The notes beneath the pieces were generated by a model. The model saw only the letters and a program-made list of their open reading frames with translations. It ran no database searches and had not been told where the DNA came from. A DNA stretch of 40,933 nucleotides from positions 1-40,933 of the forward strand of contig JACPZY010000092.1 of the NCBI GenBank assembly GCA_016195215.1, written 5' to 3'. The stretch's first letter is position 1, and each line of letters starts with the position of its first letter. Below are positions 1-40,933 of the stretch, one piece after another. Both the position numbers and the translations under genes were made by a program. This DNA is from Actinomycetota bacterium. Lineage in GTDB: Bacteria; Actinomycetota; Actinomycetes; Nanopelagicales; Nanopelagicaceae.

Positions 1-69
1 GCGAACCGATTGACCATCTCGCAGCCGCTCCCACACTTCCTGTATTTCCTCTGGAGCAAAACGCCTCAT
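1..69 (-). CDS. 5' fragment of an HTH/transposase-like ORF that runs off the left edge (partial)
   Basis: Minus-strand ATG at 69..67 is preceded by AGGAGG (80..75) with a 5-nt spacer. It reads MRRFAPEEIQEVWERLRDGQSVR to the window edge. This resembles N-terminal HTH leaders of IS transposases or regulators, but only 23 codons are visible. Confidence 0.3.
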   Translation of the reverse strand, partial: MRRFAPEEIQEVWERLRDGQSVR

Positions 70-141
70 CGCAACCTCCTGATGATTCATGAAAAAGTAC
101 TGAATTCATCGAAGTGTTGCAATGACTGGTTGAGGCCAAGC

Positions 142-1395
142 CTGATCCTTGACACTTCTAGGGTTATTTATACTTCATTGCGCCTTCAATATCGAGGCGT
201 TCTTCTTTCGAATCACCTCCCCGGGTCGCTCTCGCAGGGCCGTTTTGAGAAGTTCTGTTCCATCCCAGATCTGCAGGATTTCTTTGGAGATTTGAACATC
301 GACGTTGCGTCCAGCCCGATGTCGTCCGACAGATATTTGTTGCCAGGCAACACCCACAACGCCATTGGCCCCCACACGCCGACTCACCCAATCAGGACCA
401 CTGCGCACCTCACTGAGCGCTTTGGTATCCACTTCTGGCCCGACAAGGCTGATGCCAGGATGGGTGAACCTGGTCATCGGTGTCACCATCCCGATTCCTT
501 GATGGGGTCTTACGGTGTTGTATTCGACGACCCACGCATCGAGTTCCTTCTGAGCCGCTGCTTGGCTTTCAAAGGTGCGAGATTGCAAGAACTCCGTGCG
601 AAGGCTGCGATGAAAACGCTCTATCTTTCCTGTCGTGGTGGGAGAGCGAGGAGCGGTTAATAAGTGATCGATGCCGTTCTCACGGCAGATGCGGTCAAAG
701 AGCACTTCAGTATCTTTATAGCCGAAGCGGCCGGTGAAAACCTTGCCGTTGTCGGTCAAGATCTCCTGGGGAACGCCGTGAATGCGCATGGCGTTGGCAA
801 AGTGATCGCAGACCGAACGAGAAGTTGCACGGACCATCAACCCAGCCATAACGCAGAGCCGGGAGTGATCATCAACACCGGTCAAGCATTTGAGCTCTTT
901 GCCATCGGTGAGAAGAATTCCTCCCACCTTTCTAACCCAGCGGTGCCATAACTCCATGGGCCCGCCTCGCTCCCATCTCTTGAACTTCCTATCGCGCTCC
1001 CTTCTGGCGTGAGGTTCAATGAGGTTGGCCCTCTTGAGGCAGCGATAGATACCTGACAACGAAGGCACGGGTTCAATACCTAAACGAGCCAACTCGTGTT
1101 GAAGGCGTTTGGGTCCCCAGAAGATATTGCGCCGCCGCAGTTCCACGATCTTCACATCGACTTCGGCGCTCATCTGATGCTCACACCCATCGGGTCGGTG
1201 AGATTGATTCATCAACCCAGGCATTCCAGATACTTCATAGCGCAACAACCAGGAATGAACGCTCTGGCGCGAGACGCCGAACCGGCGCGCAACATCCACG
1301 ATGGGGACTCCATCTCGGATTACAGCTAGTACTGCTTGATATCTCTGCTCCATAACACTTAGCTCCATTAACATGAATGAAGTGTCAAGGATCAG
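142..1395 (-). mobile_element. IS481-family insertion sequence (minimal extent set by terminal inverted repeats)
   Basis: ctgatccttgacact (142-156) is the exact reverse complement of agtgtcaaggatcag (1381-1395). The two repeats bracket a single DDE transposase ORF. No clear target-site duplication is seen. The functional right end may extend through the iteron array to about 1470. Confidence 0.7.
175..1374 (-). CDS. IS481-family DDE transposase (HTH plus integrase-core fold)
   Basis: 399-aa ORF with an N-terminal HTH (VARRFGVSRQSVHSWLLRY). It carries the GVDDHSR, ILTDNGKVF and TTGKIERFHRSL motifs and the long C-terminal extension typical of actinobacterial IS481 transposases. The real start may be the internal Met at 1353 (MEQRYQAV...). 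Confidence 0.9.
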   Translation of the reverse strand: MLMELSVMEQRYQAVLAVIRDGVPIVDVARRFGVSRQSVHSWLLRYEVSGMPGLMNQSHRPDGCEHQMSAEVDVKIVELRRRNIFWGPKRLQHELARLGIEPVPSLSGIYRCLKRANLIEPHARRERDRKFKRWERGGPMELWHRWVRKVGGILLTDGKELKCLTGVDDHSRLCVMAGLMVRATSRSVCDHFANAMRIHGVPQEILTDNGKVFTGRFGYKDTEVLFDRICRENGIDHLLTAPRSPTTTGKIERFHRSLRTEFLQSRTFESQAAAQKELDAWVVEYNTVRPHQGIGMVTPMTRFTHPGISLVGPEVDTKALSEVRSGPDWVSRRVGANGVVGVAWQQISVGRHRAGRNVDVQISKEILQIWDGTELLKTALRERPGEVIRKKNASILKAQ

Positions 1396-1470
1396 CCGAA
1401 CTCGCCGTCAAGCATCAGCCGAATACCTGTCAAGCATCAACCGGAACTGATATGTCAAGCATCAACCGGA
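1384..1470. repeat. Four tandem 17-bp iterons (gtcaagSatcaRccgRa), spaced 23, 22 and 25 bp apart
   Basis: The copies are at 1384-1400 (gtcaaggatcagccgaa, which is the core of the IS right inverted repeat), 1407-1423 (gtcaagcatcagccgaa), 1429-1445 and 1454-1470 (both gtcaagcatcaaccgga). Confidence 0.85.
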
Positions 1471-1486
1471 GTAATACAATCGTTTG

Positions 1487-1558
1487 AGCCGCCTCCGGGA
1501 TTTGAACCCGGGACCTACGCATTACGAGTGCGTTGCTCTACCCCTGAGCTAAGGCGGC
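1487..1558 (-). tRNA. tRNA-Thr (anticodon CGT)
   Basis: The minus strand reads GCCGCCT-TA-GCTC-AGGGGTA-GAGC-A-ACGCA-CTCGTAA-TGCGT-AGGTC-CCGGG-TTCAAAT-CCCGG-AGGCGGC-T. This folds into a full 72-nt cloverleaf with a 7-bp acceptor stem and a TTCAAAT T-loop. No CCA is encoded. Confidence 0.9.
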
Positions 1559-1587
1559 CGATCGTGAGTGCAAAAAGTACCGCGTGC

Positions 1588-2514
1588 TTAGGAAATACCC
1601 AAACCAGCCATATTTTCCAACATAAATTCAATATCAATTTGACATGCATCACTTGGATTCATAAATTTATTTAGGACGTTGTCCCACCATTTTACGGTGC
1701 TTACTAACGACTCCTCTTGCACTTCAATTGAAGTTCCGGCGACCAGGGCCTCTAGTGCCAAGATGTACCCCCGAAGCGGATCTAGTACGTGTTGCCATGG
1801 TCGAGTACTTTGAGGATTGCGAACCGTAGTAGCGAATCCATTTGCGTATCCGCGAATGAGATCAGGAAGTAGTCGATTCTCTGCCCAATCTCCTCCTCCA
1901 AGAACATTTCCCGCACGAAGCGAAATCACCTTTGGCCCACCCGAAACTTTAGCGATCTGTCGCCATGCAGCAGATGTAGCTTCTGTACCAACTTTGCTGG
2001 CGCTATAAGGATCTTTACCTTCTAAAGCATCGGTCTCAACAAATGCACGACCCGAATTATCATTCCGGTAGACCTTGTCAGTAGTGATGACTCCGATTGC
2101 TTCGACTGAACCGACTTCAAAAGAAGCGCTGAGGACGTTTACTGACCCCATGACATTAACTTCAAAAGTCTCCCTGGGAGTCTTGTACGACTCAAAGACC
2201 AATGGTTGCGCAGCCATGTGTATCACCACTGAGGGAGCAGTGCTCTCGACAAACTTCAATACAGATTCAAAATCGCGAATATCAGTAAAAGATTCCTGTA
2301 TCACACCGAAACGGTTGGTCCGTTCAAAGAGCGAATTTGGTAGAGCAGGCAGTGACAAACCTACAACCGGAACATCTAGTTTCTCTAAGAGGAGAGTGAG
2401 CCAGGTTCCCTTAAAGCCTGTGTGTCCGGTTACAAGGACAGGACCTGGCAAATCTCGAAGTTTCTTGCCCAGTGAATGATGCATAGGGCAATAATAGTCG
2501 AACCTCATAGCCAC
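1588..2514 (-). CDS. rfbG: CDP-glucose 4,6-dehydratase (short variant)
   Basis: Motifs VLVTGHTGFKGTWL, TTDKVY, DPYSASK (YxxxK), RAGNVLGGGDWAENRLLPD and RPWQHVLDPLRGY match the RfbG/DdhB pattern. The likely start is Met at 2484 (MHHSLGKK...). The product is about 60 aa shorter than the canonical enzymes I remember. Confidence 0.8.
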   Translation of the reverse strand: MAMRFDYYCPMHHSLGKKLRDLPGPVLVTGHTGFKGTWLTLLLEKLDVPVVGLSLPALPNSLFERTNRFGVIQESFTDIRDFESVLKFVESTAPSVVIHMAAQPLVFESYKTPRETFEVNVMGSVNVLSASFEVGSVEAIGVITTDKVYRNDNSGRAFVETDALEGKDPYSASKVGTEATSAAWRQIAKVSGGPKVISLRAGNVLGGGDWAENRLLPDLIRGYANGFATTVRNPQSTRPWQHVLDPLRGYILALEALVAGTSIEVQEESLVSTVKWWDNVLNKFMNPSDACQIDIEFMLENMAGLGIS

Positions 2515-2534
2515 TGGAGTAGTGAGCGAAGAAG

Positions 2535-4235
2535 TCAGAGATCCTTAATGGAATCACCCATAGCCATTTTGGGTAACGCCTTCGCTTCTCGAGAGACTAC
2601 GAATTCCAGTAGAAGCGGACTCGAATTCCAGCCTCCAACTCTTTCCTCAAGCTCCTTCAAGTCACGGGAATTTTCAAATCGTAAGGCAGGAATTCCAAAA
2701 GCTTCTGCCACTTTACAGAAATCGGGAGTGCTATACCCATCCCGGGTAGAGATATAACGCCCATCGAGATTGCCCTCTTGAAACTGAGCGACCATTCCCA
2801 ATTGATTATTGTTTATTACACATATGGTGATCGGTAACTGCAATTGCATAACCGTTTGAAGTTCGGCGATACTCAATTGGGTACAGCCGTCGCCGGTGAT
2901 GACAACCCATCGACCAGGCTGACTAATTGAAGCACCAATGGCAGCAGGCAATGCAAAGCCCATTGCCCCAAGCCCGCCAGAGGTTACAAATCGTTGATGA
3001 GCACCTAGTTCCAGGGATTGAGCCGCCCACATCTGGTGTTGGCCGACATCAACGATGTAGCCATTTGATTCTGCGAAGACGTTTGAAAGCCATCGGATGA
3101 TATCGTCTGGGTTGAATTCAACATTCGAACCTTGTTCCGCGGCTTGTGGTCGTTGAACTTTTTCTTCTTTGAATTTAGCAAGGTGGGATTTCGAATCAAA
3201 TTCGATCTCTGAATTAACTAGAGCCTTGAGAAACGCTTTCAAATCAGTCCCGACACACACATCGGCTTTTATGCGCCCGCTGAGTTCTTCCATATCCACA
3301 TCCACTCGGAAAATCTTCTTTCCCTGCAGGAAAGCGTGTAGATCAGTTCCTGTTTGTCGAACATCAAGTCGAGTTCCGAGAGCGATAATCAAATCAGAAG
3401 TGGCGAGCGCTCTATTAGCCCAGCGGTTACCGTAACTGCCGATCATGCCCACTCGGTAAGGGGAATCGCTTGGAAGAAGGTCCACGCCCATGAGCGAAAA
3501 GACCACGGGTAGTTTGAGCGCCCCTACCACTTTCCTAAAATATTCGACGGATCCAGACGCGCGAATGCCTCCACCCGCGAGGATGATTGGTGAAATACTC
3601 TGACTGATTAATTTCTCTAGTGCTCCAATCTCCTTAGTAAAACCTTCCCGATCTTCATTCTTATCGTGCGTGTTCAGCACAACAACTGAGGATACAGGCT
3701 CCTGTTGAACATCTATTGGAATATCTAGAAGCACTGGCCCAGGCCTGCCTTGATGCGCAATGTTCCAAGCCGCGTTCAATTCGGAAAGCAAATCCGTTGA
3801 GGAATTAATACTGACCGCCCTCTTTGTAATTCCTCTGGCTGTTGAGACAATATCGAGTTCTTGGAATCCGTTCTGCCGCTGCAACTCCGAGCGTTTGGCT
3901 TCATTCTGATTTACCTGACCTGTAATGAAAACGGTTGGAATCGAGTCAAAATATGAGGATGCGATGGCAGTTATTAGATTCGTGGCACCAGGACCGCTTG
4001 TTGCCATCGCCACCGAGGATCGGCCGCTAATTCTCGTACCGCCTTCCGCGGCGAATCCCGCCGCTTGCTCATGACGAAGACTAATAATTGGCGTCTTGCC
4101 CAATCGAGAGACTGCATCGGTTAAGAAAGCAATCATTCCGCCAGAAAGCTGAAAGACGGCGGAAACTTTCTTTTCGGCAAGAAACTGAGCCACTAAATCG
4201 GATTTGGTAAAAGTGGAGGGCTCCGAAGTCACCAA
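2535..4235 (-). CDS. ThDP-dependent acetolactate-synthase-like carboligase (YerE-like candidate)
   Basis: 566 aa. The N-terminal Pyr domain has the catalytic Glu (RHEQAAGFAAEG) and SGPGATNL. The C-terminal ThDP/Mg motif is GDGCTQ...(X24)...NNNQLGMV. It lies in an operon with rfbG. The start may be GTG at 4232 rather than TTG at 4235. Confidence 0.8.
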   Translation of the reverse strand: MVTSEPSTFTKSDLVAQFLAEKKVSAVFQLSGGMIAFLTDAVSRLGKTPIISLRHEQAAGFAAEGGTRISGRSSVAMATSGPGATNLITAIASSYFDSIPTVFITGQVNQNEAKRSELQRQNGFQELDIVSTARGITKRAVSINSSTDLLSELNAAWNIAHQGRPGPVLLDIPIDVQQEPVSSVVVLNTHDKNEDREGFTKEIGALEKLISQSISPIILAGGGIRASGSVEYFRKVVGALKLPVVFSLMGVDLLPSDSPYRVGMIGSYGNRWANRALATSDLIIALGTRLDVRQTGTDLHAFLQGKKIFRVDVDMEELSGRIKADVCVGTDLKAFLKALVNSEIEFDSKSHLAKFKEEKVQRPQAAEQGSNVEFNPDDIIRWLSNVFAESNGYIVDVGQHQMWAAQSLELGAHQRFVTSGGLGAMGFALPAAIGASISQPGRWVVITGDGCTQLSIAELQTVMQLQLPITICVINNNQLGMVAQFQEGNLDGRYISTRDGYSTPDFCKVAEAFGIPALRFENSRDLKELEERVGGWNSSPLLLEFVVSREAKALPKMAMGDSIKDL

Positions 4236-4408
4236 CCAACCTTAGCAATTTCGGTCTCGATTGATTGCTACTTCAGAACCCCTTCCAATATCTGCTTTTC
4301 TCCAATTTGATTCGACTGCACAAGGGATAAATCTGCATAAGACAGTAGGATTCGGTGAGTAAATGAAGGATATTTGGCTGCAATCGACGGCCAGGAATGA
4401 GGAATTAG

Positions 4409-5719
4409 GTGTCTCCAGGAACAAGTGACAAGATTGCGGATCTAGTCACAGCAGCCATGAAAGAGCGCCACCCAAGCAAACCCTTTGTGCCCGGAGAGAC
4501 AACAATTCCCGTATCGGGAAAGGTCTTTGGCGAGGCCGAGCTCACAGCGGCCGTGCAGGCAAGTCTCGATTTCTGGCTAACTGCAGGACCCTACACAGAG
4601 AAGTTTGAAAGCCAACTCGCAAGAACTGTCGGCATGCGCCACTCTTTCATGGTCAACTCAGGCTCTTCGGCGAATCTGATCGCTCTCACAGCACTAACCA
4701 GTCCTTCTCTTGGAAAGAGAGCACTCGAGCCAGGTGATGAGGTGTTAACGGTGGCAGCAGGATTTCCGACTACAGTCACACCGATTCTCCAGAATGGATT
4801 GATACCAGTCTACGTAGACGTTGATCTAGAAACTTACGTTGCCAATGATGCCGCTCTCGAAAGTGCAATCGGTCCGAAAACGCGAGCAATCATGATGGCC
4901 CACACGTTAGGCAATCCCGTCAATCTTGACTTGGTTAAGGAACTTGCAAAGAAGCACCATCTCTGGTTTGTCGAGGATAGTTGTGACGCACTCGGGGGCA
5001 CATACCGGGGACAGAATCTTGGAAGTTTTGGAGACCTCTCCACATTTAGTTTTTACCCCGCACATCACATCACTACAGGCGAGGGCGGAGCTGTTTTGAT
5101 TAAGAAGGTTGCTCACAAGAGGGCGGTGGAATCAATCAGGGATTGGGGACGCGATTGTTGGTGTGCTCCCGGATGCGAGAACACGTGCCTAAAGAGGTAC
5201 GAGTGGCAACTCGGCGAACTACCGATGGGGTATGACCACAAATATATTTATTCGCATCTAGGTTACAACTTGAAATCCGGAGATATCCAGGCTGCAATTG
5301 GTCTGGCGCAACTTGACCGCCTAGCGAGTTTTGTCGAGCTCCGACGAAAGAATTGGGCATACCTGAGGGAAGGTTTAGCCGATCTCGAGGATTTTCTCCT
5401 GCTTCCAAAATCTACCTTGCACGGAGACCCCTCCTGGTTTGGTTTTGCTATAACAGTTAAGAAGCAGAGCCCCAAAACTCGGAACGAAATAGTAAAGGCT
5501 CTAGACGAGAGAAAAATTGGAACCCGATTACTATTTGGGGGAAATCTCCTACGCCAACCAGCCTTCATTGGTACACCACGACGAGTCCACGGTGAGCTCC
5601 CAAATACGGACATTGTCATGAATGACACCTTTTGGATGGGGGTCTGGCCCGGGTTGACCACCCCCATGTTGGATTACATGATTGAATCTATTCACGAAAT
5701 TCTTGGAGGAGCCAAATGA
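4409..5719 (+). CDS. rfbH: CDP-6-deoxy-L-threo-D-glycero-4-hexulose 3-dehydrase (E1, PMP/[2Fe-2S] enzyme)
   Basis: DegT/DnrJ/EryC1 aminotransferase fold. The motif FYPAHHITTGEGG carries His where aminotransferases have the PLP Lys. Cys spacing is C-X57-C-X1-C-X7-C by my count (DSC...DCWCAPGCENTC). GTG start at 4409. Confidence 0.9.
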   Translation: MSPGTSDKIADLVTAAMKERHPSKPFVPGETTIPVSGKVFGEAELTAAVQASLDFWLTAGPYTEKFESQLARTVGMRHSFMVNSGSSANLIALTALTSPSLGKRALEPGDEVLTVAAGFPTTVTPILQNGLIPVYVDVDLETYVANDAALESAIGPKTRAIMMAHTLGNPVNLDLVKELAKKHHLWFVEDSCDALGGTYRGQNLGSFGDLSTFSFYPAHHITTGEGGAVLIKKVAHKRAVESIRDWGRDCWCAPGCENTCLKRYEWQLGELPMGYDHKYIYSHLGYNLKSGDIQAAIGLAQLDRLASFVELRRKNWAYLREGLADLEDFLLLPKSTLHGDPSWFGFAITVKKQSPKTRNEIVKALDERKIGTRLLFGGNLLRQPAFIGTPRRVHGELPNTDIVMNDTFWMGVWPGLTTPMLDYMIESIHEILGGAK

Positions 5720-6510
5720 AGGTGATCATCCTTGCCGGGGGCTTAGGAACACGCCTTTCGGAGGAGACCGAAAGTAAGCCAAAACCGATGGTTTTGATTG
5801 ACGATAAGCCAATTCTCTGGCATTTGATGAATACATTTTCGCAGCAGCGCTTTGATGAGTTTGTCCTAGCTTTGGGATATCGAGGTGATGTTATTAAGCG
5901 CTGGCTCCTTGATCTGAATGAACTTGAAGGGGACATCATAATTGATACCTTGAATAAGAAAGTTCATCACCTAAAGAAAGGGAATAACTATTCTTGGAAA
6001 GTAACCGCTCTTGAAACTGGTCTAAATACACAGACAGGTGGACGAATCGCTCAATGCATGAAGGCATTCCCTGGTGAGCGTGTTATTGCAACCTACGGTG
6101 ATGGTCTTGCAAACATCTCGATCAAGAATCTCCTTGAATTCCATGAATCGCACGGAAAATTGGCAACCGTGACGGCGGTAAGACCACCTGCGCGATTCGG
6201 ACATTTACACATAGAAGGTTCGCAAGTCACGCATTTCGGAGAGAAGAACCAATCCGATGAAGGGTGGATCAACGGCGGCTTTTTTGTGCTCGAGCCAGAG
6301 GTTGCACAATTTGTTGCAGACGACAACGAGCCGTTCGAAAAGGGAGCCTTACAAAGACTTGTCGAAAAAGGTCAACTTATGGCCTATCACCATCATGACT
6401 TTTGGCAGCCAATGGATACGCTCCGCGAGAGGAACGATTTGGCGGCTATGGCAAAGGAGACCCCACCGCCTTGGTTACGTCCCGCCAACCCCGTTCAAAA
6501 AGGTCGGTAG
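5716..6510 (+). CDS. rfbF: Glucose-1-phosphate cytidylyltransferase
   Basis: The N-terminus MKVIILAGGLGTRLSEETESKPKPMV...KPILWHLM matches the RfbF/DdhA signature. It has a 4-nt ATGA overlap with rfbH. Confidence 0.9.
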   Translation: MKVIILAGGLGTRLSEETESKPKPMVLIDDKPILWHLMNTFSQQRFDEFVLALGYRGDVIKRWLLDLNELEGDIIIDTLNKKVHHLKKGNNYSWKVTALETGLNTQTGGRIAQCMKAFPGERVIATYGDGLANISIKNLLEFHESHGKLATVTAVRPPARFGHLHIEGSQVTHFGEKNQSDEGWINGGFFVLEPEVAQFVADDNEPFEKGALQRLVEKGQLMAYHHHDFWQPMDTLRERNDLAAMAKETPPPWLRPANPVQKGR

Positions 6511-7155
6511 ATGGCTACCAAGAGAATTTTGGTTTTTGGTGCTTCCGGAACTCTTGGATCAGCTTGCGTGAAAGAATTACGTGAGAATCAGCTGGAAGTG
6601 ATTTCCGTTGGTCGAGACCTCCGTGTGCTGGATGAAATTTAATTGATTGATGGAGCCGTCTGGGCGCAGGGAGCAAACTTCACTGGAGGCATCTCAGAGA
6701 CAAGCACTCAGCAGTGGGACGAGATATGGGATGCAAACTTCAAATATATTGTGCGCTCACTTGAAATTCTCTTGGGAAAGAAATTGTTTAGCCACGGCGC
6801 ACGTTTGGTCGTGGTTAGCTCGGTCTGGCAAGAAATCACGCGAGCGCAGAAAGTCGCCTATATCGCCTCAAAAGCAGCGGTTGGCGGGTTGGTCAGAGGT
6901 TTAGCGGCTGATTTGGGCAGAGAAGGAATCTCGATAAATGCAGTTCTGCCTGGCGTCGTCGATTCACCAATGACACGTCAGCATTTAAATAGCGGACAAA
7001 TTGAGCGGGTCGTCCAGGGAACACCGAAGGGTCAACTCGTCACTCCTGAGGAGATTGCGAAGACAGTTGCTTTCCTGGTTGGACCCGATTCCGCAGGTAT
7101 CAACGGACAATCCATCATTGTTGATGGCGGATGGTCGATCACCCGCAATGTTTGA
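6511..7155 (+). pseudogene. Short-chain dehydrogenase/reductase interrupted by an in-frame TAA (6640-6642)
   Basis: ATG at 6511 directly follows the rfbF stop. It reads MATKRILVFGASGTLGSACVKELRENQLEVISVGRDLRVLDEI, then TAA, then continues in the same frame as LIDGAVWAQGANFTGG...YIASKAAV...DGGWS. The Rossmann GxxGxxG lies upstream of the stop and the catalytic YxxxK lies downstream. Confidence 0.8.
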
Positions 7156-8215
7156 ACTAACAATCCAGAGTTCAACACGCTCCTATCCGATAATTATCGG
7201 ATCAGGCGTGATTGAGGGTTTAAAGGATCGCGATTTTGTGATCCTTGCCGACATTAATCTTTCCAAGATCGCTCAAAGTTTGGGAACTAGAGTGATTGAG
7301 CTTCCTGCGGGTGAGGAGAAGAAGACATTAGCCACCTGCGAGATGGTGCTATCACAATTGAAATCACTGGGGGCAAATCGCGACACTGTCCTTCTCGCGA
7401 TCGGTGGCGGTTACATCCAGGATATTGCCACGCTCGTAGCCTCTCTTTACATGCGGGGAATTACGTGGAGTTACGCACCCACAACCCTGATGGCGATGAT
7501 GGATTCCTGTATTGGTGGCAAGAGTTCGATCAATGTCGGTTCGGCCAAAAACCTTGTTGGTAACTTCTACCCGCCGATGGAAATAATTATTGATCCCACT
7601 TTTATTGCTTCGCTGGATGATTCTGCAATCGCTTCAGGTCTATCTGAAGGTGTCAAGATTTGCTATGCGAAGGGTCCAGCGTCATTTGAAAAATTCTGCA
7701 CTTATCGAGCCACTGTCGAGGACTTTGGTTCGACACTTGCTGCCGAATGGATTGCTCATGTACTCAATGCCAAGAAATGGTTTGTAGAGACGGACGAGTT
7801 CGACCAGGGTTCACGGAAACTCCTCAACTTCGGACATACCTTCGGACATGCCCTTGAATCGGCCACGAATTTTGCTATCCCTCATGGAATTGCGATCAAC
7901 ATCGGTGTGCTGGCGGCTTTACAACATCCTCTTTCTCACCAGGGTTCGCCAGAACAGAGACTCAGAGAAGAGTGCCTCGCCATTCTTACTCCGGTTCTTA
8001 AGCGTCTTAAAACGGACCTTGGCTCCTTCGATGTGAAGAAGTTCGAAGAGGCTTTTCTTGGTGACAAGAAGCACTCTTCGCAGGATTTCCGACTCATCCT
8101 CTCCCAACAGGGCACTTTGAGAGTGGTCGAAGTAGAACGGAACGATCAGGAGATTGCAGTGGTGGTTGAGGCGATGCGGAAGGCTCTGGAGATGGCGCGG
8201 GCGGGGAAGAAATGA
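7148..8215 (+). CDS. 3-dehydroquinate-synthase-like (sugar-phosphate-cyclase superfamily) enzyme
   Basis: Motifs: GGGYIQDIATLVAS, PTTLMAMMDSCIGGKSSIN, KNLVGNFYPP, ETDEFDQGSRKLLNFGHTFGHALE and IPHGIAINIG. The start was set to ATG at 7148 (MFELTIQ...), overlapping the SDR stop by 8 nt. The ORF-track start at 7001 is an upstream extension. Confidence 0.8.
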   Translation: MFELTIQSSTRSYPIIIGSGVIEGLKDRDFVILADINLSKIAQSLGTRVIELPAGEEKKTLATCEMVLSQLKSLGANRDTVLLAIGGGYIQDIATLVASLYMRGITWSYAPTTLMAMMDSCIGGKSSINVGSAKNLVGNFYPPMEIIIDPTFIASLDDSAIASGLSEGVKICYAKGPASFEKFCTYRATVEDFGSTLAAEWIAHVLNAKKWFVETDEFDQGSRKLLNFGHTFGHALESATNFAIPHGIAINIGVLAALQHPLSHQGSPEQRLREECLAILTPVLKRLKTDLGSFDVKKFEEAFLGDKKHSSQDFRLILSQQGTLRVVEVERNDQEIAVVVEAMRKALEMARAGKK

Positions 8216-9984
8216 AGGAGAGTTACGCCGACCAGTTCTGCGACTGGTTGATCGATCAGGGGTATAGCCACTGCTTTTTCGTCGCAGGTGGCAACATCAT
8301 GCACCTTCTTAATTCGGCTAGAACCCGTTTTACCTGCATCCCTGTGGTACATGAGGTGGCAGCGGGAATCGCTGTCGAGTACTTCAACGAGACCTCCCCT
8401 GATTCCAGAGCATTTGCACTTGTGACGGCAGGCCCAGGTGTCACGAATATTGTCACGGCCATTGCCGGGGCGTGGTTGGAGAGCCGCGAACTTCTGGTGG
8501 TCGCTGGACAGGTGAAGAGCTCAGATTTAGCATCACCAGATTTGCGCCAGCGTGGAATACAAGAGGTGGATGGTGTTGCTCTTGTTCAATCGATTACAAA
8601 AAGAACTCTTCAGATTGAGCGACCACTGCCAGAATCAACGATTCTAGAAATCTGCAAGACGAGTAAGGAAGGTCGCCCTGGTCCTGTCTTCATTGAGTTC
8701 TGTCTCGATGCTCAAGGTGCTCCTTCAGAGATCTCACTCAATGACGGCGCGAAAGTGTCGAGCGCCATTCGATTGAAGCCCACATCCGATGAAGTCGGAA
8801 AGTTGAATGCGGCATTGTCGAACTGTGAGAGACCTATCTTGCTAATCGGTGGCGGGTTGGCTCGGGCAGAGATGGCGACACTGCTTCCCGATCTTGAGTC
8901 ACTCGGTCTGCCCATCATGACGACGTGGAACGCGCTGGATCGTATTGACGCGTCCCATCCGCTCTATTGGGGTCGGCCAAATACGTGGGGCCAACGCAGG
9001 GCAAATGTCCTTATACAACAGTCCGATCTGATCATCGCCGTGGGCACACGACTGGGGCTCCAGCAGACTGGATTTAATTGGCAGGGCTTTGCTCCACTGG
9101 CAACAATTGTTCAGGTGGATATTGATCCGTCAGAACTGAGAAAAGGACACCCGAGAGTGGACTTGGCGATCTGTGCAGATGCGAGCGAGGTTTTAGGTGG
9201 AATCAATATTGAAGATGATAGTTCTCGTTGGAGTGAATGGAAGACTTTCGGGAGGAAAGTCAGAGAACTACTTCCGAATAATGAGCGCGCAAACTCGCAT
9301 AAATCCGGATACCTCAATCCTTACGACTTTGTAGAAGAACTTTCCCAGGTGCTAGATGGGGATGATCTCCTCATCCCGTGCAGTAGCGGCGGGGCATTCA
9401 CGACCATCATGCAGGCTTTTGAGCAGAAATATGGACAGAAGGTGGTGACGGATAAAGGGCTTGCAAGTATGGGTTATGGATTATCTGGCTCGATAGGTGC
9501 TTCCTATGCGAATCCCGGGAAGAGAGTGATACTCATCGAAGGTGATGGTGGATTTGCACAGCATATTCAGGAGATCGGAACTGTCGTCGCGGGCCATCTG
9601 CCGATAAAGATCTTCATCTACGAGAACGAGGGATATGCGTCCATTCGGATGACTCAAACCAATTATTTTGGGGGCGAGTATGTCGGTTGTGATCGATCAA
9701 CGGGGTTAGGGCTTCCCAACTGGGAGAGTCTTTTTACATCCTACGGAATCAGAACACTCTCGCTGGATCCCTCCGATCCATTCTCCGATTCAGTACTTCA
9801 ATCCTTGAAGAGTGATGAGCCAATTGCATTTATTGTTCCCATTGATCCAGAGCAGAGTTATTTTCCAAAGATCACGAGTCGCGTCCTGGAAAATGGCAGT
9901 ATGGAATCGAACCCGCTACATCTCATGAGCCCCGAACTTCCAGCGGATGTGACCAAAGAGGTATTTAGGTACCTAAATGCATAG
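8212..9984 (+). CDS. Second ThDP-dependent acetolactate-synthase-like enzyme
   Basis: 590 aa with HEVAAGIAVEY (catalytic Glu), TAGPGVTNIV and the C-terminal motif IEGDGGFAQH...IYENEGYASIRM. It has a 4-nt ATGA overlap with the upstream gene. Confidence 0.8.
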   Translation: MKESYADQFCDWLIDQGYSHCFFVAGGNIMHLLNSARTRFTCIPVVHEVAAGIAVEYFNETSPDSRAFALVTAGPGVTNIVTAIAGAWLESRELLVVAGQVKSSDLASPDLRQRGIQEVDGVALVQSITKRTLQIERPLPESTILEICKTSKEGRPGPVFIEFCLDAQGAPSEISLNDGAKVSSAIRLKPTSDEVGKLNAALSNCERPILLIGGGLARAEMATLLPDLESLGLPIMTTWNALDRIDASHPLYWGRPNTWGQRRANVLIQQSDLIIAVGTRLGLQQTGFNWQGFAPLATIVQVDIDPSELRKGHPRVDLAICADASEVLGGINIEDDSSRWSEWKTFGRKVRELLPNNERANSHKSGYLNPYDFVEELSQVLDGDDLLIPCSSGGAFTTIMQAFEQKYGQKVVTDKGLASMGYGLSGSIGASYANPGKRVILIEGDGGFAQHIQEIGTVVAGHLPIKIFIYENEGYASIRMTQTNYFGGEYVGCDRSTGLGLPNWESLFTSYGIRTLSLDPSDPFSDSVLQSLKSDEPIAFIVPIDPEQSYFPKITSRVLENGSMESNPLHLMSPELPADVTKEVFRYLNA

Positions 9985-10032
9985 AGGTATAGTTCCTTGA
10001 TGCCCACCTATTGAGGCCGAGTTGGAGTGTTG

Positions 10033-10833
10033 ATGAACCGCACAGAGCGCAAAATGGTAGAGATCCTTGAAAAGGGAAAAGAGTCGCATGGGGTCGTCAG
10101 CGTCAAGGCAGAATTTGAAGCCGAGGGCACGCGGCCCGATGAGCTTCTCCGCTTAGTCGATGTTGCGCGCTCGGCCGGACTCCCCCTCACCCTGAAAATC
10201 GGCGGGTGCGAAGCGATACGCGATCTCCTAGAAGCCAAGCAGATAGGGGTGAAGTACATCGTCGCTCCGATGATCGAAACTCCATACGCCTTGAGCAAGT
10301 ACATCCACGCCCGCGACACGGTCTACTCACCCGACGAACAAGAGGGCATGCACTTCCTCTTTAACATGGAGACGATTACCGCCTATCACCACCGCGTGGA
10401 GATGGCGGAGATGGCAAAGGGCGCGCTCTCTGGTTTTGTATTTGGTCGCGTTGACTTCTCGGGCTCGATGGGGCTGGGACGCGAGGCAATAGAGACCGAT
10501 GAAGTGACGGATAAAGTGATTGAGGTATCCAAGCTCTGCGCGAGTACCGGGCTTGAACTAGTGATGGGTGGCGCAATTTCCATCGATGCCCTTGCAAACC
10601 TCAAACGAGTTCACGCGACTGGGCTCACCCGTTTTGAGACACGTAAGGTCGTCTTTGCAGGAGCATCGGCGGTCTCAGAAGGTATTGAAGATGGACTTCT
10701 CAACGCGGTCCACTTTGAACTGCTCTGGCTACTGAATAAGCGCGACTACTACAGCAACATCACGGAAGAGGATCACCATCGAATCGACATGCTGGAATCG
10801 CGCTGGCAGGTTCTAGGAAAGAGCGTTCTCTAA
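10033..10833 (+). CDS. HpcH/HpaI-aldolase / citrate-lyase-like protein (PEP/pyruvate-binding TIM-barrel superfamily)
   Basis: [11 protein letters not shown] and [14 protein letters not shown] resemble the MIE.P and G.ND motifs of this superfamily. ATG at 10033 lies 5 nt after GGAG; the ORF-track start is GTG at 10027. The family assignment rests on motifs only. Confidence 0.55.
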
Positions 10834-10837
10834 ACCA

Positions 10838-11788
10838 ATGGCACTTGCCAAGATCTCCACGTTATTGCGGAAGGAATCCATCCCCCTTAAGCGGGTCCTG
10901 ATCACTGGGGCCTCGGGTTGGATAGGGCGAGAGACGATTGCGCTACTACAAGAAGTACTCGGCGATCAATTTGCGCATCGTGTGACTCTGGCCGGCTCGC
11001 GGGACTCCACGGTTACGATTGAGGGAGTCACGCACCATGTGCGGAAACTCTTTGACATCAACTCAGCGGAACACTTTGACACCGTCATCCACCTGGCTTT
11101 TCTTACGCAGGAGAAGGCCCACATCATGGGCGCCGAAGAATTTTCCCGCCTCAATCGGCAGATCTCAGAGCACGTATATCAGCTCTGTCAGCAATCAAAT
11201 GTCAGGCATCTTCTAGTCGGATCGAGTGGTGCCGCCGATCCGAAAATCCTAAAAGCCTTCCAAGATCCCGCGAAGCGAATCTACGGCGATTTGAAGCGCG
11301 AGTCCGAAGAATTGTTCGCGGAGTTACGCAATCACGATCATATCAAGGTGGAAATCTGTCGAATATGGTCGATCTCGGGAAGCAATTTTCTCACTCCCTC
11401 CAAATATGCCCTCGGCAATTTTATTGAGCAGGCAAAATCAACCGGTAATATCCATCTGGCAAACCCAGCATCGGTCAGGCGTGCATACATAGATGCTGGC
11501 GAAATGATCGGTGTTCTCCTGCTGGACCTTCTCAAAGGGAACGGGAAACTCATCAGCTCGGGGGGCTTTGAAACCTCGCTACAGGAGCTGGCCAGACTTG
11601 TACTTGACGAGTTCAATCCAAGCGGGCGAGTCATCCTCCCAATGCAGACAAATGAGCACCAGGATGATATTTACAGTCCCGATGTAGAACCATTTAATCG
11701 GCTTGCGAAAAATTTTGGGGTGAAATTAAGTAATCTGGAGGAACAGATAAGAATTACCGCCACTTCCAGTATCTTCGCTGCCAAGTGA
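10838..11788 (+). CDS. NAD-dependent epimerase/dehydratase-family (extended SDR) protein
   Basis: VLITGASGWIGRE Rossmann motif, a YGDLK catalytic Tyr/Lys pair, 316 aa. It is the last gene of the plus-strand sugar operon. Confidence 0.7.
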   Translation: MALAKISTLLRKESIPLKRVLITGASGWIGRETIALLQEVLGDQFAHRVTLAGSRDSTVTIEGVTHHVRKLFDINSAEHFDTVIHLAFLTQEKAHIMGAEEFSRLNRQISEHVYQLCQQSNVRHLLVGSSGAADPKILKAFQDPAKRIYGDLKRESEELFAELRNHDHIKVEICRIWSISGSNFLTPSKYALGNFIEQAKSTGNIHLANPASVRRAYIDAGEMIGVLLLDLLKGNGKLISSGGFETSLQELARLVLDEFNPSGRVILPMQTNEHQDDIYSPDVEPFNRLAKNFGVKLSNLEEQIRITATSSIFAAK

Positions 11789-11798
11789 GAGGTTTTAT

Positions 11799-12734
11799 TT
11801 AAAAGCCGATTTTCTCACTTACTACAAAATTTGGACGCCCCTTAACTTCCTCATAAACCAGACCGAGGTACTCACTCACAATTCCGAGCATTAATGCCTG
11901 CATACCTAGACCAAAAAGTATGAGCGCGATAATCGAGCCAAAGCCAGCAAATGGCACTCCGACAAAGAACCAGAGGATCGCTAGCAATACCATCGCCAAG
12001 AGCGAGAGGCTCGAAAGGACCAGACCAAAAGCCGAAATAAAACGGAGCGGCTTATAAGAGTGTGCAAATATTCCCTTGAGTGCTAATTCGACAACTTTCA
12101 TTGAACTGGCGTTGGATACACCCGCAAATCTTGGTGGGCGATTCATCGGCACTCCCACTGAATTAAATCCAACCCAGGCAAAAAGTCCACGGACAAAGCG
12201 ATTTCGCTCAGTCATCCCCCGAACTGTCTCATAAACCTTCCGATCGACAAGGCGGAAATCGGAGGCATTCGCTGGGATCCCCCCATCAGAGAGACTGCCC
12301 GCTATCTTGTAGAAGAGTCGAGAATTGAAACGGCGGAGGAAGCTGCTGCCCTGACGCTCTTGAACTAAACCATAAATATTCTCATACCCTTCTTCCCACT
12401 TTCGCAGGAATGCCGGGATCAACTCTGGTGGATCCTGGAGGTCGGCCGTCATCAGCACGCAAGCGTCACTATCGACAAACTCGAGACCAGCCGTAATCCC
12501 GCCGTCCATACGGAAGTTCCTGGAAAGTTTCAGGATTTTAAACTGAGAGTTCTTCTCTGAAATTGCCTTCAACTTCTCCCACGTATGGTCGGTAGAACCA
12601 TTCTCGACGATGAGCGCCGACCACTCATACGCTGCTTCGCTATCGAATACGGCTTTTAAACGGGAAGTGAGTTCATCCACACACGCTTCCTCATTGTAAG
12701 CAGGAATGACGATCGCGACTGATTTCATTATCAA
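11799..12734 (-). CDS. GT2 polyprenyl-phosphate glycosyltransferase (GtrB/ArnC/Dpm1-like)
   Basis: VAIVIPAYNEE, VENGSTDHT and TADLQDPPELIP motifs, plus two C-terminal hydrophobic helices. This is the architecture of lipid-carrier-charging GT2 enzymes. Confidence 0.8.
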   Translation of the reverse strand: MIMKSVAIVIPAYNEEACVDELTSRLKAVFDSEAAYEWSALIVENGSTDHTWEKLKAISEKNSQFKILKLSRNFRMDGGITAGLEFVDSDACVLMTADLQDPPELIPAFLRKWEEGYENIYGLVQERQGSSFLRRFNSRLFYKIAGSLSDGGIPANASDFRLVDRKVYETVRGMTERNRFVRGLFAWVGFNSVGVPMNRPPRFAGVSNASSMKVVELALKGIFAHSYKPLRFISAFGLVLSSLSLLAMVLLAILWFFVGVPFAGFGSIIALILFGLGMQALMLGIVSEYLGLVYEEVKGRPNFVVSEKIGF

Positions 12735-12783
12735 ATATTAGGTTGATCGATCTCGTAAGTCCACCCTAAGAGCGCATCGCACT

Positions 12784-14088
12784 TCAACTACTTGCTACGA
12801 CTCTCAAATTCTCTTTTCTTCTTACCCGTCCGATAACACTCTTTACCGTGCAGATAAGTGCTAAGAGCAACCAGATGAGACTCGAGATTGTCCTCATTGC
12901 ATTCTCGCGTCCGCTTGAAACGGGAATCACGATCGGCAGAAGAGTGGTCAAAATGGCAATTGTTGCGACCGAATACACAGAATCGAAAGTGGCGCTGCCA
13001 CCTTTTGCCAAAGCTTTTTTGGAAGTTCCCAGGGAGAGCGCAATTGGGACTATAAGGAAGGCAGTTGCGTAATGCAGGCTCAGCGGGGCTACCAACCATA
13101 ATGTGGAGACGAGCAACAAGATTGCAATCTCATCTGGGAGGACTCTGGCTACTACTACGAAGAGGATGAGTATGAAGTAGAAAATCCCAATCCACCAAGC
13201 ATGTGACAGTAAAAACTGATACTCAGCATTTAAAGAGGGAAATCTCGAAAGTGTATGAGTGAAGGCGCTATAGAGAGAGACATTGCTGGGGTTTATTTCC
13301 GTAGGCATCGTGCCTCGATATCCAAGAATCCCACGAGCAATTGCATTGATTTTTTCAACGTAACCTCCCTGAAAGAGAGTTGCCACTATGAATGAGGCGC
13401 CCAGACTTAAGAGGATTGCCTCTGTCGCGGCCATGAACTTTCTCCGCGGAATGTATGCAAGTACAAGGAGAATCGGGTACACCTTGAAGGCAATAAGTAA
13501 GGCCAGCAGGATTGAAGACTTACCCCACTTTTCCTCTTTTAGCGCCCGAAAGAAAAGGTAGAGGGGTGTCACGAGGAGCCCCACAGAATTTCCTCTATCG
13601 AGGGCTGCAATAAAGCCGACAGAGAGAGCAATGGGAACGAGAAGAGTTCCGTACTTGCCAAAAAGATTCTTCCGCTTCAATTCTGCATATACGGGGTAGA
13701 GCATCGAGCCCATAGAGAGGAGGAGAAAGAGAATAAGTCCAGGTTTGTATGGCAAGAAAGAGAAGACCCAAAATAGGCCCATGGCTACAGGTGGGTAGTT
13801 ATTCGATACTGAGATGGTATTTATCCACGGATTACCGGCCCTGGCATAATCATGAGTCAGTAGGTAGTCCCCAAAAGTGTGCACGCCAAAATATCTGTCG
13901 CCAACTACAACATTAACAACATACCGTGGAGGCTCATTCGAGTAGTAAGAAATAAGCGCATGGATATCGTAATTGTAATATCCGCCTAGAACCCAAGCCA
14001 GGATCGCCGAGAGAACCAACCCCGACATTAGAAGTGGCAGTATCCCAATTCTGACCCGCCCACCAACTCGAATCCCAAAATTGTTCAT
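12784..14088 (-). CDS. Polytopic GT-C glycosyltransferase, DUF2029/GT87-like
   Basis: 434 aa with many hydrophobic segments. The first extracytoplasmic loop, FGDYLLTHDYARAGNPW...NNYPPVA, resembles polyprenyl-phosphate-sugar-dependent GT87 enzymes. Confidence 0.65.
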   Translation of the reverse strand: MNNFGIRVGGRVRIGILPLLMSGLVLSAILAWVLGGYYNYDIHALISYYSNEPPRYVVNVVVGDRYFGVHTFGDYLLTHDYARAGNPWINTISVSNNYPPVAMGLFWVFSFLPYKPGLILFLLLSMGSMLYPVYAELKRKNLFGKYGTLLVPIALSVGFIAALDRGNSVGLLVTPLYLFFRALKEEKWGKSSILLALLIAFKVYPILLVLAYIPRRKFMAATEAILLSLGASFIVATLFQGGYVEKINAIARGILGYRGTMPTEINPSNVSLYSAFTHTLSRFPSLNAEYQFLLSHAWWIGIFYFILILFVVVARVLPDEIAILLLVSTLWLVAPLSLHYATAFLIVPIALSLGTSKKALAKGGSATFDSVYSVATIAILTTLLPIVIPVSSGRENAMRTISSLIWLLLALICTVKSVIGRVRRKENLRVVASS

Positions 14089-14154
14089 AAGCAGAGAATA
14101 GAGGGTGAAATACTTAACCTACTAGCTCCCCAGCGTGGTTGAACCGAACTATCA

Positions 14155-14799
14155 CTAATCTAAGCGAATTACTCCATTTGGAGTTTCTAGATGCACGGCA
14201 ATGATTCCGTTATTTCCATCTGAATCAGCGGGCTCGCTCCACTCAACTTCAATCTCGCCGATTGCGGTCGATAGATCAGTCCCGAGGTAATTAGTGATTG
14301 TCTTCTCATCGCCAGCGATTTCAAATTTCAGGATCTCTGCCTGAGCCTTTCCGTCGGTCGATGGATGCTCGGCCGATAACCACTGAATAAAAAATGGAAG
14401 TTGCGAATCCTCCAATGTGTCGAGGACGCCAATCTGCCTCCAACGAAGATCTGTCCCATCTGGCTTTCTCCTGTGGCCTTCAACTGCAGTGCGACCGAGG
14501 CGGGATTCAATCTGCGAAAGATCTTCAACTGAGACGACCCATGTCAGCCAACCGCCGCCTTCGTTGGCGCGCTTTGAAACCGCTTTTCCAAATGGAGAAG
14601 CATCAGTTGCCGGATGATCAAGTGGACAGACAACTTCTATGTAATGTCCACCGGATAATGGCAATGTGAAATTGCGCGTGCCAAAACGCGGGTGGACTCC
14701 ACCGTCAACAAAAGCGGTACCAAGTCGTGAACCGAGACGTTGTACTGTGTCAGCGAGTTGGTCGTGGGAGGTCACATAGGAAACGTGGTCTAGGTGCAT
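14155..14799 (-). CDS. VOC / glyoxalase-like domain protein
   Basis: 214 aa. MHLDHVSYVT...HPRFGTRNF...GHYIEVV is typical of glyoxalase-like domain proteins. Function unknown. Confidence 0.55.
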   Translation of the reverse strand: MHLDHVSYVTSHDQLADTVQRLGSRLGTAFVDGGVHPRFGTRNFTLPLSGGHYIEVVCPLDHPATDASPFGKAVSKRANEGGGWLTWVVSVEDLSQIESRLGRTAVEGHRRKPDGTDLRWRQIGVLDTLEDSQLPFFIQWLSAEHPSTDGKAQAEILKFEIAGDEKTITNYLGTDLSTAIGEIEVEWSEPADSDGNNGIIAVHLETPNGVIRLD

Positions 14800-14846
14800 A
14801 AGTAATATCCTGCCCTATAAAAAGGGATGCTAATTACCATCTCTGG

Positions 14847-16358
14847 CTAGGCGGGCGATTTGCATGTCAGCTCCGAGGTTGGCAAAATGCCCGTGAGGAA
14901 GTAGTTGTCGACCGCTGAATCCACACAGGTTGAACCTTGCCCGTAACCGGTATGTCCGTCCGCTTCGAAGGAGATGAGGCGCGAATTCTGAAAAATGTTA
15001 TGTAAGTCTTGCGCCCAAATATAAGGCGTTGCAGGATCTCGGGTTGTACCGATGATGATGATCGGCGTAGTGACTATCTCTCTGATCGCATCTGGAGAAG
15101 TTGCCGGCAGGAATTGACAAGAAAGTCCACTGTAGGCGAGGTAAGGACCGAAAACCGGGGCCTTCTCTACAAATTCTGGGGCACGCACTTTAATGGATGC
15201 AGTCGAGCGCGCACCCCGCCAATCAAGACAGTCAATGACAAAGGCTGCGTCGGTTTCATTAGTTGAGTAGGTGCCATCGCTCCGGCGTCGCGAATAATCA
15301 TCGGCAAGCGCAAGAAGTGTTGTGCCGTTTCCAGTTCTTGCCTCGCGCAGGCCAGCTCGCAACCGTGGCCATCCAGAGGATGGGTCATAGAGCGCCGAAG
15401 CGGTACCGAGAACGATGAGGGACTCTGTTACCGCACGACCACTTGAACTTTTAAGAGGTGATGTGGCTGAACTATTGAAGAGAGCGATTATCTCTCCGCG
15501 TCCTTTATCAAGTGGTTGCTGAAGCGGGCAATCTTTCTTAAGGAAACAGTCAGATATAAAAGCATCGAGGGCGGTATCAAATCCAATTGCCTGTGCCAGA
15601 TTCTCCGCTTCACTATCGAGGTTTGGGTTTACGGCCCCATCAAGGACCATCCGGCCAACATTCTGGGGAAAGAGTTGGGCGTACAAAGTTCCCAGGTAGG
15701 TTCCATAGCTGACGCCTAAGAAGTTTAGTTTTTTCTCTTTGAGCGTGGCACGGAGTATGTCCATATCCTTTGCTGAATCCAATGTCGCGTAGTTTGCGAG
15801 GTTCTTTGTTCGCGACTCACACTTTTTGGCATATTCATCTACTTGTTGGATAAGAAGATCTAGTTCTTTCTCACTATCGGGCTTGCTATCAGCAGCATAG
15901 CTCGCATCAGTCTCTTTATCGGTGAGGCATTTAATGGGGGCACTCTCTCCAACTCCCCGCGGATCAAAGCCGATAATGTCGTATTTTTGCAGTAAATTAG
16001 CGCTAAATATGTACTGCGCGTTGTAGGCGTACTCGACACCAGATGCGCCTGGACCGCCAGGATTAATAACGAGAGTCCCAATTCGGTCCTTCTGCTCCAG
16101 AGCTTTATAGCGCAATAATCGAAGTTTAAATCTTCCTAGAGATAGATTCTTATAGTCGATTGGCACTTGCAGGTAGGAACAATCAAAATTCTCATAGCAT
16201 GCGGACCAACTCAGTCTCTGACTCTGATATTCCGCGAGTGAGCGCGGGAGACCTTCGATTCTCTGAACGGAGAAGGTTCCCATGAGGATGAGAACGATAA
16301 TTGCCAGAATAGAAGTCTTTCTTCTTCGCTTGGAGATAATTGGACCTGGACGCTTCAT
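14847..16358 (-). CDS. Secreted alpha/beta hydrolase, tripeptidyl-aminopeptidase (TAP)-like
   Basis: N-terminal signal anchor (KRRRKTSILAIIVLILMG), NPGGPGASG, GFDPRGVGES and the nucleophile elbow GVSYGT. The C-terminal region is TAP-like (DPATPY). Confidence 0.75.
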   Translation of the reverse strand: MKRPGPIISKRRRKTSILAIIVLILMGTFSVQRIEGLPRSLAEYQSQRLSWSACYENFDCSYLQVPIDYKNLSLGRFKLRLLRYKALEQKDRIGTLVINPGGPGASGVEYAYNAQYIFSANLLQKYDIIGFDPRGVGESAPIKCLTDKETDASYAADSKPDSEKELDLLIQQVDEYAKKCESRTKNLANYATLDSAKDMDILRATLKEKKLNFLGVSYGTYLGTLYAQLFPQNVGRMVLDGAVNPNLDSEAENLAQAIGFDTALDAFISDCFLKKDCPLQQPLDKGRGEIIALFNSSATSPLKSSSGRAVTESLIVLGTASALYDPSSGWPRLRAGLREARTGNGTTLLALADDYSRRRSDGTYSTNETDAAFVIDCLDWRGARSTASIKVRAPEFVEKAPVFGPYLAYSGLSCQFLPATSPDAIREIVTTPIIIIGTTRDPATPYIWAQDLHNIFQNSRLISFEADGHTGYGQGSTCVDSAVDNYFLTGILPTSELTCKSPA

Positions 16359-16379
16359 CTTATGTGAGTCATTGCAGCG

Positions 16380-17540
16380 CTACTGCGCTAATGCGCACAT
16401 CAGCGCTTCAATGGTTAGGAGTGGAGCGGCGTTGTAACTCAGATTTGTCCGCGCTTGCATGATCGCATTTAACTTCTCAAGGTTCTTCTCTGGAGTGGTT
16501 CTTCCCGCCATCTCCGTGATTTCCCCTTCCAGTTCTTTATTAAGAAGCAACGCAGTAGAAGCAAAAGAGGAAAATTGCACCATCAGAACATCACGATATA
16601 AAGTGGCAAGGTCGAGCAGGGCTCCATCGAGTGAATCTCTCACCATCCGAGTGGCGCGAGATTTCTGTTCTTTCTCTAACTCTTTGAGAGCCTTTGCTCC
16701 CCCTGCTGCCATACCGCGTCCGGTAGCACCTTGACCCCACGCTTGGCCAAGTTCGCGCGATTCCTTCTCGGATCGTGCTTCCGATTCCGTATCTGCCTCT
16801 TGAGTTGCGAGCTCAACGAGAGTGGCAGCTGCAGAGAAAGCGGCGGCGAGAGTTGTCAAGTGAAATGGCAAATTCATAATGGTCTTTCGGCGCGTGCGGA
16901 TACTCTCATCATTTGCTAAATGACGGGCGCGCCCAATATGACCCTGACTTACCCGCGCCGCGAAGTCGGCCAGCGCGGGAGAAATGCCATCTCTGCGAAC
17001 GAGGAGTTCGGCCACATCCGCGGTGGAAGGTGTGCGCAGTTGGAGGTGACGCGTGCGGGAACGGATCGTGGGTAGAACATCAGAAAGGGTTGGGGCGCAG
17101 AGAAGCCAGACAGTCCGTGCCCCCGGCTCCTCAATTGCCTTGAGAAGGGCATTGGCCGCAGATTCGGTAAGCCTGTCAGCATCTTCCATCACCACAACCC
17201 GCCAGCCGCCCAGGCTCGGCGCCCAGGCCACCCGTTGGAGGAGCTCCCGGATTTCATCCACCTTGATGGAGAGCCCTTCCGTTCGCACGATTTCAACATC
17301 TGGGTGGCTGCCCGCCTGAGCGGAGCGACAGTCAATACAGGTTCCACATCCACCTGCGGGACAGATGAGGGCCGCCGCAAAGGCAACTGCGGCGCTCGAG
17401 CGCCCACTTCCCGGTGGACCAGTGAAGAGCCACGCATGTGTCATTTCCTGCGACTCTTCCCCGTTACGTGCTGCCTGCACCGCATCTTGGAGTGCCAGAA
17501 CAATGTGCGATTGCCCGACCAGCTCTGCGAAGAGAGACAC
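16380..17540 (-). CDS. holB: DNA polymerase III subunit delta-prime
   Basis: HAWLFTGPPGSGRS, a CGTCIDCRS zinc module and SRTRHLQL. It has conserved actinobacterial synteny next to tmk and topA. Confidence 0.85.
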   Translation of the reverse strand: MSLFAELVGQSHIVLALQDAVQAARNGEESQEMTHAWLFTGPPGSGRSSAAVAFAAALICPAGGCGTCIDCRSAQAGSHPDVEIVRTEGLSIKVDEIRELLQRVAWAPSLGGWRVVVMEDADRLTESAANALLKAIEEPGARTVWLLCAPTLSDVLPTIRSRTRHLQLRTPSTADVAELLVRRDGISPALADFAARVSQGHIGRARHLANDESIRTRRKTIMNLPFHLTTLAAAFSAAATLVELATQEADTESEARSEKESRELGQAWGQGATGRGMAAGGAKALKELEKEQKSRATRMVRDSLDGALLDLATLYRDVLMVQFSSFASTALLLNKELEGEITEMAGRTTPEKNLEKLNAIMQARTNLSYNAAPLLTIEALMCALAQ

Positions 17541-17545
17541 AGTTC

Positions 17546-19621
17546 TTACTTCTCTCTCGGTTTACGTTTGAGTCCTTGCGGAATTCGACTGGTTCGCTCT
17601 TTCTTTGGAATCTTGCTCAATGCTGGCAGTTCTGCAACCCGCGTAATAATCGTATGTTGAATATCCGCCAGGCTCATCTGTGCATCGACGACTAAATAAC
17701 GTTCGGGGTCCAGGACGGCCAACTGGAGAAACTCTTGGCGAATTCTCTCGTGGAAGGCGAGGGGCTCTGCCTCAAGTCGATCCTTTTTCTTGAGCCGAGA
17801 TAGGCCGACTTCAGCTGGAAGATCAAGTACCACTGTAAGAGTTGGGAAGAGGGACTCGGTTGCCCAACGCGAAATTCGAGCAACTTCACCAGGTTCAAGA
17901 ACTCGACCGGCACCTTGATAGGCAATGGAAGAATCAAAGTACCGATCCGTGATGACGATTTCGCCCGCTTCCAGAGCTGGACGGATTACAGAATGAACGT
18001 GGTGGGCACGGTCGGCTGCATAAAGTAAAGCCTCGGCCCGCGGGGAAATATCACCGGTTGAATGGGAGAGCAAGATTTCTCTAAGACCCTTGCCAAGATC
18101 GGTGCCGCCGGGCTCGCGAGTTTGAAGAACTTCATGTCCTTCACTCTCGAGCCATTTCTTTAACAACTTCACTTGCGTGGATTTACCAGATCCCTCTCCG
18201 CCTTCAAATGCAATGAAAAGACCCTTGGTCGATGCGCCGGTAATGGATCCAAGTTCCCCCTTGATCGCATTTGAAATATCGCTCCAAATAGAAATATTGG
18301 GGCGATCCTTCATCTGCTGGTAGGAGACCACGCCAATAAGTGAAGCAACCACGCCTGCAATTAGTATTGTTATGGCCGCCCCGTTGTAACTCACGTTGGT
18401 ATTTTGAATACTTACACTGTGCCGTCCCACCGCCGCCGCGATAAGTGGCGATATCGCAAGAACGGCCACGAGTGTCACTCGGATGAGCGATTGCATAAAG
18501 GCAAAGGTACGGCCGCGCACATCGTCGGCAACTTCCATTCCTAGCATTGTGAAACCAGTTACCCAGCAGACGCCGGAAAAAGAGCCGAGAACTATGACGA
18601 TTAAGACGGCCAGAACTAAGTTGGGGATAAGCGCGAGAAGAACAAGGAATAATCCTGCGATGGTCAGCGAGGCGCCGAAGAGCCGGCGCCGAGAGAACTG
18701 CGCAAATACCTTAGGTCCAAAGGCAATACCTATAGCCAGACCGGTGAAAACTGACCCGAATAGAACACCGTATGCGGCATCGCCACCACCGAGGTCTCCG
18801 ACAAAGGTTCGGGCAAGACCGATAACTGCGCCGGCGGCGACAAATGCGCCGACCATTCCGACAATAAGACCGCGCACAATTTTAGATTTACTGACGAACC
18901 GCCAACCTTCAAGGAGCGACTTGGCAACTCCAACTTCGCTCGCGTTCTTCGATGCAGCTCCCTTTGGTATTTCATGCAGACCCCAGGCGGTCCATGCCCC
19001 GAAGGCGAAACTCGCTGCATTGATATAAAGCGCCGAATCGACTGAGTCGATTGTAAAGAAAGGTAGCGCACTTGCGAGCGCGCCATTTACAAGTGCTAAG
19101 AAGGAGAAGAGAACGGCGGCGATCGGCGCGCTGCCGTAGGCGGCTAATAATGAGACTTGATTGGCACTCTCCAATTTCTCCTTAGGCACTAAATTCGGAA
19201 CACTCGCCTCTTTTGCCGGCGACCAGAAGAGGGTGACACACTCAACCAGAATGGTGGCGATGTAGAGCCAGAGGTAATTACCGATGATAGGTATTGAAAT
19301 GTAAAAACCGGCACGGATAATATCCGTGACAATCATCAACCGACGGCGATCGAAGCGATCGGCGATTACTCCAGCAAGTGGTCCGAGGAAGACAGATGGG
19401 ACCAGGCGGGCGATGAAAACACCCGCGATCGCAAAGTTAGCCTTTGCGTAGTTGCCTCCTGAAAGTTGCTGGGCCATGGCCGTTGTCGCCAGAAGACCGA
19501 GCCAGTCCCCCAGGGAGGAGAAAGCCATCGATCGCCAGAGTTTGCGGAAGGCAGGGATGGCCATGACACCGCGCGTCTGATCCGGCGCGGGCGGGGTGGG
19601 GGTCGGAAACGAGCGTGCCAC
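17546..19621 (-). CDS. tmk: MFS-type membrane domain fused to dTMP (thymidylate) kinase
   Basis: The N-terminal portion of about 440 aa is polytopic and MFS-like. The C-terminal part carries FIAFEGGEGSGKSTQ, REPGGT and DRYFDSSIAYQGAGR, which are Tmk motifs. Confidence 0.85.
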   Translation of the reverse strand: MARSFPTPTPPAPDQTRGVMAIPAFRKLWRSMAFSSLGDWLGLLATTAMAQQLSGGNYAKANFAIAGVFIARLVPSVFLGPLAGVIADRFDRRRLMIVTDIIRAGFYISIPIIGNYLWLYIATILVECVTLFWSPAKEASVPNLVPKEKLESANQVSLLAAYGSAPIAAVLFSFLALVNGALASALPFFTIDSVDSALYINAASFAFGAWTAWGLHEIPKGAASKNASEVGVAKSLLEGWRFVSKSKIVRGLIVGMVGAFVAAGAVIGLARTFVGDLGGGDAAYGVLFGSVFTGLAIGIAFGPKVFAQFSRRRLFGASLTIAGLFLVLLALIPNLVLAVLIVIVLGSFSGVCWVTGFTMLGMEVADDVRGRTFAFMQSLIRVTLVAVLAISPLIAAAVGRHSVSIQNTNVSYNGAAITILIAGVVASLIGVVSYQQMKDRPNISIWSDISNAIKGELGSITGASTKGLFIAFEGGEGSGKSTQVKLLKKWLESEGHEVLQTREPGGTDLGKGLREILLSHSTGDISPRAEALLYAADRAHHVHSVIRPALEAGEIVITDRYFDSSIAYQGAGRVLEPGEVARISRWATESLFPTLTVVLDLPAEVGLSRLKKKDRLEAEPLAFHERIRQEFLQLAVLDPERYLVVDAQMSLADIQHTIITRVAELPALSKIPKKERTSRIPQGLKRKPREK

Positions 19622-19644
19622 GGGGTAAGGGTAGTGGGAACTGG

Positions 19645-22377
19645 CTATTTACTAGCGGTAACTGGTCTGGCCTTACCGGTCGCAGCCTTCTTTGCCGCCT
19701 TCTTTGCCGCGGCCTTTTTCACAGTGTTTTTCGTGAGGGTTGGGGCACTTTTTGCCGCCTTCTTTCTTCTCGATTTCTTAGCTCTCGGGGTTCCGCCATT
19801 CTCGGCTTCCCAGGCACGACGGCCGGCCAGTAATTCCAGGCCTCTCTCCAGGGTCAGTCCTTCAAGATTGTCACCGCGCCGCAGGGTCGCATTTGTCTCG
19901 CCATCGGTGACATACATTCCAAACCGTCCATCTTTGACGATGACCGGTTTCTGCGTCGATGGATCGAGGCCCAATTCTTTGAGAGGTGGCTTGGCGACAC
20001 CTCTGCGTCGCACCTTGGGTTCTTTATAAATTGCAACGGCCTCATCGAGAGAGAGTGAGAAGAGTTGTTCTTCACTTGTGAGCGTCCGTGAATCGGTGCC
20101 GCGTTTCAAGTATGGACCGTATCGTCCGTTCTGCACCGTGATGATCTCGCCAGTCTGCGAATCTGTCCCAAGAGTTCGGGGCAGGGAGAGTAATTTCATC
20201 GCATCTTCAAAAGTGATGGTGTCCAATGTCATTGTCGAAAGAAGGGAAGCGGTCTTTGCTTTCTCGCCCTTCTTCGCGTCCTCTGGCAGCACTTCGGAAA
20301 CATAAGGTCCAAAGCGTCCCGACTTTGCAATCAGATCGAGCCCAGTATCTGGATCGACTCCGAGCTCGCGCTCTCCTGATGGCTGGACCAGAATTTCCTT
20401 GGCCACTTCTAAAGTCAGTTCATCCGGAGCCATCGTCTCTGGGATGTTGGCCAGCTTTCGGTCATCGCCCTCACCCGCTTGCAGATAGGCGCCGTAACGA
20501 CCCACTCGAATTTGGATATCATCGCCCAGACGCATCGTATTTACTTCGCGTGCGTCAATCGCACCAAGATCTGCAGAGAGCTCATTTAAACCTGGCTGCC
20601 CATCATGGCCGTAGAAGAAATCTCGGAGCCAATCGACGCGCTGCGCTTCACCCGACGCGATCTTGTCAAGGTCCTCTTCCATGCTGGCCGTGAATTCATA
20701 ATCAACCAACTTTGAAAAATGCTGCTCAAGGAGCCCTGTCACCGAGAAGGCGAGGAAAGTAGGGACAAGTGCCCTTCCACGTTTGTAAACATAGCCGCGG
20801 TCTTGAATTGTCTGAATGATGGAGGCGAAAGTGGAGGGTCGTCCGATACCGAGCTCTTCCAATTTCTTCACTAAAGTCGGTTCGGTATATCGGGCCGGAG
20901 GCTTGGTTTCGTGCCCTTCGCACTTATATTCCGCTACTTTTATGACCTGTCCGATGCTCATGGCAGGCAGGCGACGGTCCTCGTTCTCCTCATCGCGCTT
21001 TTCATCTCTAGCGTTCTCATAGGAATCGTCGTAAGCGGCAAGGAAACCGTGAAAAGTAATGACAGAGCCGTTGGCTCTAAAGATGGTCTCTTTTCCGTCA
21101 TTGGTTGCGGCTTCAAAATCCACCCGCATCTGCATCTTCTTGGCATCGGCCATCTGCGATGCGACCGTTCGTTTCCAAATTAAATCATAGAGGGCAAATT
21201 CATCTCGCGAGAGTTCTGGCGCAAGCTCTCCGGGTGTGCGGAAACTATCGCCGGCTGGGCGAATCGCTTCATGTGCCTCTTGCGCATTCTTAGTTTTACT
21301 TGCATAAACCCGGGGAGAATCGGAGAGATGATCAGCGCCATAAAGTGCCTTGGCTGCATTTCGCGCGGCAGTAATTGCTTGCGCAGAGAGATTGACCGAG
21401 TCGGTACGCATATAAGTGATGTAGCCATTTTCATAAAGACGCTGTGCAATACGCATTGTGATCTGCGCACCCCATCCCAGCCGTCCACCTGCATCTTGCT
21501 GCAATGTAGAAGTAGTAAAAGGCGGCTTCGGCCGTTCGGTCCTGGGCGACTCTTCGATTGACTTTACTGTTAAGGGTGAACTTTGAAGTGAGCTGACTAA
21601 ATCTTCTGCACTAGCTTCATCGAGAACCAGTATGTTGACAAGTGACTTCTCCTTTACCGCGCCATCGGCACCAAAATCACTTGTCGCGGCGACCCGCTTG
21701 CTATCCACGCTTATAAGGCGTGCATTAAATCCAAGTTCGCACTGTGCAGAGAGATCCCACCAGGAAGATGAGATAAATGCCATCCGCTCTCGTTCTTTCT
21801 CCACAATAAGACGCGTTGCCACTGATTGGACTCGTCCAGCCGAGATACGTGGCATGACTTTCTTCCAGAGCACTGGCGAAAGTCGGTACCCAAAGAGCCG
21901 GTCTAATACGCGCCGCGTCTCTTGCGCATCGATGAGGTGGTAATCCAGATCGCGGGTCTCATTGACTGCTCTCTGAATCGCTTCTTCTGTGATTTCGTTA
22001 AAGACCATCCGCTTAATGGGAATTTTTGGTTGGAGCACTTCGACCAGGTGCCAGGCGATTGCTTCACCCTCGCGGTCTTCGTCCGTTGCCAGGATCAATT
22101 CCGCGGCGCCCTTCATGAGCCCCTTCAATTCAGCCACCTTGGCCTTCTTATCCGGGTTAATCACGTATAGCGGGGCAAAATCCTCCTCAATATTGACGCC
22201 CTCCTTGGCCCAGGCGATCCCTTTGTACTCCTTAGGGATGTCAGCGGCACGCTGTGGGAGATCGCGGATATGGCCGACACTAGCCTCGACGATGTACTCG
22301 TCGCCGAGGTAGCCGCCAATTTTCCGCGCTTTAGCAGGGGATTCAACAATCACCAGCTTCTTAAGGTTTTTTGCCAT
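19645..22377 (-). CDS. topA: DNA topoisomerase I
   Basis: TOPRIM start LVIVESPAKARKIGGYLG, catalytic Tyr region GYITYMRTDS, and a Lys/Ala-rich basic C-terminal tail typical of actinobacterial TopA. Confidence 0.95.
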   Translation of the reverse strand: MAKNLKKLVIVESPAKARKIGGYLGDEYIVEASVGHIRDLPQRAADIPKEYKGIAWAKEGVNIEEDFAPLYVINPDKKAKVAELKGLMKGAAELILATDEDREGEAIAWHLVEVLQPKIPIKRMVFNEITEEAIQRAVNETRDLDYHLIDAQETRRVLDRLFGYRLSPVLWKKVMPRISAGRVQSVATRLIVEKERERMAFISSSWWDLSAQCELGFNARLISVDSKRVAATSDFGADGAVKEKSLVNILVLDEASAEDLVSSLQSSPLTVKSIEESPRTERPKPPFTTSTLQQDAGGRLGWGAQITMRIAQRLYENGYITYMRTDSVNLSAQAITAARNAAKALYGADHLSDSPRVYASKTKNAQEAHEAIRPAGDSFRTPGELAPELSRDEFALYDLIWKRTVASQMADAKKMQMRVDFEAATNDGKETIFRANGSVITFHGFLAAYDDSYENARDEKRDEENEDRRLPAMSIGQVIKVAEYKCEGHETKPPARYTEPTLVKKLEELGIGRPSTFASIIQTIQDRGYVYKRGRALVPTFLAFSVTGLLEQHFSKLVDYEFTASMEEDLDKIASGEAQRVDWLRDFFYGHDGQPGLNELSADLGAIDAREVNTMRLGDDIQIRVGRYGAYLQAGEGDDRKLANIPETMAPDELTLEVAKEILVQPSGERELGVDPDTGLDLIAKSGRFGPYVSEVLPEDAKKGEKAKTASLLSTMTLDTITFEDAMKLLSLPRTLGTDSQTGEIITVQNGRYGPYLKRGTDSRTLTSEEQLFSLSLDEAVAIYKEPKVRRRGVAKPPLKELGLDPSTQKPVIVKDGRFGMYVTDGETNATLRRGDNLEGLTLERGLELLAGRRAWEAENGGTPRAKKSRRKKAAKSAPTLTKNTVKKAAAKKAAKKAATGKARPVTASK

Positions 22378-22415
22378 AACCGCCTTCGGTATTTCAGGAG
22401 ACGAAACCGTACCCC

Positions 22416-24692
22416 TTAATACTCAATCATTGTTGATTTGCGGCGGTTATGAATGAGCGCTCCCACGATTACCGCGAATGCAGAGAGGCCGATGATGGTA
22501 CTTGTTGCACTTTGACCACCGAGTGACATGCTCACAATCGCAGGAGTAATCAAGAGACCGACCAGGTTCATAACCTTGATCAATGGGTTGATTGCTGGAC
22601 CTGCAGTGTCCTTAAATGGATCACCGACGGTGTCACCGATAATGGTTGCGGCATGTGCCTCTGAACCTTTACCGCCGTAATGACCATCTTCGACCATCTT
22701 CTTTGCGTTGTCCCAGGCACCACCTGAGTTGGCTAGGAATACGGCCATTAATGTTCCGGTTCCGATTGCGCCAGCGAGATAGGCGCCAAGTGAACCCACA
22801 CCAAGTCCGAAGCCGACAGCGATGGGTGCCATAACAGCAAGAAGTCCTGGGGTTGCAAGTTCACGGAGTGAGTCACGAGTGCAAATGTCAACAACGCGAC
22901 CATACTCGGGCTTCTCTGTGCCTTCCATGATTCCCGGATGTTCGAGGAACTGCTTACGAACTTCCACAACAACAGCGCCCGCTGCGCGCGATACGGCGTT
23001 GATTGCTAGACCTGAGAAGAGAAATACCACAGCAGCACCAATAATGAGGCCCACGAGGTTCCGCGGATTTGCGACATCAAGCACTCCTTGGAATTGAAGT
23101 GCGAGATTGGCTGCATTCTTGCCAGCAGACTCAACTGCACTCTTGATTGCATCGGTAAATGCGCCAAAGAGCGCCGTCGCAGCGAGTACCGCGGTCGCGA
23201 TGGCAATTCCCTTTGTGATTGCCTTGGTGGTATTGCCAACAGCATCAAGTGAAGTGAGGATCATTGAACCTTCACCCACAACATCCCCGGACATTTCTGC
23301 AATACCTTGTGCGTTATCAGAGATAGGTCCGAAGGTATCCATCGCGACGATTACACCAACAGTGGTTAACAAGCCGGTACCGGCGAGCGCGATAGCCAGA
23401 AGTGAAAGTACGATGCTTCCGCCACCGAGTAAGAAGGCGCCAAATACTGCGGATGCGATCAGAATCGCCGAATAAACAGCTGATTCGAAGCCTACGGAGA
23501 TACCCGAAAGTAGGACGGTTGCTGCGCCCGTTTGAGATGAAGCAGCGACGTCATTGACTGGTCGACGGCCCACTGAGGTGAAGAAACCAGTGAGAACTTG
23601 AATAGCTGCTGCGAGAACGATGCCGATTAATACTGCCCCGAAGGCAAGAACTCGTGGATTGGTTTTTCCAGCTTCAGCTACAGCAGCGGGAGAGAGGCCT
23701 GTAAGCAGACTGAATTCGCTTGGAAGATAGGTAAAGGTTGCAAGTCCCGTAAGAACAGCACTGATAACTGCTGACATGAAGAAGGATCGATTGATTGAAT
23801 CCATGGCAGTCTTATCTGTGCTGCGCATACGAGTAAGGAAGATTCCGATTACTGCAGTGACAGTTCCGATTGCGGGAACTATCAATGGGAAAATTAGTCC
23901 CGCATCACCAAAGCCCGCCTTACCAAGAATCAATGCCGCCACAAGAGTTACGGCATACGATTCAAAGAGATCAGCGGCCATACCGGCACAGTCGCCAACG
24001 TTATCTCCCACGTTATCTGCAATTGTCGCGGCGTTACGTGGATCATCTTCCGGAATATTCTTCTCAACTTTGCCAACGAGGTCGGCTCCGACGTCCGCTG
24101 CCTTGGTGAAGATACCTCCGCCAACACGCATGAACATCGCGACCATCGCCGCGCCAAAACCAAATCCCTCCAGTACTGCTGGTGCGTTCTCGCGATAAAT
24201 AATGACAACGAGCGAAGCTCCCACGAGACCGAGACCAACAGTTGTCATTCCAACGACGCCACCGGTTCGGAATGCAATTCGTACTGCCTTCTCTGCTGAT
24301 CTCTGTCGTGCCGCTTCTGCAACGCGTACATTGGCGCGGACGGCAAGCCACATACCGTTGTATCCAACGAGTGCACTAAAAATTGCGCCGACTAAGAAGA
24401 AGATAGAACGTCCGAAGCGGATATCTGCCGCACCAGGAAGAGAAAAAAGGAAGAAGAAAACGATTCCAACAAAATAGGAGAGTGTTCTAAATTGACGGCC
24501 GAGGTAAGCGGCAGCGCCCTCTTGAACCGCGGCGGCAATTTCACGCATTTTCTCTGTGCCTTCATCGGCAGCTAAAACCTGCGCTCTCAATGCCCAGGCA
24601 ATAGCCAGGGCGGCAAGTGAGATGGCAAGGACGATATAGACATATGTGAGGTTTGTTCCGGTGACTTGCACGAGAGAGCTAGCAGCTCGCAT
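22416..24692 (-). CDS. hppA: Membrane-bound H+-translocating pyrophosphatase, K+-independent type
   Basis: Contains DNVGDNVGDCAGMAADLFESY and GNTTKAITKG; the Lys in GNTTK marks the K+-independent class. The start was set to ATG at 24692, which is preceded by GGAGGAG. The ORF-track start at 24818 looks like an upstream extension. Confidence 0.9.
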   Translation of the reverse strand: MRAASSLVQVTGTNLTYVYIVLAISLAALAIAWALRAQVLAADEGTEKMREIAAAVQEGAAAYLGRQFRTLSYFVGIVFFFLFSLPGAADIRFGRSIFFLVGAIFSALVGYNGMWLAVRANVRVAEAARQRSAEKAVRIAFRTGGVVGMTTVGLGLVGASLVVIIYRENAPAVLEGFGFGAAMVAMFMRVGGGIFTKAADVGADLVGKVEKNIPEDDPRNAATIADNVGDNVGDCAGMAADLFESYAVTLVAALILGKAGFGDAGLIFPLIVPAIGTVTAVIGIFLTRMRSTDKTAMDSINRSFFMSAVISAVLTGLATFTYLPSEFSLLTGLSPAAVAEAGKTNPRVLAFGAVLIGIVLAAAIQVLTGFFTSVGRRPVNDVAASSQTGAATVLLSGISVGFESAVYSAILIASAVFGAFLLGGGSIVLSLLAIALAGTGLLTTVGVIVAMDTFGPISDNAQGIAEMSGDVVGEGSMILTSLDAVGNTTKAITKGIAIATAVLAATALFGAFTDAIKSAVESAGKNAANLALQFQGVLDVANPRNLVGLIIGAAVVFLFSGLAINAVSRAAGAVVVEVRKQFLEHPGIMEGTEKPEYGRVVDICTRDSLRELATPGLLAVMAPIAVGFGLGVGSLGAYLAGAIGTGTLMAVFLANSGGAWDNAKKMVEDGHYGGKGSEAHAATIIGDTVGDPFKDTAGPAINPLIKVMNLVGLLITPAIVSMSLGGQSATSTIIGLSAFAVIVGALIHNRRKSTMIEY

Positions 24693-24884
24693 TTCTCCTC
24701 CATTGGAGATCGGGGGCAAAGATGACCAGAGTGTACGCATAGAGTCCGCCCTAACCCCAAATCGCCCTCGGTTGTACCTATCTATTGCGCCACCCCCCGC
24801 CAAACTGCGCCATCTCATGGGTGCGCTCGCGATTAAAAAACGGAATCGCTACGCCTCGCCCATGTCGATTTCGCCTTTGGCCAG

Positions 24885-25544
24885 ATGGGGTTATGGTTGC
24901 GACCTATGAACCTCCTAGATGCTAAATCGATCATCGCGGATCTAGGACTTCTGGGAATCCTGGGAGCTCTCTTTGCTGAGACCGGCCTGCTCATCGGTCT
25001 GGTTCTGCCAGGGGATTCACTCCTCTTTGTCGCGGGCCTGGCGGCCTCTGGATCGGCAGCGGCAGTACTTGGTGGGGTCCATCTCCCTGTTTTAGGCCTC
25101 TTTATCGGCGCACCGGTGGCAACGATCCTTGGCTCGCAGTTAGGACATTACATAGGCCACCGTTTTGGGCGCCCACTCTTTGACCGTCCAGATGGCCGCA
25201 TCTTCAATCGCTCACGCGTGGTTGCGACAGAGAAGTGGTTGAAAAAATACGGGCCTGGTCGGGCTATCGTCCTTGCCCGGTACGTTCCATTTGTGCGCAC
25301 CCTCATTAATCCCCTCTGTGGGATTGTTCGGATACCAGCATCGCAATTTTTACTCTGGAATGTTATTGGCGGAATTTTATGGTCAGATGGAATCGCCCTC
25401 CTTGGCTACATACTTGGAGAGAAACTTAAAGGCTCTATCGATTCCTACTTACTTCCCATAATTGGGGTGATCATTCTGTTAAGCCTTCTGCCGCTGGGAG
25501 TTGAGATCATCCGTGAGATGCGGACAAAGCGCCACCTCAGTTAA
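24885..25544 (+). CDS. DedA/SNARE-associated family membrane protein
   Basis: FAETGLLIGLVLPGDSLLFVAG and ARYVPFVRT motifs. An alternative start is ATG at 24906. Confidence 0.8.
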   Translation: MGLWLRPMNLLDAKSIIADLGLLGILGALFAETGLLIGLVLPGDSLLFVAGLAASGSAAAVLGGVHLPVLGLFIGAPVATILGSQLGHYIGHRFGRPLFDRPDGRIFNRSRVVATEKWLKKYGPGRAIVLARYVPFVRTLINPLCGIVRIPASQFLLWNVIGGILWSDGIALLGYILGEKLKGSIDSYLLPIIGVIILLSLLPLGVEIIREMRTKRHLS

Positions 25545-25552
25545 TTAACTTC

Positions 25553-25584
25553 GGTAATCCCACCAATCGTTAATACGCCCCCCT
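25553..25584 (+). repeat. Copy 1 of a 32-bp direct repeat (ggtaatcccaccaatcgttaatacgcccccct)
   Basis: It matches 26229-26260 at 28 of 32 positions, including an exact 17-mer ccaccaatcgttaatac (25560-25576 versus 26236-26252). Confidence 0.8.
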
Positions 25585-25693
25585 TTCGATCAGTGTGTTG
25601 GTGTCCTGGACCATCTGCTTTAGAACTCGAGGCCAAGTACCCAGCGTCTAACTTCTGATGAAGCGAATAGGCAGGAAAGTCTTACAACAACGA

Positions 25694-26122
25694 TCAGGTG
25701 ATGCGCAGTGACCCATCGTCATTGAAATCAAATGCTCCCCAGGCGACTTCCCACAAGTATCCATCTGGATCAGTGAAGTACGCGGAGTAACCGCCCCAAA
25801 AGGTATCGGCAGCGGGCTTAACAATGTGGGCACCCGCCGCTACAGCAGTTGCCAATACTTCATCCACCTCGCCCCGTTCCCTCACGTTGTGTGCCAAAGT
25901 GATTCCGGAAAACTTCGAGCGTGGCTCATTCCAGTCGGGGCCAATGTCGTCAGCGAGATCTTGGTATGGGTAGAGCGCGAGTGTGACGCCGTGTGTTTGG
26001 AAGAAGACGATACCGCTTGCAGGCGACCGGGTGGTTGACAGTTTAAGTCCATCCCTATAGAAACGGCACGAACGCTCAAGATCCGCCACACCTAAAGTGA
26101 TAATCGAAATACGGGGTTCCAT
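25694..26122 (-). CDS. VOC family protein (glyoxalase/bleomycin-resistance fold)
   Basis: 142 aa with ISIITLGVADLERSCRFYRDGL and FTDPDGYLWEVAW, which are typical VOC motifs. Confidence 0.8.
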   Translation of the reverse strand: MEPRISIITLGVADLERSCRFYRDGLKLSTTRSPASGIVFFQTHGVTLALYPYQDLADDIGPDWNEPRSKFSGITLAHNVRERGEVDEVLATAVAAGAHIVKPAADTFWGGYSAYFTDPDGYLWEVAWGAFDFNDDGSLRIT

Positions 26123-26228
26123 TGTCGGAGATTACTACTCATCTAGTACTTCCCGCCGAAGGCGGTGCTACACACTTACGTCAAAGTTCGGATAGCAAAT
26201 GTCTACGAGAAAGAACCGTACTGCCCCT

Positions 26229-26260
26229 GGCAATTCCACCAATCGTTAATACACCTCCCT
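26229..26260 (+). repeat. Copy 2 of the 32-bp direct repeat (ggcaattccaccaatcgttaatacacctccct)
   Basis: See copy 1. The two copies bracket the VOC gene at 25694-26122. Confidence 0.8.
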
Positions 26261-26381
26261 GAACACAATGATCCTGAAAAGATGCAAAAGATGAACTGCC
26301 CCAAAATCACCGATAGAAACTTTTAGTACGCGAGCGGACGGACGCAATCCATCCCACCTGCGTTTGCAGGGGTAACTTGTT

Positions 26382-27179
26382 TTAGATTTTCAGAACAGAC
26401 TTATCCGGAAGTGGACAATCCGCCAAAACACCAGGCAACGAACTGTTGGCGCCGATCCACCCAGCGAGATCCAGGTTGATGTAACCAGATAATCTCAAAA
26501 GAGTCTCATGGATTTCAGTGATAGACATGCGTCTCTCTGCTTTCCCGTCGGCCTCCTTTTGACCATAAGCGGGAATTCCCCAAATTACATGTTCGTGGTG
26601 TGCCACTCTGTTACGTGCAAACTGAAGATCGTGAGCAGCTCGTTCAACGGTTACACGATCAAATTTGCCTACGCCAGGAAACGCTCTGTAAAGCGCGGGC
26701 TTCCACAAAAGTTCGTCATAAATCATTTTTGTACTAGATGTGATTCTTCCCGTTTTGGAGTCTTTGATGCTTTGGAACGAACCCTTACTAAGTATCTTCA
26801 CCCAGAAGCCAAACATTAGATCCGCGACGAGTTTCCCTTGCACTTCCTCAGGTGTTGCAGGGCGGCGGCTGGCTTCCCTCCCTTGTTTGATTGCATCCTT
26901 AATTAGATTCGTAGTGCCATCATCAAAGAGGTAGGGGTTATTGAACCATTTGGAGCCAAAAGTCGAAAGAAGTTCTTTGGCCATCGCACTTCGCATCGCT
27001 ACCTCGACTACGCCTAGATCGTCAAAGATGGCCAACGCCACCTGACTGTTCCATCTATAGAGTTTGGCGATATCGACGCTTTGCGCGTTCGCGACGGCAC
27101 GGTAACGTTGAAGCCGAAGTTCGGGAATAGTTTTCAACAGACGTGCGCTGATTGTCCAACCCCTTTCTTGACTCTTCAA
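26382..27179 (-). CDS. Abi_2 (AbiD/AbiF-like) HEPN-type abortive-infection family protein
   Basis: 265 aa. The N-terminus RLQRYRAV...LYRWNSQVALAIFDDLGVVEVAMRSA and the C-terminal FARNRVAHHEHVIW (R-x4-H HEPN-like motif) match the Abi_2 pattern. Confidence 0.75.
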   Translation of the reverse strand: MKSQERGWTISARLLKTIPELRLQRYRAVANAQSVDIAKLYRWNSQVALAIFDDLGVVEVAMRSAMAKELLSTFGSKWFNNPYLFDDGTTNLIKDAIKQGREASRRPATPEEVQGKLVADLMFGFWVKILSKGSFQSIKDSKTGRITSSTKMIYDELLWKPALYRAFPGVGKFDRVTVERAAHDLQFARNRVAHHEHVIWGIPAYGQKEADGKAERRMSITEIHETLLRLSGYINLDLAGWIGANSSLPGVLADCPLPDKSVLKI

Positions 27180-27319
27180 ATGTGGATAGTTACACTACAA
27201 GAGTAACCCCCGGCGCAGCGTGCTTTCGAGCATGACGGTCGGGGTTTTCTGTTGTTCGGTGCACGTCCACCTGTCTTCGACTGTACCGTTTCACCCAGTT
27301 GTTTCGGTATAGGCCTTCT

Positions 27320-28300
27320 TTACCTGAAACTGCAATCATTTCGAGAAGCCGGCTGTTCCACCAACTCGTCACTTGCAGGCACACTCTCTGGCAAAGTTGA
27401 ATTCAAGTTCGAGATCTCCTCTTCGGATAATAAGATGTCCACTCCCTGCAAATCATCAAGTAATGATGAAACACGTGTCGTGCCTGGAATTGGAATCATG
27501 CGAGATGAGGTGTGGAGCAACCAGGAAATCGCAATTGCGAAAGCTGAGACTCCCTTCTCTGCTCCGAGTTCGGCAAATGCTGAGAAGTCACCACCAGTGA
27601 GTCGCCCTGCATGTCTAATACCGCCCAGAGGCGACCAGGGAAGATATGCGATTCCGTACTCCTCGCAGATTTCAAGAACCTCAGCCTCGTGACGGTACCT
27701 GGGGCTGTACTCATGCTGAACTGAAACAACTCCACCTTGCCCTGGAGTGCCTCCGATCTCAATGGCCCTACGGAGTTGCTTGCTGTTGTAATTGCTCACG
27801 CCGATTCTTTCAACCAGGCCTCTCGATTGAATCTCAAGGAGATTCTCAAATTGATCTTCAAAGACCATTGATGGATCCAGGCGATGGTGCTGCCAGAGTT
27901 GGATTTTCTCCACTCTTAAACGTGTCGTTGAATTTTCAACGGCACGGAGCAAATAATCGAGGGTGCTGGATCGGCCCCAACTCTCTCCTGCTCCACGAGT
28001 GATACCTGCTTTTGTTGCGATAACTACTTTCGCCTTTTCTGACGGTGACCCACTCCAGGACTCAAAAGCCGCGCCAACAAGAGTTTCGTTATGACCGAAA
28101 GTATCCCAACTCGGTGCATATATATCAGCGGTGTCGAGAAGAGTCACTCCTGCGTCCAGCGCCGCATGAATGACTCCGAAAGCCCTATCGCTCTCATTAA
28201 GAATCGGCGCGTTGGCCCTCGACATGCCTGACAACTGCATACAGCCGAGTCCCATCGCAGAGACTTTCCACGGACCAATCGTGCGAGTCGCAATTGTCAT
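27320..28300 (-). CDS. Aldo/keto reductase
   Basis: GLGCMQLSG, LLDTADIY and IGVSNY motifs; 326 aa. Confidence 0.85.
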   Translation of the reverse strand: MTIATRTIGPWKVSAMGLGCMQLSGMSRANAPILNESDRAFGVIHAALDAGVTLLDTADIYAPSWDTFGHNETLVGAAFESWSGSPSEKAKVVIATKAGITRGAGESWGRSSTLDYLLRAVENSTTRLRVEKIQLWQHHRLDPSMVFEDQFENLLEIQSRGLVERIGVSNYNSKQLRRAIEIGGTPGQGGVVSVQHEYSPRYRHEAEVLEICEEYGIAYLPWSPLGGIRHAGRLTGGDFSAFAELGAEKGVSAFAIAISWLLHTSSRMIPIPGTTRVSSLLDDLQGVDILLSEEEISNLNSTLPESVPASDELVEQPASRNDCSFR

Positions 28301-28302
28301 AT

Positions 28303-28836
28303 TTATAGTTCCAAATCTTCTAGAGTGAATGCGGCGCGATATTCCAGACCCGCGTCGAGGATGGCCTGCTTTGCGCCGCGTTCGACGATCACTGCAACTC
28401 CAACAACAATAGCGCCTGCTTCGCGGAGTACTGCGACTGCCGTCAGTACTGAGCTGCCAGTTGTTGAGGTGTCCTCAACCGCAACAACACGACGACCTCT
28501 TACCTCTGGTCCTTCAATTCGCTTCTGCAGGCCGTGCTCCTTCGCTTCTTTGCGAACAACAAATGAGTCGATCAACCTTCCACTTCTTGCCGCGACGTGC
28601 ATCATTGCGGCAGCAACAGGGTCTGCACCCAGGGTGAGACCGCCAACGGCGTCAAACTCCCAATCCTTGAGCAAGTCGAGCATGACTTCACCGACAAGCG
28701 GAGCAGCAACTGCATCAAGAGTCACACGACGCAGATCAACGTAATAATCCGCCTCTTTGCCTGAGGAGAGAATGACTCTGCCACGAACGACGGCCTTCTT
28801 AATTATCTCTTCCTTAAGAGTTTCGTGTGAATTCAT
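28303..28836 (-). CDS. pyrE: Orotate phosphoribosyltransferase
   Basis: 177 aa. SGKEADYYVDLR plus the PRPP-binding loop VVAVEDTSTTGSSV. Confidence 0.9.
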   Translation of the reverse strand: MNSHETLKEEIIKKAVVRGRVILSSGKEADYYVDLRRVTLDAVAAPLVGEVMLDLLKDWEFDAVGGLTLGADPVAAAMMHVAARSGRLIDSFVVRKEAKEHGLQKRIEGPEVRGRRVVAVEDTSTTGSSVLTAVAVLREAGAIVVGVAVIVERGAKQAILDAGLEYRAAFTLEDLEL

Positions 28837-28880
28837 ACTGAGATCTTACCGACAGAAAGAGGAACCTTTACTATCGGCAG

Positions 28881-30188
28881 ATGAATCAGGAGCAGTTGCA
28901 GCGGCTCGAAATTGCGCGCCTCTTTCATCGATTTGGTTTTGGGCCAAAGCCCGGAGAATTTGCTGCTGCTATTTCACAGGGAGCTGCAGCGACAAGATCC
29001 CAACTCCTCACCGTTCCACAGAGTGATAAAGGCCTGGCATCAATACGGGAGCCACAATTAACAGACCTCGGCAAATTCCCGCCACCTGGTACAACAGCTC
29101 GTGCCGCATTTGCTACGGAAATGCGACGCCAGCGTAGAGATCTCGCCATCTGGTGGTTGGACAGAATGGCACTGGCAGATAACGCTCTCACTGAGCGAAT
29201 GACCTGGTTCTGGCATGGACATTGGGCCACCTCGATCGGGAAAGTGGAGTACGCCCTGCCAATGTATCTACAGAACCAGAGACTTCGCGCCAATGCTCTC
29301 GGGAATTTCGCCGACCAAGCACGCGCCATGATTCTCGACGGTGCCCTCCAATACTGGCTTGACGGTGGGGATAACACTGTGACTGCGCCAAACGAAAATC
29401 TCGCGCGGGAATTTATGGAGCTCTTCACCCTCGGTGTTGACCGATATTTTGAAACTGACGTCCAAACTGTGGCCCGAGCGCTAACGGGTTACCGGGTAGT
29501 TCGTTCAAATGGCGCAGTTACTTTCAACCCTAAGAATCACGACTCATCGAAACTCGCATTCCTCGGCACCTCCGGAACATTTACCGCCGAGAAACTCTCA
29601 GACTTTATCGTTTCGCGAGATGATTGCGCGCAGTTCATTGCAGAGCGAATCTGGTATCGGTTCATCTCAGATACATCACCCCTGCCAGAGAAGAATGGAA
29701 TCAAAACAAGTTTCGCAAAAAGAGATATCGCAAGTGCAATCAGAGCGACCGCAACTAGTTCTGCGATCTCGGATCTGAAATATTCCCAAGTGAAACCACC
29801 AATAGATTGGTTTATTTCGGTATGCAGAGCCTTACGTATTACACCATCAAAACTATCCAAACCCGACCAAGCGCTAAATTTTCTCGACAAGTTAGGACAA
29901 GTGCCCTTCTCGCCTCCCAATGTTGGGGGATGGCCCGCAGGAGAAGCATGGTTAACTGCCGGTAGCGCGCAGTACCGCCTGCAGATAGCGCAGATTCTTC
30001 TGGCGCAAGGCGACCTGTCATCAATAAAGCAATCTCCAATCGCGAACCGGGTGGATGCGCTGGCAGATCTTCTGGGAGTCCCCCTCTGGAGTGCACGGAC
30101 CCAGAGCGCATTAGAGAGCGTTACCGAGGATCCAGCGCGGATCTTTCTCCTGGGAGTTTCAACTCCTGAATACCTCGTGAGCCTTTAG
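28881..30188 (+). CDS. DUF1800 family protein
   Basis: FHRFGFGPKPGE and ERMTWFWHGHWATS are the characteristic DUF1800 pattern. It is paired with a DUF1501 gene. Confidence 0.75.
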   Translation: MNQEQLQRLEIARLFHRFGFGPKPGEFAAAISQGAAATRSQLLTVPQSDKGLASIREPQLTDLGKFPPPGTTARAAFATEMRRQRRDLAIWWLDRMALADNALTERMTWFWHGHWATSIGKVEYALPMYLQNQRLRANALGNFADQARAMILDGALQYWLDGGDNTVTAPNENLAREFMELFTLGVDRYFETDVQTVARALTGYRVVRSNGAVTFNPKNHDSSKLAFLGTSGTFTAEKLSDFIVSRDDCAQFIAERIWYRFISDTSPLPEKNGIKTSFAKRDIASAIRATATSSAISDLKYSQVKPPIDWFISVCRALRITPSKLSKPDQALNFLDKLGQVPFSPPNVGGWPAGEAWLTAGSAQYRLQIAQILLAQGDLSSIKQSPIANRVDALADLLGVPLWSARTQSALESVTEDPARIFLLGVSTPEYLVSL

Positions 30189-30196
30189 GAGCGGTT

Positions 30197-31432
30197 ATGG
30201 ATACTCTTTCGCGTCGGCGCTTTCTCCAACTTACTGGGGGCGCAGCAATTGCGGCGGCCGCACCTCTTCTCTCTATTGATTCGATCGCACAGGCCGCCTT
30301 GATTCGGCCACTGCCTCTGGGAACGCCAATCTTTGTACTCATTACTCTCTACGGTGGAAATGATGGGCTCAATACCGTTATTCCATATCAGGACTCGGCT
30401 TACTACCAAGCGCGGCCAGAAATCTCCTACCAGGAGAGTGAACTTCTTCCCATCGGCGAAGGTCTCGCACTTAATGGTTCCATGTCAGGGATCAAGGCTC
30501 TCTGGGAGTCAAAAAAGGTTGCCATTATTCGAGGTGTCGGTTACCCGCAACCTGACCGTTCTCATTTCTCCTCTATGGCCATCTGGCAGAGCGCTTCACC
30601 GATAAGTCACGTGAGTTCGGGTTGGCTTGGTCGTTGGCTCGACAGACAGGAGAGCGATCCCATGTTGGCGATAAGCCTGGGATCTGTACTGCCTCCATTA
30701 CTCGCCGGATCTAAAGTATCTGGTTCCGCACTACCTCTTGGGGGACTTGTCGTACCGAGCGGAAAGTTGGCCCTTGATTGCCAGAGAATCTCTGCGGCCA
30801 GCGGGGGCGATTCGAAACTCATGGCGAGCGCGGCTACATCGCTTCGCAATCTTTTTGAGTTGTCGAGCACGATCACACCAATTCTTAAAGAACCCGCCCC
30901 GTCCACCGGCGAACTTCCCACGGCAAATGGCGGGAATGCAGGAGGAAATTCTGATCTTCAACAGCAACTCGATGTTGTCGCCAAATTAATTGCAGCGGGG
31001 TCCCCCACGCGAATTTGGTCAGTAAGTCTTGGTGGTTTTGACACTCACGCAAATGAGAAGGGGGCGCAGTCAATACTCCTTGGAAATGTTTCAGATTCAA
31101 TCGCCCGTTTTATGAAGCAGATGCAATTGACAGGTCGCGGGAAGGATATTGTCGTCATGGCCTATAGCGAATTTGGTCGACGGGTGAAGGGCAATGCCTC
31201 ACAGGGAACTGATCACGGTACGTCAGGTCCGGTCTTTCTTATTGGCGACCGGGTCAACGGCGGCTTCTACGGCGATCAGCCATCGATGAGAGAATTAGTT
31301 GCTGGTGATCTCGCAGTCACGACGGACTTCAGAGATATTTACGGAACTCTCCTTGAAGGAGTACTTAAAACTCCAGCAAGCGACGTTCTGGGAAAATGGA
31401 GTGGGCGAAGTAACTTCCTTCGCTCTGCTTAA
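30197..31432 (+). CDS. DUF1501 family protein (sulfatase-like fold) with a twin-arginine signal
   Basis: Tat motif SRRRFLQLTGGAAIAAAAP, followed by GGNDGLNTVIP, RSHF, GGFDTH and GTDHG motifs. Confidence 0.8.
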   Translation: MDTLSRRRFLQLTGGAAIAAAAPLLSIDSIAQAALIRPLPLGTPIFVLITLYGGNDGLNTVIPYQDSAYYQARPEISYQESELLPIGEGLALNGSMSGIKALWESKKVAIIRGVGYPQPDRSHFSSMAIWQSASPISHVSSGWLGRWLDRQESDPMLAISLGSVLPPLLAGSKVSGSALPLGGLVVPSGKLALDCQRISAASGGDSKLMASAATSLRNLFELSSTITPILKEPAPSTGELPTANGGNAGGNSDLQQQLDVVAKLIAAGSPTRIWSVSLGGFDTHANEKGAQSILLGNVSDSIARFMKQMQLTGRGKDIVVMAYSEFGRRVKGNASQGTDHGTSGPVFLIGDRVNGGFYGDQPSMRELVAGDLAVTTDFRDIYGTLLEGVLKTPASDVLGKWSGRSNFLRSA

Positions 31433-31818
31433 TCTTCTTTATAGATAACCATCGGCGTAGAAACTCGACGCGCTAGCACTTTAGGGGGGTTCGCTTCCAA
31501 GAGCGCATCAACTTCAACGCGGAGTTTGGCAACTTCGAGAGCCATATTTGCCATCGCGGATTCGAGTTCAATAATTCTCTTGACCCCAGCGTGATTTATT
31601 CCTTCACCGATAAGTCTTTGAACATTCCGGAGAAGGGCAATATCACGGAGCGAATACCTCCGGCCACGTCCACTGGCTCGACCAGGCGAGACTAAACCGA
31701 GACGGTCGTACTGCCGGAGAGTTTGCGGATGAAGTCCCGATAACTGGGAAGCGATTGAGATGACGTAGACAGCTGCCTCATCGTCATCCTCGGGATTTCT
31801 CATTTCTTCGTTTCTCAT
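31429..31818 (-). CDS. hspR: MerR-family heat-shock repressor HspR
   Basis: The HTH YVISIASQLSGLHPQTLRQYDRLGLVSPGR. It is the last gene of the dnaK operon, and a matching HAIR operator lies upstream of dnaK. Confidence 0.85.
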   Translation of the reverse strand: MRNEEMRNPEDDDEAAVYVISIASQLSGLHPQTLRQYDRLGLVSPGRASGRGRRYSLRDIALLRNVQRLIGEGINHAGVKRIIELESAMANMALEVAKLRVEVDALLEANPPKVLARRVSTPMVIYKED

Positions 31819-32750
31819 GATTTTGCCTTGGATTTAAATTCAGCCCTGACATCCTCATCAGCCGTCGCGGAGGCAAAATCCTCCAACGCCTTCTGCGCTT
31901 TTGTACTCAGGCGTTGCGGCACCTGAACATCCACCTGAACAAGTAAGTCTCCTGTGCCATTGGGTGTTTTCACTCCCCGACCCTTGACGCGGAGAACTCG
32001 ACCATTGGGAGTGCCGGGGGCAAGGCGGACAGTGACCTCTTCCCCGCTCAAAGTTGGCACCTTGATATCGGCGCCCAACGCCGCTTCGGTGAAGGTAACT
32101 GGCATCGTCATGAGCAAGTTCTCTCCCTTGTGGGAGAAGATCGGATGGGCTCTTACCGTGAGATGAATAAAAAGGTCCCCTGGTCCCGCCTCTCCTGGAG
32201 CACCTTTGCCTTTGATCCGGATTTTTCCGCCGTTCTTAACCCCAGGCGGTACACGGACGGTGATATTGGCGGGCGCACCGCCATCGCTAGAGAGACGGAG
32301 CTCGAGATTTGTCCCGAAGATAGATTCGCGGAAGGAGATCGTTGATTCAGTCTGAAGATCAGCGCCTCTACGTGGACCCCTGCGGCCTCCGAAAAGGTTG
32401 GCAAAGATATCTTGCGTAGAGCCATCGCCAAATACATCCGAGAAATCGCGACTTGACCCAAAACCGCCGCCCTGGCCGCCCTGAGAGCCTGGGGGAGCTC
32501 GGAATCCGCCCCGCTCAAAGAGCGATCGTGCTTCGTCGTACTCCGCGCGAGATTTCTCATCAGAGAGAATCTCGTAGGCCTCAGAGACGGCTTTGAATTC
32601 CTCTTCGAGTTTCTTGTTCCCAGTATTTTTATCCGGATGCAACTTATGAGCCAGTAAGCGGTACTGCTTCCTGATCTCTTTGGTCGTCGCATCCTTAGCA
32701 ACGCCGAGGATCTTATAGAAGTCTTTCTCGTAAAGATCTTTGGCGGCCAC
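31815..32750 (-). CDS. dnaJ: J-domain co-chaperone lacking the zinc-finger domain (CbpA/class II-like)
   Basis: J domain with HPDKN, a G/F-rich linker and C-terminal beta domains. The 311-aa product contains no cysteine at all. Confidence 0.85.
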   Translation of the reverse strand: MAAKDLYEKDFYKILGVAKDATTKEIRKQYRLLAHKLHPDKNTGNKKLEEEFKAVSEAYEILSDEKSRAEYDEARSLFERGGFRAPPGSQGGQGGGFGSSRDFSDVFGDGSTQDIFANLFGGRRGPRRGADLQTESTISFRESIFGTNLELRLSSDGGAPANITVRVPPGVKNGGKIRIKGKGAPGEAGPGDLFIHLTVRAHPIFSHKGENLLMTMPVTFTEAALGADIKVPTLSGEEVTVRLAPGTPNGRVLRVKGRGVKTPNGTGDLLVQVDVQVPQRLSTKAQKALEDFASATADEDVRAEFKSKAKS

Positions 32751-32753
32751 GAT

Positions 32754-33242
32754 TTACTCGGGATCCGTTACAGCAACGCGAGCAGGACGGAGAATGCGAT
32801 TTCTATATTTGTAACCAGGTTGCAAGATAGTTGTCGCCGTTGTCTCAGTTACTTCGGTCGAAGTCGCATGCGAAAGTGCTTCATGAATTTGCGGATCAAA
32901 GGTGGTTCCGACTTCGCCAAATTGTTCAAGTCCGAATTTAGAGGTGACACCAACCAATCGATCAGCAACTGCCTTAAAGCCGGCCGTAAGCTCACCATGC
33001 TCTTTGGCACGATCAAGGTCGTCAAGTATGGGAAGAATTTCGGTAAGCAGAGCGCTTATCGCCAACTCGTGTGAGAGAGAACGATCTCGCTCTACTCGCT
33101 TTCGATAATTGATGTACTCAGCTTGTAGGCGTTGGAGATCTCCGGTGAGGACGGCGAGATCACTCTCAACCGCCTCACTCTCAAGATCTTCCATAACTTC
33201 ATCAGCTAGAGATTCATTCTCTGATGGCATATCTGATGACAT
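32754..33242 (-). CDS. grpE: Nucleotide exchange factor GrpE
   Basis: 162 aa, located between dnaK and dnaJ. It has an acidic N-terminus, a coiled-coil region (LQAEYINYRKRVERD) and a C-terminal beta domain. Confidence 0.85.
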   Translation of the reverse strand: MSSDMPSENESLADEVMEDLESEAVESDLAVLTGDLQRLQAEYINYRKRVERDRSLSHELAISALLTEILPILDDLDRAKEHGELTAGFKAVADRLVGVTSKFGLEQFGEVGTTFDPQIHEALSHATSTEVTETTATTILQPGYKYRNRILRPARVAVTDPE

Positions 33243-33244
33243 GG

Positions 33245-35071
33245 TTATTCTTCGACAATCTCTGCATCTTCAACACCCTGTTCTGTTCCTTCAGAGGCGG
33301 AAGATTGTGCAGACGCTGTGCTTGCGGCATAAAGTGCCGACCCGAGAGCCTGACTCAATGTCGAAACCTTCTCGGTTGCACTCTTGATCATTTCGAAGTT
33401 TGCACCTCCGAGTGCTGTCTTGAGTTCGGCTAGGGCTTCCTCAGTCTCAGCTTTCTTAGTAGCGGCTTCGCCCTCATTGAGTTTCTCGCCATTCTCTGCC
33501 AGGAATTTCTCAGTCTGGTAAAGCAGCGAGTCGCCCGTATTACGGATTTCTGCCTCCTCTTTACGTTGACGATCATCCTCTGCGTGAGCCTCGGCATCCT
33601 TCATCATCCGATCAATCTCATCCTTTGAAAGCGCAGAGCCACCAGTAATAGTCATTCTCTGCTCTTTACCGGTGCCTAGATCTTTCGCTGAAACGTGGAC
33701 GATGCCGTTGGCATCAATATCAAATGTCACTTCGATCTGCGGAACTCCACGTGGTGCCGGCGGAAGACCGGTGAGCTCAAACATTCCCAACTTCTTATTG
33801 TAGGCAGCCATTTCTCGCTCACCTTGGTATGCCTGAATCTGCACAGCTGGTTGGTTGTCATCTGCGGTCGTGAATATTTCACTCCGTTTGGTTGGGATAG
33901 TTGTGTTCCGCTCGATAAGCCGAGTCATCACGCCACCTTTAGTCTCAATACCAAGAGAGAGTGGAGTGACATCAAGGAGTAGAACGTCCTTCACTTCACC
34001 TTTGAGAACACCAGCTTGTAGGGCCGCGCCAACTGCAACAACCTCATCAGGGTTAACACCCTTATTTGGTTCGCGACCACCCGTGAGATCCCTAACGAGA
34101 TCAACCACGGCCGGCATACGGGTGGAGCCTCCGACAAGGACTACATGGTGAATTTTGCTAACAGGAATTCCCGCATCCTTCAAGACGGATTGGAAAGGCT
34201 TCTTGCAACGATCAAGTAAATCTGCAGTGAGTGCTTGGAATTGTGCCCGTGTGATTGTCTCATCCAAGAAAAGTGGATTCTTCTCTGCATCAACGGTGAT
34301 ATATGGCAGGTTGATAGATGCCTGCTGGGAAGAGGAGAGCTCGATCTTTGCCTTCTCTGCCGCTTCACGGATACGTTGCATCGCCATCTTGTCTTTGGTG
34401 AGATCGATCCCGTTTTTGGAACCAAAGGTCTTGACGAGGTGATCGACAAGTGCCTGATCCCAGTCATCTCCGCCTAGGTGGTTATCGCCATTGGTTGCTT
34501 TAACTTCTACAACGCCTCCACCAATTTCAAGGAGAGAGACGTCGAAGGTCCCACCGCCCAGGTCGAATACCAGGATGGTGTGCTCCTCGTCGGCCTTATC
34601 CAGACCGTAGGCAAGGGCCGCCGCGGTTGGCTCATTGATAATTCGGAGGACATTGAGCCCGGCGATCTCGCCAGCTTCCTTCGTTGCTTGGCGCTGAGCA
34701 TCATTGAAGTAGGCCGGAACGGTAATAACTGCGTCCGTGACGCTCTCGCCGAGGTATGACTCAGCATCCCGTTTCAGCTTCTGCAGGACGCGTGCGCTGA
34801 TCTCCTGAGGGGTGTACTTCTTACCGTCGATGTCGATGCTCCATGAAGTACCCATGTGCCGCTTTACTGAACGGACTGTCCGTTCCACGTTGGTAATAGA
34901 CTGGCGCTTGGCCACCTCACCCACGAGAACCTCGCCATTTTTAGCAAAAGCCACGATCGAGGGGGTCGTCCGCGCGCCTTCGGCATTGGCGATAACGGTT
35001 GGCTCACCACCCTCTAGTACCGAAACACAACTATTGGTAGTACCGAGGTCGATTCCAACTGCTCTAGCCAT
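33245..35071 (-). CDS. dnaK: Hsp70 chaperone DnaK
   Basis: [19 protein letters not shown] and [10 protein letters not shown] motifs; 608 aa. Confidence 0.97.
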
Positions 35072-35124
35072 TTTTTAAACTCCTTCTTCTTATCTCATGG
35101 GCCCCCGCTGGGGAGCATGGAACA

Positions 35125-35177
35125 ATTCTCAACCTTGCGTCGTCTTTTGTCAAAAGATTGAGTCATGTCGACTCAAG
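35125..35177 (-). promoter_or_regulatory. dnaK promoter region with an HspR-associated inverted repeat (HAIR)
   Basis: The minus strand reads CTTGAGT-CGACATG-ACTCAAT (35177..35157) against the consensus CTTGAGT-N7-ACTCAAG. It is followed directly by TTGACA (35153..35148), a 17-nt spacer and GAGAAT (35130..35125). Confidence 0.65.
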
Positions 35178-35196
35178 ATTAATGGGCGGGGGGAGT

Positions 35197-36480
35197 CTAC
35201 CCAGGGAGTTTCCCCCATCCCGGTAGGCCAAGCCGGATTGATTCTCTCCTCACATCCGCGTCATATGCCCGAGCAGCAGCGTGAGCGCTAATCTTGCCCG
35301 AGCCAACCTGGACAGCAATGGCGGAGAGTTTGGGACCTTTAATTGGTGAGACAAATTCGAGAGCCGGAGCTGTCCGGTCGTTGGATTGGAAGTAGGGAAG
35401 CATGTCGGAGGCGATGGATGAAAGTGGTCCGGAGAGTTTCGCACCTTTGATGAGGTAGGGGCCAGATGGCGGAACCGCCGCAGAAATAACTTTGATGGCC
35501 GCAGGCGAGACCGCATAGGAAATGAATTTTTTAGCGGCCGCGAGATGTTTGGTGCTCTTTGGAATGAAAAGACCGTTGGGCATCCAGACCGTTAGTCCAT
35601 TACTTGCCGCCGACGGACCAGGTTGGGCAAAGAAGCCAATGTTCTTGGCTTGCTTGGGATAGTTCTTCGCAAGATCAGCAGCAACAAAGGGATTGGCTGT
35701 GGCGAAATCCTTGTTTATATACCCAGCCTTGTAAACATCCTCTAAATGTTGGAACCCGACCATCGCGGCAGGAGTGTCGGCGATTGTGGTCCTGTTCGCT
35801 GTATAAACCGCAGCAAAATTTGGGAAAGCTGCCTGGACGTTAAAGAAGTCGGATAGAACGAATAATTGAGCTGTCCACGTATCTTTATAGGTGGCAATAA
35901 CGGGTGTAATTCCAGCCTTCTTTATCACTGCGTTATTTTTCATGAACTGGGACCAGGTAAGAGGAATCTTTAAACCAAGTTTCTTGTATACCGACTTGTT
36001 GTAAAGGATGCCGCCACCCATTGCACTTCCAACTGGGGCCCCAAAAACTCTTGTGCCTGTCGAGACGGCGGGGTAATAAGAGGAGAGCACGCTGGACTGC
36101 CAACTCTCGTCGGTGAGTTCGACTAAATTGACCACGGGGTCGAGTGCCTCAAAAAGAGATCCGCTGTAATAGAGGAAGACGTCATCCATTTTCCCTGCGG
36201 CTATTCTCTTTTGAACGAGATCCACCGCCTGAACCCCAGTCGGCCCAATATTTACCTGGACACGGATCCTCGGATTCTCTTTCTCAAAGGCCTGTGCAAG
36301 TGCCATGACGATGGTTTTATCAATGCTCTCACCATCGGTGTAGACAGTAATTGTCTCTATCCCCGCATAGGCACTCGGAACTAACAGGGCTAGAGCGAGA
36401 AATGGGGCGATGAGAGATGCAAGTAGTCTGGTCCAACGTCCAGCACCATTCATGATTTGCCTACTCTTCCATAGAGGCAT
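35197..36480 (-). CDS. ABC-transporter extracellular solute-binding protein (family 1, sugar-type), orphan
   Basis: Signal peptide LLASLIAPFLALALLVPSAYA followed by an SBP-like body. The likely start is Met at 36453. No permease or ATPase gene is adjacent. Confidence 0.7.
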   Translation of the reverse strand: MPLWKSRQIMNGAGRWTRLLASLIAPFLALALLVPSAYAGIETITVYTDGESIDKTIVMALAQAFEKENPRIRVQVNIGPTGVQAVDLVQKRIAAGKMDDVFLYYSGSLFEALDPVVNLVELTDESWQSSVLSSYYPAVSTGTRVFGAPVGSAMGGGILYNKSVYKKLGLKIPLTWSQFMKNNAVIKKAGITPVIATYKDTWTAQLFVLSDFFNVQAAFPNFAAVYTANRTTIADTPAAMVGFQHLEDVYKAGYINKDFATANPFVAADLAKNYPKQAKNIGFFAQPGPSAASNGLTVWMPNGLFIPKSTKHLAAAKKFISYAVSPAAIKVISAAVPPSGPYLIKGAKLSGPLSSIASDMLPYFQSNDRTAPALEFVSPIKGPKLSAIAVQVGSGKISAHAAARAYDADVRRESIRLGLPGWGKLPG

Positions 36481-36542
36481 TTCACAAGCAAAAATTTAAC
36501 AGACTTCGACCTGCCTGTCAGTTCTCTGAAATTCACCGTTTA

Positions 36543-38666
36543 TTGGAGCGCGCCGATACCCTCTTCCCTATGTCTTATTGGTTAAATCTGCTCCTGCCCG
36601 CAATTTCCTATGGGATAACTCTTTTCGCCCTTCTTTTACTCTATATAAATGGGCGAAAACTCATCGCAATCTACAGAGCCGGGCAGCCTGATCCAACCCG
36701 TAAGAACAATGGTTCCTCACGAATGGCACACATGCTCGGTGAAATCCTCGGCCATACCAAGATGCTCAATTTCACTGGCACAGGAATCGCACATTGGTTT
36801 GTCATGGTTGGGTTTGTCGCTCTTTTCGGCACACTGATAACTGCATACGGTCAAGTTTTAGATCCAACATTCACTCTCCCCTTTATTGGAAACTTTATCC
36901 CCTACGAATATTTCACCGAACTCATCACCGTCCTGACCAGTCTTGGAATTCTGACATTGATTTTTATCCGCCAGTACACCCGCATTTTCCAGAAGGGAAG
37001 GCGGTCGCGATTCTTTGGCTCCGGTTCGCTCAAGGCTTATTACGTTGAAGCAACCATTGTTGCCATCGCCATTTTCGTCAGCGTGCTGCGTGGGCTTGAG
37101 GGCGCACTCTCCAGTGACACATCGTGGAGTTGGCATTACCCATTCTCGTGGCGCCTCGTTCTCATTTTTAAACAATTACCGCTCGACACGATCCTCTCTT
37201 CGATTCAAATCGTGGCAGCACTAAAGATCGTCGTATCAATGCTCTGGTTCATCGTCATCGCACTCAATCTAACAATGGGTGTTGCCTGGCACCGTTTCCT
37301 TGCATTCTTCAATATTTACTACAAACGTCACAGCGATGGATCACCTTCACTTGGAGAACTTCCAGAAATGTTCTCCCACGGAAGACCGATTGACTTTGAA
37401 GATCCTTCTGAAGACGACATCTTCGGCCTGGGAACACGCGCGGACATTTCTTGGAAAGGCCTACTGGACATGACCACTTGTACTGAGTGCGGTCGTTGTC
37501 AATCGCAGTGCCCGGCCTGGCACACCGAAAAACCCCTTTCGCCAAAGCTTCTCATCATGGCAATGCGAGATCATGCGATGTCCAAGGTGGTAGAAAATGA
37601 ATCTCTAGTTGGAGAATCTGGCCCGATCTCTTACGACGTACTCTGGTCATGTACCACTTGTGGTGCTTGCGTCAACGAGTGTCCGGTCGACATTGAGCAC
37701 ATTGATCACATTGTTAATATGCGCCGTTTCCAAGTTCTCGTTGAATCCCAATTCCCATCCGAACTCGGTGGCACCTTCCGTAATCTGGAGAATGCTGGCA
37801 ATCCTTGGGGGGCAAATAGGAGTGACCGTGAAAGTTGGATCGCAGAGTGCAATTTCCCAATTCGCGTGGTGGAAGGTCAACTCCCCGAGGACGTTGAATA
37901 CTTGTTCTGGGTTGGTTGCGCCGGTGCATACGAGGAGCGCGCCAAGAAGACAACAAAGGCTGTCGCCGAACTTCTCTACATGTCAGGTGTGAGCTTTGCA
38001 GTTCTTGGAAAGAAAGAGACATGTACTGGAGATCCCGCTCGTCGCGCTGGAAATGAATTCCTTTACCAAATCCTTGCCAAGGAAAACCTGGAAACTTTCC
38101 AAGAGGTCTTTGCTGGGCGCACCGATAAAGGAAGAAAGAAAATAGTTGTTACTTGTCCTCATTGCTTCACGACCATTGGCCGCGACTACGCGCAAAGTGG
38201 ATTCGAGTTGGATGTCGTTCATCACACCCAACTTCTCAATCAACTGGTCCGCGAAGGAAGACTCACCCCTGTAAATAAGAGCGAAAAGAAGTTGACCTAC
38301 CACGACCCCTGTTACTTAGGTCGGCACAATCAGATTTACGAAGCACCCCGCGAACTCCTCGAAGCCACCGGTGTTGAAATTACAGAGATGCCGCGAAACC
38401 GCGAGCGCTCATTCTGCTGTGGTGGCGGAGGTGGACGGATGTGGATGGAGGAGAATCTCGGCACCCGGATCAACCTCAACCGTGTCGATGAGGCGATCGC
38501 CACGGGCGCAGAGGAAGTTGCTGTGGCATGTCCTTTCTGCCGCGTCATGGTGAGTGATGGTGTGAGTGGGCGGGAGAGTGATGTCGAGGTGCTCGATGTG
38601 GCCCAGGCCCTTCTTCGTTCGGTCAAACCTTCGGTCTCAGAAGGCCGGCTGAGCGCAGATACGTAA
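36543..38666 (+). CDS. Membrane-anchored (Fe-S)-binding oxidoreductase (NarI-like TM domain, 2x[4Fe-4S] and HdrD/GlcF-like CCG domains)
   Basis: About 250 aa of N-terminal TM helices, then CTECGRCQSQCP and CTTCGACVNECP. The CCG-type Cys motifs follow: VGCAG, TCPHC, DPCYLGRH, FCCGGGGG and ACPFC. An alternative start is ATG at 36570. Confidence 0.8.
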   Translation: MERADTLFPMSYWLNLLLPAISYGITLFALLLLYINGRKLIAIYRAGQPDPTRKNNGSSRMAHMLGEILGHTKMLNFTGTGIAHWFVMVGFVALFGTLITAYGQVLDPTFTLPFIGNFIPYEYFTELITVLTSLGILTLIFIRQYTRIFQKGRRSRFFGSGSLKAYYVEATIVAIAIFVSVLRGLEGALSSDTSWSWHYPFSWRLVLIFKQLPLDTILSSIQIVAALKIVVSMLWFIVIALNLTMGVAWHRFLAFFNIYYKRHSDGSPSLGELPEMFSHGRPIDFEDPSEDDIFGLGTRADISWKGLLDMTTCTECGRCQSQCPAWHTEKPLSPKLLIMAMRDHAMSKVVENESLVGESGPISYDVLWSCTTCGACVNECPVDIEHIDHIVNMRRFQVLVESQFPSELGGTFRNLENAGNPWGANRSDRESWIAECNFPIRVVEGQLPEDVEYLFWVGCAGAYEERAKKTTKAVAELLYMSGVSFAVLGKKETCTGDPARRAGNEFLYQILAKENLETFQEVFAGRTDKGRKKIVVTCPHCFTTIGRDYAQSGFELDVVHHTQLLNQLVREGRLTPVNKSEKKLTYHDPCYLGRHNQIYEAPRELLEATGVEITEMPRNRERSFCCGGGGGRMWMEENLGTRINLNRVDEAIATGAEEVAVACPFCRVMVSDGVSGRESDVEVLDVAQALLRSVKPSVSEGRLSADT

Positions 38667-38812
38667 AGCGAAGCAGTATCAAGCTAGACGAGCTTCCGAG
38701 ACGAGAGGCTTCACGCTAACTCCGTTTTTCAGGTCTGGGAAGGATACAGAGCAGGAATACGGTCTATTCTCAGATAGTTCCCAGATCCAACGGGCACTAT
38801 CGGCACCAAGAG

Positions 38813-39565
38813 GTGATGACTATGACGACTCTCAAAGAGCGAGCAGTGCAGCAGGAATCTACGGAAGTTACGACCCATCGGATCTTGGTGGTGGATGACG
38901 AGTCCAGCATTAGTGACCTGATTTCTACCAGTCTCCGTTTCGTCGGGTTCGATGTACGGACTGCGGCCAATGGAGCCCAAGCGCTCCAGGTCGCCGAGGA
39001 ATTTCAGCCTCATGCCATCGTTCTTGATGTCATGCTTCCCGACCTTGACGGGTTTGAAGTCTGTCGGCAGTTGCGTAGCGAGGGCCACACAGTCGGAGTT
39101 CTCTTTCTCACCGCTAAGGATGGCATGGAGGACAAGGTCGCTGGCTTAACAATCGGCGGCGATGACTATATGACCAAGCCTTTCAGTTTGGAAGAGTTGG
39201 TTGCACGTCTGCGCGCACTTCTCCGACGCACAGGAGCGATTGAATCCCTCCCCGACGATGAGAAAATCCGTTTCGCCGATCTAGAGTTGGACGAAGCTAC
39301 CCATGAAGTCCGTCGCGCGGGACAGTTAATTGATCTCTCCCCGACCGAGTTCCTGCTTCTTCGTTACCTTTTAATTAATGCCGACCGGGTTGTGTCAAAA
39401 GCTCAGATTCTTGATCATGTCTGGCAGTACGACTTCCGTGGCGACGCGGGAATTGTTGAGACTTATATTTCCTACCTACGGAAGAAGATTGACATCTTCG
39501 ATCCTCCGCTCATCCATACCGTTCGCGGTGTTGGTTATCGGTTGCGCATGCCTCCTAAGCTTTAA
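38813..39565 (+). CDS. OmpR-family response regulator (PhoP-like)
   Basis: Receiver motifs VVDDE, DVMLPDLDG, TAKD and KPF, with a winged-helix end VRGVGYRL. From memory it is nearly colinear with mycobacterial PhoP (FADLELDEATHEV, LSPTEFLLLRY). The likely start is ATG at 38816 or 38822. Confidence 0.85.
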   Translation: MMTMTTLKERAVQQESTEVTTHRILVVDDESSISDLISTSLRFVGFDVRTAANGAQALQVAEEFQPHAIVLDVMLPDLDGFEVCRQLRSEGHTVGVLFLTAKDGMEDKVAGLTIGGDDYMTKPFSLEELVARLRALLRRTGAIESLPDDEKIRFADLELDEATHEVRRAGQLIDLSPTEFLLLRYLLINADRVVSKAQILDHVWQYDFRGDAGIVETYISYLRKKIDIFDPPLIHTVRGVGYRLRMPPKL

Positions 39566-39602
39566 TGGCTTAAGACCTCTGCGCCTATAAACTTCAGCCA
39601 TT

Positions 39603-40933
39603 ATGGCCTCCCCACTTCGCAAGGTTTCTAATCCCCTTAGTTTGTGGAGTCTTCGTAATCGTCTCATTGTGGGTGTTGTCGCGCTCTCCGCTCTTGGCTT
39701 TATTGCATCAGATGTGGCAGCTCGCAGCGCACTCCAGTCATACCTCATTAATCAAGTTGATGCTCAACTCACAAGTGTCGCCGGTGGATCGACTCTCCGT
39801 CTTGATCGCGCCGGAATTGCCCAAGATGAGAACAGTTCGATGATGGTGGATCCCCAATCAGGGAATGACAATGGAATGACTTCCACAATGGAGGGCTCCG
39901 GAACTGCGGCAATGCAACCCTTGCGGCAAGTTCCAACAGCAATGTCAGTCACCCTGCTCAATCCCGATGGCAAAGTTATAGGAGTCATCGGAGGCGACCT
40001 CAACACTCAGGCAATCACAAACTTTATCGGGGGATTGACTCCGGCCAAAGTATCAGAACGTAAGAATCGGCCTTTTACCCTGGATGTGCCCGGTGCTGAT
40101 TTCCGCGTGCTGGCGCGTGTGCTTCCATCTGCTCTCGGTAGCGTTGTCGTGGCGCAATCCTTGGACAACATCGACAAGACTCTTCATCGCCTTCAGTTCC
40201 TATTTATTATTATCGGACTGATCGCTCTCCTTCTTATTGCGCTGGCATCTCGTAAAGTAATTTCGATCGGACTCAAGCCATTGGAAGCTGTTGAAACTAC
40301 GGCGGAGTCAATTGCTGCGGGCGACTTGTCTGCCCGTCTTCCGAAGGCAAAGCCAGATACGGAGGTCGGTCGACTTGTGGAATCACTTAACCAGATGTTG
40401 GCACGCATCGAGGAATCCTTTGCTGCTCGTAGCGCTAGCGAAAACCGTCTCCGTCGCTTTGTTGCCGACGCAAGTCATGAACTTCGTACTCCCTTGACTG
40501 CAATCCGCGGATTTGCCGAATTGCATCGTCAGGGTGCGGTTAAGGGAGAAGATCAGACCAAGGAGTTGATCGGACGCATTGAGAAGGAATCCTTACGTAT
40601 GGGATCTCTTGTCGAAGATCTCTTACTACTTGCAAGACTTGACCAGGCGCGGGATTTGAAAAAAGAACCAGTAAATCTAGTTGAAGCAGTACGGGATGCC
40701 GTAGCCTCTGCACAGGCGGCGGGGCCCAATCACCCAATCACTTTGATGGTTCCAGATGAGGACTTTTACGTACTCGGTGATCCAGATCGAATCCACCAAG
40801 TGGTCGCTAACTTGCTAGCAAATGCACGAACACATACAGAACCTGGTACACCAATTAACGTCGTGGTTTCGTACTCCCACGAAGGTACAACTATCTCTGT
40901 CGCTGATAAAGGTCCTGGGTTGAGCACGGAAGA
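39603..40933 (+). CDS. Sensor histidine kinase (partial, runs off the right edge)
   Basis: ATG at 39603. It has two TM segments around an extracytoplasmic loop of about 170 aa, a HAMP region, the H-box FVADASHELRTPLTAIRG and the start of the HATPase domain (ANLLANARTHT). It is not in the ORF track because it is open-ended. Confidence 0.85.
   Translation, partial: MASPLRKVSNPLSLWSLRNRLIVGVVALSALGFIASDVAARSALQSYLINQVDAQLTSVAGGSTLRLDRAGIAQDENSSMMVDPQSGNDNGMTSTMEGSGTAAMQPLRQVPTAMSVTLLNPDGKVIGVIGGDLNTQAITNFIGGLTPAKVSERKNRPFTLDVPGADFRVLARVLPSALGSVVVAQSLDNIDKTLHRLQFLFIIIGLIALLLIALASRKVISIGLKPLEAVETTAESIAAGDLSARLPKAKPDTEVGRLVESLNQMLARIEESFAARSASENRLRRFVADASHELRTPLTAIRGFAELHRQGAVKGEDQTKELIGRIEKESLRMGSLVEDLLLLARLDQARDLKKEPVNLVEAVRDAVASAQAAGPNHPITLMVPDEDFYVLGDPDRIHQVVANLLANARTHTEPGTPINVVVSYSHEGTTISVADKGPGLSTE

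Follow-up and report, generated by a model that had tools for sequence, protein, structure and literature searches.

A probable caryophyllose-type cassette for carbon-branched 3,6-dideoxy sugars in a variable surface-glycan island of a freshwater actinobacterium

The longer-branched sugars erwiniose, caryophyllose and gastriose are made, in the published scheme, by an aldolase, a ThDP enzyme and a reductase (PMC9306805). Caryophyllose and gastriose are Mycobacterium sugars, MMAR_2331 and MMAR_2332 are genetically tied to caryophyllose, and the genes MMAR_2333-2332-2331 are reported in the order GT2-ThDP-ALD (PMC9306805, PMC5706390). A first-pass annotation of the locus described here had held this sugar class to be known mainly from Gram-negative bacteria and antibiotic pathways, which overlooks the mycobacterial cases. 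The locus belongs to a freshwater actinobacterium most closely related to Nanopelagicaceae, and the route it encodes, leading to surface 3,6-dideoxy sugars with a carbon branch, is one already known. At the level of class, judged from sequence, the earlier assignment to a CDP-activated, 4-C-branched 3,6-dideoxyhexose with YerE-like ThDP carboligases stands.

Genes of the locus and the island around them

The stretch of DNA analysed (the window) spans 40,933 nt and carries the following features:

142–1395, minus strand: IS481-type insertion sequence (transposase 175–1374; matches to rve_3, HTH_32 and rve)
1486–1558, minus strand: tRNA-Thr (CGT) (ARAGORN; Rfam 72.4 bits)
1588–2514, minus strand: rfbG′, CDP-glucose 4,6-dehydratase homologue (TIGR02622, 284.8 bits, model positions 7–247 of 352 only)
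2535–4235, minus strand: ThDP-1, YerE-like ThDP carboligase of the short-branch (PpYerE) clade (all three TPP domains; intact)
4409–5719, plus strand: E1 (RfbH), CDP-6-deoxy-L-threo-D-glycero-4-hexulose 3-dehydrase (NF011936, 684 bits; cut-off 423)
5716–6510, plus strand: RfbF, glucose-1-phosphate cytidylyltransferase (TIGR02623, full length, E 2.5e-88, 295.8 bits, just short of the 300.25-bit cut-off)
6511–7155, plus strand: short classical SDR, 214 codons (in-frame TAA at 6640–6642)
7148–8215, plus strand: DHQS-like (dehydroquinate-synthase-like) protein, putative NAD/metal sugar-phosphate phospholyase (PF01761, PF24621)
8212–9984, plus strand: ThDP-2, YerE-like carboligase of the aldolase-linked long-donor clade (JanthE/mycobacterial type; three TPP domains)
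10027–10833, plus strand: class II (HpcH/HpaI-like) pyruvate aldolase homologue (weak Pfam match, PF03328)
10838–11788, plus strand: extended SDR (PF01370; GxxGxxG and YxxxK motifs)
11799–12734, minus strand: GT2 polyprenyl-phosphate glycosyltransferase, PgfS/ArnC/GtrB-like (PF00535)
12784–14088, minus strand: GT87-family GT-C membrane glycosyltransferase (PF09594)

The best explanation, which we consider probable though far from assured, is that a hypervariable surface-glycan island is present here in one of its versions, with a conserved core in the form of a long-acyl-branched 3,6-dideoxyhexose cassette of caryophyllose type, an added ThDP-1/rfbG′ unit, and damage to rfbG′ and the short SDR. 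The island is bounded by the tRNA-Thr on one side and by a glyoxalase/hydrolase/holB/tmk/topA backbone on the other. The tRNA lies directly downstream of the dehydratase gene, as it does in relatives, and blastn aligns its surroundings to two related loci (1345–1698 to L001 at 82% identity; 1486–1635 to L087 at 86%). Variability is seen in L087 and L093, which have the window's flanking genes in common but hold other cassettes between them. At about 12.5 kb the island is smaller than those of relatives. The IS481-type element, enclosed by 17-nt perfect inverted repeats (142–158 and 1379–1395), marks the island edge, where IR-like repeats also occur.

Two of the core CDP-dideoxyhexose genes named by the first-pass annotation are borne out in detail. 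RfbF is 86–87% identical to its counterparts in relatives, and in E1 the segment FYPAHHITTGEGG (residues 215–227) carries the His that stands for the PLP-Lys; counted by script, the cluster motif is exactly C192-X57-C250-X1-C252-X7-C260. The other genes it named are also present, but three more inside its interval 1588–11788, at 7148–8215, 8212–9984 and 10027–10833, had been overlooked.

The order rfbG / rfbH-rfbF-(SDR)-DHQS-ThDP-ALD-EPI / GT2-GT87 is kept in Nanopelagicaceae relatives at 73–93% identity, and the DHQS-like gene, ThDP-2, aldolase and short SDR form a module adjoining rfbF/G/H in many phyla, three Mycobacterium species among the carriers. Aldolases of this family were found in 539 or more species genomes. 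Within the cassette no gene is better conserved than the aldolase, whose homologues are 65–92% identical, and its AlphaFold model (pLDDT 91.5) has HpaI, HpcH and YfaU as best PDB folds. Among 43 loci with full flanks, a ThDP-2-type gene is present in 37, rfbH in 33, rfbF in 32, rfbG and the DHQS-like gene in 31 each, the short SDR in 30 (never without the DHQS-like gene) and the extended SDR, 73–74% identical in relatives' cassettes, in 26.

Proposed pathway and damage to two of its genes

From family knowledge, RfbF, RfbG and E1, with an E3-type reductase encoded elsewhere, would yield CDP-4-keto-3,6-dideoxyglucose. Following the published scheme and the gene linkage, the aldolase would condense pyruvate with an aldose, free or phosphorylated, to a 2-keto acid; ThDP-2 would decarboxylate this acid and attach the acyl anion at C-4 of the CDP-keto sugar; and the extended SDR, which may act like YerF as a side-chain ketoreductase or else be an epimerase, would reduce the new side-chain ketone. 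We would further have the DHQS-like enzyme remove the terminal phosphate through an oxidation, elimination and reduction of DHQS type, so that the branch donor gains its terminal methyl, and have the short SDR reduce the ketone then left; the two together would produce a 3,7-dideoxy-heptulosonate-type 2-keto acid. In this scheme the nature of the donor keto acid, whether the aldolase or the DHQS-like enzyme acts first, and what the extended SDR does are inferred. Going by family membership, the GT2 enzyme would load the sugar onto polyprenyl phosphate and the GT87 enzyme, which probably acts on an envelope polymer outside the cytoplasm, would move it to the envelope glycan, the pair thereby probably delivering the sugar to the envelope. 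The GT2 protein scores 230 bits against NF047588 and 136 bits against PRK10714, both under cut-off, and copies 58–66% identical occur in many cassettes, Mycobacterium included; GT87 is only 49–50% identical to its relatives despite its conserved position. No flippase was found in the window.

Two genes of this pathway are damaged. At 1588–2514, where the first-pass annotation placed a CDP-glucose 4,6-dehydratase, a homologue is indeed present (likely true start 2484), but protein and DNA alignments reveal the in-frame loss of a block of about 51–64 residues (NFGP...W) found in 8 of 8 comparators. The deletion, flanked by a TCAATTG microhomology, sits in the C-terminal substrate-binding part: the alignment to PDB 1WVG/1RKX stops at residue 257, and residues 255–318 of the L085 RfbG have no counterpart. 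The enzyme is probably inactive. Of the SDR candidates listed earlier, the extended SDR was correctly delimited, but the short SDR really spans 6511–7155 and is interrupted by the TAA; the open reading frame beyond it (6643–7155) covers only positions 72–236 of the Pfam adh_short_C2 profile and misses the Rossmann N-terminus. The gene is a pseudogene in this genome. The short SDR is intact in L003, L006 and L007 and a mere remnant in L001 and L002. Because the cassettes of L001 and L002 are otherwise intact, the SDR may be dispensable, which weakens the role proposed for it. With the deletion and the stop, the locus probably yields less product, a different one or none, barring compensation by other genes, and in this genome the pathway may be entirely idle.

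A serious, if less likely, account that overlaps with the one we prefer is that the locus is a glycan-island remnant being lost or switched off, and that the strain makes no branched sugar. Both lesions speak for this, rfbG′ being the sole rfbG homologue of the window, as do the IS481-type element at the edge of the island, the IR-like repeats there, the reduced size of the island and the lack of any E3 (AscD-type) reductase in the 40,933 nt. However, nine other genes are full length relative to relatives, the SDR loss recurs in L001 and L002, and E3 is missing from nearly all related loci (a crude motif scan gave a candidate in just 1 of 91). A second dehydratase could also lie outside the window, and rfbG′, having kept its reading frame through the deletion, still gives a shortened protein.

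Two ThDP carboligases and the alternatives they bear on

ThDP-1 was described at first pass as an ALS-like enzyme encoded with the dehydratase, and its gene does lie directly upstream of rfbG′ on the same strand. In the PDB, ThDP-1 is matched best by 5AHK, at 352 bits where true AHAS reach about 270; we take 5AHK to be PpYerE, going only by the fit of the V479 numbering. A neighbour-joining tree was rooted against Gcl and just two AHAS proper and has 5AHK and 8RPH as its reference points; orthology to characterised enzymes such as those of M. marinum, Y. pseudotuberculosis YerE, ErwE and MyGE is indirect. Here ThDP-1 clades with 5AHK at 99% bootstrap, apart from E. coli IlvB/IlvI, and it scores 439.7 bits against the AHAS equivalog TIGR00118 (cut-off 538.35). 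We classify it on these grounds as YerE-like and not an amino-acid-biosynthetic ALS. ThDP-2 (clade support 100%; TIGR00118, 247.7 bits) has orthologues 79–80% identical in the same cassette and is predicted to be the conserved branching enzyme. Its best PDB match, at 304 bits, is 8RPH, which is JanthE (PMC12188165).

The first-pass annotation had made ThDP-1 the core, adding a two-carbon branch from pyruvate to give a yersiniose-type sugar, with one SDR as YerF and the rest accessory. Besides the affinity to PpYerE, this draws on the homologues of ThDP-1: the surroundings were an rfbF/H/G cluster in each of 5 cases, and the homologues lie in simple, yersiniose-type sets of ThDP, reductase and rfbF/H/G (plus GT2) without an aldolase. 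It also draws on metagenomic contig L088, which repeats the order rfbH / ThDP-1-rfbG. We nevertheless judge it unlikely. ThDP-1 was found neither in the closest relatives' otherwise identical cassettes nor in any of 80 aldolase-anchored loci; the reductases beside its homologues in L085 and L087 have no counterpart in the window, leaving it without a YerF-type partner; its only co-transcribed partner, rfbG′, is damaged; and seven conserved genes of the interval stay unexplained. The caryophyllose-type core, in which ThDP-2, aldolase, DHQS-like gene and SDR are conserved, fits better. ThDP-1 is an extra unit of the window, missing from its nearest relatives, and with rfbG′ would form a second unit, of yersiniose/PpYerE type, that could put a short branch on the same keto sugar.

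The DHQS-like protein raises a further, very improbable alternative, namely that with the aldolase and ThDP-2 it makes a cyclitol-like carbocycle or some other product that is no sugar nucleotide, and that this product has nothing to do with the CDP-sugar genes or is only attached afterwards. Its best family model, TIGR04425 (281 bits; aroB 242 bits; both under cut-off), is named a cyclizing phospholyase, its best PDB matches are true DHQS, and the DHQS catalytic motifs, all of which it keeps, are at least 90% conserved across 49 family members; the enzyme might accordingly cyclise its substrate and not release a linear keto acid. A carbocycle such as dehydroquinate is, however, not a 2-keto acid and so would be no ThDP donor. 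The gene also lies near-constantly beside rfbF/G/H and a YerE-like enzyme across phyla, and the mycobacterial counterparts of the module are those tied to caryophyllose.

That both ThDP enzymes should be acetohydroxyacid synthases or sulfoacetaldehyde acetyltransferases of the usual kind, beside sugar genes by chance, is hardly credible: their top NCBIfam names read acetolactate synthase large subunit, as do JGI annotations of homologues, but both TIGR00118 scores fall well under the cut-off, no regulatory small subunit was found nearby, the two fall with PpYerE and JanthE in a clade of 99% support that leaves E. coli IlvB/IlvI outside, and both types are consistently linked to rfbF/G/H.

Comparison with known branched-sugar systems

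The first-pass interpretation is partly supported. Yersiniose-type clusters combine a ThDP enzyme with a reductase and have no aldolase, and ThDP-1 belongs with these. By contrast, the conserved core of the locus, with ThDP-2, aldolase, DHQS-like protein and SDR, fits the long-branch, caryophyllose-like scheme. Three Mycobacterium species have GT2-ThDP-ALD, in the same order as that reported for MMAR_2333-2332-2331, and in two of the three SDR-DHQS comes next.

Gene content of the island

Six-frame open reading frames of the window, scanned with Pfam and NCBIfam models, give the following map of the island.

142–1395: IS481-type element with 17-nt inverted repeats
1486–1558, minus strand: tRNA-Thr(CGT)
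1588–2514, minus strand: rfbG-like dehydratase gene, damaged (rfbG')
2535–4235, minus strand: ThDP enzyme 1 (ThDP-1)
4409–5719: E1/rfbH
5716–6510: rfbF
6511–7155: short classical SDR
7148–8215: DHQS-like gene
8212–9984: ThDP enzyme 2 (ThDP-2)
10027–10833: HpcH/HpaI-like aldolase
10838–11788: extended SDR
11799–12734, minus strand: GT2 glycosyltransferase
12784–14088, minus strand: GT87 membrane transferase

Past the GT87 gene, a glyoxalase-like gene, a hydrolase, holB, a tmk–MFS fusion and topA form the actinobacterial backbone, and GC content is slightly lower inside the island (0.48–0.52 versus 0.52–0.55). An Rfam scan of the window returned the tRNA as its sole match. The first-pass annotation, which read 1588–11788 as a yersiniose-type pathway with ThDP-1 as the branching enzyme, named genes that are indeed there, but it omitted the DHQS-like gene, the second ThDP enzyme and the aldolase inside that interval; overall, its observation is partly confirmed and its interpretation partly supported.

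Further features lie around the island. Between the IS element and tRNA-Thr, an 18-nt unit (consensus TGTCAAGCATCAACCGGA) occurs four times, 22–25 nt apart (1383–1470); the units are similar to the element's right inverted repeat (GAAGTGTCAAGGATCAG) and could have been left by repeated insertions or serve as binding sites for the transposase. A minus-strand frame at 1–100, beginning MNHQEVAMRRFAPEEIQEVWERLRDGQSVR and continuing past the window start, resembles the helix-turn-helix N terminus of a further transposase or of a regulator, so that a second mobile element may adjoin the IS. The thymidylate kinase with a fused N-terminal MFS transporter domain (691 aa, 17546–19621, minus strand) recurs as a 696-aa protein at the syntenic position of a compared locus, L093 (1900–3990). 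Finally, an Abi_2 (abortive-infection-like) protein (26382–27179, minus strand) lies in a stretch poor in long open reading frames (25544–27320) that may be a small defence islet.

Precursor genes and two ThDP carboligases

The assignments of the CDP-sugar precursor genes fared differently from gene to gene. The features claimed for E1 proved exact on counting positions, with His in place of the PLP-Lys (FYPAHHITTGEGG, residues 215–227) and a [2Fe-2S] cysteine motif C192-X57-C250-X1-C252-X7-C260, and the protein scores 684 bits against the RfbH model NF011936. The glucose-1-phosphate cytidylyltransferase likewise holds, matching TIGR02623 over its full length at 295.8 bits (4 bits short of the 300.25 cut-off); its gene, rfbF, is 86–87% identical to those of relatives. 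The CDP-glucose 4,6-dehydratase is a true homologue (TIGR02622, 284.8 bits), but it is not intact: the match spans only model positions 7–247 of 352, alignment to PDB entries 1WVG and 1RKX ends at residue 257 and, relative to eight related proteins, the NFGP...W block is missing in frame, with the extreme C terminus retained. About 51–64 residues are gone, residues 255–318 of the L085 homologue being unmatched, and the deletion takes out part of the substrate-binding domain. A short TCAATTG repeat flanks the gap at the DNA level, and the window holds no second dehydratase copy. An assembly misjoin is an unlikely cause, because assembler k-mers exceed the flanking repeat (only ~7–11 nt) in length and the reading frame is kept across the gap. 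Recombination joining an imported 5′ part to a 'native' 3′ end was rejected: sliding identity is 50–76% to all four comparators over the entire gene, and an 82% blastn match at 1345–1698 lends no support because the tRNA and spacer carry it.

The short SDR is also damaged. Its frame starts at 6511 and is truncated by a TAA at 6640–6642, a codon that specifies Gly in relatives. In the cassettes of a close relative (L001/L002), only a remnant lies between rfbF and the DHQS-like gene (8851–8937; …GKDGISINAVLPGVVD joined to GGWSIARNV and a stop), so the SDR was lost independently there from an otherwise intact cassette. Because it is truncated in the window and a remnant in L001/L002, the SDR may be dispensable in this lineage. 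The locus may be impaired or decaying; an IS element and inverted-repeat-like sequences lie at the island edge. Damage to two pathway genes lessens the value of the locus in this particular genome.

Among the window open reading frames we found no Fer2/FNR-type protein that could serve as the ferredoxin-NADP-reductase-type partner E3 (AscD), and a motif scan (one regular expression plus FNR motifs) and tblastn with a candidate from locus L057 were also empty in the window. As the same crude scan, indicative only, found a candidate in 1 of 91 related loci and none in the other 90, E3 is usually encoded elsewhere.

Both ThDP enzymes carry PF02776, PF00205 and PF02775, and translations and alignments show the catalytic Glu and cofactor motifs (HEQ and GDG...NNN in ThDP-1; HEV and GDG in ThDP-2). 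Against the AHAS equivalog TIGR00118 (cut-off 538.35 bits), ThDP-1 scores 439.7 and ThDP-2 247.7 bits, and no ilvN/ilvH-like small-subunit gene adjoins either. The top solved relative of ThDP-1 is 5AHK (352 bits; true AHAS about 270). We take 5AHK to be PpYerE, since its Val491, less a 12-residue tag offset, fits the V479 variants. Those variants are cited in PMC12247030; a literature search on 5AHK itself brought up nothing relevant. For ThDP-2 the top solved relative is 8RPH (304 bits over residues 6–583), which is JanthE from Janthinobacterium sp. HH01 (PMC12188165).

A neighbour-joining tree (48 sequences including few AHAS, and without YpYerE, ErwE, MMAR_2332 or MyGE; 574 columns, 100 bootstraps) places ThDP-1 and its metagenomic homologues with 5AHK (99%), and ThDP-2 with all aldolase-linked enzymes (100%) and next with JanthE (100%); both groups jointly stand apart from Escherichia coli IlvB and IlvI (99%). 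The grouping of ThDP-1 with amino-acid-biosynthetic ALS, by which the first-pass annotation would have been refuted, is therefore not seen in this neighbour-joining analysis with its few AHAS sequences. At seven aldolase-anchored loci (L014, L022, L034, L040, L051, L055 and L065), the nearby ThDP enzyme is just 31–36% identical to ThDP-2; the tree includes five of these enzymes and sets them apart as a third clade (97%), intermediate between JanthE and the main aldolase-linked one.

ThDP-1 homologues (best 74% identical, others 53–67%) adjoin rfbF/rfbH/rfbG in all five contexts. Those in L085/L086, L087 and L092 have an extended SDR and usually a GT2, with no aldolase or DHQS-like gene; L088 has rfbH followed by ThDP-1–rfbG in the order of the window, and L093 pairs a ThDP-1-type enzyme with a split transketolase. 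Since the genes flanking the window's island are common to L087 and L093, the site is a hypervariable island whose branched-sugar cassette differs between related genomes. The cassette of L093 at this site (8001–11473: ThDP-1-type carboligase, N- and C-terminal transketolase parts, epimerase, GT2, rfbF and rfbH, with a GtrA-like gene beside) is a third variant with two ThDP-dependent systems. Phage and grazer recognition are usually viewed as shaped by such hypervariable surface-glycan islands. ThDP-1 and rfbG' behave as a unit of their own next to the conserved cassette, because rfbG' is just 54–63% identical to any comparator whereas other window genes are 73–93% identical to those of L001 and L003. 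Two carboligases for different donor classes in one island could diversify a single CDP-keto sugar.

A widespread aldolase-linked cassette and its proposed branch donor

On long Nanopelagicaceae contigs, an intact rfbG (361 aa) accompanies a conserved series, rfbH–rfbF–(SDR)–DHQS-like–ThDP–aldolase–extended SDR, followed by GT2–GT87; ThDP-1 is present in none of these cassettes. The ThDP-2 orthologues are 79–80% identical, and the aldolase is the most conserved cassette gene (homologues 65–92% identical; 76% in Ca. Planktophila dulcis, a cultured carrier of the cassette). Scanning genomes with the aldolase alignment brought up relatives from at least 539 species, spread over Actinomycetota (including Mycobacterium ahvazicum, M. 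bohemicum and M. terramassiliense), Cyanobium, Prochlorococcus, Acidobacteriaceae, Alpha- and Betaproteobacteria and Eremiobacterota. In the window, 43 nt separate ThDP-2 from the aldolase downstream of it, and the extended SDR comes next. We mapped the window proteins on the best 80 loci of the scan, which are without M. marinum, R. palustris and P. atrosepticum; 43 have complete surroundings, and in 41 of these the aldolase is linked to a ThDP enzyme. None of the aldolase-anchored loci mapped has ThDP-1 as a better match than ThDP-2.

Linkage of window genes to the aldolase (loci with complete surroundings, out of 43)
ThDP-2-type enzyme: 37, plus 4 with another ThDP type
rfbH: 33
rfbF: 32
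rfbG: 31
DHQS-like gene: 31
SDR: 30, always with the DHQS-like gene alongside

All three Mycobacterium loci have the order GT2–ThDP–aldolase, with homologues 54–66% identical overall (aldolase 63–66%, ThDP enzyme 54–56%); SDR and DHQS-like genes come next in M. ahvazicum and M. bohemicum and are missing there in M. terramassiliense (L037). The same GT2–ThDP–aldolase order is reported for MMAR_2333–2332–2331, genes genetically tied to caryophyllose (PMC9306805, PMC5706390). This survey shows that the aldolase-linked cassette is widespread; in abundant freshwater Actinobacteria it occupies the hypervariable surface-glycan island.

Two transferases point to where the sugar goes. The GT2 scores below cut-off against models of polyprenyl-phosphate glycosyltransferases (PgfS 230 bits, cut-off 500; ArnC 136 bits) and adjoins the GT87 enzyme of GT-C type; this kinship and neighbourhood suggest that the sugar passes from a lipid carrier to a glycan of the envelope, outside the cytoplasm. 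The window has no homologue of a GtrA-type flippase; L093 carries one at the same site. The GT87 enzyme is 49–50% identical to those of L001 and L003 and the adjacent GT2 84–85%, a pattern that fits divergence of an acceptor-specific enzyme. Through GT87, the sugar is probably delivered to a wall polymer as its acceptor.

Sugars of the C-branched 3,6-dideoxyhexose class are seldom found on cell surfaces and are strongly antigenic there, and their YerE-like carboligases are sought as biocatalysts for chiral tertiary alcohols. In the 'unifying scheme' for acyl-branched sugars (Steitz et al. 2022, PMC9306805), a long branch is built when an aldolase gives a functionalised 4-hydroxy-2-keto acid, a YerE-like enzyme joins this acid to CDP-4-keto-3,6-dideoxyglucose and a reductase reduces the side-chain ketone. 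With aldolase, ThDP enzyme and reductase adjoining, the gene content of the window matches this long-branch scheme (erwiniose, caryophyllose, gastriose). The predicted aldolase model (pLDDT 91.5) has the class II pyruvate aldolases HpaI, HpcH and YfaU as its nearest folds (TM ~0.55–0.58).

The DHQS-like protein has true DHQS as its nearest solved relatives and keeps all the DHQS catalytic, metal, phosphate and carboxylate motifs (at least 90% conserved among 49 family members). It falls below the cut-offs for aroB (TIGR01357, 242.2 versus 305 bits) and TIGR04425 (281.2 versus 400 bits), and has family-specific substitutions (YMRG..W, DSC, GGKSS, and PP replacing QP). It is possible, if on balance doubtful, that this enzyme and the short SDR supply the missing steps to the omega-deoxy, polyhydroxylated C7 2-keto-acid donor of caryophyllose-type sugars. 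The aldolase would condense pyruvate with a tetrose phosphate to a DAHP-like aldol product; the DHQS-like enzyme, acting as a non-cyclising (or intercepted) phospholyase, would eliminate its terminal phosphate; and the SDR would reduce the resulting ketone to 3,7-dideoxy-heptulosonate. Decarboxylative ligation and reduction would then yield a 1,3,4,5-tetrahydroxyhexyl branch, as in caryophyllose. Alternatively, the order may be reversed, with the DHQS-like enzyme acting on the tetrose phosphate and the aldolase afterwards.

Were the proposed use of the DHQS-like enzyme and SDR correct, these two steps would account for the methyl group at the end of the 1,3,4,5-tetrahydroxyhexyl branch and for the arrangement of its hydroxyls, and the donor route would be shared by hundreds of species with this module, Mycobacterium and Prochlorococcus among them. 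A literature search found no paper linking the DHQS-like gene, or its pair with the SDR, to caryophyllose or YerE. The conserved pair is a candidate origin for the donor of the long branch, and one open to testing.

Comparison with known systems

In envelope delivery, the window resembles the GtrA/GtrB/GtrC, ArnC/ArnT and PgfS plus GT-C systems in setting a GT2 beside a GT-C transferase. Unlike the three-component systems, it has no GtrA-type flippase, its proposed donor is a CDP-sugar and its GT-C enzyme belongs to GT87, an actinobacterial family. The DHQS-like protein shares fold families and catalytic, metal, phosphate and carboxylate motifs with the AroB/sugar-phosphate cyclase superfamily, but, unlike AroB, its gene is part of a sugar-nucleotide cassette and not of a shikimate setting. 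JanthE, the closest solved structure to ThDP-2, takes long, functionalised 2-keto acids and ketone acceptors (PMC12188165); it branches outside the aldolase-linked clade, and its alignment shows an unusual CDG in the ThDP motif, where ThDP-2 has the canonical GDG (EGDGGF).

The yersiniose A pathway of Yersinia pseudotuberculosis (Eod, E1/E3, YerE, YerF) uses the same CDP-keto-sugar precursor genes as the window. The likeness extends to ThDP-1, which falls in the clade of the YerE homologue PpYerE and whose homologues occur in simple YerE/YerF-like clusters. Unlike that pathway, the window has no E3 and no YerF-type partner such as stands beside ThDP-1 homologues, and its ThDP-1 lies outside the conserved cassette.

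A close counterpart in gene content is the caryophyllose part of the M. marinum LOS cluster, known here by its reported gene order (MMAR_2331, aldolase; MMAR_2332, ThDP carboligase; MMAR_2333, glycosyltransferase). Like the window, it combines an aldolase, a YerE-like ThDP enzyme, a reductase and the CDP-4-keto-3,6-dideoxyglucose genes, and serves an actinobacterial envelope glycan. Its acceptor is a trehalose lipooligosaccharide, whereas that of the window is probably the wall polymer; and the window, unlike the caryophyllose cluster, has a second carboligase of PpYerE type and a damaged dehydratase and SDR. The locus belongs with the acyl-branched dideoxyhexose clusters known from Mycobacterium and from Gram-negative bacteria; its two carboligases of different clades, its conserved DHQS-like and SDR module and its two damaged genes stand out.

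Follow-up and report, generated by a model that had tools for sequence, protein, structure and literature searches.

The SDR, DHQS-like, ThDP2, aldolase and reductase genes that lie beside rfbH and rfbF on contig JACPZY010000092.1 (40,933 nucleotides, the whole of which we call the window) on balance probably encode the part of a caryophyllose-type sugar pathway that provides the side chain; such a sugar is a 3,6-dideoxyhexose with a long hydroxylated branch at C-4. The caryophyllose link, put forward as speculative in a preliminary description of this DNA, gains support from homology to, and collinearity with, a locus of the Mycobacterium marinum complex. That description knew of no characterised pathway with this gene set, but a precedent is found in Steitz et al. 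2022 (PMC9306805) and in the MMAR_2331–2333 knock-outs.

Gene content and recurrence of the module

The gene coordinates and overlaps (Table 1) bear out the earlier proposal that a DHQS-like enzyme, a second ThDP enzyme and an HpcH-like protein are packed into the rfbH-rfbF operon. The ATG of the DHQS-like gene at 7148 creates an 8-nt overlap with the SDR stop, and the ThDP2 start overlaps the end of the DHQS-like gene by 4 nt (ATGA). A gap of 48 nt separates ThDP2 from the aldolase gene, the ATG of which, at 10033, is preceded by GGAG, with a GTG at 10027 as an alternative start. All three genes belong to the module, but its limit to these three was too narrow, as the SDR gene just upstream is also a member.

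Table 1. Genes of the module and its neighbourhood in the window.
Gene	Position	Strand	Assignment
rfbG	1588-2514	-	CDP-glucose 4,6-dehydratase; TIGR02622 284.8 bits, model positions 7-247 of 352 only
ThDP1	2535-4235	-	another YerE-like ThDP enzyme
rfbH (E1)	4409-5719	+	CDP-6-deoxy-4-keto-glucose 3-dehydrase; NCBIfam RfbH equivalog 684 bits (cut-off 423)
rfbF	5716-6510	+	glucose-1-phosphate cytidylyltransferase; TIGR02623 295.8 bits, slightly below cut-off 300.25
SDR	6511-7155	+	classical SDR, partner of the DHQS-like enzyme; in-frame stop
DHQS-like	7148-8215	+	DHQS-superfamily enzyme; Pfam DHQ_synthase and DHQS_C
ThDP2	8212-9984	+	YerE/JanthE/MMAR_2332-type ThDP carboligase; three TPP domains (Pfam)
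HpcH-like	10033-10833	+	divergent class II (HpcH/HpaI-fold) pyruvate aldolase; MMAR_2331 counterpart
extended SDR	10838-11788	+	NAD-dependent epimerase family; Pfam Epimerase; candidate YerF-like reductase
GT2	11799-12734	-	polyprenyl-phosphate glycosyltransferase (DPM-synthase-like); MMAR_2333/WcaA counterpart; Pfam Glycos_transf_2
GT87	12784-14088	-	membrane glycosyltransferase; Pfam GT87 49 bits

The cassette is found across many bacterial phyla. We compared 48 loci from different species, each with at least 6 kb on either side of the aldolase gene. A ThDP enzyme is encoded within 9 kb of the aldolase in every one of them, rfbH is present in 37 and rfbF in 36, so the juxtaposition seen in the window is not a matter of chance. 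The SDR and DHQS-like genes occur together in 32 of the 48 loci, while the SDR gene alone is found in two and the DHQS-like gene alone in one. A HAD_2 phosphatase gene lies near the aldolase gene in 12 loci, never together with the SDR and DHQS-like pair. Aldolases from loci with the SDR/DHQS-like pair and from loci with the phosphatase intermingle: their mean identity is 63% whether the comparison is made inside one type or across the two, and nearest neighbours from different types are up to 88% identical. Probably, therefore, one and the same phosphorylated intermediate meets either of two fates. A homologue of the extended SDR adjoins the aldolase gene, or is close to it, in many loci.

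Two genes are damaged in the window. The single reading frame of the SDR is broken by an in-frame TAA at 6640-6642, which aligns to a Gly codon of the intact orthologues of 214–227 amino acids, and the gene is probably a pseudogene. Alignment of rfbG to intact orthologues of 355 and 361 amino acids reveals that about 63 internal codons have been lost in frame. With both lesions, the pathway is probably crippled and may be inactive in this genome. No gene for the E3 (ddhD/rfbI) reductase was found in the window.

Enzymes of the module and their mycobacterial counterparts

The DHQS-like protein falls short of the cut-offs of both its best NCBIfam match, TIGR04425 (282 bits, cut-off 400), and the aroB model (243 bits, cut-off 305). 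Its assignment to the DHQS superfamily with intact metal and NAD motifs, made earlier from the sequence, nevertheless holds: both Pfam domains are present, the metal, NAD and substrate residues of DHQS are all intact, and an active-site comparison of the kind then proposed recovered the full DHQS residue set. In its matches to solved or named relatives, the protein is nearer to DHQS (3e-39) than to DOIS, EEVS and DDGS (1e-28 to 6e-16). The 13 active-site residues, which we take to be the three metal ligands and the DAHP phosphate and carboxylate contacts of the Aspergillus nidulans structure, are invariant in all 55 module-linked homologues, and this invariance points to a DAHP-like substrate with a carboxylate. 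We propose that the enzyme carries out an NAD+- and metal-dependent elimination of phosphate from 3-deoxyheptulosonate 7-phosphate with no ring closure. Since the enol-pyranose that DHQS forms undergoes spontaneous cyclisation, such an outcome requires a special explanation, e.g. the return of the hydride to C7 or fast capture by the SDR. In the literature consulted, no function has been assigned to the DHQS-like/SDR pair, and its role in the cassette is possibly a new point.

ThDP2 (590 amino acids), described earlier as a second full-length ThDP enzyme, indeed carries all three TPP domains. Its best solved relative is JanthE (8RPH, 2.7e-89), far above acetolactate synthases, and we propose that it decarboxylates a long 2-keto acid and ligates the product to C4 of the CDP-4-keto sugar. 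ThDP1 is closest to PpYerE (5AHK, 4.5e-104), scores below the acetolactate synthase cut-off, is only 28% identical to the mycobacterial MMAR_2332-type enzyme and is missing from the rfbG-rfbH interval of the close relatives L085 and L086; it is possibly an acetyl-branching (yersiniose-type) enzyme.

The barrel protein belongs to a family of more than 7000 homologues and reaches only 19.5 bits with Pfam HpcH_HpaI (gathering score 25). Its family profile finds HpcH/HpaI/YfaU aldolases (5e-6), and the metal-ligand motifs line up with theirs. These enzymes are also the best Foldseek matches (E 6e-9, TM about 0.6) of its AF2 model (pLDDT 96.7). Together with the APMIETP and GRVD motifs, which are conserved in the family, these matches support the initial reading of MIE.P and G..D motifs as those of an HpcH/PEP-pyruvate barrel. 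PEP mutase was absent from the top 50 fold matches and from the Pfam results.

For comparison with M. marinum, we used M. ulcerans subsp. shinshuense, a member of the M. marinum complex, as a proxy; its SDR and DHQS-like genes are equated with MMAR_2330 and MMAR_2329 by gene order only. Its locus encodes RfbG and RfbH and, further on, RfbF, GT2, ThDP, HpcH-like, SDR, DHQS-like and FGGY kinase proteins and, at some distance, GT87. The window proteins are 63% (aldolase), 54% (ThDP2, full length), 63% (GT2) and 59% (RfbH) identical to those of the proxy. Homology and collinearity together show that, at the level of sequence, the aldolase, ThDP2 and GT2 correspond to MMAR_2331, 2332 and 2333, the first of which is assigned to the aldolase/citrate-lyase family. 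According to two reports, deletion mutants of mmar_2331, 2332 and 2333 add no caryophyllose to lipooligosaccharide, and MMAR_2332 accepts gamma-hydroxy 2-keto acids (PMC9306805, PMC5706390). MMAR_2333 is described as a GT-A type glycosyltransferase (PMC4403928); the NCBIfam match of the window GT2 is PgfS/ArnC-like and below cut-off. GT87 probably acts outside the cytoplasm, transferring the lipid-linked sugar. The mycobacterial DHQS-like proteins are only 28–32% identical to the clade found in the window, about as distant as E. coli AroB, and may have been recruited separately.

Proposed pathway and its alternatives

Within a unifying account of acyl-branched sugars, Steitz et al. proposed a scheme with an aldolase, a ThDP enzyme and a reductase, and they assayed MMAR_2332. 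In that scheme, the aldolase builds a long 2-keto acid from pyruvate and a free aldehyde (compound 28, which may be unphosphorylated), and a ThDP enzyme of the YerE kind attaches the acid to CDP-4-keto-3,6-dideoxyglucose (PMC9306805). We propose the following extension. RfbF, RfbG and RfbH would supply CDP-4-keto-3,6-dideoxyglucose. The class II aldolase would join pyruvate to a phosphorylated aldehyde (D-erythrose 4-phosphate is the most likely one) and so form a 3-deoxyheptulosonate 7-phosphate that resembles DAHP and probably has the D-ribo configuration of its 4-epimer. Like DHQS, the DHQS-like enzyme would use bound NAD+ and a metal to oxidise C5 and expel the 7-phosphate, but it would stop short of the final ring closure, and the SDR would supply a net two-electron reduction to 3,7-dideoxyheptulosonate. 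In genomes with the HAD phosphatase, the phosphate would instead be hydrolysed and the terminal OH retained. ThDP2 would turn 3,7-dideoxyheptulosonate into a C6 acyl anion by decarboxylation and attach this to the CDP-keto sugar at C4, and the extended SDR would reduce the new carbonyl, a role modelled on the YerE/YerF scheme. GT2 would then load the sugar on polyprenyl phosphate, and GT87 would transfer it to an envelope glycan. We infer which aldehyde is used, whether the aldolase or the DHQS-like enzyme acts first, and that no ring is closed. By our own derivation, the C5–C10 branch of caryophyllose would be the expected decarboxylation outcome of 3,7-dideoxy-D-ribo-heptulosonate, and its D-erythro C8/C9 would match erythrose 4-phosphate.

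Within the same pathway, the DHQS-like enzyme and the SDR might act before the aldolase, converting a tetrose 4-phosphate to 4-deoxy-erythrose (2,3-dihydroxybutanal) for condensation with pyruvate. The free aldehyde of the published scheme would suit this order, and the alternation of SDR/DHQS-like with HAD genes also fits phosphate removal from an aldehyde ahead of the aldol step. We nonetheless consider it unlikely, as the residues contacting the DAHP carboxylate and pyranose are all invariant, which one would not expect if the substrate were a C4 compound lacking a carboxylate, and as the 2,3-diketo product of elimination from a tetrose phosphate would be chemically awkward.

Lower still is the probability that the DHQS-like enzyme acts as a genuine cyclase and that the glycan receives a carbocyclic unit (dehydroquinate-like, caryose-like or bradyrhizose-like). 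The catalytic apparatus of DHQS is complete, the top-scoring NCBIfam model has 'cyclizing' phospholyase in its name and the literature gives caryose no established origin; yet ring formation would use up the 2-keto function that ThDP2 requires of its donor, the SDR/DHQS-like pair is replaced by a simple HAD phosphatase beside near-identical aldolases, caryophyllose, the product of the homologous mycobacterial locus, has an acyclic branch, and no enzyme is present that would activate a free carbocycle or link it to anything. Thus, of two functions suggested earlier for the module, supply of an unusual 2-keto-acid donor to the ThDP enzyme fits, and carbocyclisation is disfavoured. We give hardly any credence to a chance juxtaposition of paralogues from amino-acid biosynthesis (aroB, ilvB), or a phosphonate pathway, beside a dideoxy-sugar operon. 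A phosphonate route would comprise PEP mutase, phosphonopyruvate decarboxylase and alcohol dehydrogenase. All that speaks for either is a superficial family resemblance. Co-occurrence of the genes in many phyla contradicts chance, scores stay below the cut-offs for aroB and for acetolactate synthase, the barrel protein resembles HpcH/HpaI aldolases rather than PEP mutase, and ThDP2, at 590 amino acids, is a YerE/JanthE-type enzyme.

Comparison with known systems

The DHQS-like protein of our preferred pathway shares its fold and domains with AroB and the sugar phosphate cyclases (DOIS, EEVS, DDGS), and all 13 active-site residues with AroB, so the same first steps are expected, namely NAD+ oxidation followed by beta-elimination of phosphate. 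Unlike AroB, it scores below the equivalog cut-off and its gene lies outside a shikimate context; its pairing with the SDR and exchange for a phosphatase suggest a non-cyclised, reduced product. The aldolase resembles the class II aldolases HpcH, HpaI and YfaU in its TIM-barrel and aligned Glu/Asp metal-ligand motifs (niET/GRxD), and pyruvate-dependent aldol chemistry is expected of it. It differs in its low identity to them (12–15%, TM about 0.6), in invariant motifs of its own (a 15-residue stretch and FETRK) and in its presumed phosphorylated acceptor.

The M. marinum locus has the same families and neighbourhood, with rfbF/G/H, GT2 and GT87, and in the M. marinum complex the SDR and DHQS-like genes likewise accompany the aldolase gene, coming after it. 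The window, from a freshwater acI-type actinobacterium, differs in gene order, in the clade of its DHQS-like protein (28–32% identity), in its two damaged genes, in lacking the FGGY kinase and in possessing the extra YerE-like ThDP1.

The route to yersiniose A in Yersinia pseudotuberculosis (YerE, a ThDP flavoenzyme, and the reductase YerF) likewise starts from CDP-4-keto-3,6-dideoxyglucose made by an RfbF/G/H-type route and consists of ThDP-dependent branching at C-4 followed by reduction; ThDP1 is nearest to a YerE homologue, PpYerE. In that route, however, pyruvate is used directly and no aldolase, DHQS-like enzyme or SDR is needed, whereas ThDP2 is nearer to JanthE and MMAR_2332, which accept longer donors.

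Layout and integrity of the cluster

Seven tightly packed genes occupy positions 4409-11788 of the forward strand, and rfbG, ThDP1 (the second of two YerE-like ThDP enzymes), GT2 and GT87 are encoded next to them on the opposite strand (see the table). The gene packing noticed in the preliminary description, with its 8-nt and 4-nt overlaps and a short gap before 10033, is real and non-random, and profile searches agree with the families proposed there for the three central genes (DHQS-like, ThDP and HpcH-type barrel), the HpcH_HpaI match being weak. All three genes for the CDP-4-keto-3,6-dideoxyhexose acceptor (rfbF, rfbG, rfbH) adjoin the module. No gene for an E3 (ddhD/rfbI) reductase was found beside rfbH within 4409-14088 of the window or in the mycobacterial locus L082, and in its absence 3-deoxygenation would depend on a housekeeping reductase. 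The extended SDR is encoded directly downstream of the HpcH-like gene, which its homologues adjoin or lie near in other loci, and is a candidate YerF-like reductase of the branch carbonyl.

As read from its sequence, the cluster in the window appears damaged. In the SDR gene, an in-frame TAA follows the GASGTLG nucleotide-binding motif at a position that is a Gly codon in the intact orthologues (214-227 aa), and rfbG has lost, in frame, about 63 codons of its C-terminal domain relative to orthologues of 355-361 aa. Sequencing or assembly error may lie behind both changes. Close acI relatives display the same gene order with intact genes. ThDP1, GT87 and an IS481-type transposase are all absent from the closest relatives (ThDP1 from loci L085 and L086). 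The transposase gene (rve/HTH domains) adjoins tRNA-Thr(CGT), a flank that is kept in relatives in which the transposase was not seen. Acting on the same CDP-keto acceptor, ThDP1 could give rise to a sugar with an acetyl branch (yersiniose-type). Elsewhere in the window, a 691-aa MFS transporter-thymidylate kinase fusion is conserved in related acI genomes (L001, L086), and the gene of an Abi_2 (abortive-infection-like) protein lies amid housekeeping genes.

Features of the cluster and of the remaining window
Feature	Positions	Strand	Remarks
IS481-type transposase	175-1374		
tRNA-Thr(CGT)	1486-1558		
rfbG	1588-2514	opposite	in-frame loss at about 1698-1778
ThDP1	2535-4235	opposite	between rfbG and rfbH
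rfbH	4409-5719	+	scores above RfbH equivalog cut-off
rfbF	5716-6510	+	
Classical SDR	6511-7155	+	in-frame TAA at 6640-6642
DHQS-like	7148-8215	+	8-nt overlap with SDR; both DHQ-synthase domains
ThDP2	8212-9984	+	4-nt ATGA overlap with DHQS-like; all three TPP domains; 590 aa
HpcH-like	10033-10833	+	48-nt gap after ThDP2; GGAG ahead of ATG 10033
Extended-SDR reductase	10838-11788	+	
GT2	11799-12734	opposite	
GT87	12784-14088	opposite	
MFS transporter-thymidylate kinase fusion	17546-19621		
Abi_2 protein	26382-27179		

The aldolase family and its genomic neighbourhood

The HpcH-like protein of the window scored 19.5 bits against Pfam PF03328 (HpcH_HpaI), which does not reach the gathering score of 25, and a direct sequence search with it against the PDB returned no match; many of its homologues carry a precomputed PF03328 match. 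A family profile of 45 diverse members matched the HpcH/HpaI/YfaU/GarL class II pyruvate aldolases at about 5e-6, and in this alignment E113 (niET) and D141 (GRvD) fall on the iET and GPtD motifs of the aldolases, which we take to be metal-ligand motifs. The AlphaFold (AF2) model of the protein has a pLDDT of 96.7, and the best Foldseek matches of this model were HpaI, HpcH and YfaU (E 6e-9, TM about 0.6, 12-15% identity). The profile match, the confident model and the fold matches together indicate that the protein, as far as sequence and predicted structure can tell, is a divergent class II pyruvate aldolase and not a PEP mutase. The family has invariant motifs of its own, and its invariant K55, R139 and R204 are candidate counterparts of the catalytic Arg of HpaI (R70). 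Clustering at 90% identity divides the family into more than 7000 groups, and clustering at 50% identity into 1081; public assemblies contain no record of the exact window protein.

ThDP2 is a three-domain YerE/ALS-type enzyme, and its nearest solved relative is JanthE, a YerE-like carboligase that accepts ketones and has a broad donor range. The nearest solved relative of ThDP1 is the YerE homologue PpYerE. A phosphonate pathway was rejected on three counts: no PEP_mutase was found in Pfam, no PEP mutase appeared in the top 50 fold matches, and ThDP2 is of the YerE/ALS type.

A locus scan of one genome per species, with a 14-sequence aldolase alignment as the query, confirmed relatives of the aldolase at 546 or more sites in species-representative genomes. 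For the best 80 of these at least 546 loci, the window proteins were mapped onto the loci and all ORFs were clustered. These 80 loci belong to Actinomycetota (Nanopelagicaceae, Mycobacterium, Acidimicrobiia, Thermoleophilia), Cyanobacteria (Cyanobium, Prochlorococcus), Acidobacteriota, many Proteobacteria, Eremiobacterota, Saccharibacteria and one spirochaete. Co-occurrence was counted where the aldolase gene is flanked by at least 6 kb on either side, which applies to 48 loci. All 48 encode a ThDP enzyme nearby, 37 have rfbH, 36 have rfbF, and 32 have the SDR with the DHQS-like enzyme (hereafter the pair). We therefore regard the neighbourhood as a conserved cassette, and the chance juxtaposition for which the preliminary description had allowed is rejected by this recurrence.

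The DHQS-like/SDR pair and a proposed pathway

All 13 DHQS active-site residues are present in the window's DHQS-like protein and are invariant in 55/55 module-linked DHQS-like proteins; from the A. nidulans structure, we take these residues to contact the metal as well as the phosphate and carboxylate/pyranose of DAHP. The protein thus shares the full residue set of AroB but falls below the AroB equivalog cut-off (TIGR01357, 242.8 bits with a cut-off of 305; eight homologues score 222-248 bits). Its best NCBIfam match is TIGR04425, ‘AroB-related putative sugar phosphate phospholyase’ (281.8 bits, cut-off 400; homologues 267-322). Paralogues of amino-acid biosynthesis were rejected on aroB and acetolactate synthase scores below cut-off, and cyclitol synthesis of the EEVS/DDGS/DOIS type on matches weaker than those to DHQS. 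The window's DHQS-like clade has 36-49% identity within itself and 25-31% identity to E. coli AroB. It shares no more than 28-32% identity with the DHQS-like proteins of mycobacteria, and the two may have been recruited independently.

In 12 of the 48 loci, a 230-aa gene replaces the pair beside the aldolase and ThDP genes, and it occurs together with the pair in none. Its product, predicted to be a phosphatase before the family lookup, is a HAD_2 phosphatase. The HAD-type loci (L005, L012, L024, L025, L036, L044, L050, L051, L054, L063, L064, L066, L071, L072) display strict mutual exclusion with the pair. The aldolases of DHQS-type and HAD-type loci are phylogenetically interleaved, with a mean identity of 63% both within and between types and up to 88% identity between nearest neighbours of opposite type; within Mycobacterium, the aldolases of M. 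terramassiliense (HAD-type) and M. bohemicum (DHQS-type) are 81% identical. Considering this mutual exclusion and the interleaving of the aldolases, both locus types therefore probably handle the same phosphorylated intermediate, by hydrolysis in one and by DHQS-type elimination and reduction in the other.

For long acyl-branched sugars, it has been proposed that pyruvate and an aldehyde are first joined by an aldolase into a hydroxylated 2-keto acid, that a YerE-like ThDP enzyme ligates this acid to CDP-4-keto-3,6-dideoxyglucose, and that a reductase completes the branch (Steitz 2022, PMC9306805). We tentatively propose, with slightly less than even confidence, that the DHQS homologue acts in a modular cassette as a non-cyclising deoxygenase. 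The aldolase would join pyruvate and D-erythrose 4-phosphate into 3-deoxyheptulosonate 7-phosphate, a DAHP-like acid; the DHQS-like enzyme would oxidise C5 and then eliminate the 7-phosphate, and the SDR would perform a net reduction to 3,7-dideoxyheptulosonate, the ThDP donor. ThDP2 would decarboxylate this acid and attach the resulting C6 unit at C4 of the CDP-keto sugar, the downstream extended SDR would reduce the new carbonyl, and GT2 and GT87 would pass the sugar via a polyprenyl-phosphate carrier to a glycan of the envelope. With the HAD phosphatase in place of the pair, a terminal-hydroxy variant of the branch would be formed.

The preliminary description had offered two options, extension or cyclisation of the carbon skeleton of a CDP-linked sugar, or construction of an unusual 2-keto-acid donor. 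Ring closure by the DHQS-like enzyme is unlikely because it would destroy the 2-keto acid required by ThDP2, and the alternation of the pair with the HAD phosphatase also speaks against it. By analogy with sugar 4,6-dehydratases, return of the hydride to C7 is one way in which closure could be avoided. Construction of a 2-keto-acid donor is the reading that we favour, in line with the published aldolase and ThDP scheme.

If the non-cyclising route is true, it would represent a new reaction outcome for the DHQS superfamily, and the cassette would give many bacterial phyla a modular means of making long-branched sugars. Furthermore, the choice between the pair and the phosphatase could predict branch structure from sequence, and the pathway could provide functionalised 2-keto acids for ThDP biocatalysis. 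To our knowledge, caryophyllose and other long C-4-branched sugars have been described in few bacteria only. Among the hosts of the cassette are abundant aquatic groups (acI Nanopelagicales, Cyanobium, Prochlorococcus, Methylophilaceae), and, with the cassette so widely distributed, sugars of this kind may commonly decorate cell surfaces and bear on recognition by phages and grazers.

Comparison with the caryophyllose locus of the M. marinum complex

Mutants of M. marinum that lack mmar_2331 (aldolase/citrate-lyase family), mmar_2332 (ThDP) or mmar_2333 (glycosyltransferase) no longer add caryophyllose to LOS, and MMAR_2332 accepts gamma-hydroxy keto acids (PMC9306805 and, for the deletions, PMC5706390). 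From within the M. marinum complex, M. ulcerans subsp. shinshuense served as the proxy for M. marinum sequences in all comparisons. Its aldolase clusters at 90% identity with mycobacterial proteins named ‘aldolase/citrate lyase family’, and its locus reads GtrA, RfbG, RfbH / RfbF, GT2, ThDP, HpcH-like, SDR, DHQS-like, FGGY kinase ... GT87. The window proteins have 63% (aldolase), 54% (ThDP2, full length, 636 bits), 63% (GT2), 59% (RfbH), 48% (RfbG) and 42% (RfbF) identity to their counterparts in this locus, the GT2-ThDP-aldolase order of which agrees with MMAR_2333-2332-2331. The connection to caryophyllose, raised as speculation in the preliminary description, is supported by the identities of ThDP2, the aldolase and GT2 and by this gene order. 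By gene order alone, the SDR and DHQS-like proteins of the M. marinum complex would be MMAR_2330 and MMAR_2329, which appear in a gene list of the LOS locus with no function stated (PMC12395582).

We infer that the proposed route agrees with caryophyllose, the product of the homologous locus. In our own derivation, the C5-C10 branch of this sugar would be a decarboxylated 3,7-dideoxy-D-ribo-heptulosonate, in which C6 (CH2) would come from the pyruvate methyl, C10 (CH3) would be the former phosphate-bearing carbon, and C8/C9 would be D-erythro, like erythrose 4-phosphate. The proposal thereby offers a concrete role for the SDR/DHQS-like pair encoded at the M. marinum LOS locus. Full-text searches of the accessible literature found neither a role for these genes nor a dehydroquinate synthase tied to these sugars.

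The M. ulcerans locus carries, in addition, an FGGY kinase after the DHQS-like gene. An FGGY-family carbohydrate kinase was seen at this position in mycobacterial loci (L082, 12568-13845; L008, 12619-13935), in four loci only. We place the module, as a widely distributed new member, in the published class of ThDP-dependent acyl-branched-sugar clusters. The remark in the preliminary description that its author was not aware of a characterised pathway with this gene set is thus superseded as regards the module, which that class covers. The role of the pair, together with its alternation with a phosphatase, appears new as far as the literature was searched.
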